A stretch of DNA of 64,000 nucleotides. Origin: Anaeramoeba ignava BMAN (Eukaryota > Protista > Anaeramoebae). Each line of letters starts with the position of its first letter. Positions within the stretch are counted from its first letter, which is position 1. The stretch covers positions 112,487-176,486 of the forward strand of contig JAPDFW010000117.1 of assembly GCA_028826165.1 (NCBI GenBank), in the 5' to 3' direction. Shown here one piece after another: positions 1-64,000 of the stretch. Made by a program: the position numbers and the translations under genes. The notes under the pieces were generated by a model. The model was not told the DNA's origin. It did not search any database and saw only the letters and a list, made by a program, of their open reading frames with translations.

Positions 1-79
1 AATGGATTATTCCTTCTATTTTTTTATATATTGCTTGAGCTTTAATAATTGCATGACTTTCTGCAGATATAAATGACAT
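1..79 (-). CDS. 5' end of a gene running off the window (MSFISAESHAIIKAQAIYKKIEGIIH...); possibly the N-terminal PH domain of TFIIH p62/Tfb1
   Basis: ATG at 79-77, open to the window edge, with TTTCATTTT motifs upstream (90-110). Only 26 aa are visible; resemblance to the Tfb1 N-terminus is weak. Confidence 0.4.
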   Translation of the reverse strand, partial: MSFISAESHAIIKAQAIYKKIEGIIH

Positions 80-328
80 ATTTTACAAAAAAAAATGAAA
101 AATGAAAAATGATTTTTAAAAAATATTTTTTAAATTTTAATTTTAATTTTAATTTTGATTTTGATTTTAATTTTAATTTTGATTTTCATTTTGATTTTGA
201 TTTTGATTTTTATTTTAATTTTAATTTTGATTTTAATTTTAATTTTGATTTTGATTTTAATTTTAATTTTAATTTTGATTTCAATTTAAATTTTAAATTC
301 ATTTTTCATTTTTCATTTTTTTTTCTTC

Positions 329-1527
329 ATGTTTGTTCTCTATTTACTTAAAGACACAGCAAAAGTTGAACCATATGATTTTAAAAATAATTTAGATTCA
401 ATATTAAGAAGATATTTTAATAGAAAATATGGAAACAAAGTAATGAAAAACATAGGTTTAATTCTTTGCGTAACAGAAATAGTTTCAATAGGTGAACCAT
501 TTGTTCATCCAAATCAAGGAGGTTATCACATTACAACTGTCTTCCGCGTTGCCGTATTTCGTCCCTTTGTTGATGAAATAATTTTGGGGAAAATTTTTGA
601 ATCCTCAAAAGAAGAAGGCATTAAAATATCAATTGGTTTTTTCAGTGATATTTACATTCCTCCAAGTTCTTTACCCAAAAATTCCTTTTTGTTTGTTTTT
701 AACTCAATTAATTAACAAAACTTTTCCAATTCAAACTTTATTTTTTTTGAACTAAAAATGGAATTTTCTTCATCAAATCAAATTTTCAAATTTTTTTCAA
801 AATTATTTTTTATCCGAATTTTCTGTATTTGATTCATCTTTATTTAATAGTGACCCAATGGAAAAGATTTGGATTTGGAATTACAAGCAAGTTAGTCCAT
901 TGGATCCTGATGAAACTGTTGTTCATAAATTATATATGGATATTGGAGCTGTTGTTAGATTCAGAATTACAAATGTTTCTTTCGGCGATTCTCTTCGTGT
1001 GAAACAGTCAAATATCATTTCCCCTGTAAATGAAAAAGTTAAGAGTTTAATACAATCTCAAAATTCAGCCAAAATTGAAAAACCAATGAGTGTTTATGTA
1101 TAAAAAATATTTATATTAGAAATTAGACTTAAAATTTAAAAATAATTTTTCTTTTAATTTTTTTAATTGAAAAATTTTTTTCCGATTTTGATTTTTTAAA
1201 AAAAAAAAATTTTATTTTATTTTTTAGGGTTCAATGAAAGAATTAGGATTAGGTGTTTTATATTGGTGGAAACAACCAAATCAAAATCAAAATCAAAATC
1301 AAAATCAAAATCAAAATCAAAATTTAAATGAAAATTTAAATGAAAATTTAAATGAAAATTTAAATGAAAATGAAAATCAAAATAATGAAAATCAAAAAGA
1401 ATTAATTGAGAAAATTGAAAGTGAAGATCTTGAAGAACAAGAATTACAAGATGAAAATGAAAATGATAATGAAAATGAAAATGATAATGATAATGATAAT
1501 GAAAATGAAAATGATAATGATAATTAA
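329..1527 (+). CDS. POLR3H: RNA polymerase III subunit RPC8/RPC25 (RPB7 family); exons 329-690, 851-1097, 1228-1527
   Basis: MFVL...NRKYGNKV..NIGL, FRVAVFRPFVDEIILGKI, ISIGFFSDIYIPP, C-terminal GSMKELGLGVLYWW; GT-AG junctions keep frame; acidic/NQ tail. Confidence 0.9.
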
Positions 1528-1605
1528 ATTTTTTTTATTTTTCAATTTAAATTTTTAAAAAAATAAATTTTCATTTTTTTTCTTTCATTTCTTTTCTTTT
1601 TTTTT

Positions 1606-1809
1606 ATGCAAAATCAAGATAATAATCCTTATAAATCTTATGAAGAATTTGCAAAAATGAATCAAAAAATGTTTCAAAAATGTAAAAATTTATTCAAGAA
1701 AAATTCACAACTTAAAAAAGAAATTCATAAACTTGATCAAGAAGTTAAAGAATTAAAACAAAAAGAAACAAAGTTATCAAAAGAAATGAAACAAAACAAT
1801 AAGAATTAA
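1606..1809 (+). CDS. small coiled-coil hypothetical protein (67 aa)
   Basis: Non-repetitive ATG ORF with heptad pattern, preceded by TTTCATTT motifs as in neighbouring genes. Confidence 0.45.
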   Translation: MQNQDNNPYKSYEEFAKMNQKMFQKCKNLFKKNSQLKKEIHKLDQEVKELKQKETKLSKEMKQNNKN

Positions 1810-2036
1810 ATTTGATTTAATTTCAAACAAATGAAAAACAAACAAATGAAAAATTATTTATTTTAATTTTGATTTAATAAATGAATTTTAATTTTATTTT
1901 AATAAATTAATTTTAATTTTATAAATGAATTTTAATTTTATAAATGAATTTTATTTTGAAATGAATTGATTTTATTTAAAAAATTTGATAAAAATATTTT
2001 CTTCAATATTTTTAAAAAAAACAAAAAAAAAACAAT

Positions 2037-4315
2037 TCATTTTTTCTGATCTTCATATTTCTTAATAAATTCAACAGCAGAACAAAAAGTAGCTAAATAA
2101 TAACCAAGTTCTGAAGGAAATTCACGAGGATCACAAAGAGAAACAAGCATTCTTGAATAAGATTCCAAATTTTGAGTTTTTGAATGAACAATAACAAAAA
2201 TAAAAATTGAAAGAAAATCATCACCAGAAATAGTTACTTTTCCAACATTTTCCAAACGATTTTCATTTTGAATATTTGTTGTGAAAAAAATTCTATCAGC
2301 AGTATTAATCAAATTATTTAAGAATTCAAAAGGAACTTTACACAATTGAAATTGCATGAAAGTTGATATAGGTGTATTCCAACACAAACGAGATAATTTT
2401 TCTGGTAATTGATAGAATTCAATCTCCTTATCAAGAAGAACTTGAATATTTTGTTTTAATAATTTGTCTTCTTTTTCACATAAAAGTTGAAAAAATTCAA
2501 ATATCAAATCAACTAATGGAAGTAAAATTATTCTTTCTAAACATTTTTCCAAAAGATAATATAATATTTCCTTTGCTTCACTTGATGTGTGATAACCCAA
2601 GGAAATATCTTCTAATAAAAACTTCATCAATTCGGGATTTTTTTTGATTATTTGCTTTCTTATATTATCCAAAAATTTCCGAATTGATTCCATCACTTTT
2701 ATATTTGGTTTTCCATGTTTTGATTTGATTTCTTTGATATTTTCTTCCAAAAATGTACATGCTCTTAAAATAAATTTATCAAATCGATATTTGTTTTGAA
2801 TAAATAATATTTTTATGCATGCCATTTCAAGTTGGATTAAATATTCTGGAATTTCATTGATTTCCGCTATTTTCATTGTGCATGGAAGAAGTTTTTCTAA
2901 TTTTTCTATATCTATAATTGCTTCTTGTGTTTGTTTTCTTTTTTGTGCGGAATTTTTGTTTTCAATTCTTGGTGAATTGTTTTTGGAATTATTTTTTGAT
3001 TCGTTTTTGATTTTATTTTCTATTGATTTATTTTCCATTGATTTATTTTCTATTGATTTATTTTCTATTGATTTATTTTCCATTGATTTATTTTCTATTG
3101 ATTTATTTTCTATTGTTTTATTTTCTATTGTTTTATTTTCTATTGTTTTATTTTCTATTGATTTAGTTGGTGTTTGATCAAAATTGTATTCTATTTTTTC
3201 ATTTTCAATAATATCTTTTGCAATTTTTTGACTTGGATTTCTTGAATTTGATTTTATTTTTTTATTTTTTTTATTTTTAATTTGATTTTGATTTTGATTT
3301 TGATTTTTATTTTTAATTTGATTTAAATTTTCATTTTGATTTTGATTTAAATTTTGATTTAAATTTTGATTTAAATTTTGATTTTGATTTAAATTTTGAT
3401 TTAAATTTTCATTTTGATTTTGATTTAAATTTTCATTTAAATTTTGATTTTCATTTTCATTTTGATTTTGATTTAAATTTTCATTTAAATTTTGATTTTC
3501 ATTTAAATTTTCATTTTGATTTTCATTTAAATTTTGATTTTGATTTTCATTTAAATTTTGATTTTGATTTCGATTTTTTTCTTTTTTATCAGAATCATCA
3601 TCAGTTGAAAAATTTTTTTGAAAATTATCCGAACTTCTATCAGAATCATCATCAAATTTTTTATCATCAATACTTTGCAAATCATCATTAAAATCAGAAT
3701 TCTGTTGAGAATCTGAACTTTGATGATTTTTATCAATCAATCTAGAAAGATTACTAGGAACTCTTTTTAAAATTGGATGAGGTTCTTTATGATTTTTCAT
3801 TGTGACAAGATCATTTAAATTTTTAACAATATATTTGTTCCATTTGTGAAATAAATAAAACTTCACAGAACATCTTGATGATATCTCTTGCGCAATTAAT
3901 ATTGCATCATCTGCATAAAATTTTTCTACTTCTTTCTTTCTAAAAATTATTTGTAAAATAAATGTATCAATAACTGAAATTTTTGTCACTTCGTTATATT
4001 GTTTTAAACATATGATTTTCTCATCTTTGTTATTTTGAAGTTTTATTAAACCTTGTGCTGATAATTTTAGTTTAATTGATTTTTTAAATCCAAACCTAAA
4101 AAATGATTAAAAAAATAAAAAAAAATTTTTTTCAGTTATTTTTTAATCATTTTTTTATTCGTAATTTTTTTTTTTTACATTGATTTTTGATAAACTTCAT
4201 ATGTTATTTCTTTTGTATTTAAAAGGAAATTTTGAATAATTTCTTCTGTTGTTTTTTTTTCTTTTTTTGTTTTAAATTTCTTTTTTGTATTTTCTTCAAA
4301 AAAAACAAATTCCAT
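2037..4315 (-). CDS. VPS9-domain protein (Rab5-family GEF); exons 4315-4179, 4095-2037
   Basis: C-terminal SGDDFLSIFIFVIV...SELGYYLATFCSAVEFI VPS9 motifs; intron 4096-4178 (GT-AG) keeps frame; central NQ/ENKSI low-complexity linker. Confidence 0.85.
3014..3165 (-). repeat. coding 15-nt tandem repeat (IENKS/IENKT, about 10 units)
   Basis: TTTTCTATTGATTTA units on the + strand, inside the VPS9 gene. Confidence 0.85.
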
Positions 4316-4382
4316 TTTAAATTAAAAAAAAATGAAAAAAAAAAAATGAAAAAAAAAAAATTTTTTAATTTTAATTTTAGAT

Positions 4383-5438
4383 TTAAATTTCTTTTATTTT
4401 TTCATTAAATAATTCAATAAAAACTTCTTCTGAAATAATTTCTTGATTTAATTTATTTTTTTGTTTTAAAATTTCAAGTATTTTTTTCCTTTCTAAATTT
4501 AATTTTTTTGCAAATGAATTAATTTCTTTTTTTTTTAAATTTGGATTTTTTTCTTTTAAAAATTCAATTTGATTTTTAATCATTTTCCTAAATTTAATAT
4601 CTAAAGAATGAATTAAATTTCCATTTGAATTTTCATTGATTTCCTTTAAAATATTCTTTCCTTGATCTGTTTGTAATTTTTCTCCGTCTTTAATCATAAA
4701 TAAAACAACTTGTTCAAGTAAAAAATCAATTTTGAAAAAATCAATTTGGAAATTATTTTCAAGTAAAATTGTATTTGATTCCCAATTTTGCTTTCCTAAT
4801 TTAGGTTTTTGGAATTTCTCCTCCATTTCCAAAATCACTTCATCAGGAACTCTTTGGTTCATGTCTCTTTTGCTATTAAATTCAATAGTTTTTGTGATGT
4901 CAGTGTTGATAAAAATTTGTATGAATGAATATCCAATTTTTGTTGAAAATTTATAATATTGCTTTCTCATGCTTCTTAAATAGAAATTATCATCAATTAT
5001 AAAGAAATTAAAAGTGTGGCTATCTCTTTGTGTTTGTTTTTCTTGTGATTCTATATTGAATTCTATTGATTTAAAATTTCTATCTTGAAAAAATTTTTCC
5101 GAATTTTCATTTTCATCTTTTTCTATATAATTTTTTATCTTTTCAAACAACTCATTTCTTGCTTGTTTCCAAGTTATTTTGCTTGTATTTATTTGGCTCT
5201 CCTTTTTTGGTATTGCACATATTTTTTTGCTGTTTTCAAACTTGATATTTTGGTTGATATTTTCATCATAAGAAATTTTGTGGATTTTAATTTTAAAATT
5301 TTTATTTTGAAAAATATCGAATTTTTGATAAATTTGTGAAAATGTTTTGTGGAAATTTTGGATGATATGATTTGTTAGAGTTGATTTTCCAGTTGCAGGA
5401 ATGCCTAAAATTAAAATAAAACAACCAAAAGGAAGCAT
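4383..5438 (-). CDS. PSTK: O-phosphoseryl-tRNA(Sec) kinase
   Basis: N-terminal P-loop GIPATGKST, IIDDNFYLRSMR motif, NSKR...VPDEVILEMEEKFQKP...WE and C-terminal IHSLDIKFRK, all typical of eukaryotic PSTK. Confidence 0.85.
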   Translation of the reverse strand: MLPFGCFILILGIPATGKSTLTNHIIQNFHKTFSQIYQKFDIFQNKNFKIKIHKISYDENINQNIKFENSKKICAIPKKESQINTSKITWKQARNELFEKIKNYIEKDENENSEKFFQDRNFKSIEFNIESQEKQTQRDSHTFNFFIIDDNFYLRSMRKQYYKFSTKIGYSFIQIFINTDITKTIEFNSKRDMNQRVPDEVILEMEEKFQKPKLGKQNWESNTILLENNFQIDFFKIDFLLEQVVLFMIKDGEKLQTDQGKNILKEINENSNGNLIHSLDIKFRKMIKNQIEFLKEKNPNLKKKEINSFAKKLNLERKKILEILKQKNKLNQEIISEEVFIELFNEKIKEI

Positions 5439-5531
5439 TCCAAAAAAATAACAAAAAAATTAAAAAAATAAAAAATAATTTTTTTTCATTTTTAATTTTA
5501 ATTTAATTTAATTTAATTTATTATTAATAAA

Positions 5532-7511
5532 ATGAGTGAATTAATGATTTCTATTGCAAATCTTCAAGGACAAGGTCCTTATGAATTAAGTTTTGCAAAA
5601 GGAGAGATTATTCAAGTATTAAAAAAATATGAAACTGGTTGGTATCAAGGTGAAAAATCAAATGGTCAAATTGGTTGGTTTCCAGTAACTTATTTTGACC
5701 CTTATATTCAAAATCAAATTCAAAATCAAATTCAAAATCAAAATCAAAATCAAAATCAAATTCAAATTCAAATTCAAATTCAAAATCAAAATCAAAATCA
5801 AAATCAAAATCAAAATCAAAACCAAAATCAAAACCAAAATCAAAATCAAAATCAAAACCAAAATCAAAATCAAAAAAATCTTCAAGGTTATTTTCAATTA
5901 AATTTGAAAATTAAATTCAAAATTAAAATTAAAATTAAAATTAAAATTAAAATTTAAAATCAAAATGAAATTTAAAATTAAAATCAAAATCAAAATCAAA
6001 ATCAAAATCAAAATTTAAATCAAAATTTAAATCAAAATTTAAATCAAAATTAAAATCAAAATTAAAATCAATTTAAATTAAAATCAAAATCAAAATTAAA
6101 TTCAAAATCAAAATCAAAATCAAAATAAAAATCAAAATTTAAAAAATTTAAAATGAAAATCAAAATTAAAATTAAAATCAAAATTTAGATTATCCAAATC
6201 CTGTTTTTGGAATTTCACTTGAAGCACTTTTACAAACACAAAAAAACAAAGAACTCAAAATACCAATGATTGTCGAAGAAATTTTAACATATTTAAAAAC
6301 AAAAGATAAACAACTAGAAGATTTATTTTTTAATCATAAATATAAAGAAGAAGAAGTGAATGAATTAAAATCAATATATGATTCAAGAAAAGAAACAAAT
6401 CAAGGATTATTTGATAAATATAGCATTTATTCAATATCACAATTACTCATTTTATTTCTAGATTCTTTACCATCACCAATTTTAACATTTGAATTATTCG
6501 ATCCTTTTTTAAAAACTCATGAAAGAATCGAAAGAAATGAAGATATTCATAGTATTATTTTTTCAATGAGATCTTTGATTCAATTTCTTGCTCAACCAAA
6601 TAAAGAACTTCTTAAATCACTGCTTGATTTCATTATCAATTTCCCAAACAGATCTCAACTTGTTCTTTCTGATTCTTTTTTAAGACGATTTGGGGAACTT
6701 TTATTAAAACCTGATACTAATAATTTTCAAAATGACAAGTTTAAAAATCTTTCTGCAATTCGAATTCAAGTCACAAAACTTTTGATTCAAGAATATCATT
6801 ATTTTTTTATGGGAAAAGAATCTACTTTATCTCAAAAAGCAAAAAGTCCTTTAAGAACTTTTAGAGCTGTTGCAATTACTGATTATATAGGAGGAGATGA
6901 TAGTGAACTTACTTTTAAAAATGGACAAAAAATTTTAGTACTTCAAAAATATGAAGATGGGTAAAAATTAAAATTAAGACAAAAAATTCAATAACATGAA
7001 ATTATAAAAAATTAAGATAAAAAATTCATTAACATGAAATTATAAAAAATTAAGACAAAAAATTCATTAACATGAAATAATGAAATGATTAAAAAAAATC
7101 CTTTTTCGTTTTAATTTAATTTAGTTGGTGGGAAGGTGAAATTAATGGTGTAAAAGGTATTTTTCCTTTTATTCATGTTGAAATAATTCTTGAAAAATCT
7201 CCAAATCAAGAAAAACCTAAAATTCCAAGAACTGCTTCTCCAAAAAGAAGACCAAATTTAAGAAATAAATCAAATCCAAATCAAACTCAAACTCAAAAAA
7301 AAAATCCAAATCCAAAAAAAAATCAAAAATCAAATCCAAAATCAAAAATCAAAATCAAAATCAAAATCAAAATCAAAATCAAAATCAAAAACCAAATAGA
7401 TTTCCTCCTCCAAATAGAGGAAGAAAAGCTCCAATTCCAACTGATTTGATTCCAAAAAAAAAAGTAGATGGAAAAATTAATTCTTTACTTAATCGTTTTC
7501 AAAATAATTAA
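5532..7511 (+). CDS. SH3-RhoGAP-like-SH3 protein with Pro/basic tail; exons 5532-5886, 6189-6960, 7125-7511 (probable 1-nt indel in the NQ tract near 7330)
   Basis: SH3 (ELSFAKGEII...GWYQG...GWFP); RhoGAP fold (VFGISLE, IPMIVEE, LPSPILTFELF); second SH3 (AITDY..ELTFKNG...DGWWEGE..GIFP) split by an intron. Confidence 0.8.
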
Positions 7512-7586
7512 AATCAAAATAAAAATATTGAACTTTTCTTTTCTTTTTTCTTTTTTCATTTTTTATTATTATTTTTTTATTATTTT

Positions 7587-9416
7587 TTAACATTTTTCTT
7601 CTTTTCTTTTTTCAGTTTCTTTCTCAATTTCTTTTTCAATTTGTTGTTTAACTTCAGCTTTTTTTTCATGAAGCAATTTTGGAGTTTTCTCAACTTGATC
7701 CAAAAGTTCATCATTTGAATAAACAGATCTTTCATATTCTTCCCATTCCAAATTAGAATTTTTCAAATCCCAAGGACAAACACTTCTTTTCCATCTTAAA
7801 TAAGGAGAAATTTTTCCAGTTTTTGGATCTCTTCTTGAATAATGAAGAATTTGTCCATTTCTAATACTTGAATCTGGATCCACTAATAATTTTTTAAATC
7901 TGACTTGAGGAATTCTTTCTAATCTAACTCTAAAAGTTGTTAAAATTTCTCTATGAGTAACTAAAATGACAGATTGTTCACAACATTGTTCTCTCAAAGT
8001 AGATAAAATTCTATCAACTCTTATACAAACTTGGGCAAGTGATTCACCTTTTTATTAAAGAAAAGAAAGATTATTATTTTTGCCAGTTCAAATTTTTTTT
8101 TGCTAGTTCAAAAATTTTTTTTCCTTATTTTTTCTTTAAAATATTAATATACCTCCTGGTGGAGCAAAATAATAAGAATCTCTTTCATGTCTTTCCATTT
8201 CCCTTTTGAATTTTTTCATTCTTTCTTGAGGAGATAATAGTTCAAATACTCCCCAATCTCTTTCTCTTAAATATGTTGCTATTATCCATTTTGCTTCTTT
8301 TAAATTTAATAAAGCTGCTGTTTCCATTGCTCTTAAATATTCACTTGTATAATATCTATCAAATTTTTCTCCAATATTTTTTCTAACCCATTCTCCTGCA
8401 ATTCTTGCTTGTTCTTGTCCAAGATTTGTTAATCTCCACATTGAACCTATAATTATAATTATAATTTTAATTTTAATTTTGATTTTTGATTTTGATTTTG
8501 AATTTAATTTTGAATTTGATTTTAATTTTGAATTTGAATTTGATTTTGATTTTGATTTGAACTTGATTTTGAATTTGAATTTGAATTTTGATTTTGATTT
8601 TTGATTTTGAATTTGAATTTGAATTTGAATTTGATTTTGAATTTTGATTTTGAATTTGAATTTAAATTTAATTTTAATTTTAATTTTGAATTTGAATTTG
8701 AATTTTGATTTTGAATTTAATTTTGAATTTGAATTTGATTTTGAATTTGAATTTGAATTTTGATTTTGATTTTGATTTTGAATTTGAATTTGAATTTGAA
8801 TTTGAATTTGAATTTGAATTTGAATATAATTTTGATTTTTAATTTGAATTTTAATTTGAACTTAAATTTGATTTTAATTTTGAATTTTGAATTTGAATTT
8901 GAATTTGAATTTAATTTTGAAATTGAAATTGAAATTGATTTTGATTTTTAATTTTGAATTTGATTTTGATTTTTAATTTTGATTTTGATTTTTAATTTTG
9001 AATTTGAATTTTGAATTTGAATTTGATTTTGAATTTGAATTTAAATTTGATTTTAATTTTGAATTTGAATTTCAATTTCAATTTCAATTTGATTTTAATT
9101 TTGAATTTGAATTTGAATTTGAATTTGATTTTGATTTTGATTTTGAATTTGATTTTGATTTAAATTTGAATTTTCAAGTACTTGGTCTTTTGCGAAAATC
9201 TGGAGTAAAATTAGTATTATCTCCTTGGTTTGCTTGAGTAAGAATTCTATTTCCTTCACTTTCACCATGTCTAACAAAAACAATATCAATTGGCATTCTT
9301 TTACCTTCTGGTGATTCAGCAGGTAATCTATCTGTTATTTTACTAAAAATTTGAAAAAATGCTTTTGAAATTTTAAAAATTGAAAATTGTTTTTGTTTTT
9401 TTTGAATTGGAAGCAT
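7587..9416 (-). CDS. histidine phosphatase / phosphoglycerate-mutase family protein; exons 9416-9182, 8446-8153, 8047-7587
   Basis: IVFVRHGESEGN, RLTNLGQEQA, TSEYLRAMETA, LRERDWG, PPGGES, ILVTH motifs; start could instead be the M of MPIDIV (9296). Confidence 0.85.
8450..9175. repeat. intronic hexamer satellite (TTTGAA/TTTGAT/TTTTAA)
   Basis: Fills the 735-nt intron 1 of the histidine phosphatase gene. Confidence 0.9.
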
Positions 9417-9499
9417 GAAATTTTTTTTTTAATCAAAAAAGAAAAAAATGAAAAGATAAAAAAATGAAAAAAATTTTTTTTTTTTTTGATATTTTTTTT

Positions 9500-10150
9500 T
9501 GACATTTTTCTTAATATTTTTCTTAATATTTTTATTAATATTTTTATTAATATTTTTCTTAATATTTTTTATTCCACTTTTTATTAATATTTTTCTTAAT
9601 ATTTTTATTGATATTTTTATTAATATTTTTATTAATATTTTTATTAATATTTTTATTTATTCTTTAATTTTTTTATTAATATTTTTATTAATATTTTTTA
9701 TTAATATTTTTATTAATATTTTTTATTCAATTTTTTATTAATATTTTTATTAATATTTTTATTAATATTTTTATTAATTTATATTTTTATTAATATTTTT
9801 ATTAATATTTTTATTAATATTTTTATTAATATTTTTATTCCACTTTTTATTAATATTTTTTTTAATTAATATTTTTAATATTTTTATTTAATATTTTTAT
9901 TAATATTTTTATTAATATTTTTATTAATATTTTTATTAATATTTTTATTAATATTTTTATTAATATTTTATTAATATTTTTATTAATATTTTTATTAATA
10001 TTTTTATTAATATTTTTATTAATATTTTTATTAATATTTTTATTAATATTTTTATTAATATTTTTATTAATATTTTTATTAATATTTTTATTAATATTTT
10101 TATTAATATTTTTATTAATATTTTTATTAATATTTTTATTAATATTTTTT
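9500..10150. repeat. intergenic 12-mer satellite (TTTATTAATATT)n
   Basis: Directly visible tandem array. Confidence 0.9.
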
Positions 10151-10675
10151 TAAATTTTTAATTTATTTTTAAAAATAATTCATTTTTTTGAAATAAATTT
10201 TTGTTCCACTTTTTCATTTTGATTTTTAATATTTAAATTTATCAAAATAATTTTAATTAAATAAGCAGAATTAATATTTTTTGATTCATTTTTGAATTAA
10301 TAATTGCAAATGATTTTTTTGATATTTTTTTGAAGATTTTTAATTTATTTTTCTTATGTATTTTTTTTCCTTTTTGCATTTCATATTTTTTTATAATTTT
10401 CATTACATCTTTTGCAAAAATTTTTGTCCACAATTATTTTGAACAAAAATTTTTGTTAATATTTTTACAATATTTTTATTAATATATATTATGTATTTTT
10501 GGATCACGTTCCTCAATTTTCGGAACTAATGTAAATTTTTATTAATTATTTTTTTGTGTCTTTTAATTCCATTTTTTATTTTTAAAAAAAATAATTTTAA
10601 TTTAATTTCATTTTTTTCAATTTTTTTTTTTTGTTTTTAATTAAATCTTATCAAATTAATTTGGTTTTATATTAC

Positions 10676-12134
10676 CGAAGGAGTAATTTTTTTTGATTCA
10701 ATTGAATTATGAGCTGCAAATGGTTCCTCCTTTTTGAAGGAATAATTTCCCTTTTTTTGTATTTTCTTTTTCTTTTGGCTTTTTGAAATTTCATATCTTT
10801 TTTTATAATTTCATCAATACATCTTTTGCAAAAATTTAATTTTAATTAGAATAATTTTGAACAAGAAATGGAATTTTAATTTTTTTTTTGATTTCAAGCA
10901 AATTTGAAATTTAATTTGATTTTGATTTTGAATTTTAGATTTCCTCAATTTTCGGAACTAATGTAAAGTTTACTTCAATTAATCTTTTGTATCTTTTTAA
11001 TTCCATTTTTTTAAAAAATAAAGAAAAAAATTTTTACTTAATTTAATTTCAATTTTTTTCAATTTTTTTCAATTTGTTTTCAATTTTTGGTTTTTATATT
11101 GATTTGGTTTTATATTACCTAATTGGTTCACCACCTTCTGGACATAAAATATTTTCACTTGGTTTTTTGACTATTGAATCATTTGCTTTTGGAGTTTTTG
11201 ATGGCTTTTTTTTTGAAATTTTTAATTTTAATTTTAATTTTGAATTTTGAATTTTAATTTGAATTTTAATTTGAATTTAATTTTGATTTTTAATTTTAAT
11301 TTTGAATTTTAAATTGAATTTGAATTTAAATTGAATTTTAATTTTGATTTTAATTTTAATTTTAATTTTCATTTTTATTTTAATTTGAATTTAATTTTAA
11401 TTTTATTTTGATTTCATTTTAGAATTTTGAATTTAATTTTGATTTTAATTTTGAATTTTAAATTGAAGTTGAATTTTAATTTTATTTTGAATTTTAATTT
11501 TATTTTGATTTCATTTGAATTTGAATTTGAATTTTGATTTATTTGATTTTAAATTTGAATTTACAACCCAGAAACTTTTAATATCATTTTTGGATTTATC
11601 TTTCAATTGATTATCTTGTTTTCTAATTTCATCAAATTTCTTTTTCTTTTCAATACTTTGTAAATAAACAGGATCATTTTGCAAAATATTTTCTTTAGTT
11701 TGAGGAATTTTATGAAGAGGAACAATAATTTGAGGATTTTTTTGATTTGAATCTTGAAAATTATTAGATTTTCTTTTAGGTAAAGCACTACATTCAGTTT
11801 TATGAAAAGAATAAATTTCCGAATCCAAAGCAGAAAGAATTGATGATTTCTTTTCCAATTCAATTTGTTTTTGTTGTTTTTTCCATTCCTCTATTTGTTT
11901 CTGTTTTTCTTTCTTCTGTGAAAGGAAATATTCAAGAATGCATTTTTTACAAAATAAATGTCCTTTTTGACAACTCATTGGATTAATAACTGGTTGTAAA
12001 CATAAACTGCACATTTCAAACCCTTTTAAACTATGTCCTCCTATTATTTTTTTCCTTGTTCCATAGCTTAATTTCTGTTTTTCTGCATATGTAAAAAATG
12101 CTTTTGCTGTTGCGTTTTGACTGTGTCTACTCAT
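10676..12134 (-). CDS. NOSIP: nitric oxide synthase-interacting protein (RING/U-box); exons 12134-11565, 11204-11119, then a garbled exon at about 10992-10676
   Basis: MSRHSQNATA..FTYAEK, CSLCLQP, GHLFCKKCILEY, SFWV|PSKTP, CPEGGEPIR; FCKRCIDEIIKKDM and LQKGGT..AAH remnants in shifting frames. Confidence 0.8.
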
Positions 12135-12373
12135 TTAAATTTCTTCAAAAAAAAATGAAAAATGAAAAATGATTTTCAATTTTTTTGTTTTTTATTTTTC
12201 TGGCAAATTAAAATCAAAATTAAAATTAAAATCAAAATTAAAATTAAAATTAAAATTAAAATTAAAATTAAAATTAAAATTAAAATTGAAATTATAATTA
12301 AAATTAAAATTAAAATTAAAATTAAAATTAAAATTGAAAAAGAAAATGAATTGGAATTAAAAAGTGGAATTGA

Positions 12374-15300
12374 TTAAAAAATTCCACATTTAATTTTTTC
12401 TTTTTTCTTTCGTTTTTGTTTTGTTTTTTCTTCTTTTTTAATTTCTTCTTTTTTATCAAATTCTTTTTTAATTTCTTCTTTTTTAATTTCTTCTTTTTTA
12501 ATTTCTTCTTTTTTATCAAATTCTTTTTTAATATTAATTTCTGTAAATCCTTCAAGATGTTCTTCTTTCTCTTTTAAAATTAAATCAATTATTGAATTTA
12601 GATTTAATTGATAATAATCTTTTAAATCTAAATATTCTTCATTTGGTATTTGGTTTACTTCAAATTCATCATGATAAAGAAAATAAATTAATTGTTGAAT
12701 TGTTTTAAATGATTTTTTTGAATAATCATGAACTTGATTTGATGTATCTGAAACATTTAATTGAAACATTCCTTTGAATAATTCACTTCTTGTTATTAAT
12801 ATTAATTTATGAACTTTGATTTCTTTTTCTTTAATAATTATTTTGAAATCTTTTGTTTCATTTTCTTGATATAATTTTGATAAATCTTTTATTATTCCTT
12901 TTCTTCCTTTTTCTTTAATCCAATTTGAATCAATTTCAATTTCTTCCGAAAAATTTTGATATTTGTTGTTCTTGAGATTTTTGTTCTTCATTAATTTTTT
13001 GATTTTGATTTTGATTAATAGAAAAATTATTGATTAAATTTTCATGAATTAAATCAAAATTTGGAAATCCTGTATAAATGAAATTAAGAACATTTTTCAA
13101 CTTCAATTTTGGATTTTGTTTTTGCAATTATTGATAAATTTTTGTAAAATTAATTTATTGTTATTAAATCTTGTTAATAATATTAATTGATGAACATTAA
13201 ATTTAAATAAATCATTGCTTTCAATTTGTAAATCTGAAAATTCGTTTGATTTGAATAATTTGTTCATATCTTCATTAATTGAATAAATTTTAAGAATTAA
13301 TTCAATAAATTCATTTGGAATTGTTTGTAAATTATCTAATGTTAAAATATTTGCATTGTTCATTAATAAAAATTGAAATAATTTTAAATTTTTATGTTTG
13401 ATTGATAATGTAAGAATTAATTTCCCATTTTCATCTTTTGAATTTATCATTAAATCATTTTCAATCATTAATTCAATAAAATTAAATAAATCATTTTCTT
13501 TTTTTCTTTGAAAAATATAATCTAAATATGTTTCATTATTATTATTTTGAGCATTGATATCAGCACCATTTTCAATTAATACTTTAATAGATTCGATTGA
13601 ATTATATAAATATTGGGATGCTAAATGTAATGGAGTTTCATTTCTATTTGTTCTTGAATTAACATCTAATCCTTTGGAAATTAAATATTCAATAATTTCA
13701 ACTGATGTTTGATATTTGGATGCAATATGCAAACATGTTTCATTTTGATCTGTTTTTACGTTGATATCTAATCCTTTGGAAATTAAATATTCAATAACTT
13801 CAACTGATGTTTGATATTGACATGCAATATGTAAACATGTTTCATTATATTTTGTTCTTGAATTAACATCTAATCCTTTGGAAATTAAATATTCAATAAC
13901 TTTAACTGATTTTTGATATTTGGATGCAATATGCAAACATGTTTCATTTCTATCTGTTTTGGAATTTATATCAGCTCCTTTGGAAATTAAATATTCAATA
14001 ACTTCAAACGATCTTTGGTATTGACATGCAAAATGTAAAATTGTTTCATTTCTATCTGTTTTAGAATTAATATCAGCTCCTTTGGAAATTAAATATTCAA
14101 TAACTTCAAATGATCGATTTGATTGACATGCAAGATGTAAGCATGTTTTATTTTGATCTATTTTGGAGTTAATATCTAATCCTTTGGAAATTAAATATTC
14201 AATAACTTCAATTGAATTAAATCGGCATGCAAAATGTAAACATGTTTCATTATAATTTGTTTTTGAATTAATATCTACTCCTTTGGAAACTAAATATTCA
14301 ATAACTTCAATTGATCGATTTGATTGGCATGCAAAATGTAAACATGTTTCATTATAATTTGTTTTTGATTTAATATCAGCTCCTTTGGAAACTAAATATT
14401 CAATAATTTCAATTGAATTTTGATAAGAACATGCATAATGTAATGGTGTTTTGTTTTGATTATTTTTAGAATTAATATCAATCCTTTGGAAATTAAATAT
14501 TCAATAACTTCAAATGATCGATTTGATTGGCATGCAAAATGTAAACATGTTTCATTATATTTTGTTTTTGAATTAATATCAGCTCCTTTGGAAATTAAAT
14601 ATTCAATAATTTCAACTGAATTTTGATAAGAACATGCAAAATGTAATGGTGTTTTGTTTTGATTATTTTTTGAGTTAATATCTAATCCTTTGGAAATTAA
14701 ATATTCAATAACTTTAATTGATTTTTGGAATTGACATGCAAAATGTAAGCATGTTTCATTTCTATCTGTTTTTGAATTAATATCAGCTCCTTTGGAAATT
14801 AAATATTCAATAGCTTCAATTGAATTAAATTCACATGCAAAATGTAATGGTACTTCGTTTTGGGTTGTTTTGGAATTAATATCTAATCCTTTGGAAATTA
14901 GATATTTAATAATTTCAAGTGAATTTTGGAGCTTACATGCAAAATGTAAACATGTTTTTTTTTGATTTGTTTTTGAGTTAATATCAGCTCCTTTGGAAAT
15001 TAAATATTCAATAACTTCAATTGAATTAAATTCAAATGCAGAATGTAATGGTGTTTTGTTTTGATCTGTTTTTGAATTAATATCTAATCCTTTGGAAATT
15101 AAATATTTAATAACTTCAAGTGAATTAGATCTACATGCTAAATGTAAACATGTTTCATTATATTTTGTTTTTGAATTAATATCTACTCCTTTCGAAACTA
15201 AATATTTAATAACTTCAACTGGATTTGATTTACAAACTAAATGTAAACATGTTTCATTTTGATCTGTTTTTGAATTGATATCAGCTCCTTTGGAAATTAA

Positions 15301-16866
15301 TAATCTAATAATTTTAAATGTTGAATTTGATTGGCATGCGATAATTAATGGTGTTTGATTCCAATCTGTTTTTGAATTAATATCTAATCCTTTGGAAATT
15401 AAATATTCAATAATTTCAATTGATCGATTTGACTGACAAGCATGATGTAAACATGTTTGATTCCAATCTGTTTTTGAATTAATATCAGCTCCTTTGGAAA
15501 TTAAATATTCAATAACTTCAATTGATCGATTTGATCCACATGCAAGGTGTAAACATGCTTTATTTTGTTTTGTTTTTGAATTAATATTTAATCCTTTGGA
15601 AATTAAATATTCAATAACTTCAATTGATTTATTTGATTGGCATGCAAGATGTAAACATGTTTTATTTTGATTTGTTTTTGAATTAATATTTAATCCTTTG
15701 GAAATTAAATATTCAATAACTTCAATTGAATTTGATTGACATGCATAATGTAAACATGTTTGATTCCATTCTGTTTTTGAATTAATATTAGCTCCTTTAG
15801 AAATTAAATATTCAATAACTTTGATTGAATTATATTGACATGCATAATGTAAACATGTTTCATTATATTTTGTTTTTGAATTAATATTTAATCCTTGAGA
15901 AATTAAATATTCAATAACTTCAATTGAATTATATTTACATGCATAATGTAAACATGTAATATTTTGATCTGTTTTTGTATGAATATCTAATCCTTTGGAA
16001 ATTAAATATTCAATAACTTTAATTGAATTATATTGGCATGCAAGATGTAAACATGTAATATTCCATTTAGTTTTTGATTGAATATTTAATCCTTTGGAAA
16101 TTAAATATTCAATAATTTCAATTAAATTTGTTTTTGGTTTTTTAAGGAAAAGATAATGAATTATTGAATATTCTTTTTGTGTTTTATTATTTAATTCAAT
16201 TCCTTTTGATATTAATAATTTCATGTTTTGAATTGATTGTGTTTTACTTGAATAATGAATTCCTGTTTTGTTTTTTTTTCCTTTTGAATTGATAATGTTT
16301 TTATTATTTTCATTTTCTAAAATCATTTTTAATATTTCATAATTTTCTTCATATTTACAAGCTAAATGGAATATTGTTTCATTTTCAATATTTCTTATTT
16401 TTATATCAGCTCCTTTGGAAATTAATAATTTGATTAATTCTCTTTTTTCTTCTTTTATTTTTTCTTTTTCAATTTCATTTTTAAATTCAATTTCTTTTTC
16501 ATTTTCAATTTCATTTTCATTTTGTTTAATAATTTTATTAATTTGAATTAATAAATAATGAAGAATTGTGTTATTTTCTTTATCTTTAGAATTAATATCA
16601 ATTTTTTTTGAAATTAAATATTCAATAATTTCTTTTTTATTTTCATTTAAAATTGCTAAATGAAGCGAATTTCTTTCAAATTCATCTTTAAAATTTGGTT
16701 CAATTCCTTTTTCAATTAATAATTCAATTATTTTTAATTCACTTTTCTTTTGAATTGCATAATGTAAAAGTTTTTGATCATTTTCTTTTTTCAAATTTAT
16801 TTCAATTTTCTTTAAACTTTCAATATCATTTTCTTCAATAATTTTTAAAATTTTTGGATTATTCAT
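12374..16866 (-). CDS. ankyrin-repeat + tandem BTB protein with polybasic CaaX tail (array 1, gene 1); apparent frameshifts near 14480, 13120, 13095, 12947
   Basis: About 30 ankyrin repeats, BTB1 (FSDLQIESNDLFKFNVHQLILLTR), BTB2 (TKDFKIIIKEKEIKVHKLILITRSELFKGMF), ends KRKKKEKIKCGIF. Confidence 0.8.
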
Positions 16867-16963
16867 TTTCTTTCTTTTATATTTTAAAAAAAATGAAAAA
16901 TGAAAAATTAAAAATTAAAAAAATTGAAAAAGAAAATGAATTGGAATCAAAAAGTGGAATTGA

Positions 16964-19900
16964 TTAAAAAATTCCACATTTAGTTTTTTCTTTTTTCTTT
17001 CGTTTTTGTTTTGTTTTTTCTTTTTTATCAAATTCTTTTTTAATTTCTTCTTTTTTAATATTAATCTCTTCTTTAATATTAATTTCTGTAAATCCTTCAA
17101 GATTTTCTTCTTTCTCTTTTAAAATTAAATCAATTATTGAATTTAGATTTAATTGATAATAATCTTTTAAATCTAAATATTCTTCATTTGGTATTTGATT
17201 TACTTCAAATTCATCATGATAAAGAAAATAAATTAATTGTTGAATTGTTTTAAATGATTTTTTTGAATAATCATGAACTTGATTTGATGTATCTGAAACA
17301 TTTAATTGAAACATTCCTTTGAATAATTCACTTCTTATTATTAATATTAATTTATGAACTTTGATTTCTTTTTCTTTAATAATTATTTTAAATTCTTTTG
17401 TTTCATTTTCTTGATATAATTTTGATAAATCTTTTATTATTCCTTTTCTTCCTTTTTTTTCTTTAATCCAATTTGAATCAATTTCAATTTCTTCCAAAAA
17501 TTTTGATATTTGTTGTTCTTGAGATTTTTGTTCTTCATTAATTTTTTGATTTTGATTTTGATTAATAGAAAAATTATTGATTAAAGTTTCTTGAATTAAA
17601 TCAAAATTTGGAAATCCTGTATAAATGAAATTAAGAACATTTTCAACTTCAATTTTGGATTTTGTTTTGCAATTATTGATAAATTTTTGTAAAATTAATT
17701 TATTGTTATTAAATCTTGTTAATAATATTAATTGATGAACATTAAATTTAAATAAATCATTGCTTTCAATTTGTAAATCTGAAAATTCGTTTGATTTGAA
17801 TAATTTGTTCATATCTTCATTAATTGAATAAATTTTAAGAATTAATTCAATAAATTCATTTGGAATTGTTTGTAAATTATCTAATGTTAAAATATTTGCA
17901 TTGTTCATCAATAAAAATTGAAATAATTTTAAATTTTTATGTTTGATTGATAATGTAAGAATTAATTTCCCATTTTCATCTTTTGAATTTATCATTAAAT
18001 CATTTTCAATCATTAATTCAATAAAATTAAATAAATCATTTTCTTTTTTTCTTTGAAAAATATAATCTAAATATGTTTCATTGCTATTATTTTGAGCATT
18101 AATATCAGCACCATTTTCAATTAATACTTTAATAGATTCGATTGAATTATATAAATATTGGGATGCTAAATGTAATGGAGTTTCATTTCTATTTGTTCTT
18201 GAATTAACATCTAATCCTTTGGAAATTAAATATTCAATAATTTCAACTGATGTTTGATATTGGGATGCAATATGTAAAATTGTTTCATTTCTATCTGTTT
18301 TGGAATTAATATCAGCTCCTTTGGAAATTAAATATTCAATAACTTCAACTGATGTATTTGATTGGCATGCAAAATGTAATGGTATTTTATTCCATTTTGT
18401 TTTTGCGTTAATATCCAATCCTTTGGAAATTAAATATTCAATAACTTCAACTGATCTTTGGTATTGACATGCAAAATGTAAACATGTTTCATTTTGATCT
18501 GTTTTTGAGTTAATATCAGCTCCTTTGGAAATTAAATATTCAACAACTTCAAATGAATTGAATCGACATGCAATATGTAAAAGTGTTTCATTTCTATTTG
18601 TTTTTGAATTAATATCAGCTCCTTTGGAAATTAAATATTCAATAACTTCAACTGATCGATTCGACTGACATGCAAAATGTAAACATGTTTCATTCGATTT
18701 TGTTTTTGATTTAATATCAGCTCCTTTGGAAATTAAATATTCAATAACTTCAACTGAATTTTGATAAGAACATGCATAATGTAATGGTGTTTTGTTTTGA
18801 TCATTTTTTGCGTTAATATCTAATCCTTTGGAAATTAAATATTTAATAATTTCAAGTGAATTAAATTGGCATGAATAATGTAAACATGTTTCATTATATT
18901 TTGTTTTTGAATTAATATCAGCTCCTTTGGAAATTAAATATTCAATAACTTCAATTGATTTTTGGAATTGACATGCAAAATGTAAACATGTTTCATTTTG
19001 ATCTGTTTTTGAATTAATATCAGCTCCTTTGGAAATTAAATATTCAATAGCTTCAATTGAACTAAATTCACATGCAAAATGTAATGGTACTTCGTTTTGG
19101 GTTGTTTTGGAATTAATATCTAATCCTTTGTAAATTAAATATTTAATAATTTCAAGTGATTTTTGGAATTGGCATGCAAAATGTAAACATGTTTTTTTTT
19201 GATTTGCTTTTGAATTAATATTTAATCCTTTGGAAATTAAATATTCAATAACTTCAACTGAATTAAATTCACATGCATAATGTAATGGATTTTTGTTTTG
19301 ATCTGTTTTTGAATTAATATCTAATCCTTTGGAAATTAAATATTCAATAACTTCAAGTGAATTAGATCTACATGCTAAATGTAAACATGTTTCATTATAT
19401 TTTGTTTTTGAATTAATATCTACTCCTTTAGAAATTAAATATTCAATAACTTCAAGTGAATTCGATTTACAAACTAAATGTAAACATGTTTCATTTTGAT
19501 CTGTTTTTGAATTGATATCAGCTCCTTTGGAAATTAATAATCTAATAATTTTAAATGTTGAATTTGATTGGCATGCAATGTGTAATGGTGTTTGATTCCA
19601 ATCTGTTTTTGAATTAATATCTAATCCTTTGGAAATTAAATATTCAATAATTTCAATTGATCGATTTGATCCACATGCAAAATGTAAACATGTTTTATTC
19701 CAATTTGTTTTTGAATTAATATTTAATCCTTTGGAAATTAAATATTCAATAACTTCAATTGATTTATTTCGGCATGCAAGATGTAAACATGTTTCATTCC
19801 AATTTGTTTTTGAATTAATATTTAATCCTTTGGAAATTAAATATTCAATAACTTTAATTGAATTTGATTGACAAGCATAATGTAAACATGTTTCATTTTG

Positions 19901-21101
19901 ATTTGTTTTTGAATTAATATTTAATCCTTTAGAAATTAAATATTCAATAACTTCAATTGAATTTGATTGACATGCATAATGTAGTATATTAGCATTCCAT
20001 TCTGTTTTTGAATTAATATTAGCTCCTTTAGAAATTAAATATTCAATAACTTTGATTGATTTATTTGATTGACATGCATAATGTAAACATGTTTCATTCG
20101 ATTTTGTTTTTGAATTAATATTTAATCCTTTGAGAAATTAAATATTCAATAACTTCAACTGAATTATATTTACATGCATAATGTAAACATGTAATATTTT
20201 GATCTGTTTTTGTATGAATATCTAATCCTTTGGAAATTAAATATTCAATAACTTTAATTGAATTATATTGGCATGCAAGATGTAAACATGTAATATTCCA
20301 TTTAGTTTTTGAATGAATATTTAATCCTTTGGAAATTAAATATTCAATAATTTCAATTAAATTTGTTTTTGGTTTTTTAAGGAAAAGATAATGAATTATT
20401 GAATATTCTTTTTGTGTTTTATTATTTAATTCAATTCCTTTTGATATTAATAATTTCATGTTTTGAATTGATTGTGTTTTACTTGAATAATGAATTCCTG
20501 TTTTGTTTTTTTTTCCTTTTGAATTGATAATATTTTGATTATTTTCATTTTCTAAAATCATTTTTAATATTTCATAATTTTCTTCATATTTACAAGCTAA
20601 ATGGAATATTGTTTCATTTTCAATATTTCTTATTTTTATATCAGCTCCTTTGGAAATTAATAATTTGATTAATTCTCTTTTTTCTTCTTTTATTTTTTCT
20701 TTTTCAATTTCATTTTTAAATTCAATTTCTTTTTCATTTTCAATTTCTTTTTCATTTTGTTTAATAATTTTATTAATTTGAATTAATAAATAATGAAGAA
20801 TTGTGTTATTTTCTTTATCTTTAGAATCAATATCAATTTTTTTTGAAATTAAATATTCAATAATTTCTTTTTTATTTTCATTTAAAATTGCTAAATGAAG
20901 TGAATTTCTTTCAAATTCATCTTTAAAATTTGGTTCAATTCCTTTTTCAATTAATAATTCAATTATTTTTAATTCACTTTTCTTTTGAATTGCATAATGT
21001 AAAAGTTTTTGATCATTTTCTTTTTTCAAATTTATTTCAATTTTCTTTAAACTTTCAATATCATTTTCTTCAATAATTTTTAAAATTTTTGGATTATTCA
21101 T
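16964..21101 (-). CDS. ankyrin-repeat + tandem BTB protein with CaaX tail (array 1, gene 2); 1-nt insertion near 20130
   Basis: Near-identical N-terminus and BTB-BTB to gene 1, three fewer repeats, ends KRKKKEKTKCGIF. Confidence 0.85.
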
Positions 21102-21149
21102 TTTCTTTCTTTTATATTTTAAAAAAAATGAAAAATGAAAAATTAAAAA

Positions 21150-24031
21150 TTAAAAATTAATTTTTTGAATCAAATTAAATAAAATTAAATCAATTATTGA
21201 ATTTAGATTTAATTGATAATAATCTTTTAAATCTTCGAATTCATGAATATTTTCTTTAGTTAATTTTGTTTCTTCAAATTCATCATGATAAAGAAAATAA
21301 ATTAATTGTTGAATTGTTTCAAATGATTTTCCTGAATAATCATGAACTTGATTTGATGAATCTTTAACACTTAAAAACATTCCTTTAAATAATTCACTTC
21401 TTATTATTAATATTAATTTATGAACTTTGATTCCTTTTTCTTTAACAATTATTGTAAAATCTTTTGTTTCATTTTCTTGATATAATTTTGATAAATCTTT
21501 TATTATTCCTTTTCTTCCTTTTTTTTCTTTAATCCAATTTGAATCAATTTCAATTTCTTTGAAAAATTCTTTTATTAAATGATAACCTTTTTTCCTTTCT
21601 TTTCTTTGTTTTTGTTCTTCTGTTATTTTATCGCTCTTCATATTAAAAAACAATAAAGTTGGCTTCTTTAAATTTGTTTTACTAATTTCAATTAAAGTTT
21701 CTTGAATTAAATCAAAATTTGGAAATCCTGTATAAATGAAATTAAGAACATTTTCAACTTCAATTTTGGATTTTGTTTTGCAATTATTGATAAATTTTTG
21801 TAAAATTGATTTGTCGTTATTAAATCTTGTTAATAATATTAATTGATGAACATTGAATTTAAATAAATCATTGCTTTCAATTTGTAAATCTGAAAATTCG
21901 TTTGATTTGAATAATTTGTTCATATCTTCACTAATGGAATAAATTTGGGGGAATAAATCCACAATTTCTTTTTGAATCAATGTATGTGGTAAATCAAGAA
22001 TATTTGCATCATTCATTAGTAAATATTGAGTCAATGATATTTTTTTATCGAAGATTGCTATTGAAAGAGGTGAGATATAATTTTCTTTTTTGATATTAAG
22101 ATCTGCACCTTTTGAGACCAAATATTCAACAATTTCAAATGTATCTAATTGTTTGCAAGCAGAATACAAAGGAGTTTCATTCAAAATTGTTCTTGAATTG
22201 ATATCAGCACCTTTTTCAACTAAATATTTGATAATCTCAAATGAGTTTGAATTGCAAGCATAATATAATGGTGTTTTATTTGATTGATCCTTTGCATTTA
22301 CATCTGCTCCTTTCTCAATAAGATATTTAATAAACTCAACCGATTTTTGATATGCACAAACTAGATGCAGAAGTGTTTCATTTTGGTTTGTTTTCTTTTC
22401 GAAATCTGCTCCTTTGGAAATTAAATATTTGATCATCTCAATCGAATCATCTTGTTGACAAGCCAAATGCAAAGGTGTTTCGTTTTCACTATTTTCTGCA
22501 TTAACATTAGCTCCATTTTCAACAAGAAATTTCACTACTTCAAGAGAGTTATTCAAACAAGCTAGATGCAAAGGTGTTTCATTTTCGAGTGTTTCTGAAT
22601 TAATTTCTAGTCCTTGAGAAACAATATATTGAATGATTTCAAGTGAATTTGATTCGCATGCAAAATGTAAAGTTGTTTCATTTGAAAATGTCACTGAGTA
22701 TAAATAAGATCCCTTATCAACAAGATATTTCACAACTTCAAGTGAATTAAGCTCACAGGCATAATGAATTGGATATTTGCGTTCAGAGAAATTTGATTGA
22801 TTAATACCATTTGAATTTTCAGCAATAAATTTTATGATTTCAAGTGGTTTTTGAGTTTGCAAGCAAAATGTAAAAATGTTTCGTTATCATTATTTGCTGC
22901 ATTAATACTAGCTCCGTTTTCAACAAGATACTTCATTGTTTCAAGTGAATTATTCAATAATGCGTAATATAAAGGTGCTTCATCTTCATCTGTTTCCATA
23001 TTCACATCAGCTCCGTTTTCAACAAGATATTTCATAGTTTCAAATGAATTTTCTTGTTGGAAAATCAAATGCAAAGGTGTTAAATTCTCCATATTTTGCG
23101 CATCAATATAAGCTCCATTTTCAACAAGATATTTAATCAATTCAAGTGAGTTATTCATGCAGGCAAAATGTAAAGGTGTTTCTTCTTCAACATTTTGCGC
23201 ATCAATATCAGCTCCATTTTCAACAAGATATTTAACCAATTCAAGTGAATTATTCATGCAGGCAAAATGCAAAGGTGTTTCTTTATTGATAGTTTCAAGA
23301 TTTGCTCCTGCTCCATTTTCAACAAGATATTTGACAATTTCAAATGGACGTTCTTCGTTTTTGCAAGCAAAATGTAAAGGTGTTTCAATTAATTTATTGA
23401 GCTCATTAACGTTAGCTTTTTTCTCAACAAGATACTTTATAATTTCAAAAGAATTATTCAAACAAGAAAAGTGCAAAGGAGTATCTTCAAAATCTGTTTT
23501 ATCATTAATATTGGCTCCATTTTCAACAAGTAATTTGATAAGATCAAGTGTTGATTTTTTGTTTTGACAAAGAAAATGCAAAGCTGTTTTTTGTTCATCA
23601 TTTTTTGCATTAATATCAATTCCATTTTCAATCAGTAATTTTATAATTTCAAATGATTTTTGTGGTTTATTTCGACAAATAAAATGTAAGACTGTTTCAT
23701 TTTTGTTATTTTTTGTATTAATATCAATTCCATTTTCAATCAGTAATTTTATAATTTCAAATGATTTTTGTGGTTTATTTCGACAAATAAAATGTAAAGC
23801 TGTTTCGTTTTTCTTATTTTTTGCATTAATATCAATTCCATTTTCAATCAATAATTTTATAATTTCAAATGATTTTTGTGGTTTATTTCGACAAATAAAA
23901 TGTAAGACTGTTTCATTTTTCTTATTTTTTGAATTAATATCAATTCCATTTTCAATTAAAGATTGCAATTCCTGAATTAAATTTTGATGAGAAACTGAGA
24001 TTAAGGTTGTTTGAAGATTAAAAGGTTTCAT
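21150..24031 (-). CDS. ankyrin-repeat + tandem BTB protein (array 1, gene 3); 1-nt deletion near 22850
   Basis: Two overlapping ORFs that join into one ankyrin array (ETPLHFAC..NSLELVKYLVENGA) followed by BTB-BTB; no CaaX. Confidence 0.85.
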
Positions 24032-24073
24032 TTCAAATGAAAAAATGAAATGAAAAAATGAAAAAATAAAAAT

Positions 24074-27000
24074 TTATTTATAACTTGCAAAAGGATGAAA
24101 AAATTGTTTCATAATTTGTCCAATTTGATTTTTAGCATTTTTTATATGTTCTTTAACAACTTCATCATTTTCAACATTTTCGATTTGAGTTAAAAATGAG
24201 AACAAATTTTCAAAATCAAAATGAGAAACAAAATCAAGATCCAAATTTAAACCAGAAAGAAGCAGGCAAATAAGAAGAATGCCTGCGCGTCTAACTTGAG
24301 CTTCTTTGTCTGAAATAATAATTGCTTTGACAGCATCAATAATTTCTTGATAAAAAGGAAATAAGCCATGTGATAAAATTTGGCAGAAAGTTCCAAGATT
24401 TGAAAGAGCACTTGCACGAATTAATTTTGAATGGTCTTTTATATTATTGAGGAAAGTATTGATAACAAAATGGGCGTATTTGACAAGACTTTCTCCACAA
24501 CGCTCAGAGATTTGAACTAAAGCTTGTGCAATTTTGATTCTCATGTCTTCTTTTTCACTTGGATTGTTATAAAATTCTGCCAATTCATTTAGTGTTCTTT
24601 CTGGATAAATATCACCTAAAGCAACCATTCCTTGAATTGCTGATAAATAAATATAAGAGTCTGAATCATTCATTTGCGCTCGAAAAATTGAATAAACTTT
24701 ATCAAGATTTTTTTGCAAAACTTTGTCTTGAACTAAAACCAATTTACGAAGTGATATTAATCCATGAGCGCGAATAGGCATTAAAGGGTTACGTAAATCC
24801 TGAAGAACTTTTTGAATTGGTTCGCATTTATTTTCATTTAATTCCACAATTTCAATCGAATTATTTTCATTTTCATTTTCATTTTCATTTTCATTTTCTT
24901 CTTGAATAATATTTTTTTCTTCTTCAATCTTATTCATTTCTTTCCAATCAAGATGTGTTGTTATAATTGTGTGAATAGTTGATGCCATTTCGCTAATTTC
25001 ATTAACCTTGCTTTGTGATAATATCTCAAGTTTGGGAAGAACCTTTTCAAACAAAATAAATTCCTCACTTTCAATTCTCACCATTCCTCCAACGATTATT
25101 GTTGATAATAACCCCAATATTAACTCAATTACATCTGAATCATAATATCCAAGCATCAAATCAAAAAAGTCAATAACTTGCTTTATGTTTTTGATAACTG
25201 AAGGTCCTAATTCTTCGCATAAAATCCCAAGCATTTGCAAAATTTTCAATCTTTTTTGCTGAATAAATTGTAGTTGTGATTCCTCTTTGGGGATGTTTTC
25301 TTCATTTTTCATGATCATTTCAAGCAATTCGATAAATAATTTCCCAGAAAGATCCAATGTTTTTAATTCCTTTAAAAGATCCACAATTGATTTTGCAATT
25401 TGTTCAAAATCTTCGTTGATTTTGTGAGTTTGTTGAATTAATATTTCTCCATTTTTGGATATTTCGAATTTTAAGTTTTGGAAATAATTGTTTTCATTCA
25501 GATTTGCTTCTTCGATTATCAAATTTTCCTCTTTATCAACTGTCATTTGGTTTTTAGCTTGTGATGAGAAAAGTGGAATCATCAAGTCTTGAACAATTTG
25601 ATAAGGTTCTTTCACATTTTTTAGATAAATTTTTAGCACTTCTCGAACTGCTGTCCGAATTCCTTTGTCTGTTTTTATCAATGAATAGTGCAATTGAAAC
25701 AATGGATAAAGTATGTTTCCAATTGTTTTTATGAGTAATTCATTCGTATTATAAAGTAAAGAATCACTCATTCTTGTTAATAATTTATGTAAATCTTCGA
25801 CTGATTCAATGATTTCTTCACTTTTTGGTAAAATAAATTGATTTGAGTTTTGTCCAAATTGTATTTTTTTGATTAATAGAAATGGATTTGTGATTTTGTC
25901 TAAAATGAATTTTTGCGTTATTGACGGGTGTATTTCAAGCATTTTAAGGATAATTGAGCAAGCAGCCAAAACAAGATGTTTATTAGTTTGACCTTTTTTG
26001 TGAAGAGCTTGTAAAATTTGAGGAGATAATAATTGGAAATAATCCTACAAAACAAAACAAAACAAAACAAAACAAATTATTCTTTTTTCAATTTTTTTTT
26101 TCCTTCAAATTTATATTTACTTCTGGTGATTTTGCTTGACGAGGTACTTTTACTACTAAATTTATAACTTTTTCATAAGCAATAACTTCTTTATTGATTT
26201 CATGTTGTGGATTTAATGTAAAAACTAAAGCTTTATCTAAAACTGCAATTAAACCATTTGGTTTAGTGATTAAATTTGAAATGAATTTATCAACAAAATT
26301 TTGAAACCAAAAGGGTGATTCAATATCAAGTAAAAGTGATAAAGCATCAATAATATCATTTGGATCTATTTGATTCATTATTTTATTAATCATCTCAATG
26401 CTCCATTCAAAATATTTTTCAATTTCTTGATTTTTGGAAATCATTCCTGGATTTAAAATGGTTCTTTTCTGTGTTTTTTTATTGGAATTTTCATAAAGGA
26501 ATTGAATCAATAAAGTGAAAATATCTGATAAAAAATTTGATGCTATCATTTTTTGGAAAATAGAATCACTAAATAAAAAACTAAGAAATAAATCCAAACA
26601 TGATTTAGCTTTCAATTTATTTTCCAATTTTGGAAATGATTTTTCATATTTAGATAAATTGTTAATTCTTTTTGATAATGGAATTGCTATTCCGTTTAAT
26701 AAAACTGGATAAATACAAGAAACAACAAGAAATTCAAGTGCAGTTTTGATTTTATTCATATCTTTTTTATCAATTTTTTCTTTTATGTTCAAGTTTATAA
26801 ATTTATTCAATATTTCAATTATATTTTCAATTTCGATTTTATTTTCATTTTCAATTTCGATTTTATTTTCAATTTTATTTTCAATTTTTATTTTCATTTT
26901 TATTTTCATTTTATTTTCAATTTCATTTTTATTTTCAATTTCGATTTTATTTTCAATTTTATTTTCAATTTCATTTTCATTTTTATTTTTATTTTCATTT

Positions 27001-27212
27001 TCAATTTTATTTTTATTTTTATTTTTAATTTCATTTTCAATTCCTTTTTTAATTTCATTTTCATTTTCAATTTCGTTTTTATTTTCATTTTCATTTTTAT
27101 TTTCATTTTCATTTTCAATTTCATTTTCATTTTCATTTTTATTTTCATTTTCATTAAATTTTAAAAGGATTTTTTGAAGAGATTTAAATAATTTAATTTT
27201 TATTAAATCCAT
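24074..27212 (-). CDS. TANGO6: TANGO6/RTP1 ARM-repeat protein; exons 27212-26121, 26044-24074
   Basis: PE|DYFQLLSPQI; RTP1_C1-like DLRNPLMPIRAHGLISLRKL, DSDSYIYLSAIQG, IRASALSNLG, VRRAG. Confidence 0.85.
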
Positions 27213-27385
27213 TTTAGAATGAAAGAAAAAAATGAAAAAAATGAAAAAATGAAAAAAATGAAAAAATGAAAAAAATGAAAAAAATGAAAAAAAAAACAAA
27301 AACAAAAACAAAAACAAAAACAAAAACAAAAAAAATTGATCAAAAAATTTATTTCATTCATTTTTTTTAATCCATTTTTTTTTTG

Positions 27386-29193
27386 ATGTTAAAAAATTAT
27401 TCAAATTTAAATTCAAATTCAAAAATTAGATCAAATCAAATTCAAAAAGAAAAATTGGAAAATTTAAAAAAAATTCTTCAAAATCCCAATTTTTTTCAAA
27501 CAAGAGAAGATAAACCTAAAAAATTATCACTTGATATTTTATTAGAAATTCCAAAATTAAAAGGTTTTGTTTTTTAAAAAAAAAAAAGTGGAACAAAATT
27601 TTCTTTTCAATTTTATTAACTTTTTTTTATTAATTTTTATTTAGAAATTTCAAAAAATCAATTCAAAATTGTTTTTCTAAAAAAATTATCAATTTGTAAT
27701 CAAATTTATTATTTTGAAAAAATGAATCCAATCAAAATGGAAAAATTTGAATATAAATTGAAAACTTTAAGAAATTTCAAAAACGATCACAAATATCTTA
27801 TTTTCAAAATTACTTCAAATGGTAAAAAAAAGATTTTTTTTGGAAAATTTTAATCTAAATTCTAATTAATTTTTTTTTTTAAAATGGAAAACAAAGATTT
27901 CAAATAATTTGTTTGATTATTTTCCTCATTTTGATTTAGAAGAAAAACAAGAAGAAGAAATAATTTTAAAAAAAATGGAATTTTATTGGAAACAAAATCA
28001 ATGGATTTTTACAATATTTTTGAAATTAATTAATTTCCCCAATTTTCCAGGAAAGTTTAAAGAAGAAATGTTGAATTCAAAACTAATTTCTCAAGTAAAT
28101 TTCAATTTTTTTCATTTTTCAAAAAATAGAAATTTCATTTTTCTTCTTTATTTTTTAGATTTTCTCTCTATTTCAAAACAAAGACCCAAAAGTTGAAGAA
28201 TCAGTTAAATTAATTTTACAGTCAATTTCTTTACATTTATTGAAAAAACGAAATTTTATTTTTGGCAAAATTACAGAATTATTATATGAGGTTTTATATA
28301 ATGGAAATTTAAAGGAAATTCAAGCAAATGAAAGTTTATTGTTTATTTTTGAATTGGCACAAAATATTCTTCATCAATTTCCAAAACAAATTACATCTTC
28401 ACAAAAAAGATTTTTGATGAAGATATTAATTCCTTTCCAAAAGCATGATTCTTATCATAAATTTGCATCAGAAATAACACAATGTATTTTGGAGGTTGTT
28501 GAAAAAAAAAGGGAATTAATAATAGAAGTAATTTTTCAAATGATAAAAAAATGGCCAACTCAAAATTATATGAATGAGAATTCTTGTTTGAAGCAATTAG
28601 AAATTTTGATTAATCACATGAAACTCCAAGAATTAGAAGTTATTTTTATTCCAGTTTTTAAGAAAGTATCATCCAAGTTTAATGATGGGAATTTTGTTGT
28701 TTCAGAATCAGCCTTTCGTTTTTTTGAAAATGAAATTAATTTTGGTTTAGTTAAAACAAAATTGAAAGTTGTTTTACCAGAAATTTATCCAGATTTAAAA
28801 TATTGTTCTGAAAATCATTGGAATGAATCAATTAGAAAATTAGCTTTGGATATGATTTCTTATATTGATAATTTAGATCATAATTATTTGACAAAAATGG
28901 AAAAGGAATATGAAGAGAAAAAAGAAGGAAGATCAATTCAAGAAAAAGAGAGGGAATTAAAATGGGAAAAAATATTTTTAAATTTTAAGGAAGGAGAGCA
29001 AAATTCAAATAATATAAATAATATAAATAATATAAATAATATTAAATCAAATATTAAATCAAATAATATAAATAACAAATCAAATAATAAATCTAATAAT
29101 TTAAATAACAAATTAAATAATAAATCAAATAATTTAAATAACAAATCAAATAATAAATCTAATAATATAAATAATATAAATAATAAAAAATAA
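27386..29193 (+). CDS. divergent PP2A B56 (B') regulatory subunit; exons about 27386-27563, 27645-27821 (probable 1-nt indel), 27898-28094, 28159-29193
   Basis: ISNNLF, LFQNKDPK, KILIPFQK, IKKWPTQN, NFVVSESAFRFFENE, LPEIYPDL...NHWNESIR; N-rich tail. Confidence 0.8.
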
Positions 29194-30030
29194 TATAAAT
29201 AATAAATCAAATAATTCAAATATTAAATCAAATATTAAATCAAATATTTCAAATATTAATTCAAATATTAATTCAAATATTAATTCAAATATTAATTTAA
29301 ATAAATCAAATATTAAATCAAAATAATATAAATAATATAAATAATATAAATCAAATATTAAATCAAATATTAAATCTAATAATATAAATAATAAATCAAA
29401 TATTAAATTCAAAATTAAATTAAATTACAAATAAATAAAATATAAATAAAAATAAATTTAATTTTAAATTTTAATTCAAAAATTAAAATCAAATAATATA
29501 AATAATAAATAATATAAATAATTCAAATATTAAATCAAAATTTTTAAACAAATATTAACAAATATTTTAAATCAAATATTAAATAATAAAATCAAAATTA
29601 AATCAAATAAAAATCAAATAAATCAAATATTAAATAAAATAAATCAAATATTAAATCAAAATAAATCAAATAAAATCAAAATTAAATCAAATTAAATGAA
29701 CTAATCAAATATTAAATCAAATATTAAATCAATATTAAATCAAATATTAAATCAAATATTTCAAATCAAATATTTCAAATATTAAATCAAATATTAAATC
29801 AAATACAATCAAATAAATCAAATATTAAATCAAATATTAAATCAAATATTAAATCAAATATTAAATCAAATATTAAATCAAATAATAAATCAAATAATAA
29901 ATCAAATAATAAATCAAATAATTCAAATATTAATTCAAATAATTCAAATAATAAATCAAATATTAATTCAAATATTAATTCAAATATTAATTCAAATATT
30001 AATTCAAATAATAAATCAAATATTAGTTCA
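29190..30030. repeat. degenerate 12-mer satellite (AATATTAAATCA)n continuing from the B56 N-rich tail into the intergenic region
   Basis: Directly visible. Confidence 0.8.
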
Positions 30031-30139
30031 AAAAATAGTTCAAAAAATAATCAAACAAAAAGATTGATTGAACACTTTTTTCATTCTCAAAAAAAAACAA
30101 AATAAAATTTAATGGAAAAATGGATAGATTTTAATTTGA

Positions 30140-32148
30140 TTAAATCTTTAAAAAAAATTGAAGAAAAGAATTTAAATTTAAACCAAAATAATTAATAGAA
30201 TCAAATAATTCCTTTTTTGAAGATTTTGATAATTTTGAAATATCAATGGAATCAGTATAAAAAAAACTAATCAAAGATTCCATTGTTTGAAAGGATTTCT
30301 TGCTTTGTTCAACAACTGAATTAGAAGGATCATTAACACTTAAAAACATTCCTTTAAATAATTCTGATCTTGCAAACAAAATTAATTTATGAACTTTAAT
30401 AACTGAATTTGACTTATTTGATTCAATAATAATTTCAAAATCTTTTGATTCAGAATCATTGAATAAATTTGTTAAATCTTTAATAAGATTTTTTTTGCCA
30501 ACTTTTTTTGGAAAAAAAGAATCTCCAAACAAATCATTAAAAAAATCAATAACAATTTGATTTCTAAAAGGATATCCAGTATAAATAAATTCAAGAATAG
30601 TTTCTGCGATTTCAAAAGGTTCTTTTTGAATATTTTCAAGAAATTTCTCAAATTGATTTTCTAAACGCAATTTTAAAATTAAAGAATGAGCTTGAATTTC
30701 TTTTCCTTGAGTTTTGATATTTATATCATATAATCCTCCTTCTTTTAATAATAATTTCATATCTTCACAAAGTGAATCATAACATTTAATAAGAGTTTGA
30801 ATTCTTTTGCTTTTTGTTAATTGTTCTAATTTTTTTTCCTAATTTAAAAAAAAAAAGCAAATAAAAAAGTTGGAATTTTTTTTTTAAAAAAATTTATTTA
30901 CTTTTAATATAAAAGTTTTATCTGCTCCATAATCTAAGACTAATTCGATATTTTTCAATGGAGCATTATTGATTAGCATTAAATAAAGAACAGATTCACT
31001 CTTTAATATTTTTTTTTAAAATAAATAAATGAATAAATATTTTTTTCTAATTTTTTACTGTTTCAGTTTTTGCTCCTTTTGATAATAAATATTCTGCAAT
31101 TTCATATTTATCAAAAGCATTAAAAAGAGGAGTAAAATCCTTTTATTTTTTTTATAAAAGAAAAATCAAGAGAATTAGGGAAAAATTTGGAATTAATTTT
31201 TTTTTTTACATCCTAAAAAAAATAAATTAAAATTTAAAAAGAATTCAATTTAAATTTAAATTTAATTTACACACTTAAAAAAAACAAACAATTTATTTTT
31301 TTTATTTTTATTTATTATTTATTATTTAAATTTAAATAAAAAAGTGGAACAAAAACAAATTTTTTTTTACATCAAGAGTATCAACTTCAGATCCTGATTC
31401 AATAAGGAATTTAACAATTTCTAAAGTGTTTTTATTTCTGCAAACGTAATGAAGTGGAATTAAACCCTTTAATTTTTTTTTAATATTAAAAACAAATAAA
31501 AAATAGAATATAAATTATAAATACAGCCTAAAAATAATTTAATAGAATTAAAATAAGTATTTGAATATAAAAAGGATAAATCAATTACTTCCTAATTTTC
31601 AAATTAATTTTTTAATTTTGATTTTAATTTTAATTTTAATTTTGATTTTAAATAAAAAAATACATTTTGAATATTAGGATTTGCTCCAGAATTTATTAAA
31701 AGTTTAATTACTTCTATTCTTGGTTTATCAAAACATTCATTATGTAAAGCTGTATTATTCTTAAATTTAAATTTGATTTAAATTGAAATTGAAATGGAAT
31801 TTAATTGAAAATTAAACTTAAATTACAAACTAAATAAAATTTAAAAAAAGAAAATTAATAGAATTTTAAATTTTAAGTAAAATTTATTGATTAAATTTTT
31901 TACTGACTTTTTAAATTAAAATTTTTAATTTAGAATTTTTGGATTTTTTAAATAGAATTTTAAATACATCTTTTTTATTAATATCAACACCATTTTTAAT
32001 TAAATTTTTAATAAAATCAAAACTTTTTTTTTTTTCACAAGCATTTTGTAATTCGGATAAATCCTAAAAAAAATCAAAAACAATTTAAAATTAAAAATTA
32101 TAAATTAAATTAAAAAATTAAAATTACATCAGATTCACTTGAACTCAT
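30140..32148 (-). CDS. ankyrin-BTB-BTB protein (401 aa), 13 exons: 32148-32128, 32063-31968, 31906-31904, 31829-31827, 31759-31664, 31591-31589, 31527-31525, 31466-31371, 31273-31271, 31212-31210, 31139-31059, 31000-30902, 30838-30140
   Basis: All 12 introns are GT-AG, phase 0, 58-97 nt; the spliced product gives regular 34-aa ankyrin repeats followed by BTB-BTB (IQAHSLILKLR; IKVHKLILFARSELFKGMF). Confidence 0.8.
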
Positions 32149-32245
32149 TTATAATTTTAATTTTTTAATTTTTTAATTTTAATAAAAAAAAAAAAACGGA
32201 AAAATAGAAAAATTTTTTTTCATTTTTTTTTTCAATTTTTTAAAA

Positions 32246-32980
32246 ATGATTTTTCCAAATCCTTTAATTTTACAACAAGCACCAGTTTTTGTTCAACAAG
32301 AAAGTGAAACAGTTAGAAATCGGTTTATAAGAAAAATCTACACAACTTTAACAATTCAAATACTAACAACATACATTATATTCAGAATAATATTATCACT
32401 TCCATTAAAACAAAGAGAAGAATTATTTTCAGGATCATTAATTTTATTAACAACTTTAATAGCAATAATATCATTAGGATTATCAATTTTTGAAAGAAAT
32501 AAATATCCAAGAAATTTAGTTTATTTGGCTTTATGGACTTTTTTTCAAGCTTTAACTTTAGGCTTTTCTTTGGCTTCAATTAGTCAACCTTCAATTGTCA
32601 AAATTGCCTTTAAATTTGCAACTGGAATTTTTGCATTATTAACAATGTTCACTTTTCAAAACCGTTTTTCAATTGATCGTTATTCTTTGATTTTTTTCAC
32701 CTCTTCTTTGGAAACTTTGTGGATTGTTTTGTATACTTTTATTTATCCTGCTGACTTTTATTATTATGGTAGATACTATCTTTTTTCTTTGATTTCAATC
32801 GTTATTTTTTCTGTTTATGTTATTTTGGATACTTCAAGAATTTTGGATTCTGTTAATCAAAATGATTGGGTTTTGGCTGTTATTCTTTTATATTTTGATT
32901 TTATTCGTTTATTTATGAAACTTCTGAGATTGTTACAAAGAATTTCTGAAAATGAAAAAAAGAAACAAAGGAGAAAATAA
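32246..32980 (+). CDS. TMBIM/Bax inhibitor-1 (lifeguard-like) membrane protein, copy 1
   Basis: VRNRFIRKIYTTLTIQ, YPRNL, FTFQ, VILDT...LYFDFIRLF; about 7 hydrophobic segments. Confidence 0.9.
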   Translation: MIFPNPLILQQAPVFVQQESETVRNRFIRKIYTTLTIQILTTYIIFRIILSLPLKQREELFSGSLILLTTLIAIISLGLSIFERNKYPRNLVYLALWTFFQALTLGFSLASISQPSIVKIAFKFATGIFALLTMFTFQNRFSIDRYSLIFFTSSLETLWIVLYTFIYPADFYYYGRYYLFSLISIVIFSVYVILDTSRILDSVNQNDWVLAVILLYFDFIRLFMKLLRLLQRISENEKKKQRRK

Positions 32981-33220
32981 TTTTTGAAACAAAATTTTGA
33001 ATTTGAAACAAAATTTTGAACTTGATTTTTGAATTTGAATTTGAAATAAAATTTGATTTTGATTTTGAATTTGAATTTGAAACAAAATTTGAATTTGATT
33101 TTAATTTTTAATTTGAATTTGAATTTGAATTTGAAACAAAATTTTGAATTTGATTTTGATTTTGAATTGATTTTGAATTTGAATTTGATTTTGAATTTAA
33201 AATAAAATTGGAATTTGAAT

Positions 33221-33267
33221 TTTCATTTTTTCATTTTTTTATTTCATTTTTTTATTTCATTTTTAAA
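33221..33267 (+). promoter_or_regulatory. example of the tandem TTTCATTTT initiator-like element found just upstream of most start codons
   Basis: Four TTCATTT copies before the ATG at 33268; the same sense-strand motif occurs before 329, 1606, 5532, 32246, 34041, 46069 and, as AAATGAAA on +, upstream of most minus-strand genes. Confidence 0.6.
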
Positions 33268-33987
33268 ATGATTGCAGAAAATCCTTTAATTTTACATAAT
33301 ATGCCAGTTTTGGTTCAATATGAAAATGTTCAAATCAGAAATAGATTTATGAGAAAAATCTACACAACTTTAACAATTCAAATAATGATAACATACATTA
33401 TATTCAGAATAATATTATCACTTCCATTAAAACAAAGAGAAGAATTATCAAAATCAATAATTTTAATTTTAACAACAGCATTATTAACAATAATATTCAT
33501 AGGATTAGCAATTTTTGAAAGAACTAATTATCCAAGAAACTTAATCTATTTGATCTTACTTTCTTTTTTTGAAGCTTTAACTTTAAGCTTTTCTTTGGCT
33601 TCAATTAGTCAACCTTCAATTGTTAAAACTGCTTTTAAATTAACAGCAGGAATTTTTGGATTATTAACAATGTTTACTTTTCAAAACCGTTTTTCAATCG
33701 ATCGAATTTCTACTATTTTTTTCATCTCTTTTTTGGAACTGTTACTTATTATTTTTGTCTCCATTTTGAATCCTTATGATTTTTATATTTATCCTGGTTA
33801 TTATGTTATTTTAATGATTTCAATCGTGATTTTTTGCTTTTATATTGTTTTTGATACTGTAAGAGTTTTGGATTCTCTGAATGAAGATGAATGGGTTTTG
33901 GCTGTTATTATCTTATATTTTGATTTTCTTCGTTTATTTATGAAAATTCTTGAATTATTATCTTATCTTGCCAAAAAGAATAAATAA
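33268..33987 (+). CDS. TMBIM/Bax inhibitor-1 membrane protein, copy 2
   Basis: Tandem paralog; start placed at the ATG at 33268 (MIAENPL), after TTTCATTTT motifs. Confidence 0.9.
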   Translation: MIAENPLILHNMPVLVQYENVQIRNRFMRKIYTTLTIQIMITYIIFRIILSLPLKQREELSKSIILILTTALLTIIFIGLAIFERTNYPRNLIYLILLSFFEALTLSFSLASISQPSIVKTAFKLTAGIFGLLTMFTFQNRFSIDRISTIFFISFLELLLIIFVSILNPYDFYIYPGYYVILMISIVIFCFYIVFDTVRVLDSLNEDEWVLAVIILYFDFLRLFMKILELLSYLAKKNK

Positions 33988-34040
33988 AAAAAATTTGATT
34001 TTTGTTTTCATTTTTTCATTTTTTACATTTTTTTCATTTT

Positions 34041-34937
34041 ATGATTCAAGATAATTTTCAAAGATATCAAAGACAAACAATTCTTCCAAATTTTGGTCAA
34101 GAATCTCAACAAAAATTACTTAATTCTTCTTGTTTAGTTGTTGGAGCTGGTGGATTAGGTTCTCCTGTAATTTTATATTTAGCTTCTGCTGGAATTGGTA
34201 ATTAAATCAAAAAAAATATTAAATTTTTTAATTTGAAATTTTTAATTTGAAATTTTAATTAATTTTAGGCAAAATTGGAATTGTAAAATTTCCCAAAAAG
34301 CAAAAAAAAAAGTTCTCAAAAAAAATTTTTTTTCTTCTTTAAAAAATAAAAGGTTGATTTTGATGTTGTTGATGTTTCAAATTTACAAAGACAAATCATT
34401 CATTCTGAAGAAAGAATCAATCAAAACAAAGCAAAATCAGCTCAAAAAACAGTTGAACTATTAAATTCAGAAATTAAATGTGAAATTTTTGAAGAAAAAA
34501 TAACTGAAGAAAATGCGAATGAAATCATTTCCAAATTTGATATTGTAGTTTCATGTGTTGATTCATACGATTCAAGATATGAAATAAATAAAGTATGTTC
34601 AAATTTGAACAAGCCAATGATAAGTGGAAGTGTTAATGGTTGGCAAGGCCAAATTACTACACTTTGTTATAAAGATGGACCTTGTTTTAATTGTTTATAT
34701 CCTGAAAAACCAAAAACTTTAGTTGAAACAAATGGAATAATTGGACCTGTTGCTGGTTTTATTGGTTCTTTACAAGCAATTGAAACTATTAAAATTCTTA
34801 TTGGTCAATCTCCTAATTATCATCTTAAAATGGGAATTTTTGATGGAGAAAATGGAAATTTTAGAATTATGAAAATTCGTGGAAAACAAAAGAATTGCAA
34901 AGTTTGTGGAATAAAAAAAGAAGAAGATCAAAAATAA
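34041..34937 (+). CDS. MoeB/ThiF/UBA4(MOCS3)-like adenylyltransferase without rhodanese domain; exons 34041-34197, 34269-34282, 34353-34937
   Basis: RYQRQTIL, VVGAGGLGSP, VDFDVVDVSNLQRQ, two CxxC zinc motifs (CFNC, CKVC). Confidence 0.88.
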
Positions 34938-34997
34938 ATTAAATATTTTTTTTTTTAAACTAAATTTTAAATTAAACTTAAACTAAATTTTTTTTAA

Positions 34998-37900
34998 TTA
35001 TTCTTTATTTGCTTTAATTCCCTTTTTTGATCTTCTTTTTTCCTTTTTTTTCTTTTTTTCTTTTTTTCTTTCTTTTTCTTCTTTTTCTTCTTTTTCTTCT
35101 TTCGGAAATGGAACTGATTCTGGTTCTGAATCTTCTTCCAAAAGAAGTTCAAGTTGTTTAACTGCTTCAAAAAATAAATCTGCAACTTTTTTCACTTCAG
35201 ATTTTGTTGTTGATCTTCCCATACTTACTCTCATTGCATTTCTAGCAATTTCTTCAGGAATATGAGAATTAAGAAGAACTTGAGAAACACTTGAACTAAT
35301 AAATAAATCAAAAATTAAAAAAGCAAATAAAAAAATTAGGAACTTTTTTTTTGATTTATTTTTGCTAATTAAATTAATAAATGATTACATTTCTCTTGTT
35401 TGAACATGACAAGCAGCACCAAGTCCTGTTTCAACTTGAGGACATTGAAATAGAATATTTAATCCTGTTGATTCTTTTCCTATAAAACTGAAATTGCAAG
35501 TATTTGGAATTCTTTCTGAAAAATCATTTTTTCCATTAATATTAATTTTAAAATCTGATTCTAATAAAAGTTTTTCGAAATAATCTCTAACTTCAAGTAA
35601 ATGATTATAAAAACCAAAAACATTTTCTTTAACAATCAAAGCAGCCTTTAATAATAAAAATTTTAATATAAAAAATAAATAATAATATAAAAAATAAATA
35701 TATATACTTGTCCTAAACCAACAATCATAGCAGTATTTTCTGTTCCAGATCTATAATTTCTTTCTTGACCACCACCAAGAAAAATAGGTTTTAAAGGGTA
35801 ATTTTTATTAAAGAATATAGCACCAATTCTTGGGCCATAAAACTATTAATAAGAATAAAAAATAGAATAAAAAATAAGAATAAAAAATAAAATAAAAATG
35901 GAATAAAAAATGGAATAAAAAATGGAATAAAAAATGGAATAAAAAATGGAATAAAAAATGGAATAAAAAATAGAATAAAAAATAGAATAAAAAATGAAAT
36001 AAAAATAGAATAAAAAATAGAATAAAAATGGAATAAAAAATGGAATAAAAAATAAAATAAAAATGGAATAAAAAATGGAATAAAAAATAGAATAAAAAAT
36101 AGAATAAATAATGAAATAAAAAATGGAATAAAAAATGAAATAAAAAATGAAATAAAAAATGGAATAAAAAATGGAATAAAAAATAAAATAAAAAATGGAA
36201 TAAAAAATGAAATAAAAATGGAATAAAAAATGGAATAAAAAATGGAATAAAAAATGAAATAAAAAATGAAATAAAAAATGAAATAAAAAATAGAATAAAA
36301 AATAAAATAAAAAATGAAATAAAAAATAGAATAAAAAATAAAATAAAAAATGAAATAAAAAATTATTTTTTTTGAGAACTTACTTTATGACCAACAATAG
36401 TTAAATAATCTACTCTTAATTTTTTAACATCAACTGGTATTTTTCCAATTGCTTGAGCAGCATCAGTGTGAAATAAAATTTTATCTTTTAAATTATGTTC
36501 TTTTTGATAATCTTCAAGAACTTGAGCAATTTCAGAAATTGGTTGAATTATTCCTGTTTCATTATTTGCAAGCATAATTGTAACTAATTTAACTTCTGGA
36601 GTTAATAAATCTTTTATGGTTTGTGGTTCAACAAATCCATATTTACAAACTGGTGCAAAAATAACATTAATTCTTCCATCTTTTTCTAATTTTTTTAATG
36701 GATTCTCAATTGAAGGATGTTCAATGTTTGATGTAATTATTGTTGGTTTATCTTTATTTTTTAATTGTTAATTTTTTAATTTTGTTTTATTTGAATTTTT
36801 AATTTTTATTTATTTACTAAATTGTTCAGCAATTGAATTTATAACCATAAAATTGCTTTCTGTTCCTCCACTTGTAAAAATAATTTCTTGTGATTCACAA
36901 TTTATCCTTTTTTGATAATAAGATTATTTATAAAATTATTTATAAAATTAAATATAAAATTAATTATAAAATTATTTATAAAATTATATATAAAAATTAA
37001 TTATTTTAAAATTAATTATTAAATTAAATATAAAATTTATTTATAAAATTATTTATAAAATTAAATTAAAAAATAAAAAATTAATTATTAAATATTTTAA
37101 AATTAAAAATTATTTATAAAATTATTTATAAAATTATTTATAAAATTATTTATAAAATTATTTATAAAATTATTTATAAAATTATTTATAAAATTATTTA
37201 TAAAATTATTTATAAAATTATTTATAAAATTATTTATAAAATTATTTATAAAATTATAAATAAAATTATTTATAAAATTAATTATAAAATTATTTATAAA
37301 ATTATTTATAAAATTATTTATAAAATTATTTATAAAATTATTTATAAAATTATTTATAAAATTATTTATAAAAATTATTTATATAAATTATTTATAAAAA
37401 TTTATAAAATTATTTATAAAATTATTTATAAAAATTTATTATTTATAAAATTATTTATAAAATTATTTATAAAATTATTTATAAAATTAAATATAAAATT
37501 ATTTTAAAAATTATAAAATTTATAAAATTATTTATAAAAATATAAAATTATTTATAAAATTATTATAAAAATATAAAAAAATTATTTATAAAATTATTTA
37601 TAAAATTATTTATAAAATTATTTATAAAATTATTTATAAAATTATTTTTAAAATAAAATTATTTTAAAAAATTATTTATAAAATTATTTATAAAATTAAT
37701 TATAAAATTAATTATAAAATTATTTATAAAATTATTTATAAAATTATTAATAAAATTAATTATAAAAAATTATTTATAAAATTAAATATAAAATTATTTA
37801 TAAAATTATTTATAAAATTATTAATAAAATTAATTATAAAATTATTTATAAAATTAAATATAAAATTATTTATAAAATTAAATATAAAATTATTTATAAA

Positions 37901-38904
37901 ATTATTTATAAAATTATTTATAAAAAATTAATAAAATTAAATATAAAATTCCAATATAAAATAAAAATTTATAAAAATTTATAAAAATTTATAAAATTAT
38001 TTATAAAAAATATAAAATTATTTATAAAATTATTTATAAAATTATTTATAAAATTATTTTAAAATTATTTATAAAATTATTTTAAAATTATTTATAAAAT
38101 TATTTTTATAAAAAATTAAAATTATTTATAAAATTATTTATAAAATTATTTATAAAATTATTTAATAAAATTAATTTATAAAATTAATTATAAAATTATT
38201 TATAAAATTATTTATAAAATTATTTATAAAATTATTTATAAAATTATTTATAAAATTATTTTATAAAATTATTTATAAAATTATTTATAAAATTATTTTA
38301 TAAAAAAATTTATAAAATTATTTTAAAATTATTTTAAAATTATTTATAAAAAATTATAAAATTAAATATAAAATTATTTATAAAATTATTTATAAAATTA
38401 TTTATTTATTAAAATTATTTATAAAATTATTTATAAAATTATTTATAAAATTATTTATAAAATTATTTATAAAATTATTTATAAAATTAATTATTAAAAT
38501 TATTTATAAAATTATTTATAAAATTATTTATAAAATTATTTATAAAATTATTTATAAAATTATTTATAAAATTATTTATAAAATTATTTATAAAATTATT
38601 TATAAAATTATTTATAAAATTATTTATAAAATTATTTATAAAATTATTTATAAAATTATTTATTAAATTATTTATTAAATTATTTATAAAATTATTTATA
38701 AAATTAAATATAAAATTATTTATAAAAATTTTACATATCACCAATTTGTTTTCTTGCATTTTCAATAGCTTTATTTGCAATTTCACCAGAATTATAAGTT
38801 GAACTTGGATTAGCCCAATGAATTTTAAGACTTTCCAAAATTTTTTCATAAACTGTTGAATCAAGAGGAGTTGTAGCGTTATAATCCAAATAAATTTTTT
38901 CCAT
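34998..38904 (-). CDS. SCLY: selenocysteine-lyase-like class V PLP enzyme (NifS family); exons 38904-38735, 36906-36818, 36751-36384, 35842-35708, 35645-35389, 35295-34998
   Basis: [86 protein letters not shown]; motifs are closer to SCLY than to NFS1. Confidence 0.85.
35850..36360. repeat. intronic 11/12-mer satellite (AAAAAATGGAAT)n
   Basis: Fills intron 3 of the SCLY-like gene. Confidence 0.9.
36925..38730. repeat. 1.8-kb intronic 12-mer satellite (TTTATAAAATTA)n, almost free of G/C
   Basis: Fills intron 1 of the SCLY-like gene. Confidence 0.95.
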
Positions 38905-39066
38905 TTTTATTTATTTAAAATTAAAAGAAAAAGAAAAAAATAAAAAGCAAAAAAATTTAAAAAAAATAATTTTTTTTTTGCTTTTTTTTTTAATTTTTTT
39001 TTAATTCATTTTTCCTTCTTTTAATTCTTCTTTTTGTTTTTGTTTGTTTTTTTTCTTTTAAAAGAA

Positions 39067-41182
39067 ATGACTGAAGTTTCATTTGAAAACAAATTTGAAA
39101 TTGATAACGCTGTTCGAGATGTTCATAATGAAAAGTCAGAAAATTCATGGTTAATGCTTTCATTTGTTGAATCAACAAATCCAAGAACAAAATGGTCTAC
39201 GATTAGATTACAAGCAATTGGTTCAGAAATTGAGGATTTAGTTTCTCATCTTCATAAAAAAATGTTTGCTTTTATTCTTGTTAGAGTTTTGGATAAATAT
39301 GATGGTTATGATACTTATCGTTATGCTTATATTTATTGGGTTTGTTTATTTTGAAATTTAAAAAAAATTTTTTTGGGGATAATTTTTCTAATTTCCTCAT
39401 TAATTTTTCAATTAAATTTTATAATTAATTTTTATAATTAATTTTTATAATTAATTTTTATAATTAAATTTCAATTAAATTTTATAATTAAATTTCACTT
39501 AATTTTTCAATTAAATTTCAATTAATTTTTATAATTAATTTTTATAATTAAATTTCAATTAAATTTTATAATTAATTTTTATAATTAAATTTCAATTAAA
39601 TTTTATAATTAAATTTCAATTAAATTTTATAATTAAATTTCATAATTAATTTTTATAATTCAATTTCAATTAAATTTTTCAATTAATTTTTCAATTAAAT
39701 TTTATAATTCAATTTTATAATTCATTTTTATAATTAATTTTTCAATTAATTTTTCAATTAAATTTCAATTAAATTTTATAATTCAATTTCAATTAAATTT
39801 TATAATTCAATTTCAATTAATTTTTATATCAATTCCAAAAATAATAAAAAAAGATTGGTGAAGAACTTCGTGGAATTGATCAAGCAAAAGTTGGTGTTAA
39901 AAAAGGAGCTATTGAAAAAGCTCTTGGTCATTGGAATGTTGAACTTCAAATTTCCGATTTTGAAGATATGACAATGGAAAATATTATGAAGAAAGGTATT
40001 TACAAATTTTGATTTAATTTTAATTTAATTTTAATTTAATTTTGATTTAATTTTGATTTAAATTTGATTTAAATTTGATTTAAATTTGATTTTAATTTTG
40101 ATTTAATTTTTTAAATTTAATTTTTGATTTAATTTTGATTTTAAATTTTTGATTTTAATTTTTTTGATTTAATTTTGATTTAATTTTGATTTAATTTTAA
40201 TTTAATATTAATTTAATTTTGATTTAATTTTGATTTAAATTTGATTTAATTTTAATTTAATTTTAATTTAATTTTGATTTAATTTTGATTTAATTTTGAT
40301 TTAATTTTGATTTAATTTAAATTTAATTTTGATTTAATTTTGATTTAAATTTAATTTAATTTTAATTTAATTTTGATTTAATTTTGATTTAATTTTGATT
40401 TAAATTTAATTTAATTTTAATTTAATTTTAATTTAATTTTGATTTAAATTTTGATTTAATTTTGAATTTAATTTTAATTTAATTTTAATTTAATTTTGAT
40501 TTAATTTTGATTTAATTTTGATTTAATTTTGATTTAATTTTGATTTAAATTTGATTTAATTTTGATTTAATTTTGATTTAATTTTAATTTAAAAATAGTT
40601 CAAGATGCAAGTGGAACAAGAGATAGAACATCAAACATTGGAGACGACAATCAAAATCCTAAATTAGTAAGTTATCACAGTGTACACAGTCAAACAGCCG
40701 AAAAAGCCAGCCGAAGAGTATTACACGGAGACGAACAAACAAAACAAACGAAACATTTTGTACCGATAGAAAAACAAGGAATGGAATTCATAAACGAATA
40801 TGAAATAAGAGATGCAATAGCAGCAATAAGAAACGATAACGATCCAACTGATTGGCTACTTCTTGAGTACGCAGGAAGAGATCAAGTTAAATTGTCACAA
40901 ACAGGAACTGGAGGCTTAGAAAGTTTGAAGGAAGTTTTGGACACAAGAAAAGTTCAATATGCAATGTTTAGAACAATTCATAGAGTTGATAAAACTGATA
41001 ATGTTAGATTCATTGTAATCCGTTGGGTTGGTGAGAATGTTCCTCCAACTGTTCGTGCAAGAGTTATTACTCATAAGGGTATGATTGATGATATTTTTAA
41101 TCCAGTTCATATTTCTATTGATGAACAATCTTTGACTTCTTTAACTTCTCAATCAATTAAAGAAAGATTAAAGAAACTTTAA
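39067..41182 (+). CDS. coactosin-like protein with two ADF-H domains; exons 39067-39339, 39854-39995, 40599-41182
   Basis: Two ADF-H units (IDNAVRDV...SWLML...YAYIYW|IGE; IRDAIAAIRNDNDPTDWLLLEY...FIVIRWVGENV); both introns are satellite-filled. Confidence 0.85.
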
Positions 41183-41590
41183 TTTCCTTTTAATTTCCTT
41201 TTAATTTTCTTTTAATTTTCTTTTAATTTTCTTTTAATTTTCTTTCAATTCCACTTTTTTTTTTAATTCCACTTTTTTTTTTTAAATTGAACTAGCAAAA
41301 AAAAAACAAAATTTTAATTTAATTTTTTTTTTTATTTTTTAAACAAATTTTATTCAAAATTCTTAAAAGCAAAAAAATAAATTTTGAATTAAATTAGAAA
41401 ATAAATTTGAATTAAATTAGAAAATAAATTTGAATTAAATTTTGAATTAAATTTTGAATTAAATTTTGAATTAAATTTGAATTGAAATGGAATTAAATTT
41501 TGAATTAAATTTGAATTAAATTTGAATTAAATTTTGAATTAAAATTTGAATTAAATTTTGAATTAAATTAGGAAATAAATTTGAATTAAA

Positions 41591-42160
41591 TTTGAATTGA
41601 AATGGAAAAGTAACTTTTAAGAAATTTGAAATCAATTTGAAATTATTCTATCTTAATTCCAATTAAAAAAAAAGTAAATTAAAATTTTGAATTAAATTTT
41701 GAATTAAATTTGAATTAAATTTTGGACTAAATTAGAATTAAATTAGAAATTAAATTTGAAATAAATTTGAATTAAATTAGAATTAAATTTTGAATTAAAT
41801 TTTGAATTAAATTAGAATTAAATTAGAAATTAAATTTGAAATAAATTTGAATTAAATTAGAAATTAAATTTGAAATAAATTTGAATTAAATTTGAATTAA
41901 ATTTTGAATTAAATTTTGAATTAAATTTTGAATTAAATTTTGAATTAAATTAGAAAATAAATTTGAATTAAATTTTGGATTAAATTTGAATTAAATTTGA
42001 ATTAAATTTTGAATTAAATTTTGAATTAAATTAGAAAATAAATTTGAATTAAATTTTGAATTTGAATTGAAATGGAAAAGTAACTTTTAAGAAATTTGAA
42101 ATCAATTTGAAATTATTCTATCTTAATTCCAATTAAAAAAAAAGTAAATTAAAATTTTGA
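41591..42160. repeat. perfect 100-bp direct repeat (41591-41690 = 42061-42160) within a TTTGAATTAAA satellite
   Basis: Base-by-base identity. Confidence 0.9.
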
Positions 42161-42169
42161 TTAAAAAAA

Positions 42170-44362
42170 TCAATTGGCATAATTATCAAGATAATATTCA
42201 TAACAAAACAAGCAAGTAAAGAAATGTTCCAAAGCAGCACTTGAGACACAAATATGCCAAATCTGATGAGAACTTCCAAATATATTAAAACGACCTTTTT
42301 TCGACCATCTTTCTGGGAACTTAAGAGTATAAAAAGCGACACCAATCAAGTATAAAGAACCCATAATAACAAGTCTAATACAAAACTCAATAAAGAACGA
42401 TTTAGGAACAAGCCAATAAGAATGAATCAATGGGGCAACTCCAATCAAACCCATAATGGAAAACAATAGAGCAGAAGTTTTTTTTCTTGTTTCCAAAAAA
42501 CCGTTGAAAAAAAATATAACAATTAACATAAAAGATCCAAAAACGGAAATTATTATCAAATATAAATTGCGATAATTTGTAAATTGATAAAGAGCAAAAT
42601 AAAGCAAAGGTATAAATGAGCAAACAATAAGAAGCACAATTCCCAAAAGATCAAATTTCAGGAATAAACTCAATATTTTGTTTGAATGACATTCATAAAT
42701 GTGATAAACTGTTGATGCTATAAAACATGATAATGCTCCAAATGGATATGTTGCAAATATCCATTTATCCATTGCTGTTGATTTTTTGATTTTGTCTTTT
42801 GTGTAAACGTAAATGATTAATCCAAAAACGATGAATATTGGAATAAATGTTGTCCATATATTTAATGTCTATTTTCAAAATGAATTTTAATTTTATAAAT
42901 AAATTTTAATTTTAATTTTAATTTTAATTTTATAAATAAATTTTAATTTTAATTTTGATTTTAATTTTAATTTTAATTTTAATTATAATTTTAATTTTAA
43001 TTTTAATTTTAATTTTATAAATAAATTTTAATTTTAATTTTAATTTTAATTTTAATTTTAATTTTAATTTTAATTTTAATTTTAATTTTAATTTTAATTT
43101 TAATTTTAATTTTTAATTTTAATTTTAATTTTAATTTTAATTTTAATTTTAATTTTAATTTTAATTTTAATTTTGATTTTAATTTTAATTTTAATTTAAA
43201 TTTTAATTTTAATTTTAATTTTTAATTTTAATTTTATAAATAAATTTTTAATTTTAATTTTAATTTTAATTTTAATTTTAATTTTAATTTTAATTTTAAA
43301 TTTAATTTTAATTTTAATTTGAATTTTTAATTTTAATTATAATTTTAATTTTAATTTTAATTTAATTTTAATTTAATTTTAATTTTTATTTTAATTTTAA
43401 TTTTAATTTTAATTTTAATTTTGGTTTTAATTATAATTTTATTTTTAATTTTAATTTTAAATTTAATTTTAATTTTAATTTTAATTTTAATTTTAATTTT
43501 AATTTTAATTTTATAAATAAATTTTAATTTTAATTTTGATTTTTAATTTTGATTTTTGATTTTGATTTTTATTTTAATTTTATAAATGAATTTTAATTTT
43601 AATTTTAATTTTAATTTTAAATTTTAATTTTAATTTTAATTTTAAATTTTAATTTTAATTTTAATTTTAATTTTGAATTTTAATTTTAATTTTAATTTTA
43701 ATTTTATAAATGAATTTTAATTTTAATTTTTATTTTAATTTTAATTTTAATTTTTATTTTAATTTTAATTTTAATTTTATAAATGAATTTTAATTTTAAT
43801 TTTTATTTTAATTTTAATTTTAATTTATATTTTTAATTTTAATTTGAATTTTAATTTTATAAATGAATTTTAATTTTATAAATGAATTTTAAATAAATAA
43901 AAAAAAACAAACTTCATTATGAAGCTTAAAAATGCTTCGAGTGCATTTCCAAAAAGAATAGTTATTTCTATAACCATGTTTAAGAAAAGGATTATCACGT
44001 CTAAGTTCATGAATTTCTTCAAGTGAAAAAAGTTGAAATTCATTTAATTTTGATTTTTTATCTTCAAAATTGATAAATTCAAATTCAAGTTCACTTTCAT
44101 AATCTTCTTTAAATTCTGTATCTTTTTCAGTTGTTTTTTCAGTTGTTTTTTCAGTTGTTTTTTCAGTTGTTTTTTCAGTTGTTACTTCAACTATTTGGTC
44201 AGAATTTGTTTTGATTTCAATTGTTTTTTCTGAATCAGTTTCTTTTGTTTCATTTATTTTTTCTGAATCAGTTTCTGTTAAATCACTTATTTTTTCTGAA
44301 TCAGTTTCTGTTATTTCAACCAATTTTTCTGAATCAGTATCTATTATTTGACTCATTTGCAT
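42170..44362 (-). CDS. PAQR / adiponectin-receptor-like (hemolysin III) membrane protein; exons 44362-43913, 42868-42170
   Basis: DNPFLKHGYR, SIFKLHNE|TLNIWT, STVYH, FDLLGI, KFPERW..GRFNIFGSSHQIWH. Confidence 0.9.
42885..43890. repeat. intronic (TTTTAA)n satellite
   Basis: Fills the 1044-nt PAQR intron. Confidence 0.9.
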
Positions 44363-44570
44363 TTTTGTTTATTATATTTTTTTTTGGTTTATTCAATTTA
44401 AAAAATTGTTTTTTTTTTGTTATTTCAAAAAAATTAAAAAAAAAATGAAAAAATAAAAATTAAAAAAAAAATAAAAAAAATTAAAGAAAATAAAAATAAC
44501 TAAATTTTTGTTCTTTTAATTATTTTAATTATTTTAATTATTTTAATTATTTTAAAAAAGAAAAAACAAT

Positions 44571-45960
44571 TTATTCGAATCCAAAAAATCCTAAAATTGC
44601 TATTAAAATAAAACCTATTGGTTTAAAATAGTTTTTTTCATTTGCTAAAAGTGATAATGAACCAATTTTTGGAATATAACCCCAAATAACCCCATGAATA
44701 TGTTCTTGTTCAAGGAAATATTGTCCATTTTTATGATCATAAAGGCTTTGATCTGGATATTTATTGAAATCTCCTTTTGTTAATATTTTTTCTTTTCCAT
44801 TCGCACTTTTAATTTGATTTTTTAATTGATTTTGATTTAAATTTATATTTTGATTTTAATTTTAATTTATATTTTGATTTTTATTTTGAATTTTAATTTT
44901 GATTTATATTTTGATTTATATTTTGATTTTAATTTTGATTTTGATTTAGATTTATATTTTGATTTTGATTTTAATTTTAATTTTAATTTATATTTTGATT
45001 TTGATTTTGATTTTGATTTTGATTTTAATTTTAATTTATATTTATATTTTAATTTATATTTTGATTTTGATTTTGATTTAGATTTAGATTTTGATTTATA
45101 TTTTAATTTTGATTTTGATTTTAATTTTAATTTTGATTTTGATTTATATTTTGATTTAGATTTATATTTAAATTTATATTTTGATTTAGATTTAGATTTT
45201 GATTTATATTTATATTTTAATTTAGATTTTAATTTTGATTTTGATTTTAATTTTGATTTAAATTTATATTTTAATTTATATTTTGATTTAGATTTATATT
45301 TTAATTTATATTTTGATTTTAATTTTGATTTATATTTTGATATATATTTTGATTTTGATTTAGATTTATATTTTTGATTTTAATTTTAATTTATATTTTA
45401 ATTTATATTTTGATTTTTAAATTGATTTATATTTTGATTTTAATTTATATTTTAATTTAGATTTTAATTTTGATTTTGATTTATATTTTGATTTTAATTT
45501 TAATTTTGATTTAAATTTAAATTTATATTTTAATTTATATTTTGATTTTAATTTTATTTTTAATTTTAATTTTGATTTTAATTTAAATTTTGATTTTAAT
45601 TTTGATATAAAAATGAAAAAAGAAGAAAAAATACTCAGTAAAAACACTAATAATACGATGAACAACGGGAATATTTTGTTGTGTAGTTTTAAAAACAACG
45701 ATTTGACCAGATTTATAATGATGATTTCTATTAGAAATAAAAAGAATATCACCTCTAGAAAAACCAGGTTCCATACTTCCACTCATAACAACTACAACTG
45801 GTCCTTCTGTTTGCATTAAAAGCTTTAAAAGTTCCCATACAAATAATCCCATTGCAAATACTAATCCTACTTCAGTAAATTTCATTATACTTCGTGCTAT
45901 ACTTGTGTTTTCAATCCCAAAAAACGTTAATATTTTCTGGTTAATTTTTTTCATTTTCAT
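44571..45960 (-). CDS. SEC11: signal peptidase complex catalytic subunit SEC11; exons 45960-45635, 44805-44571
   Basis: PVVVVMSGSMEPGFSRGDIL, IPVVHR, ILTKGDFN..D, GYIPKIG; 829-nt satellite intron. Confidence 0.9.
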
Positions 45961-46068
45961 TTTTATTTTTTTATTTTTTATTTATTTAAGAAAAAAATTA
46001 AAAAATGATTTTTTTTCATTTTTTTTTCCTTTTTTTCTTTATTTTTTTTCTTTATTTTTATTTGGAAA

Positions 46069-49000
46069 ATGACTAATTTAAATTCACTTGGTAAAAAAAC
46101 CAAACAAACATTTTCTTTTTCCTTCATTTTTATTAATTCTAGTGCAAATTCACAAAGAAATCCACAAAGAAATCCATAAAGAAATTTACAAAGAAATTCA
46201 CAAAGAAATGCAAATTAAAATCCAAATCCAAATACAAATACAAATACAAATACAAATACAAATACAAATACAAATCCAAATACAAATACAAATCCAATTC
46301 CAATTCCAAATTAAAATACAATTCCAAATTAAAATCCAAATCCAAATCCAAATCCAAATCCAAATCCAAATCCAAATCCAAATCCAAATCCAAAATTAAA
46401 ATACAAATACAAATCCAAATACAAATACAAATACAAATCCAAATACAAATACAAATCCAAATCCAAATCCAAATCCAAATTAAAATACAAATACAAATCC
46501 AAATCCAAATCCAAATCCAATTCCAAATCCAAATTAAAATACAATTCCAAATTAAAATCCAAATCCAAATCCAAATACAATTCCAAATTAAAATCCAAAT
46601 ACAAATATAAATATCCAAATTAAAATCCAAATCCAAATCCAAATCCAAATCCAAATTAAAATCCAATTCCAAATTAAAATACAAATCCAAATACAAATCC
46701 AATTCCAAATTAAAATCCAATTCCAAATTAAAATACAAATCCAAATACAAATACAAATCCAAATCCAAATCCAAATACAAATACAAATACAAATCCAAAT
46801 TAAAATACAAATCCAAATACAAATACAAATACAAATCCAAATCCAAATCCAAATCCAAATACAAATACAAATCCAAATCCAATTCTAAATACAAATACAA
46901 ATACAAATACAAATACAAATCCAAATCCAAATCCAAATCCAAATACAAATCCAAATCCAAATCCAAATACAAATCCAAATCCAAATCCAAATCCAAATCC
47001 AAATCCAAATACAAATACAAATACAAATACAAATATAAATATAAATACAAATATAAATACAAATCCAAATCCAAATACAAATACAAATATAAATACAAAT
47101 TCAAATACAAATCCAAATACAAATACAAATACAAATACAAATACAAATACAAATACAAATACAAATACAAATACAAATACAAATACAAATACAAATACAA
47201 ATACAAATACAAATACAAATACAAATACAAATACAAATACAAATACAAATACAAATACAAATACAAATACAAATACAAATACAAATACAAATACAAATAC
47301 AAATACAAATACAAATACAAATACAAATACAAATACAAATACAAATACAAATACAAATATAAATACAAATACAAATATAAATCCAAATCCAAATCCAAAT
47401 ACAAATCCAAATACAAATCCAAATACAAATCCAAATCCAAATCCAAATCCAATTCAAATACAAATACAAATACAAATACAAATACAATTTAAATTCAAAT
47501 TCAAATTCAAATACAAATCCAAATTAAAATACAAATACAAATCCAATTCCAAATCCAAATCCAAATCCAAATCCAAATCCAAATACAAATACAAATACAA
47601 ATCCAAATACAAATACAAATCCAAATCCAAATCCAAATCCAAATACAAATACAAATACAAATACAAATACAAATACAAATACAAATACAAATCCAAATAC
47701 AAATACAAATACAAATACAAATACAAATACAAATATAAATACAAATACAAATACAAATACAAATACAAATACAAATACAAATTAAAATACAAATTAAAAT
47801 CCAATTCAAATTCAAATCTAAATCTAAACCTAAATTCAAATCCAAATTCAAATTAAAATTTATTTTGAAAATGAAAATTAAAATTTATTTTGAAAATTAA
47901 AATTCATTTTGAAAATTAAAATTCATTTTGAAAATTAAAATTCATTTTGAAAATTAAAATTCATTTTGAAAATTAAAATTCATTTTGAAAATTAAAATTT
48001 ATTTTGAAAATTAAAATTTATAAAAAAAAAGATAAAAAAACAAAATTGAATTTGCTAAGAAGTGAATACAAAAAACTCGCAAAAATCTTCAAAGAATACC
48101 AAGAAAAACAAAAAACAGATCTTCAAACTATTCAATCTATAAAAGAAGAAAATCAACACTTATCAAATCTCATAGAAGAAAAAACAGAATTCATTTCTAA
48201 ACAAAAAAATATTCTTTCGGAAAAAAAACTTAAATTGGAAAAAATTCAACAAAAAACTGAAGAAACTAAAAAAGAACTAGAAGAATTCTCAGAAAAACAT
48301 GATAAACTGAAAAAAGAATTGGAAAACTTTAATATTAAAACTCAAAATTTGAAAATTTTAGAACAAGATCGAGATAGTTTGAAAGAACAACAAGAAGAAA
48401 TGATGAAAGAATTAGAAACAAAAGAAGCTGAAAAATTACGCGTAGATATTTTATTTTATTTTATTTTATTATAAATTTTCCAAAATACAAGACATTTAGA
48501 AAAAATTTTAACAAAAATTCCCAAAAACAAAATAAAACAAAATTTCTAGTTAATGGAAGAAATTGAAAAAATCCAAAAAGAACTCGATGATTCAAATTTA
48601 AAAATTGCTGATATTGATAAAAAAATCAAAACTACAGTCGAATTAAGAACTGAAGCCCAAAAAAAAGAAGATAAAAAAGTTCGAGACATCTTCAAACTTC
48701 CTTCAACAGAATTTTTTTATAACAGTAAAAAATTCTTTATTAAAAATTAAAATTAAAATTCAAATAATTCTCTTGGAAATTAGGTTATTTTTGTTGGAAA
48801 GCTTTATCAAACGGAACACTTTATTTAACAACAAGTTATATCGGTTTCAAACCAAGACTTTTGAAAAAACCTTTTGCTTTTCCAATTAGAGATATTGTTC
48901 AAATTGAAAAAAAGAAAAATGTTACAAATATTGACAACTCAATTGAAATTACAAGAAAATCAAAAAAAGAAGTAAAAAATTTAAATTCAAAATAAAAATT

Positions 49001-49145
49001 GATTTTTGGATTTTTATTTTCTTTTTTTTTTTAGACAATCTTTTTCGCTTCTTTTCTTGTTGGAAAAAGAGATCGATGTGTTACAGACATAATTTCACAA
49101 GCAAAAAAATTGGATCATGAAATTATTGTTAAAGAAATCAAATGA
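46069..49145 (+). CDS. coiled-coil + C-terminal GRAM-domain protein; exons 46069-46090, 48032-48441, 48550-48724, 48784-48971, 49035-49145
   Basis: FKLPSTEFFYNSYFC...GTLYLTTSYIGF...PIRDIVQIEK...NSIEI...FFASF...RD GRAM signature; the phase-1 join across the 1.94-kb first intron is inferred. Confidence 0.75.
46210..47850. repeat. (AAATAC/AAATCC)n hexamer microsatellite, about 1.6 kb, followed by a 19-nt repeat (about 47860-48010)
   Basis: Directly visible; lies in the putative first intron of the GRAM gene. Confidence 0.95.
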
Positions 49146-49184
49146 TGAAGAAAAAAAAAATATTTTTTTTTTTAATTTTATTAT

Positions 49185-50867
49185 CTATCTAATTTCAATA
49201 AAGAAAATTCCTCTTCGATTTTCATTTTTTAAATAGTTTAATTCTTCTTGTTCATTTTGATTTGATTTTTGGAAATTATAACGAACTTGATCTCGATTTG
49301 CTAAGAAAATAATCAATGAATTTTTTGGAATTATTGAGAAAATATTTTTCAAATGTCGATCTAAATTAACTAAAGGAATTGTTTTTTTTTCAAAATTATT
49401 TTCAGTTTCTGTTTCTGAATCAATCAAAATATGATCAAATTCATGAGCGGAATTAAGAACTTGATCGCAAACTAAAAAAGTCAAAGGAGTTGAATTTGGC
49501 AAAGTTTTCTCTTCTTTTTTCTGATTATTTTTTGGTTCATTTGCTTTTTTTAAATCAACTTGTAAAAATAAATTGGAAATTTTTGCGATTTGATCTTCAT
49601 CAGAATTTGTCAAAAACATTTGCTTGTTGAAATGAGTGAAAAATTCAACAACTTGGGTCAAATGACTAGGAATAACAAAGTTCATCGGTTTATTTGTCCC
49701 GAATTTGAAGGAAACAATATTATCAAGAAAAAGATCAAGTTTTTTATCATCAAATTGCTGTTTTCCAAATGAAATTCCTTTCATCAATTTCAACTTCAAA
49801 AGCTTGAGCGAAGTAACACAATCAACCACACTATCATGTCCTTTCGCATTGTTTTGGATCTCGTGAAAAAGCAGTTTTGAAGAGAGCCATTTCAAAGCAG
49901 GCTTATTTTCTGGATTTTGAAAATTGGAATAAATCAACGAAGTATCGATAATTTTTGGATGAATCACTTTGAGGCTAATGAGATCGTTATTCAGGGAGTG
50001 GCCAACTATAATTGTTTCTCTTGGCACCATTTGGATAAATTCCTGCTGGACTTCTGCCAGCTTCTTTCGTGCTTTTGACAAGATTTCTCTTGTTATTCCT
50101 GAGTATTTTGTTTTGTAATCAATAACCGGATTTTCTGGCAAAACAAGTTCATCATAAATAACTTGATACAGCAAATCCACAATTGTGATCCTTGTCAATT
50201 CCATCCCTTCTTTTGTTTGGCACATTTCGCAATCCAAAGCTAAAATTTCCCGATTTTTCTCAATCTTGTTTTGCTTATCCAAATGTACCAGATCTGCAAC
50301 TGGTTTTGTTCTTAAAAATTCAGGGTTTTTCTCCTCATTTGGATACCCGTTTGTCGCAAGCTGCTCCTCGGAAAGAAGTAGCTGATCAACCTCAATCAAA
50401 GGCTTCTCCTCTTCAATCATTTTTTCAAGAAGCAAAAATTTTTGTTCTCTTTTTTTCTTTCTTGTCTTTCTTCGTTTTCTTTTAATTGTTTCCTTTTTGC
50501 CGGCAATCGGTTGACCCGAATTAGGGACATTGAACAATCTCAAGAAATATGAAAAATGTGAAGAAAATTCTACATTTCTTGTGATCGGAATTGTTTGAAG
50601 AAATTCACTGTGCAAGATCTCGTGTTTGAGTTGTGGAAGAAAAACTTGATATTGATCATAAATTTGATAATCCAATCCAGGACAATATATAAATATTATT
50701 TGCTTGATTAATTCTGCATTTGCAATTTGGATCCATTTCGGCTCGTTTTTCTCAAAGGAAAGTAAATAGTGAAATAATTTTCGTGTTTCTCGAATGTTTA
50801 ATATGTTGTGAAAAATTTGATTTGATTGAATTGAAATTTTTATTTTTTCTGTTTGATTTGAATCCAT
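49185..50867 (-). CDS. DEDDh RNA exonuclease, REXO1/REXO5 (REX1)-like
   Basis: LALDCEMC, ELTRITIVD, DYKTKYSGIT, IVGHSLNNDL, IIDTS, KPALKWLS, GHDSVVD. Confidence 0.88.
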   Translation of the reverse strand: MDSNQTEKIKISIQSNQIFHNILNIRETRKLFHYLLSFEKNEPKWIQIANAELIKQIIFIYCPGLDYQIYDQYQVFLPQLKHEILHSEFLQTIPITRNVEFSSHFSYFLRLFNVPNSGQPIAGKKETIKRKRRKTRKKKREQKFLLLEKMIEEEKPLIEVDQLLLSEEQLATNGYPNEEKNPEFLRTKPVADLVHLDKQNKIEKNREILALDCEMCQTKEGMELTRITIVDLLYQVIYDELVLPENPVIDYKTKYSGITREILSKARKKLAEVQQEFIQMVPRETIIVGHSLNNDLISLKVIHPKIIDTSLIYSNFQNPENKPALKWLSSKLLFHEIQNNAKGHDSVVDCVTSLKLLKLKLMKGISFGKQQFDDKKLDLFLDNIVSFKFGTNKPMNFVIPSHLTQVVEFFTHFNKQMFLTNSDEDQIAKISNLFLQVDLKKANEPKNNQKKEEKTLPNSTPLTFLVCDQVLNSAHEFDHILIDSETETENNFEKKTIPLVNLDRHLKNIFSIIPKNSLIIFLANRDQVRYNFQKSNQNEQEELNYLKNENRRGIFFIEIR

Positions 50868-50952
50868 TTTTGAAAAAATGAAAAATGAAAAATGAAAAAT
50901 GAAAAAATGAAAAAATGAAAAATGAAAAAATGAAAAAATGAAAAAAATTGAA

Positions 50953-53900
50953 TTAATTTTTGTTTTGTAAATCTTCCAAAATTAAATCAATTATTGAATT
51001 TGAATTTAATTGATAATAATCTTTGAAATCAACGTATTCTTGAATATTCTCTTTACTTAATTTTGTTTCATCAAATTCATCATAATAAAGAAAATAAATT
51101 AATTGTTGAATTGTTTCAAATGATTTTCCTGAATAATCATGAACTTGATTTGATGAATCATTAACATTTAAAAACATTCCTTTAAATAAATAACTTCTTA
51201 TTGTTAATATTAATTTATGAACTTTAATTTCTTTTTCATTATCAAAAATAATTGTAAAATCTTTGGTTTCTTCTTGTTGATAAAATTTATGAAAATCTTT
51301 TAATATTCCTTTTATTCCTTCTTTTTCTTTAATCCAATTTGAATCAAATCCAATTTCTTTGAATAAATCATAAACCTTTTCTTTTTCTTTTTCTTTTTGA
51401 ATAAATTGATTATTAAATTTTTCAATAAATTTATCAAAATCAATAAATCCTGTATAAAGAAAATTTAATGAAAATTGAATAATTTCTTTTGATTTTTGTT
51501 GAGAAATATTGATAAATTGTTCAAAAATTGTTTTATTATTATCAAATCTAATTAATAAAATTTGTTTATTAACTTGAAATTTGAATCCATCACTACTTTG
51601 AATCTCAATATCTGTAAATTCATTTGATTTCAAAAATTTGTTTAAATCATCATTAAACGAATAAATTTTTGGAAATAAATCAATCATTTCTTGAGTAATT
51701 TGTTTTTGTTTCAATTCAGAAATATTCAAATCTCTCAATAACATAATTTTAATCTCATTTGGATATTTGTTTTGGAATGTAATATGTAAAGGTGTTTTAT
51801 TCCATTTGTTTTTTGAATTAATATCAGAACCTTTTTCAATTAATAATTTAATAATTTCTTTTGGATATTTATTTTCCAAAGCAAAATGTAAAGGTATTTC
51901 ATTTTCTTTATTTTTTGAATTAATATCAGATCCTTTTTCAATTAATAATTCAATAATTTCTTTTGTATTTTGGTATTTCAAAGCAATATATAAAGGTATT
52001 TCTTTTTGATTATTTTTTGAATTAATATCAGAACCTTTGGAAATTAATAATTCAATAATTTCTTTTGGATATTGGTTTCTCAAAGCAATATGTAAAGGTG
52101 TTTCTTTATACCAGTTGTTTTTTAAATTAAGATCAGAACCTTTAGGAATTAATAATTCAATAATTTCTTTTGGGTATTGGTATTTCAAAACAATATGTAA
52201 AGGTATTTCATTCCATTTGTTTTTTGAATTAATATCAGAACCTTTGGAAATCAATAATTCAATAATTTCTTTTGGATTTTTGTATCTCAAAGCAATATGT
52301 AAAGGTATTTCATTCCATTTGTTTTTTGAATTAATATCAGAACCTTTATCAATTAATAATTCAATAATTTCTTTTGGATATTTGTTTTTCAAAACAAAAT
52401 CTAAAGGTGTTTCATTTTCATTGTTTTTGAATTAATATCAGAACCTTTATCAATTAGCAATTCAATAATTTCTTTTGGATTGTTGTTTTTCAAAGCAAAA
52501 TGTAAAAGTGTTTCATTTTCATCATTTTTTGAATTAATATCAGAACCTTTTTCAATTAGTAATTCAATAATTTCTTTTGAATATTTGTTTTTCAAAGCAA
52601 AATGTAAAAGTGTTTCATTTTCATCATTTTTTGATTTCATATCAGAACCTTTGGGAATTAATAATTCAATAATTTCTTTTGAATATTTGTTTTTCAAAGC
52701 AATATCTAAAGGTGTTTCATTTTCATTATTTTTTGAATTAATATCAGAACCTTTTTCAATTAATAATTCAATAATTTCTTTTGCATATTCATTTCTCAAA
52801 GCAATATGTAAAGGTATTTCATTTAGATTATTTTTTGAATTAATATCAGAACCTTTGGAAATCAATAATTCAATAATTTCTTTTGGATTTTTATATCTCA
52901 AGGCAATATATAAAGGTATTCCATTTTGATAGTTTTTTGAATTAAGATCAGAACCTTTTTCAATTAGTAATTCAATAATTTCTTTTGCATATTTTCTTTC
53001 CAAAGCAATATGTAAAGGTATTTCATTTAGATCATTTTTTGAATTAAGATCAGAACCTTTATTAATTAATAATTCAATAATTTCTTTTGGATATTGGTTT
53101 CTCAAAGCAATATATAAAGATATTTCATTCCATTTGGTTTTTGAATTAATATTAGAACCTTTATCAATTAATGATTTAATAATTTCATTTGGATATTTAT
53201 TTCTCAAAGCAAAATGTAAAGGTATTTCATTTTCATTGTTTTTTGAATTAATATCAGAACCTTTTTCAATTAATAATTTAATAATTTCTTTTGGATATTC
53301 ATTTCTCAAAGCAATATGTAAAGGTATTTCATTCCATTTGTTTTTTGAATTAATATCAGAACCTTTTTCAATTAATAATTCAATAATTTCTTTTGGATAT
53401 TTATTTCTCAAAGCAAAATGTAAAGGTATTTCATTTTCATTGTTTTTTGAATTAATATCATAATCTTTGGAAATGAATAATTCAATAATTTCATTTGGAT
53501 ATTTGTTTTTCAAAGCAAAATGTAAAGATATTTCATTTTCATTATTGTTTGAATTAATATCAGAACCTTTTGAAATTAATAATTCAATAATTTCTTTTGG
53601 ATATTTATTTTTCAAAGCAATATCTAAAGGTATTTCATTTTCATTGTTTTTTGAATTGACATTAGAACCTTTTTCAATTAGTAATTCAATAATTTCATTT
53701 GGATATTTATATTTCAAAGCAATATGTAAAGGTATTTCATTTTCATTGTTTTTTGAATTAATATCAGAACATTTGGAAATTAATAATTCAATGATTTCTT
53801 TTGGATATTCATTTCTCAAAGCAATATTTAAAGATATTTCATTTTCATTGTTTTTTAAATTAATATCAGAACCTTTGGAAATTAATAATTCAATAATTTC

Positions 53901-54788
53901 TTTTGTATTTTTGTTTTTCAAAGCAATATGTAAAGGTATTTCATTTTCATTGTTTTTTGAATTAATATTAGAACCTTTATCAATTAATAATTCAATAATT
54001 TCATTTGGATATTTGTTTTCCAAAGCAATATGTAAAGGAATATGATTAAATTGAGTTTTTGAATTAATATCAGAACCTTTGGAAATTAATAATTCAATAA
54101 TTTCTTTTGGATTTTTATATCTCAAAGCAATATGTAAAGGTATTTCATTTTTATTATTTTTTAAATTAATATCAGAACATTTGGAAATTAATAATTCAAT
54201 AATTTCTTTTGGATTTTTGTATCTCAAAGCAAAATTTAAAGGTATTTCATTTTCATTGTTTTTTGAATTAATATCAGAACCTTTTTCAATTAATAATTTA
54301 ATAATTTCTTTTGGATTTTTGTATCTCAAAGCAATATGTAAAGGTATTTCATTCCATTTGTTTTTTAAATTAATATCAGAACCTTTTTCAATTAATAATT
54401 CAATAATTTCTTTTGGGTTGTTGTATCTCAAAGCAATATGTAAAGGTATTTCATTCCATTTGTTTTTTGAATTAATATCAGAACCTTTTTCAATTAATAA
54501 TTCAATAGTTTCATTTGGATATTTATTGATAAGTGCAGAATGTAAAGAATTGTTTCTATTTTTATCAATCCAATTTAAATTTGTTTGTTTTTCAATAAGT
54601 TTTTTAATAATTTCATTTGTTGATTTGTTTTTAAATGAATAATTAAGAAAAGGTTCATTTTCTTTTTCTAATTGTTCTGTTGTTTGTAAAGTTTTAATTG
54701 AATCAAAAAATTCCAAATCATTTTTTAGAATTGCTTCATAAACTTGCAATAAGTCAGAGAAGGATTGCAAAAAATTGGTGGAATTCAT
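50953..54788 (-). CDS. ankyrin (about 27 x 34 aa) + tandem BTB protein (array 2, gene A); frameshift near 52420
   Basis: NEIPLHIAL..YPKEIIELLI.KGSDINSKN repeats followed by BTB-BTB. Confidence 0.85.
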
Positions 54789-54859
54789 TTTATTATTTTT
54801 GTTTTGAAATAAAAAGAAAAAAAATGAAAAAAGGAGAAAAAAGCAAAAAAAAAATTGAA

Positions 54860-57169
54860 TTAATTTTTGTTTTGTAAATCTTCCAAAATTAAATCAATTA
54901 TGGATTTTAAATTTAATTGATAATAATCTTTTAAATCAACATATTCTTCAATATTCTCTTTACTTAATTTTGTTTCATCAATTTTATCATGATAAAGAAA
55001 ATAAATTAATTGTTGAATTGTTTCAAATGATTTTCCTGAATAATCATGAACTTGATTAGATGAATCATTAACATTTAAAAACATTCCTTTAAATAAATAA
55101 CTTCTTATTATTAATATTAATTTATGAACTTTAATTTCTTTTTCTTCGCAAATTATTGCAAAATCTTTGGTTTCTTCTTGTTGATAAAATTTATGGAAAT
55201 CTTTTAATATTCCTTTTATTCCTTCTTTTTCTTTAATCCAATTTGAATCAAATCCAATTTCTTTGAAAAATCATAAATCAAAAGTTTTTGAAATTGTTTT
55301 TTTTCGTTTTCAATTTCATTTAAAATTAATTCTTGTTCTTTTTTTTCTTTTTTAAATTCAATTTCATTTGAAAATAAAAATTGAAAATTTGGATTATTTT
55401 CTGATTCTTTTTGAATAAATTGATTATTAAATTTTTCAATAAATTTATCAAAATCAATAAATCCTGTATAAAGAAAATTTAATGCAAATTGAATAATTTC
55501 TTTTGATTTTCTTCTGCAAATATTTATAAATCTTGTTAAAATTGTTTTATTATTATCAAATCTAATTAATAAAATTTGTTTATTAACTTGAAATTTGAAT
55601 CCATCACTACTTTTGAATCTCAATATCTGTAAAATCATTTGATTTCAAAAAATTGTTTAAATCATCATTAAATGAATAAATTTTTGGAAATAAATCAATC
55701 ATTTCTTGATATATCTCATTTTGTTTCAATTCAAAAATATTCAAATCTCTCAATAACATAATTTTAATTTCATTTGGATATTTGTTTTGGAATGTAATAT
55801 GTAAAGGTATTTCATTCCATTTATTTTTTGAATTAATATCAGAACCTTTGGAAATTAATAATTTAATAATTTCTTTTGGATATTTATTTTCCAAAGCAAT
55901 ATGTAAAGGTATTTCATTTAGATTATTTTTTGAATTAATATCAGAACCTTTGGAAATTAATAATTCAATAATTTCTTTTGTATTTTTATTTTTCAAGCCA
56001 ACATATAAAGGTATTTCATTTAGATCATTTTTTAAATTAATATTAGATCCTTTATCAATTAATAATTCAATAATTTCTTTTGGATATTTGTATTTCAAAG
56101 CAATATGTAAAGGAATTTCATTCCATTTGTTTTTTGAATTAATATCAGAATCTTTGGAAATTAATAATTCAATAATTTCTTTTGTATTTTTATATCTCAA
56201 AGCAATATGTAAAGGTATTTCATTCCATTTGTTTTTTGAATTAATATCAGAACCTTTTTCAATTAATAATTCAATAATTTCTTTTGTATTTTTGTTTCTT
56301 AAAGCAATATATAAAGGTATTTCATTTTCATTGTTTTTTGAATTAATATCAGAACCTTTGGAAATTAATAATTCAATAATTTCTTTTGGATATTTATTTT
56401 TCAAAGCAATATGTAAAGGTGTTTCATTTATATAATTTTTTGAATTAATATCAGAACATTTGGAAATTAATAATTCAATAATTTCTTTTGGATTTTGATT
56501 TTTCAAAGCAATATGTAAAGATAATACATTTTCATTATTTTTTGAATTAATATCAGAACCTTTGGGAATTAATAATTCAATAATTTCTTTTGGATTGTTG
56601 TATATCAAAGCAATATGTAAAGGTATTTCATTTTCATTGTTTTTTAAATTAATATCAGAACCTTTTTCAATTAATAATTCAATAATTTTTTTTGGATATT
56701 TATTTCTCAAAGCAATATGTAAAGGTATTTCATTTTGATTATTTTTTGAATTAATATCAGAACCTTTTTCAATTAATAATTTAATAATTTCTTTTGGGCT
56801 TTTATTTTTCAAAGCAATGTGTAAAGGTATTTCATTTTCATTGTTTTTTAAATTAATATCAGAACCTTTGGAAATTAATAATTCAATAATTTCATTTGGA
56901 TATTTGTTTTTCAAAGCAGAATGTAAAGAATTGTTTCTATTTTTATCAATCCAATTTAAATTTGTTTGTTTTTCAATAAGTTTTTTAATAATTTTATTTG
57001 TTGATTTGTTTTTAAATGAATAATTAAGAAAAGGTTCATTTTCTTTTTCAAATTGTTCTGTTGTTTGTAAATCTGGAATCAAATCAAAAAATTTCAAATC
57101 TTTTTTTAGAATTGATTCATAAACTTGTTTTAATTTATAATTCAAAACAATAGGATTATTGAAACTCAT
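54860..57169 (-). CDS. ankyrin (11 repeats + cap) + tandem BTB protein (array 2, gene B); frameshifts near 55612 and 55265
   Basis: Three ORF pieces collinear with genes A and C. Confidence 0.8.
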
Positions 57170-57246
57170 TTTATTCTTTTTTTGTTTTGAAATGAAAAAA
57201 AATGGAAAAATGAAAAAAAATGAAAAAAAAATGAAAAAAAATGGAA

Positions 57247-60200
57247 TTATTTTTCTGAAAAAGATTTGGAATAAAAATCAAGTAAATAAGATCCTAAAAT
57301 TGATTTTAAATTTAATTGATAAAAATCTTTTAAATCAACATATTCTTCAATATTCTCTTTACTTAATTTTGTTTCATCAATTTTATCATAATAAAGAAAA
57401 TAAATTAATTGTTGAATTGTTTCAAATGATTTTCCTGAATAATCATGAACTTGATTTGATGAATCATTAACATTTAATAAAAACATTCCTTTAAATAAAT
57501 AACTTCTTATTATTAATATTAATTTATGAACTTTAATTTCTTTTTCTTCGCAAATTATTGTAAAATCTTTGGTTTCTTCTTGTTGATAAAATTTATGAAA
57601 ATCTTTTAATATTCCTTTTATTCCTTCTTTTTCTTTAATCCATTTTAAATCAAATCCTGTTTGTTCAAATAAATCATAAATCAATCCTTTTTCAAAAATT
57701 TCATTTTCGTTTTCAATTTCATTTAAAATTAATTCTTGTTCTTTTTTTTCTTTTTTAAATTCAATTTCATTTGAAAATAAAAATTGAAAATTTGGATTAT
57801 TTTCTGATTCTTTTTGAATAAATTGATTATTAAATTTTTCAATAAATTTATCAAAATCAATAAATCCTGTATAAAGAAAATTTAATGCAAATTGAATAAT
57901 TTCTTTTGATTTTCTTCTGCAAATATTTATAAATCTTGTTAAAATTGTTTTATTATTATCAAATCTAATTAATAAAATTTGTTTATTAACTTGAAATTTG
58001 AATCCATCATTACTTTTAATTTCAATATCTGTAAAATCATTTGATTTCAAAAAATTGTTTAAATCATCATTAAATGAATAAATTTTTGGAAATAAATCAA
58101 TCATTTCTTGATATATCTCATTTTGTTTCAATTCAAAAATATTCAAATCTCTCAATAACATAATTTTAATTTCATTTGTATAATGATTTTTCAAAGCAAT
58201 ATGTAAAGGAATTTCATTCCAATCATTTTTTGAATTAATATCAGAACCTTTGGAAATTAATAATTCAATAATTTCTTTTGTATTTTGGTATTTCAAAGCA
58301 ATATGTAAAGATATTTCATTTAGATTATTTTTTGAATTAATATTAGAACCTTTGGAAATTAATAATTCAATAATTTCTTTTGAATATTGATTTTTCAAAG
58401 CAAAATGTAAAGGTATTTCATTTCTATTGTTTTTTGAATTAATATTAGAACCTTTGGAAATTAATAACTCAATAATTTCTTTTGGATTGTTGTATCTCAA
58501 AGCAAAATGTAAAGGTATTTCATTATCATTGTTTTTTAAATTAATATCAGAATCTTTGGAAATTAATAATTCAATAATTTCTTTTGTATATTTATTTCTC
58601 AAAGCAAAATGTAAAGGTATTTCATTTTCATTGTTTTTTGAATTAATATCAGAACCTTTTTCAATTAATAATTCAATAATTTCTTTTGGATTGTTGTTTT
58701 TCAAAGCAATATGTAAAGGTATTTCATTTTGATTATTTTTTGAATTAATATCAGAACCTTCGGAAATTAATAATTCAATAATTTCTTTTGGGTTTTTAAA
58801 TCTCAAAGCAATATGTAAAGGAGTTTCAAATATATTGTTTTTTGAATTAATATCAGAACCTTTTTCAATTAATAATTCAATAATTTCTTTTGGATATTGA
58901 TTTTCCAAAGCAATATATAAAGGTATTTCATTTCTATTATTTTTTGAATTAATATCAGAACCTTTTTCAATTAACAATTCAATAATTTCTTTTGTATTTT
59001 TATTTCTCAAAGCAAAATGTAAAGATATTTCATTTTGATAATTTTTTGAATTAATATCAGAACCTTTGGAAATTAATAATTCAATAATTTCTTTTGGATA
59101 ATGATTTTTTAAAGTATAATATAAAATTGATTGATTCCAATTGAATTTTGAATTAATATTAGAACCTTTGGAAATTAATAATTCAATAATTTCTTTTGAA
59201 TTTTTATATCTCAAAGCAAAATGTAAAGGAGTTTCAAATATATTGTTTTTTAAATTAATATCAGAACCTTTATCAATTAATAATTCAATAATTTCTTTTG
59301 GATATTTGCTTTCTAAAGCAAAATGTAAAGATATTTCATTTCTATTATTTTTTGAATTAATATTAGAACCTTTTTCAATTAACAATTCAATAATTTCTTT
59401 TGGGTTCTTGTTTTTCAAAGCAATATGTAAAGGTATTTCATTTTGATAATTTTTTAAATTAATATCAGAACCTTTGGAAATTAATAATTCAATAATTTCT
59501 TTTGGGTTGTTGTATCTCAAAGCAATATGTAAAGGTATTTCATTCCAATCATTTTTTGAATTAATATCAGAACCTTTGGAAATTAATAATTCAATAATTT
59601 CTTTTGTGTATTTATTGATAAGAGCAGAATGTAAAGGTATTTCATTCCATTTGGTTTTTGAATTAATATCAGAACTTTTGGAAATTAATAATTCAATAAT
59701 TTCTTTTGGATATTTATTTTCTAAAGCAAAATGTAAAGGTATTTCATTTTCATTATTTTTTGAATTAATATTAGATCCTTTTTCAATTAATAATTCAATA
59801 ATTTCTTTTGGATATTCATTTCTCAAAGCAATATGTAAAGGTATTTCATTCCATTTGGTTTTTGAATTAATATCAGATCCTTTTTCAATTAGCAATTCAA
59901 TAATTTCATTTGGATATTTATTTTCCAAAGAAATATGTAAAGGTATTTCTTTTTCATTGTTTTTTGAATTAATATTAGAACCTTTGGAAATTAATAATTC
60001 AATAATTTCATTTGGATATTTGTTGATAAGAGCAGAATGTAAAGAATTGTTTCTATTTTTATCAATCCAATTTAAATTTGTTTGTTTTTCAATAAGTTTT
60101 TTAATAATTTCATTTGTTGATTCGTTTTTAAATGAATAATTAAGAAAAGGTTCATTTTCTTTTTCAAATTGTTCTGTTGTTTGTAAATCTGGAATCAAAT

Positions 60201-60285
60201 CAAAAAATTTCAAATCTTTTTTTAGAATTGATTCATAAACTTGTTTTAATTTATAATTCAAAACAATAGGATTATTGAAACTCAT
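57247..60285 (-). CDS. ankyrin (about 18 repeats) + tandem BTB protein (array 2, gene C), intact
   Basis: Single ORF; start placed at MSFNNPIV (60285) by identity with gene B. Confidence 0.9.
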   Translation of the reverse strand: MSFNNPIVLNYKLKQVYESILKKDLKFFDLIPDLQTTEQFEKENEPFLNYSFKNESTNEIIKKLIEKQTNLNWIDKNRNNSLHSALINKYPNEIIELLISKGSNINSKNNEKEIPLHISLENKYPNEIIELLIEKGSDINSKTKWNEIPLHIALRNEYPKEIIELLIEKGSNINSKNNENEIPLHFALENKYPKEIIELLISKSSDINSKTKWNEIPLHSALINKYTKEIIELLISKGSDINSKNDWNEIPLHIALRYNNPKEIIELLISKGSDINLKNYQNEIPLHIALKNKNPKEIIELLIEKGSNINSKNNRNEISLHFALESKYPKEIIELLIDKGSDINLKNNIFETPLHFALRYKNSKEIIELLISKGSNINSKFNWNQSILYYTLKNHYPKEIIELLISKGSDINSKNYQNEISLHFALRNKNTKEIIELLIEKGSDINSKNNRNEIPLYIALENQYPKEIIELLIEKGSDINSKNNIFETPLHIALRFKNPKEIIELLISEGSDINSKNNQNEIPLHIALKNNNPKEIIELLIEKGSDINSKNNENEIPLHFALRNKYTKEIIELLISKDSDINLKNNDNEIPLHFALRYNNPKEIIELLISKGSNINSKNNRNEIPLHFALKNQYSKEIIELLISKGSNINSKNNLNEISLHIALKYQNTKEIIELLISKGSDINSKNDWNEIPLHIALKNHYTNEIKIMLLRDLNIFELKQNEIYQEMIDLFPKIYSFNDDLNNFLKSNDFTDIEIKSNDGFKFQVNKQILLIRFDNNKTILTRFINICRRKSKEIIQFALNFLYTGFIDFDKFIEKFNNQFIQKESENNPNFQFLFSNEIEFKKEKKEQELILNEIENENEIFEKGLIYDLFEQTGFDLKWIKEKEGIKGILKDFHKFYQQEETKDFTIICEEKEIKVHKLILIIRSYLFKGMFLLNVNDSSNQVHDYSGKSFETIQQLIYFLYYDKIDETKLSKENIEEYVDLKDFYQLNLKSILGSYLLDFYSKSFSEK

Positions 60286-60362
60286 TTTATTCTTTTTTTG
60301 TTTTGAAATGAAAAAAAATGGAAAAATGAAAAAAAATGAAAAAAAAATGAAAAAAAATGGAA

Positions 60363-63300
60363 TTATTTTTCTGAAAAGATTTGGAATAAAAATCAAGTAA
60401 ATAAGATCCTAAAATTGATTTTAAATTTAATTGATAAAAATCTTTTAAATCAACATATTCTTCAATATTCTCTTTACTTAATTTTGTTTCATCAATTTTA
60501 TCATAATAAAGAAAATAAATTAATTGTTGAATTGTTTCAAATGATTTTCCTGAATAATCATGAACTTGATTAGATGAATCATTAACACTTAAAAACATTC
60601 CTTTAAATAAATAACTTCTTATTATTAATATTAATTTATGAACTTTAATTTCTTTTTCTTCGCAAATTATTGTAAAATCTTTGGTTTCTTCTTGTTGATA
60701 AAATTTATGAAAATCTTTTAATATTCCTTTTATTCCTTCTTTTTCTTTAATCCATTTTAAATCAAACCCTGTTTGTTCAAATAAATCATAAATCAATCCT
60801 TTTTGAAATTGTTTTTTTTCGTTTTCAATTTCATTTAAAATTAATTCTTGTTCTTTTTTTTCTTTTTTAAATTCAATTTCATTTGAAAATAAAAATTGAA
60901 AATTTGGATTATTTTCTGATTCTTTTTGAATAAATTGATTATTAAATTTTTCAATAATATTATCAAAATCAATAAATCCTGTATAAAGAAAATTTAATGC
61001 AAATTGAATAATTTCTTTTGATTTTCTTCTGCAAATATTTATAAATCTTGTTAAAATTGTTTGATTATTATCAAATCTAATTAATAAAATTTGTTTATTA
61101 ACTTGAAATTTGAATCCATCATTACTTTTAATTTCAATATCTGTAAAATCATTTGATTTCAAAAAATTGTTTAAATCATCATTAAATGAATAAATTTTTG
61201 GAAATAAATCAATCATTTCTTGATATATCTTATTTTGTTTCAATTCAAAAATATTCAAATCTCTCAATAACATAATTTTAATTTCTTTTGTATATTGATT
61301 TTTCAAAGCATAATGTAAAGGTATTTCATTCCAATAATTTTTTGAATTAATATTAGAACCTTTGGAAATTAATAATTCAATAATTTCATTTGGATTTTGA
61401 TATTTCAAAGCAAAATGTAAAGGTGTTTCATTTTCATTATTTTTTGAATTAATATTAGAATCTTTGGAAATTAATAATTCAATAATTTCTTTTGAATATT
61501 TATTTCTCAAAGCAACATGTAAAGGTATTTCATTCCATTTATTTTTTGAATTAATATCAGAACCTTTGGAAATTAATAATTCAATAATTTCATTTGAATT
61601 TTTATTTTTAAAAGCATAATGTAAAGGTGTTTCATTTTGATTATTCTTTGAATTAATATCAGAACCTTTTTCAATTAATAATTCAATAATTTCTTTTGAA
61701 TTTTTATTTATCAAAGCAATATGTAAAGGTATTTCATTCCATTTATTTTTTGAATTAATATCAGAACCTTTTTCAATTAATAATTCAATAATTTCTTTTG
61801 GATATTTCTTTCTCAAAGCAACATGTAAAGGTATTTCATTCCATTTGGTTTTTGAATTAATATCAGAACCTTTGGAAATTAATAATTCAATAATTTCTTT
61901 TGAATTTTTGTATTTCAAAGCAATATGTAAAGGTATTTCATTCCTATTATTTTTTGAATTAATATTAGAACCTTTGGAAATTAATAATTCAATAATTTCT
62001 TTTGGATTTTGATATTTCAAAGCAATATGTAAAGGTGTTTCATTTTCATTATTTTTTGAATTAATATCAGAACCTTTTGAAATTAATGATTCAATAATTT
62101 CTTTTGCATATTGATATTTCAAAGCAATATGTAAAGGTATTTCATTTTCATTGTTTTTTGAATTAAGATTAGAACCTTTGGAAATTAATAATTCAATAAT
62201 TTCATTTGGATTTTGATTTATCAAAGCAATATGTAAAGGTATTTCATTTTGATTATTTTTTAAATTAATATCAGAACCTTTTTCAATTAATAATTCAATA
62301 ATTTCTTTTGAATATTTATTTCTCAAAGCAATATGTAAAGGTATTTCTTTTTCTTTGTTTTTTGAATTAATATCAGAACCTTTGGAAATTAATAATTTTA
62401 TGAATTCATTTCCAAATTTATATTCTTGCAACATCGTATGAAATAATGCCTGGTGATGATCTTTGGTTTTCAAATTAATATCAGAATCTTTGGAAATTAA
62501 TAATTCAATAATTTCTTTTGGATATTTATTTCTCAAAGCAATATGTAAAGGTGTTTCTTTTTGATTATTTTTTGAATTAATATCAGAACCTTTGGAAATT
62601 AATAATTCAATAATTTCTTTTGGATATTGATTTTCCAAAGCAATATATAAAGGAATATGATTAAATTGAGTTTTTGAATTAATATCAGATTCTTTGGAAA
62701 TTAATAATTCAATAATTTCTTGTGGATATTTATTTTTCAAAGCAATATGTAAAGATAATACATTTTGATTATTTTTTGAATTAATATCAGAACCTTTGGA
62801 AATTAATAATTCAATAATTTCTTTTGGATATTTATTTCTCAAAGCAATATGTAAAGGTATTTCATTTTCATTATTTTTTGAATTAATATCAGAACCTTTG
62901 GAAATTAATAATTCAATAATTTCTTTTGGATATTTGTTTCTCAAAGCAATATGTAAAGGTATTTCATTTTCATCATTTTTTGAATTAATATCAGAACCTT
63001 TGGAAATTAATAATTCAATAATTTCTTTTGGATATTCGTTTCTCAAAGCAATATGTAAAGGTATTTGATTTTGATCATTTTTTGAATTAATATCAGAACC
63101 TTTGGAAATTAATAATTCAATAATTTCATTTGGATATTTATTTCTCAAAGCAATATGTAAAGGTATTTCATTTTGATTATTTTTTGAATTAATATTAGAA
63201 CCTTTGGAAATTAATAATTCAATAATTTCATTTGGATTTTTATTTTTCAAAGCAATATGTAAAGGTATTTCATTTTCATCATTTTTTGAATTAATATCAG

Positions 63301-64000
63301 AACCTTTTTCAATTAGTAATTCAATAATTTCTTTTGAATTTTGATATTTCAAAGCAATATGTAAAGGTATTTCATTTTCATTGTTTTTTGAATTAATATC
63401 AGAACCTTTGGAAATTAACAATTCAATAATTTCTTTTGGATATTTATTTCTCAAAGCAATATGTAAAGGTATTTCATTTTGATTATTTTTTGAATTAATA
63501 TCAGAACCTTTGGAAATTAATAATTCAATAATTTCTTTTGAATATTTATTTCTCAAAGCAATATGTAAAGGTATTTCATTTTCATTATTTTTTGAATTAA
63601 TATCAGAACCTTTTTCAATTAATAATTCAATAATTTCTTTTGGATATTTATTTTTCAAAGCAAAATTTAAAGGTATTTCATTTTCATCATTTTTTGAATT
63701 AATATCAGAACCTTTGGAAATTAATAATTCAATAATTTCATTTGGATATTTATTTTTCAAAGCAATGTTTAAAGATAATACATTTTCAATATTTTTTGAA
63801 TTAATATCAGAACATTTGGAAATTAATAATTCAATAATTTCTTTTGGATATTCATTTCTCAAAGCAATATGTAAAGGTATTTCATTTTCATTATTTTTTG
63901 AATTAATATCAGAATCTTTGGAAATTAATAATTCAATAATTTCTTTTGGATATTTATATTTCAAAAACAGCCTTGAGTATTTCATTTTTCATTATTTTTG
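60363..64000 (-). CDS. ankyrin (at least 26 repeats) + tandem BTB protein (array 2, gene D), 5'-truncated by the window edge
   Basis: Long ORF; stop placed at 60363-60365 by comparison with gene C (one A missing in a homopolymer at about 60375). Confidence 0.85.

What the first reader, a model, noticed from the sequence alone, without database searches (positions are those of the whole stretch)
31140..31967. Six single-codon (3-nt) microexons, in pairs, encode the hairpin tips of successive ankyrin repeats
Seen: on the minus strand, each ~200-nt gap after a 96-nt ankyrin exon contains exactly two AG-NNN-GT islands: TCA 31906-31904 (S), TTT 31829-31827 (F), GAA 31591-31589 (E), GCT 31527-31525 (A), TGT 31273-31271 (C), GAT 31212-31210 (D). 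Including them splits each gap into three introns of 58-97 nt, the normal size in this window. It also restores the ankyrin D/N-x-x-G-x-T-P-L-H spacing (KKD-S-F-NNTALH, IQN-E-A-GLIPLH, TLD-C-D-DFTPLF) and gives a unit of 96+3+3=102 nt, the same length as the repeat in the intronless paralogs. All introns are phase 0. Established: 3-nt microexons are rare, and ankyrin beta-hairpin residues are main target-contact positions. Inference: a one-codon-per-exon architecture placed on the specificity residues. Skipping any microexon keeps the frame, so splicing could remodel the binding loops combinatorially (up to 2^6 isoforms). Standard gene finders would miss this.
Basis: partly seen in the sequence, partly recalled or inferred. 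Interest (0 to 1): 0.92.

Follow-up and report, generated by a model that had tools for sequence, protein, structure and literature searches.

The report
Single-codon exons in amoeba ankyrin genes
In the anaerobic amoeba Anaeramoeba ignava, the two variable amino acids at the tip of each ankyrin binding loop sit on their own three-base exons; the layout recurs hundreds of times in the genome, the public annotation misses it, and a transcript of a sister gene shows that the tiny exons are really spliced in.

Summary
Confirmed. The window is Anaeramoeba ignava BMAN. The six AG-NNN-GT islands are at the stated places, split three 197-231-nt gaps into nine normal introns (58-97 nt; genome mode 76), and have a joint shuffle probability near 1e-13. 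Including them restores the ankyrin hairpin spacing seen in 166 of 186 control repeats; the skipped spacing was seen in none. No RNA was reachable for this gene, but a transcriptome-derived protein of a paralogue (EukProt) has exactly two extra residues at all five hairpins against its genome annotation, and three of those residues were traced to AG-NNN-GT islands. The layout is genome-wide (774 paired 3-nt islands; 29-57 for 2, 4 or 6 nt), appears in A. flamelloides, and extends to TLDc and BTB/BACK genes with arrays of 7 to over 30 one-codon exons between near-identical introns. The 2^6 splice-library idea is not supported: the one transcript includes all ten codons, and two per loop is what the fold needs. 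Best reading: real, mostly constitutive one-codon exons spliced by intron definition. The scan noted this layout on other DNA of this genome (62+ notes); the follow-ups I saw had no RNA evidence. I found no paper describing it.

The parts
32128..32148 (-). Exon 1 (21 nt, start codon, 7 aa)
   Evidence: matches the N-terminus of the annotated protein P0001
31968..32063 (-). 96-nt ankyrin exon, ends on hairpin position 1 (Asp)
31904..31906 (-). Microexon TCA (Ser), ankyrin position 2
31827..31829 (-). Microexon TTT (Phe), ankyrin position 3
31664..31759 (-). 96-nt ankyrin exon, positions 4 to next 1 (Asn)
31589..31591 (-). Microexon GAA (Glu), position 2
31525..31527 (-). Microexon GCT (Ala), position 3
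31371..31466 (-). 96-nt ankyrin exon, positions 4 to next 1 (Asp)
31271..31273 (-). Microexon TGT (Cys), position 2
31210..31212 (-). Microexon GAT (Asp), position 3
31059..31139 (-). 81-nt ankyrin exon (shortened fourth repeat); followed by a single 58-nt intron with no microexon
30902..31000 (-). 99-nt exon, degenerate last ankyrin repeat
30140..30838 (-). Last exon (699 nt): BTB/POZ region and stop codon
   Evidence: Pfam BTB PF00651 E 4.8e-16
31140..31967 (-). Nine GT-AG phase-0 introns of 58-97 nt around the six microexons; unrelated to each other in sequence
   Evidence: mean pairwise identity 0.59 against 0.61 shuffled

Best explanation
The gene is a 13-exon ankyrin-BTB gene (401 aa) of Anaeramoeba ignava whose six 3-nt islands are true exons, normally all included. 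How it works: introns in this genome are short and almost free of G, so each is recognised as a unit between its GT and AG (intron definition) and exon length does not matter; because the AG and GT of a 3-nt exon are too close to be occupied at once, the three introns of each loop are probably removed one after another, each step adding one codon (inferred). The codons give positions 2 and 3 of the ankyrin beta-turn, the variable tip of the binding surface (shown by alignment). The protein is most likely a cullin-3 substrate adaptor, ankyrin repeats binding the target and BTB binding the ligase (inferred from the domains, not tested). Origin: an old phase-0 intron after hairpin position 1 was multiplied locally in steps of one codon (intron+codon duplication), a process still visible in TLDc and BTB/BACK genes, where near-identical introns flank different codons. 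There the cloned introns can act as slippage and recombination arms that change loop length and sequence in the DNA; in the window gene the introns have diverged and the layout is a fixed, inherited state (inferred).
For: Shown: splice signals, spacing and shuffle test. Hairpin spacing G-to-L of 14 in 80/81 window paralogue repeats and 86/105 foreign repeats, 12 in none; full model 14,14,14, skipped model 12,12,12. Transcript protein P0390 (EukProt EP01156, 541 aa) equals annotated P0366 (KAJ5069619.1, 531 aa) except for two extra residues at each of five hairpins; patterns predicted from it found AG-AAT-GT, AG-GAA-GT and AG-ACT-GT islands with 71-74-nt introns in the right order on one contig, controls 0. 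Genome-wide paired islands: 774 for 3 nt, 36 for 2, 57 for 4, 29 for 6, the latter nearly all simple repeats; none has TAA or TAG as first core. 27 of 66 ANK-BTB rows have annotations two residues short, scattered over the tree on long branches. A. flamelloides gene L051 has phase-0 introns after position 1 and two candidate pairs that restore spacing 14. Array introns 73-86% alike against 64-68% shuffled, cores only 36-52% alike.
Against: No RNA for this gene: no run was listed and its protein cluster has no transcript member. Only one transcript-annotation pair was found among 30 clusters looked up. Only 3 of its 10 extra residues were traced to islands; one paired pattern found nothing with 50-80-nt spacers. 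A profile built from foreign ankyrin repeats did not rank the all-included isoform first. The A. flamelloides pairs are inferred from sequence in longer, noisier introns. Order of splicing, cullin binding and the duplication origin are inference; the tree is a quick, weakly resolved one.
Confidence: 0.74

Rival explanations
1. Splice-combinatorial receptor library: microexons are real but skipped in many combinations, so one gene makes a family of binding loops; strongest for the long TLDc arrays, where phase-1 cores create new junction codons when skipped.
For: All cores are 3 nt, so any subset keeps the frame. The TLDc loop after GPxFG varies from 1 to 12 aa among paralogues; all-included loops would be 8 and 17 aa, rich in Tyr and Asp, the second longer than any annotated loop; the 16-exon array could give about 22,000 stop-free peptides. 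Precedent at larger scale: schistosome MEGs and brown-algal ROCO LRR exons.
Against: The one transcript includes 10 of 10. In this gene two per loop gives the canonical turn, and disturbing beta-turn 1 opens it into a hinge in designed ankyrins (PMC4308713). 8 of 100 listed cores of the TLDc-type intron family begin with AA or AG, which would form a stop after T in some skips.
Confidence: 0.15
2. The islands are not exons in this gene: each gap is removed as one intron (or recursively, using the islands as stepping stones without keeping the codon), giving the annotated 395-aa protein.
For: The NCBI model is exactly this; no RNA for this locus.
Against: The same annotation omits codons that a transcript of a paralogue contains; spacing 12 never occurs in control repeats; length is fixed at 3 nt and TAA/TAG are avoided, which stepping stones would not need.
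Confidence: 0.05
3. The exons are real and constitutive but their position is not linked to binding: a mobile or self-copying intron inserted next to an existing intron at 3-nt steps and was tolerated only where a loop allowed it; purely neutral intron gain. This shares the splicing claim of the best explanation and differs in origin and meaning.
For: One intron-end motif flanks 206 exact 3-nt cores on many contigs; many units have near-identical introns but different codons, as expected if introns were inserted into an existing reading frame; intronless paralogues do well without microexons.
Against: Insertion should also give 1, 2, 4, 5 or 6-nt exons and hit other positions; pairs of other sizes are near background and the ankyrin pairs sit at the same two positions in distant paralogues and in A. 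flamelloides.
Confidence: 0.25

Closest known systems
Microexons of animals and plants (e.g. the 3-nt exon of RPS24; 1-15-nt plant microexons, PMC8831610)
   Same: Tiny GT-AG-flanked coding exons, frame-preserving, missed by annotation.
   Different: Known cases are scattered single exons of mixed length (plant mode 9 nt); here the length is fixed at one codon, they come in tandem pairs and long arrays, and they recur at one structural position in hundreds of places.
Schistosome micro-exon genes (MEGs; PMC10526429)
   Same: Runs of short exons in multiples of three; proposed source of protein variation.
   Different: MEG exons are 6-81 nt, mostly 15, with 0.1-5-kb introns, and encode secreted proteins with signal peptides that are alternatively spliced; here 3-nt exons, ~70-nt introns, folded ankyrin/TLDc domains joined to BTB, and inclusion in the one transcript seen.
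Brown-algal ROCO LRR exon shuffling (PMC11378527; PMC3341825)
   Same: One repeat per exon, uniform intron phase, expanded candidate-receptor family, variable ligand-binding face.
   Different: The shuffled unit there is a whole 72-nt repeat; here the extra unit is a single codon.
Designed ankyrin repeat libraries (DARPin/ANK-N5C; PMC4308713)
   Same: The microexons encode exactly positions 2 and 3 of DxxGxTPLH, two of the randomised positions.
   Different: An engineered library; no evidence here that one gene yields a library.
Ankyrin-BTB proteins (ABTB/NPR1-like cullin-3 adaptors; from my own knowledge)
   Same: Ankyrin repeats plus BTB/POZ domain.
   Different: Lineage-specific expansion with a C-terminal BTB; cullin binding and substrates untested.

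Membership tests
Coding microexon | Length at most about 30 nt, flanked by AG and GT of normal introns | tested here: met
Coding microexon | Present in mature mRNA of this gene | not testable with these tools
   no run listed; no transcript member in its cluster
Coding microexon | Equivalent exons present in mRNA of a paralogue | tested here: met
   P0390 against P0366 and islands found by prediction
Coding microexon | Coding constraint (frame, stop avoidance, fit to the domain) | tested here: met
Schistosome-type micro-exon gene (MEG) | Most of the coding sequence in 6-81-nt exons with long introns | tested here: not met
   18 of 1206 coding nt are in microexons; introns 58-97 nt
Schistosome-type micro-exon gene (MEG) | Secreted product with signal peptide | tested here: not met
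   N-terminus is a short acidic stretch followed by ankyrin repeats; BTB at the C-terminus; judged by eye, no predictor run
Schistosome-type micro-exon gene (MEG) | Isoforms by exon skipping | tested here: inconclusive
   one paralogue transcript, all included
Dscam-type mutually exclusive cassette array | One exon chosen from each cluster | tested here: not met
   both exons of each pair are in the paralogue transcript; both needed for spacing 14. Not tested for long TLDc arrays
ROCO-type repeat-exon shuffling | One repeat per exon with uniform phase | tested here: met
   96+3+3 nt units, phase 0; 102-nt one-repeat exons in A. flamelloides
ROCO-type repeat-exon shuffling | Diversifying selection and shuffling between copies | tested here: inconclusive
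   positions 2-3 are among the most variable columns; array cores diverge more than their introns; no dN/dS or population data
Recursive-splicing ratchet site | Zero-length AG-GT junction, nothing kept in mRNA | tested here: not met
   3 nt between AG and GT, kept in the paralogue transcript
Ankyrin-BTB cullin-3 adaptor | Ankyrin repeats and BTB domain | tested here: met
   Pfam Ank_2 E 1.4e-33, BTB E 2.2e-15; paralogue model folds as ankyrin stack
Ankyrin-BTB cullin-3 adaptor | Binds cullin-3 and a substrate | not testable with these tools
   needs experiment

The most novel reading that the evidence does not exclude
Anaeramoeba has a codon-resolution diversification system: binding loops of its expanded BTB adaptor families are written one codon per exon between cloned introns, so that recombination between the introns (in the DNA) and/or exon skipping (in the RNA) reshuffles single residues and loop length, making a natural variable-receptor repertoire, possibly against symbionts, viruses or prey bacteria. 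The window gene is an old, frozen two-codon member.
Probability: 0.3. Interest if true: 0.95.

Novelty: new variant of a known kind. Interest (0 to 1): 0.82.

Why it matters
It shows a spliceosome routinely joining consecutive one-codon exons, at the lower limit of exon size, in hundreds of places; this makes questions on minimal exon size, intron definition and order of intron removal directly testable with RNA-seq that already exists. It means many public Anaeramoeba protein models lack their binding-loop residues and that intron counts are too low. The cloned-intron arrays are a visible case of intron gain by intron-plus-codon duplication and a candidate new way to diversify binding loops.

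Tried and rejected
Following the operators' note, the spliced model was searched exon by exon or through the annotated protein id; the joined 401-aa model was not sent to any search or fold tool and was only scored locally in scripts. The reversed-pattern control (305) is inflated by coding repeats, so the size series (2, 4, 6 nt) was used as the control. A metagenome scan gave one distant, uninformative hit. Literature searches for single-codon or consecutive microexons and for Anaeramoeba plus exon found no description; the genome paper's first supplement has no occurrence of 'exon'. The idea that array cores are coded to be stop-free under every skip held in two arrays but not generally. 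Chance, recursive ratchet sites and MEG membership were rejected as above.

Full report
Identity. The window lies on a 42,843,398-base, 147-contig assembly, the figures published for Anaeramoeba ignava BMAN (PMC11550330 supplement). The last exon of the gene finds one identical protein, an A. ignava ankyrin-BTB protein of 395 aa (P0001).

Observation. They divide gaps of 208, 197 and 231 nt into nine phase-0 GT-AG introns of 58-97 nt, against a published modal intron of 76 nt and 8% GC. Shuffles of the gap interiors give a joint probability of about 2.5e-13. The full model has 13 exons and 401 aa; leaving out the six codons reproduces the NCBI protein exactly. The loose motif is not enriched in the window as a whole, but strict AT-flanked islands occur only at 3 nt and only in this gene.

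Fit to the protein. Counting from the Gly that ends helix 2 to the Leu of the TPLH motif, 80 of 81 repeats in the window's intronless ankyrin-BTB paralogues and 86 of 105 repeats in unrelated ankyrin proteins have 14 residues, none has 12. The full model gives 14 at all three loops, the annotated model 12. A profile from the paralogues ranks the all-included form first of 64 (103.8 against 77.7 bits for none included); a profile from foreign repeats was noisier and did not. The two codons are positions 2 and 3 of the DxxGxTPLH beta-turn, high-entropy positions that are randomised in designed ankyrin libraries and form part of the binding surface (PMC4308713); they are also among the most variable columns in Anaeramoeba repeats.

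It is genome-wide. A pattern for two successive 3-nt islands with 53-83-nt introns has 774 matches; the same pattern for 2, 4 and 6 nt has 36, 57 and 29, nearly all simple repeats. None has TAA or TAG as first core. This is a lower bound: one intron-end motif alone flanks 206 cores, many in ~180-nt units that the first pattern misses. The loci fetched show three settings: a second ankyrin-BTB gene with pairs at the same site; two BTB-TLDc genes with 7 and 16 phase-1 cores in the loop after GPxFG; and a BTB/BACK gene followed by at least 34 phase-0 cores with no stop codon. In the arrays the introns are near-copies (73-86% global identity against 64-68% shuffled; 91-94% over aligned columns, a figure inflated by low complexity) while the cores are only 36-52% alike. 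In the window gene the introns are unrelated to each other. The TLDc loop is 1-12 aa long and hypervariable among 120 annotated paralogues, and the annotation of the 7-core gene skips all cores.

Transcript evidence. Among the best 150 relatives of P0001, about two dozen ankyrin-BTB proteins have spacing 12 throughout; 19 of the first 20 looked up are A. ignava genome annotations. One of them, P0366 (KAJ5069619.1, 531 aa), shares a cluster with a transcriptome-derived protein, P0390 (EukProt EP01156, contig c20329_g2_i1, 541 aa; the name format is that of a de novo Trinity assembly, from my own knowledge). The two are identical except for two extra residues at each of five ankyrin hairpins, in the same register as the window's microexons. 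I then predicted the genomic islands from the extra residues: Asn (AAT) and Glu (GAA) were found as consecutive AG-NNN-GT islands with 71- and 74-nt introns, and Thr (ACT) with a 73-nt intron 620 bases downstream on the same strand of contig C93, each as a single match with zero control matches. One other paired pattern found nothing within the spacer range tried. So single-codon exons of this class are spliced into mRNA, and the annotation's skipped form is not evidence of skipping. This is one gene and one assembled contig; it is not the window gene, for which no run was listed.

Age and origin. An A. flamelloides ankyrin-BTB gene (P0391, L051) has 102-nt one-repeat exons with a phase-0 intron after hairpin position 1 in several repeats, and at two repeats the annotation is short and candidate pairs (AAC/TCC at 6194/6305; GGA/ATC at 10676/10774) restore spacing 14. 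One gene thus shows both states, one intron or three per loop. A quick BTB tree puts the window's intronless paralogues in one short-branched, well-supported group, while the 27 two-short genes are long-branched and scattered (weakly resolved, midpoint root). The inference is that the layout is old in Anaeramoeba and that the intronless tandem arrays are a younger expansion.

How it most likely works. Shown: signals, spacing, coding constraint, inclusion in a paralogue. Inferred: intron definition in a genome whose introns are short and nearly G-free makes exon length irrelevant, and the three introns of a loop are removed in turn. Inferred: extra introns arose by duplication of an intron-plus-codon unit at an older intron site, still active in TLDc and BACK genes, where cloned introns could serve as slippage and recombination arms around single variable codons. 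The protein is probably a cullin-3 adaptor (domains; own knowledge).

Comparison and novelty. 3-nt and even 1-nt exons are known singly; schistosome MEGs use 6-81-nt exons in secreted proteins; brown-algal ROCO genes shuffle whole 72-nt repeat exons. I found no description of systematic tandem one-codon exons, and neither Anaeramoeba genome paper that I searched mentions them. I class it as a new, extreme variant of microexon gene architecture; a codon-level diversification system would be categorically new. Other readers and follow-up agents of this scan noted the same layout elsewhere in this genome; the follow-ups listed state that they had no RNA evidence, and my reading was formed before I saw them.

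Left out. The joined protein was not sent to search or fold tools. No step needed referral.

Noticed in passing
L021-L040 (G000:C1:409300-413130, minus strand): Downstream of a BTB/BACK exon, at least 34 variable codons sit between near-identical ~70-nt introns; read together they give a stop-free polar peptide. Looks like a satellite; a few units have damaged GT or AG (assembly error or decay).
   Followed up: partly
L044-L046 and L047-L050 (G000:C1:942330-942890 and 1057850-1059350, minus strand): BTB-TLDc genes with 7 and 16 phase-1 3-nt cores in the loop after GPxFG; all-included loops are rich in Tyr and Asp, like antibody CDR3 loops. More arrays follow at C1:1061700-1073200 and on C13, C21, C35, C46, C56, C59, C60, many with a ~180-nt period.
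   Followed up: partly
G000:C2:7158-9264 (minus strand): Dense run of 3-nt islands between unrelated introns, up to six or more in a row; gene not identified because the DNA could not be fetched.
   Followed up: no
L041-L043 (G000:C1:698600-701570, minus strand): Second ankyrin-BTB gene with pairs at most hairpins, one loop with a single candidate (3 or 6 nt), and further 3-nt islands (GAA, AAA) outside the ankyrin region.
   Followed up: partly
window 12374-24031 and 50953-63985 (minus strand): Two tandem arrays of intronless ankyrin-BTB genes, several broken by frameshifts or stops (real decay or long-read errors); they form one young clade in the BTB tree.
   Followed up: partly
window 32246-32980 and 33208-33987 (plus strand): Two adjacent intronless paralogues of a multi-pass membrane protein (Bax-inhibitor-1-like by eye), head to head with the ankyrin gene.
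   Followed up: no
window 29005-30025, 35853-36363, 36918-38727, 39402-42062, 42883-43878, 44826-45606, 46206-47853: Long simple satellites (6-13-nt units, up to 1.8 kb, GC near 0 in places) that inflate some introns or intergenic gaps far beyond the 76-nt mode.
   Followed up: no
L051 1930-9549: A 7.6-kb annotated intron in the A. flamelloides gene holds a candidate microexon pair and inverted copies of repeated elements shared with other introns.
   Followed up: partly
P0366 / P0390 C-terminus: This ankyrin-BTB paralogue ends in a hydrophobic, probably membrane-spanning tail, unusual for a BTB adaptor.
   Followed up: no
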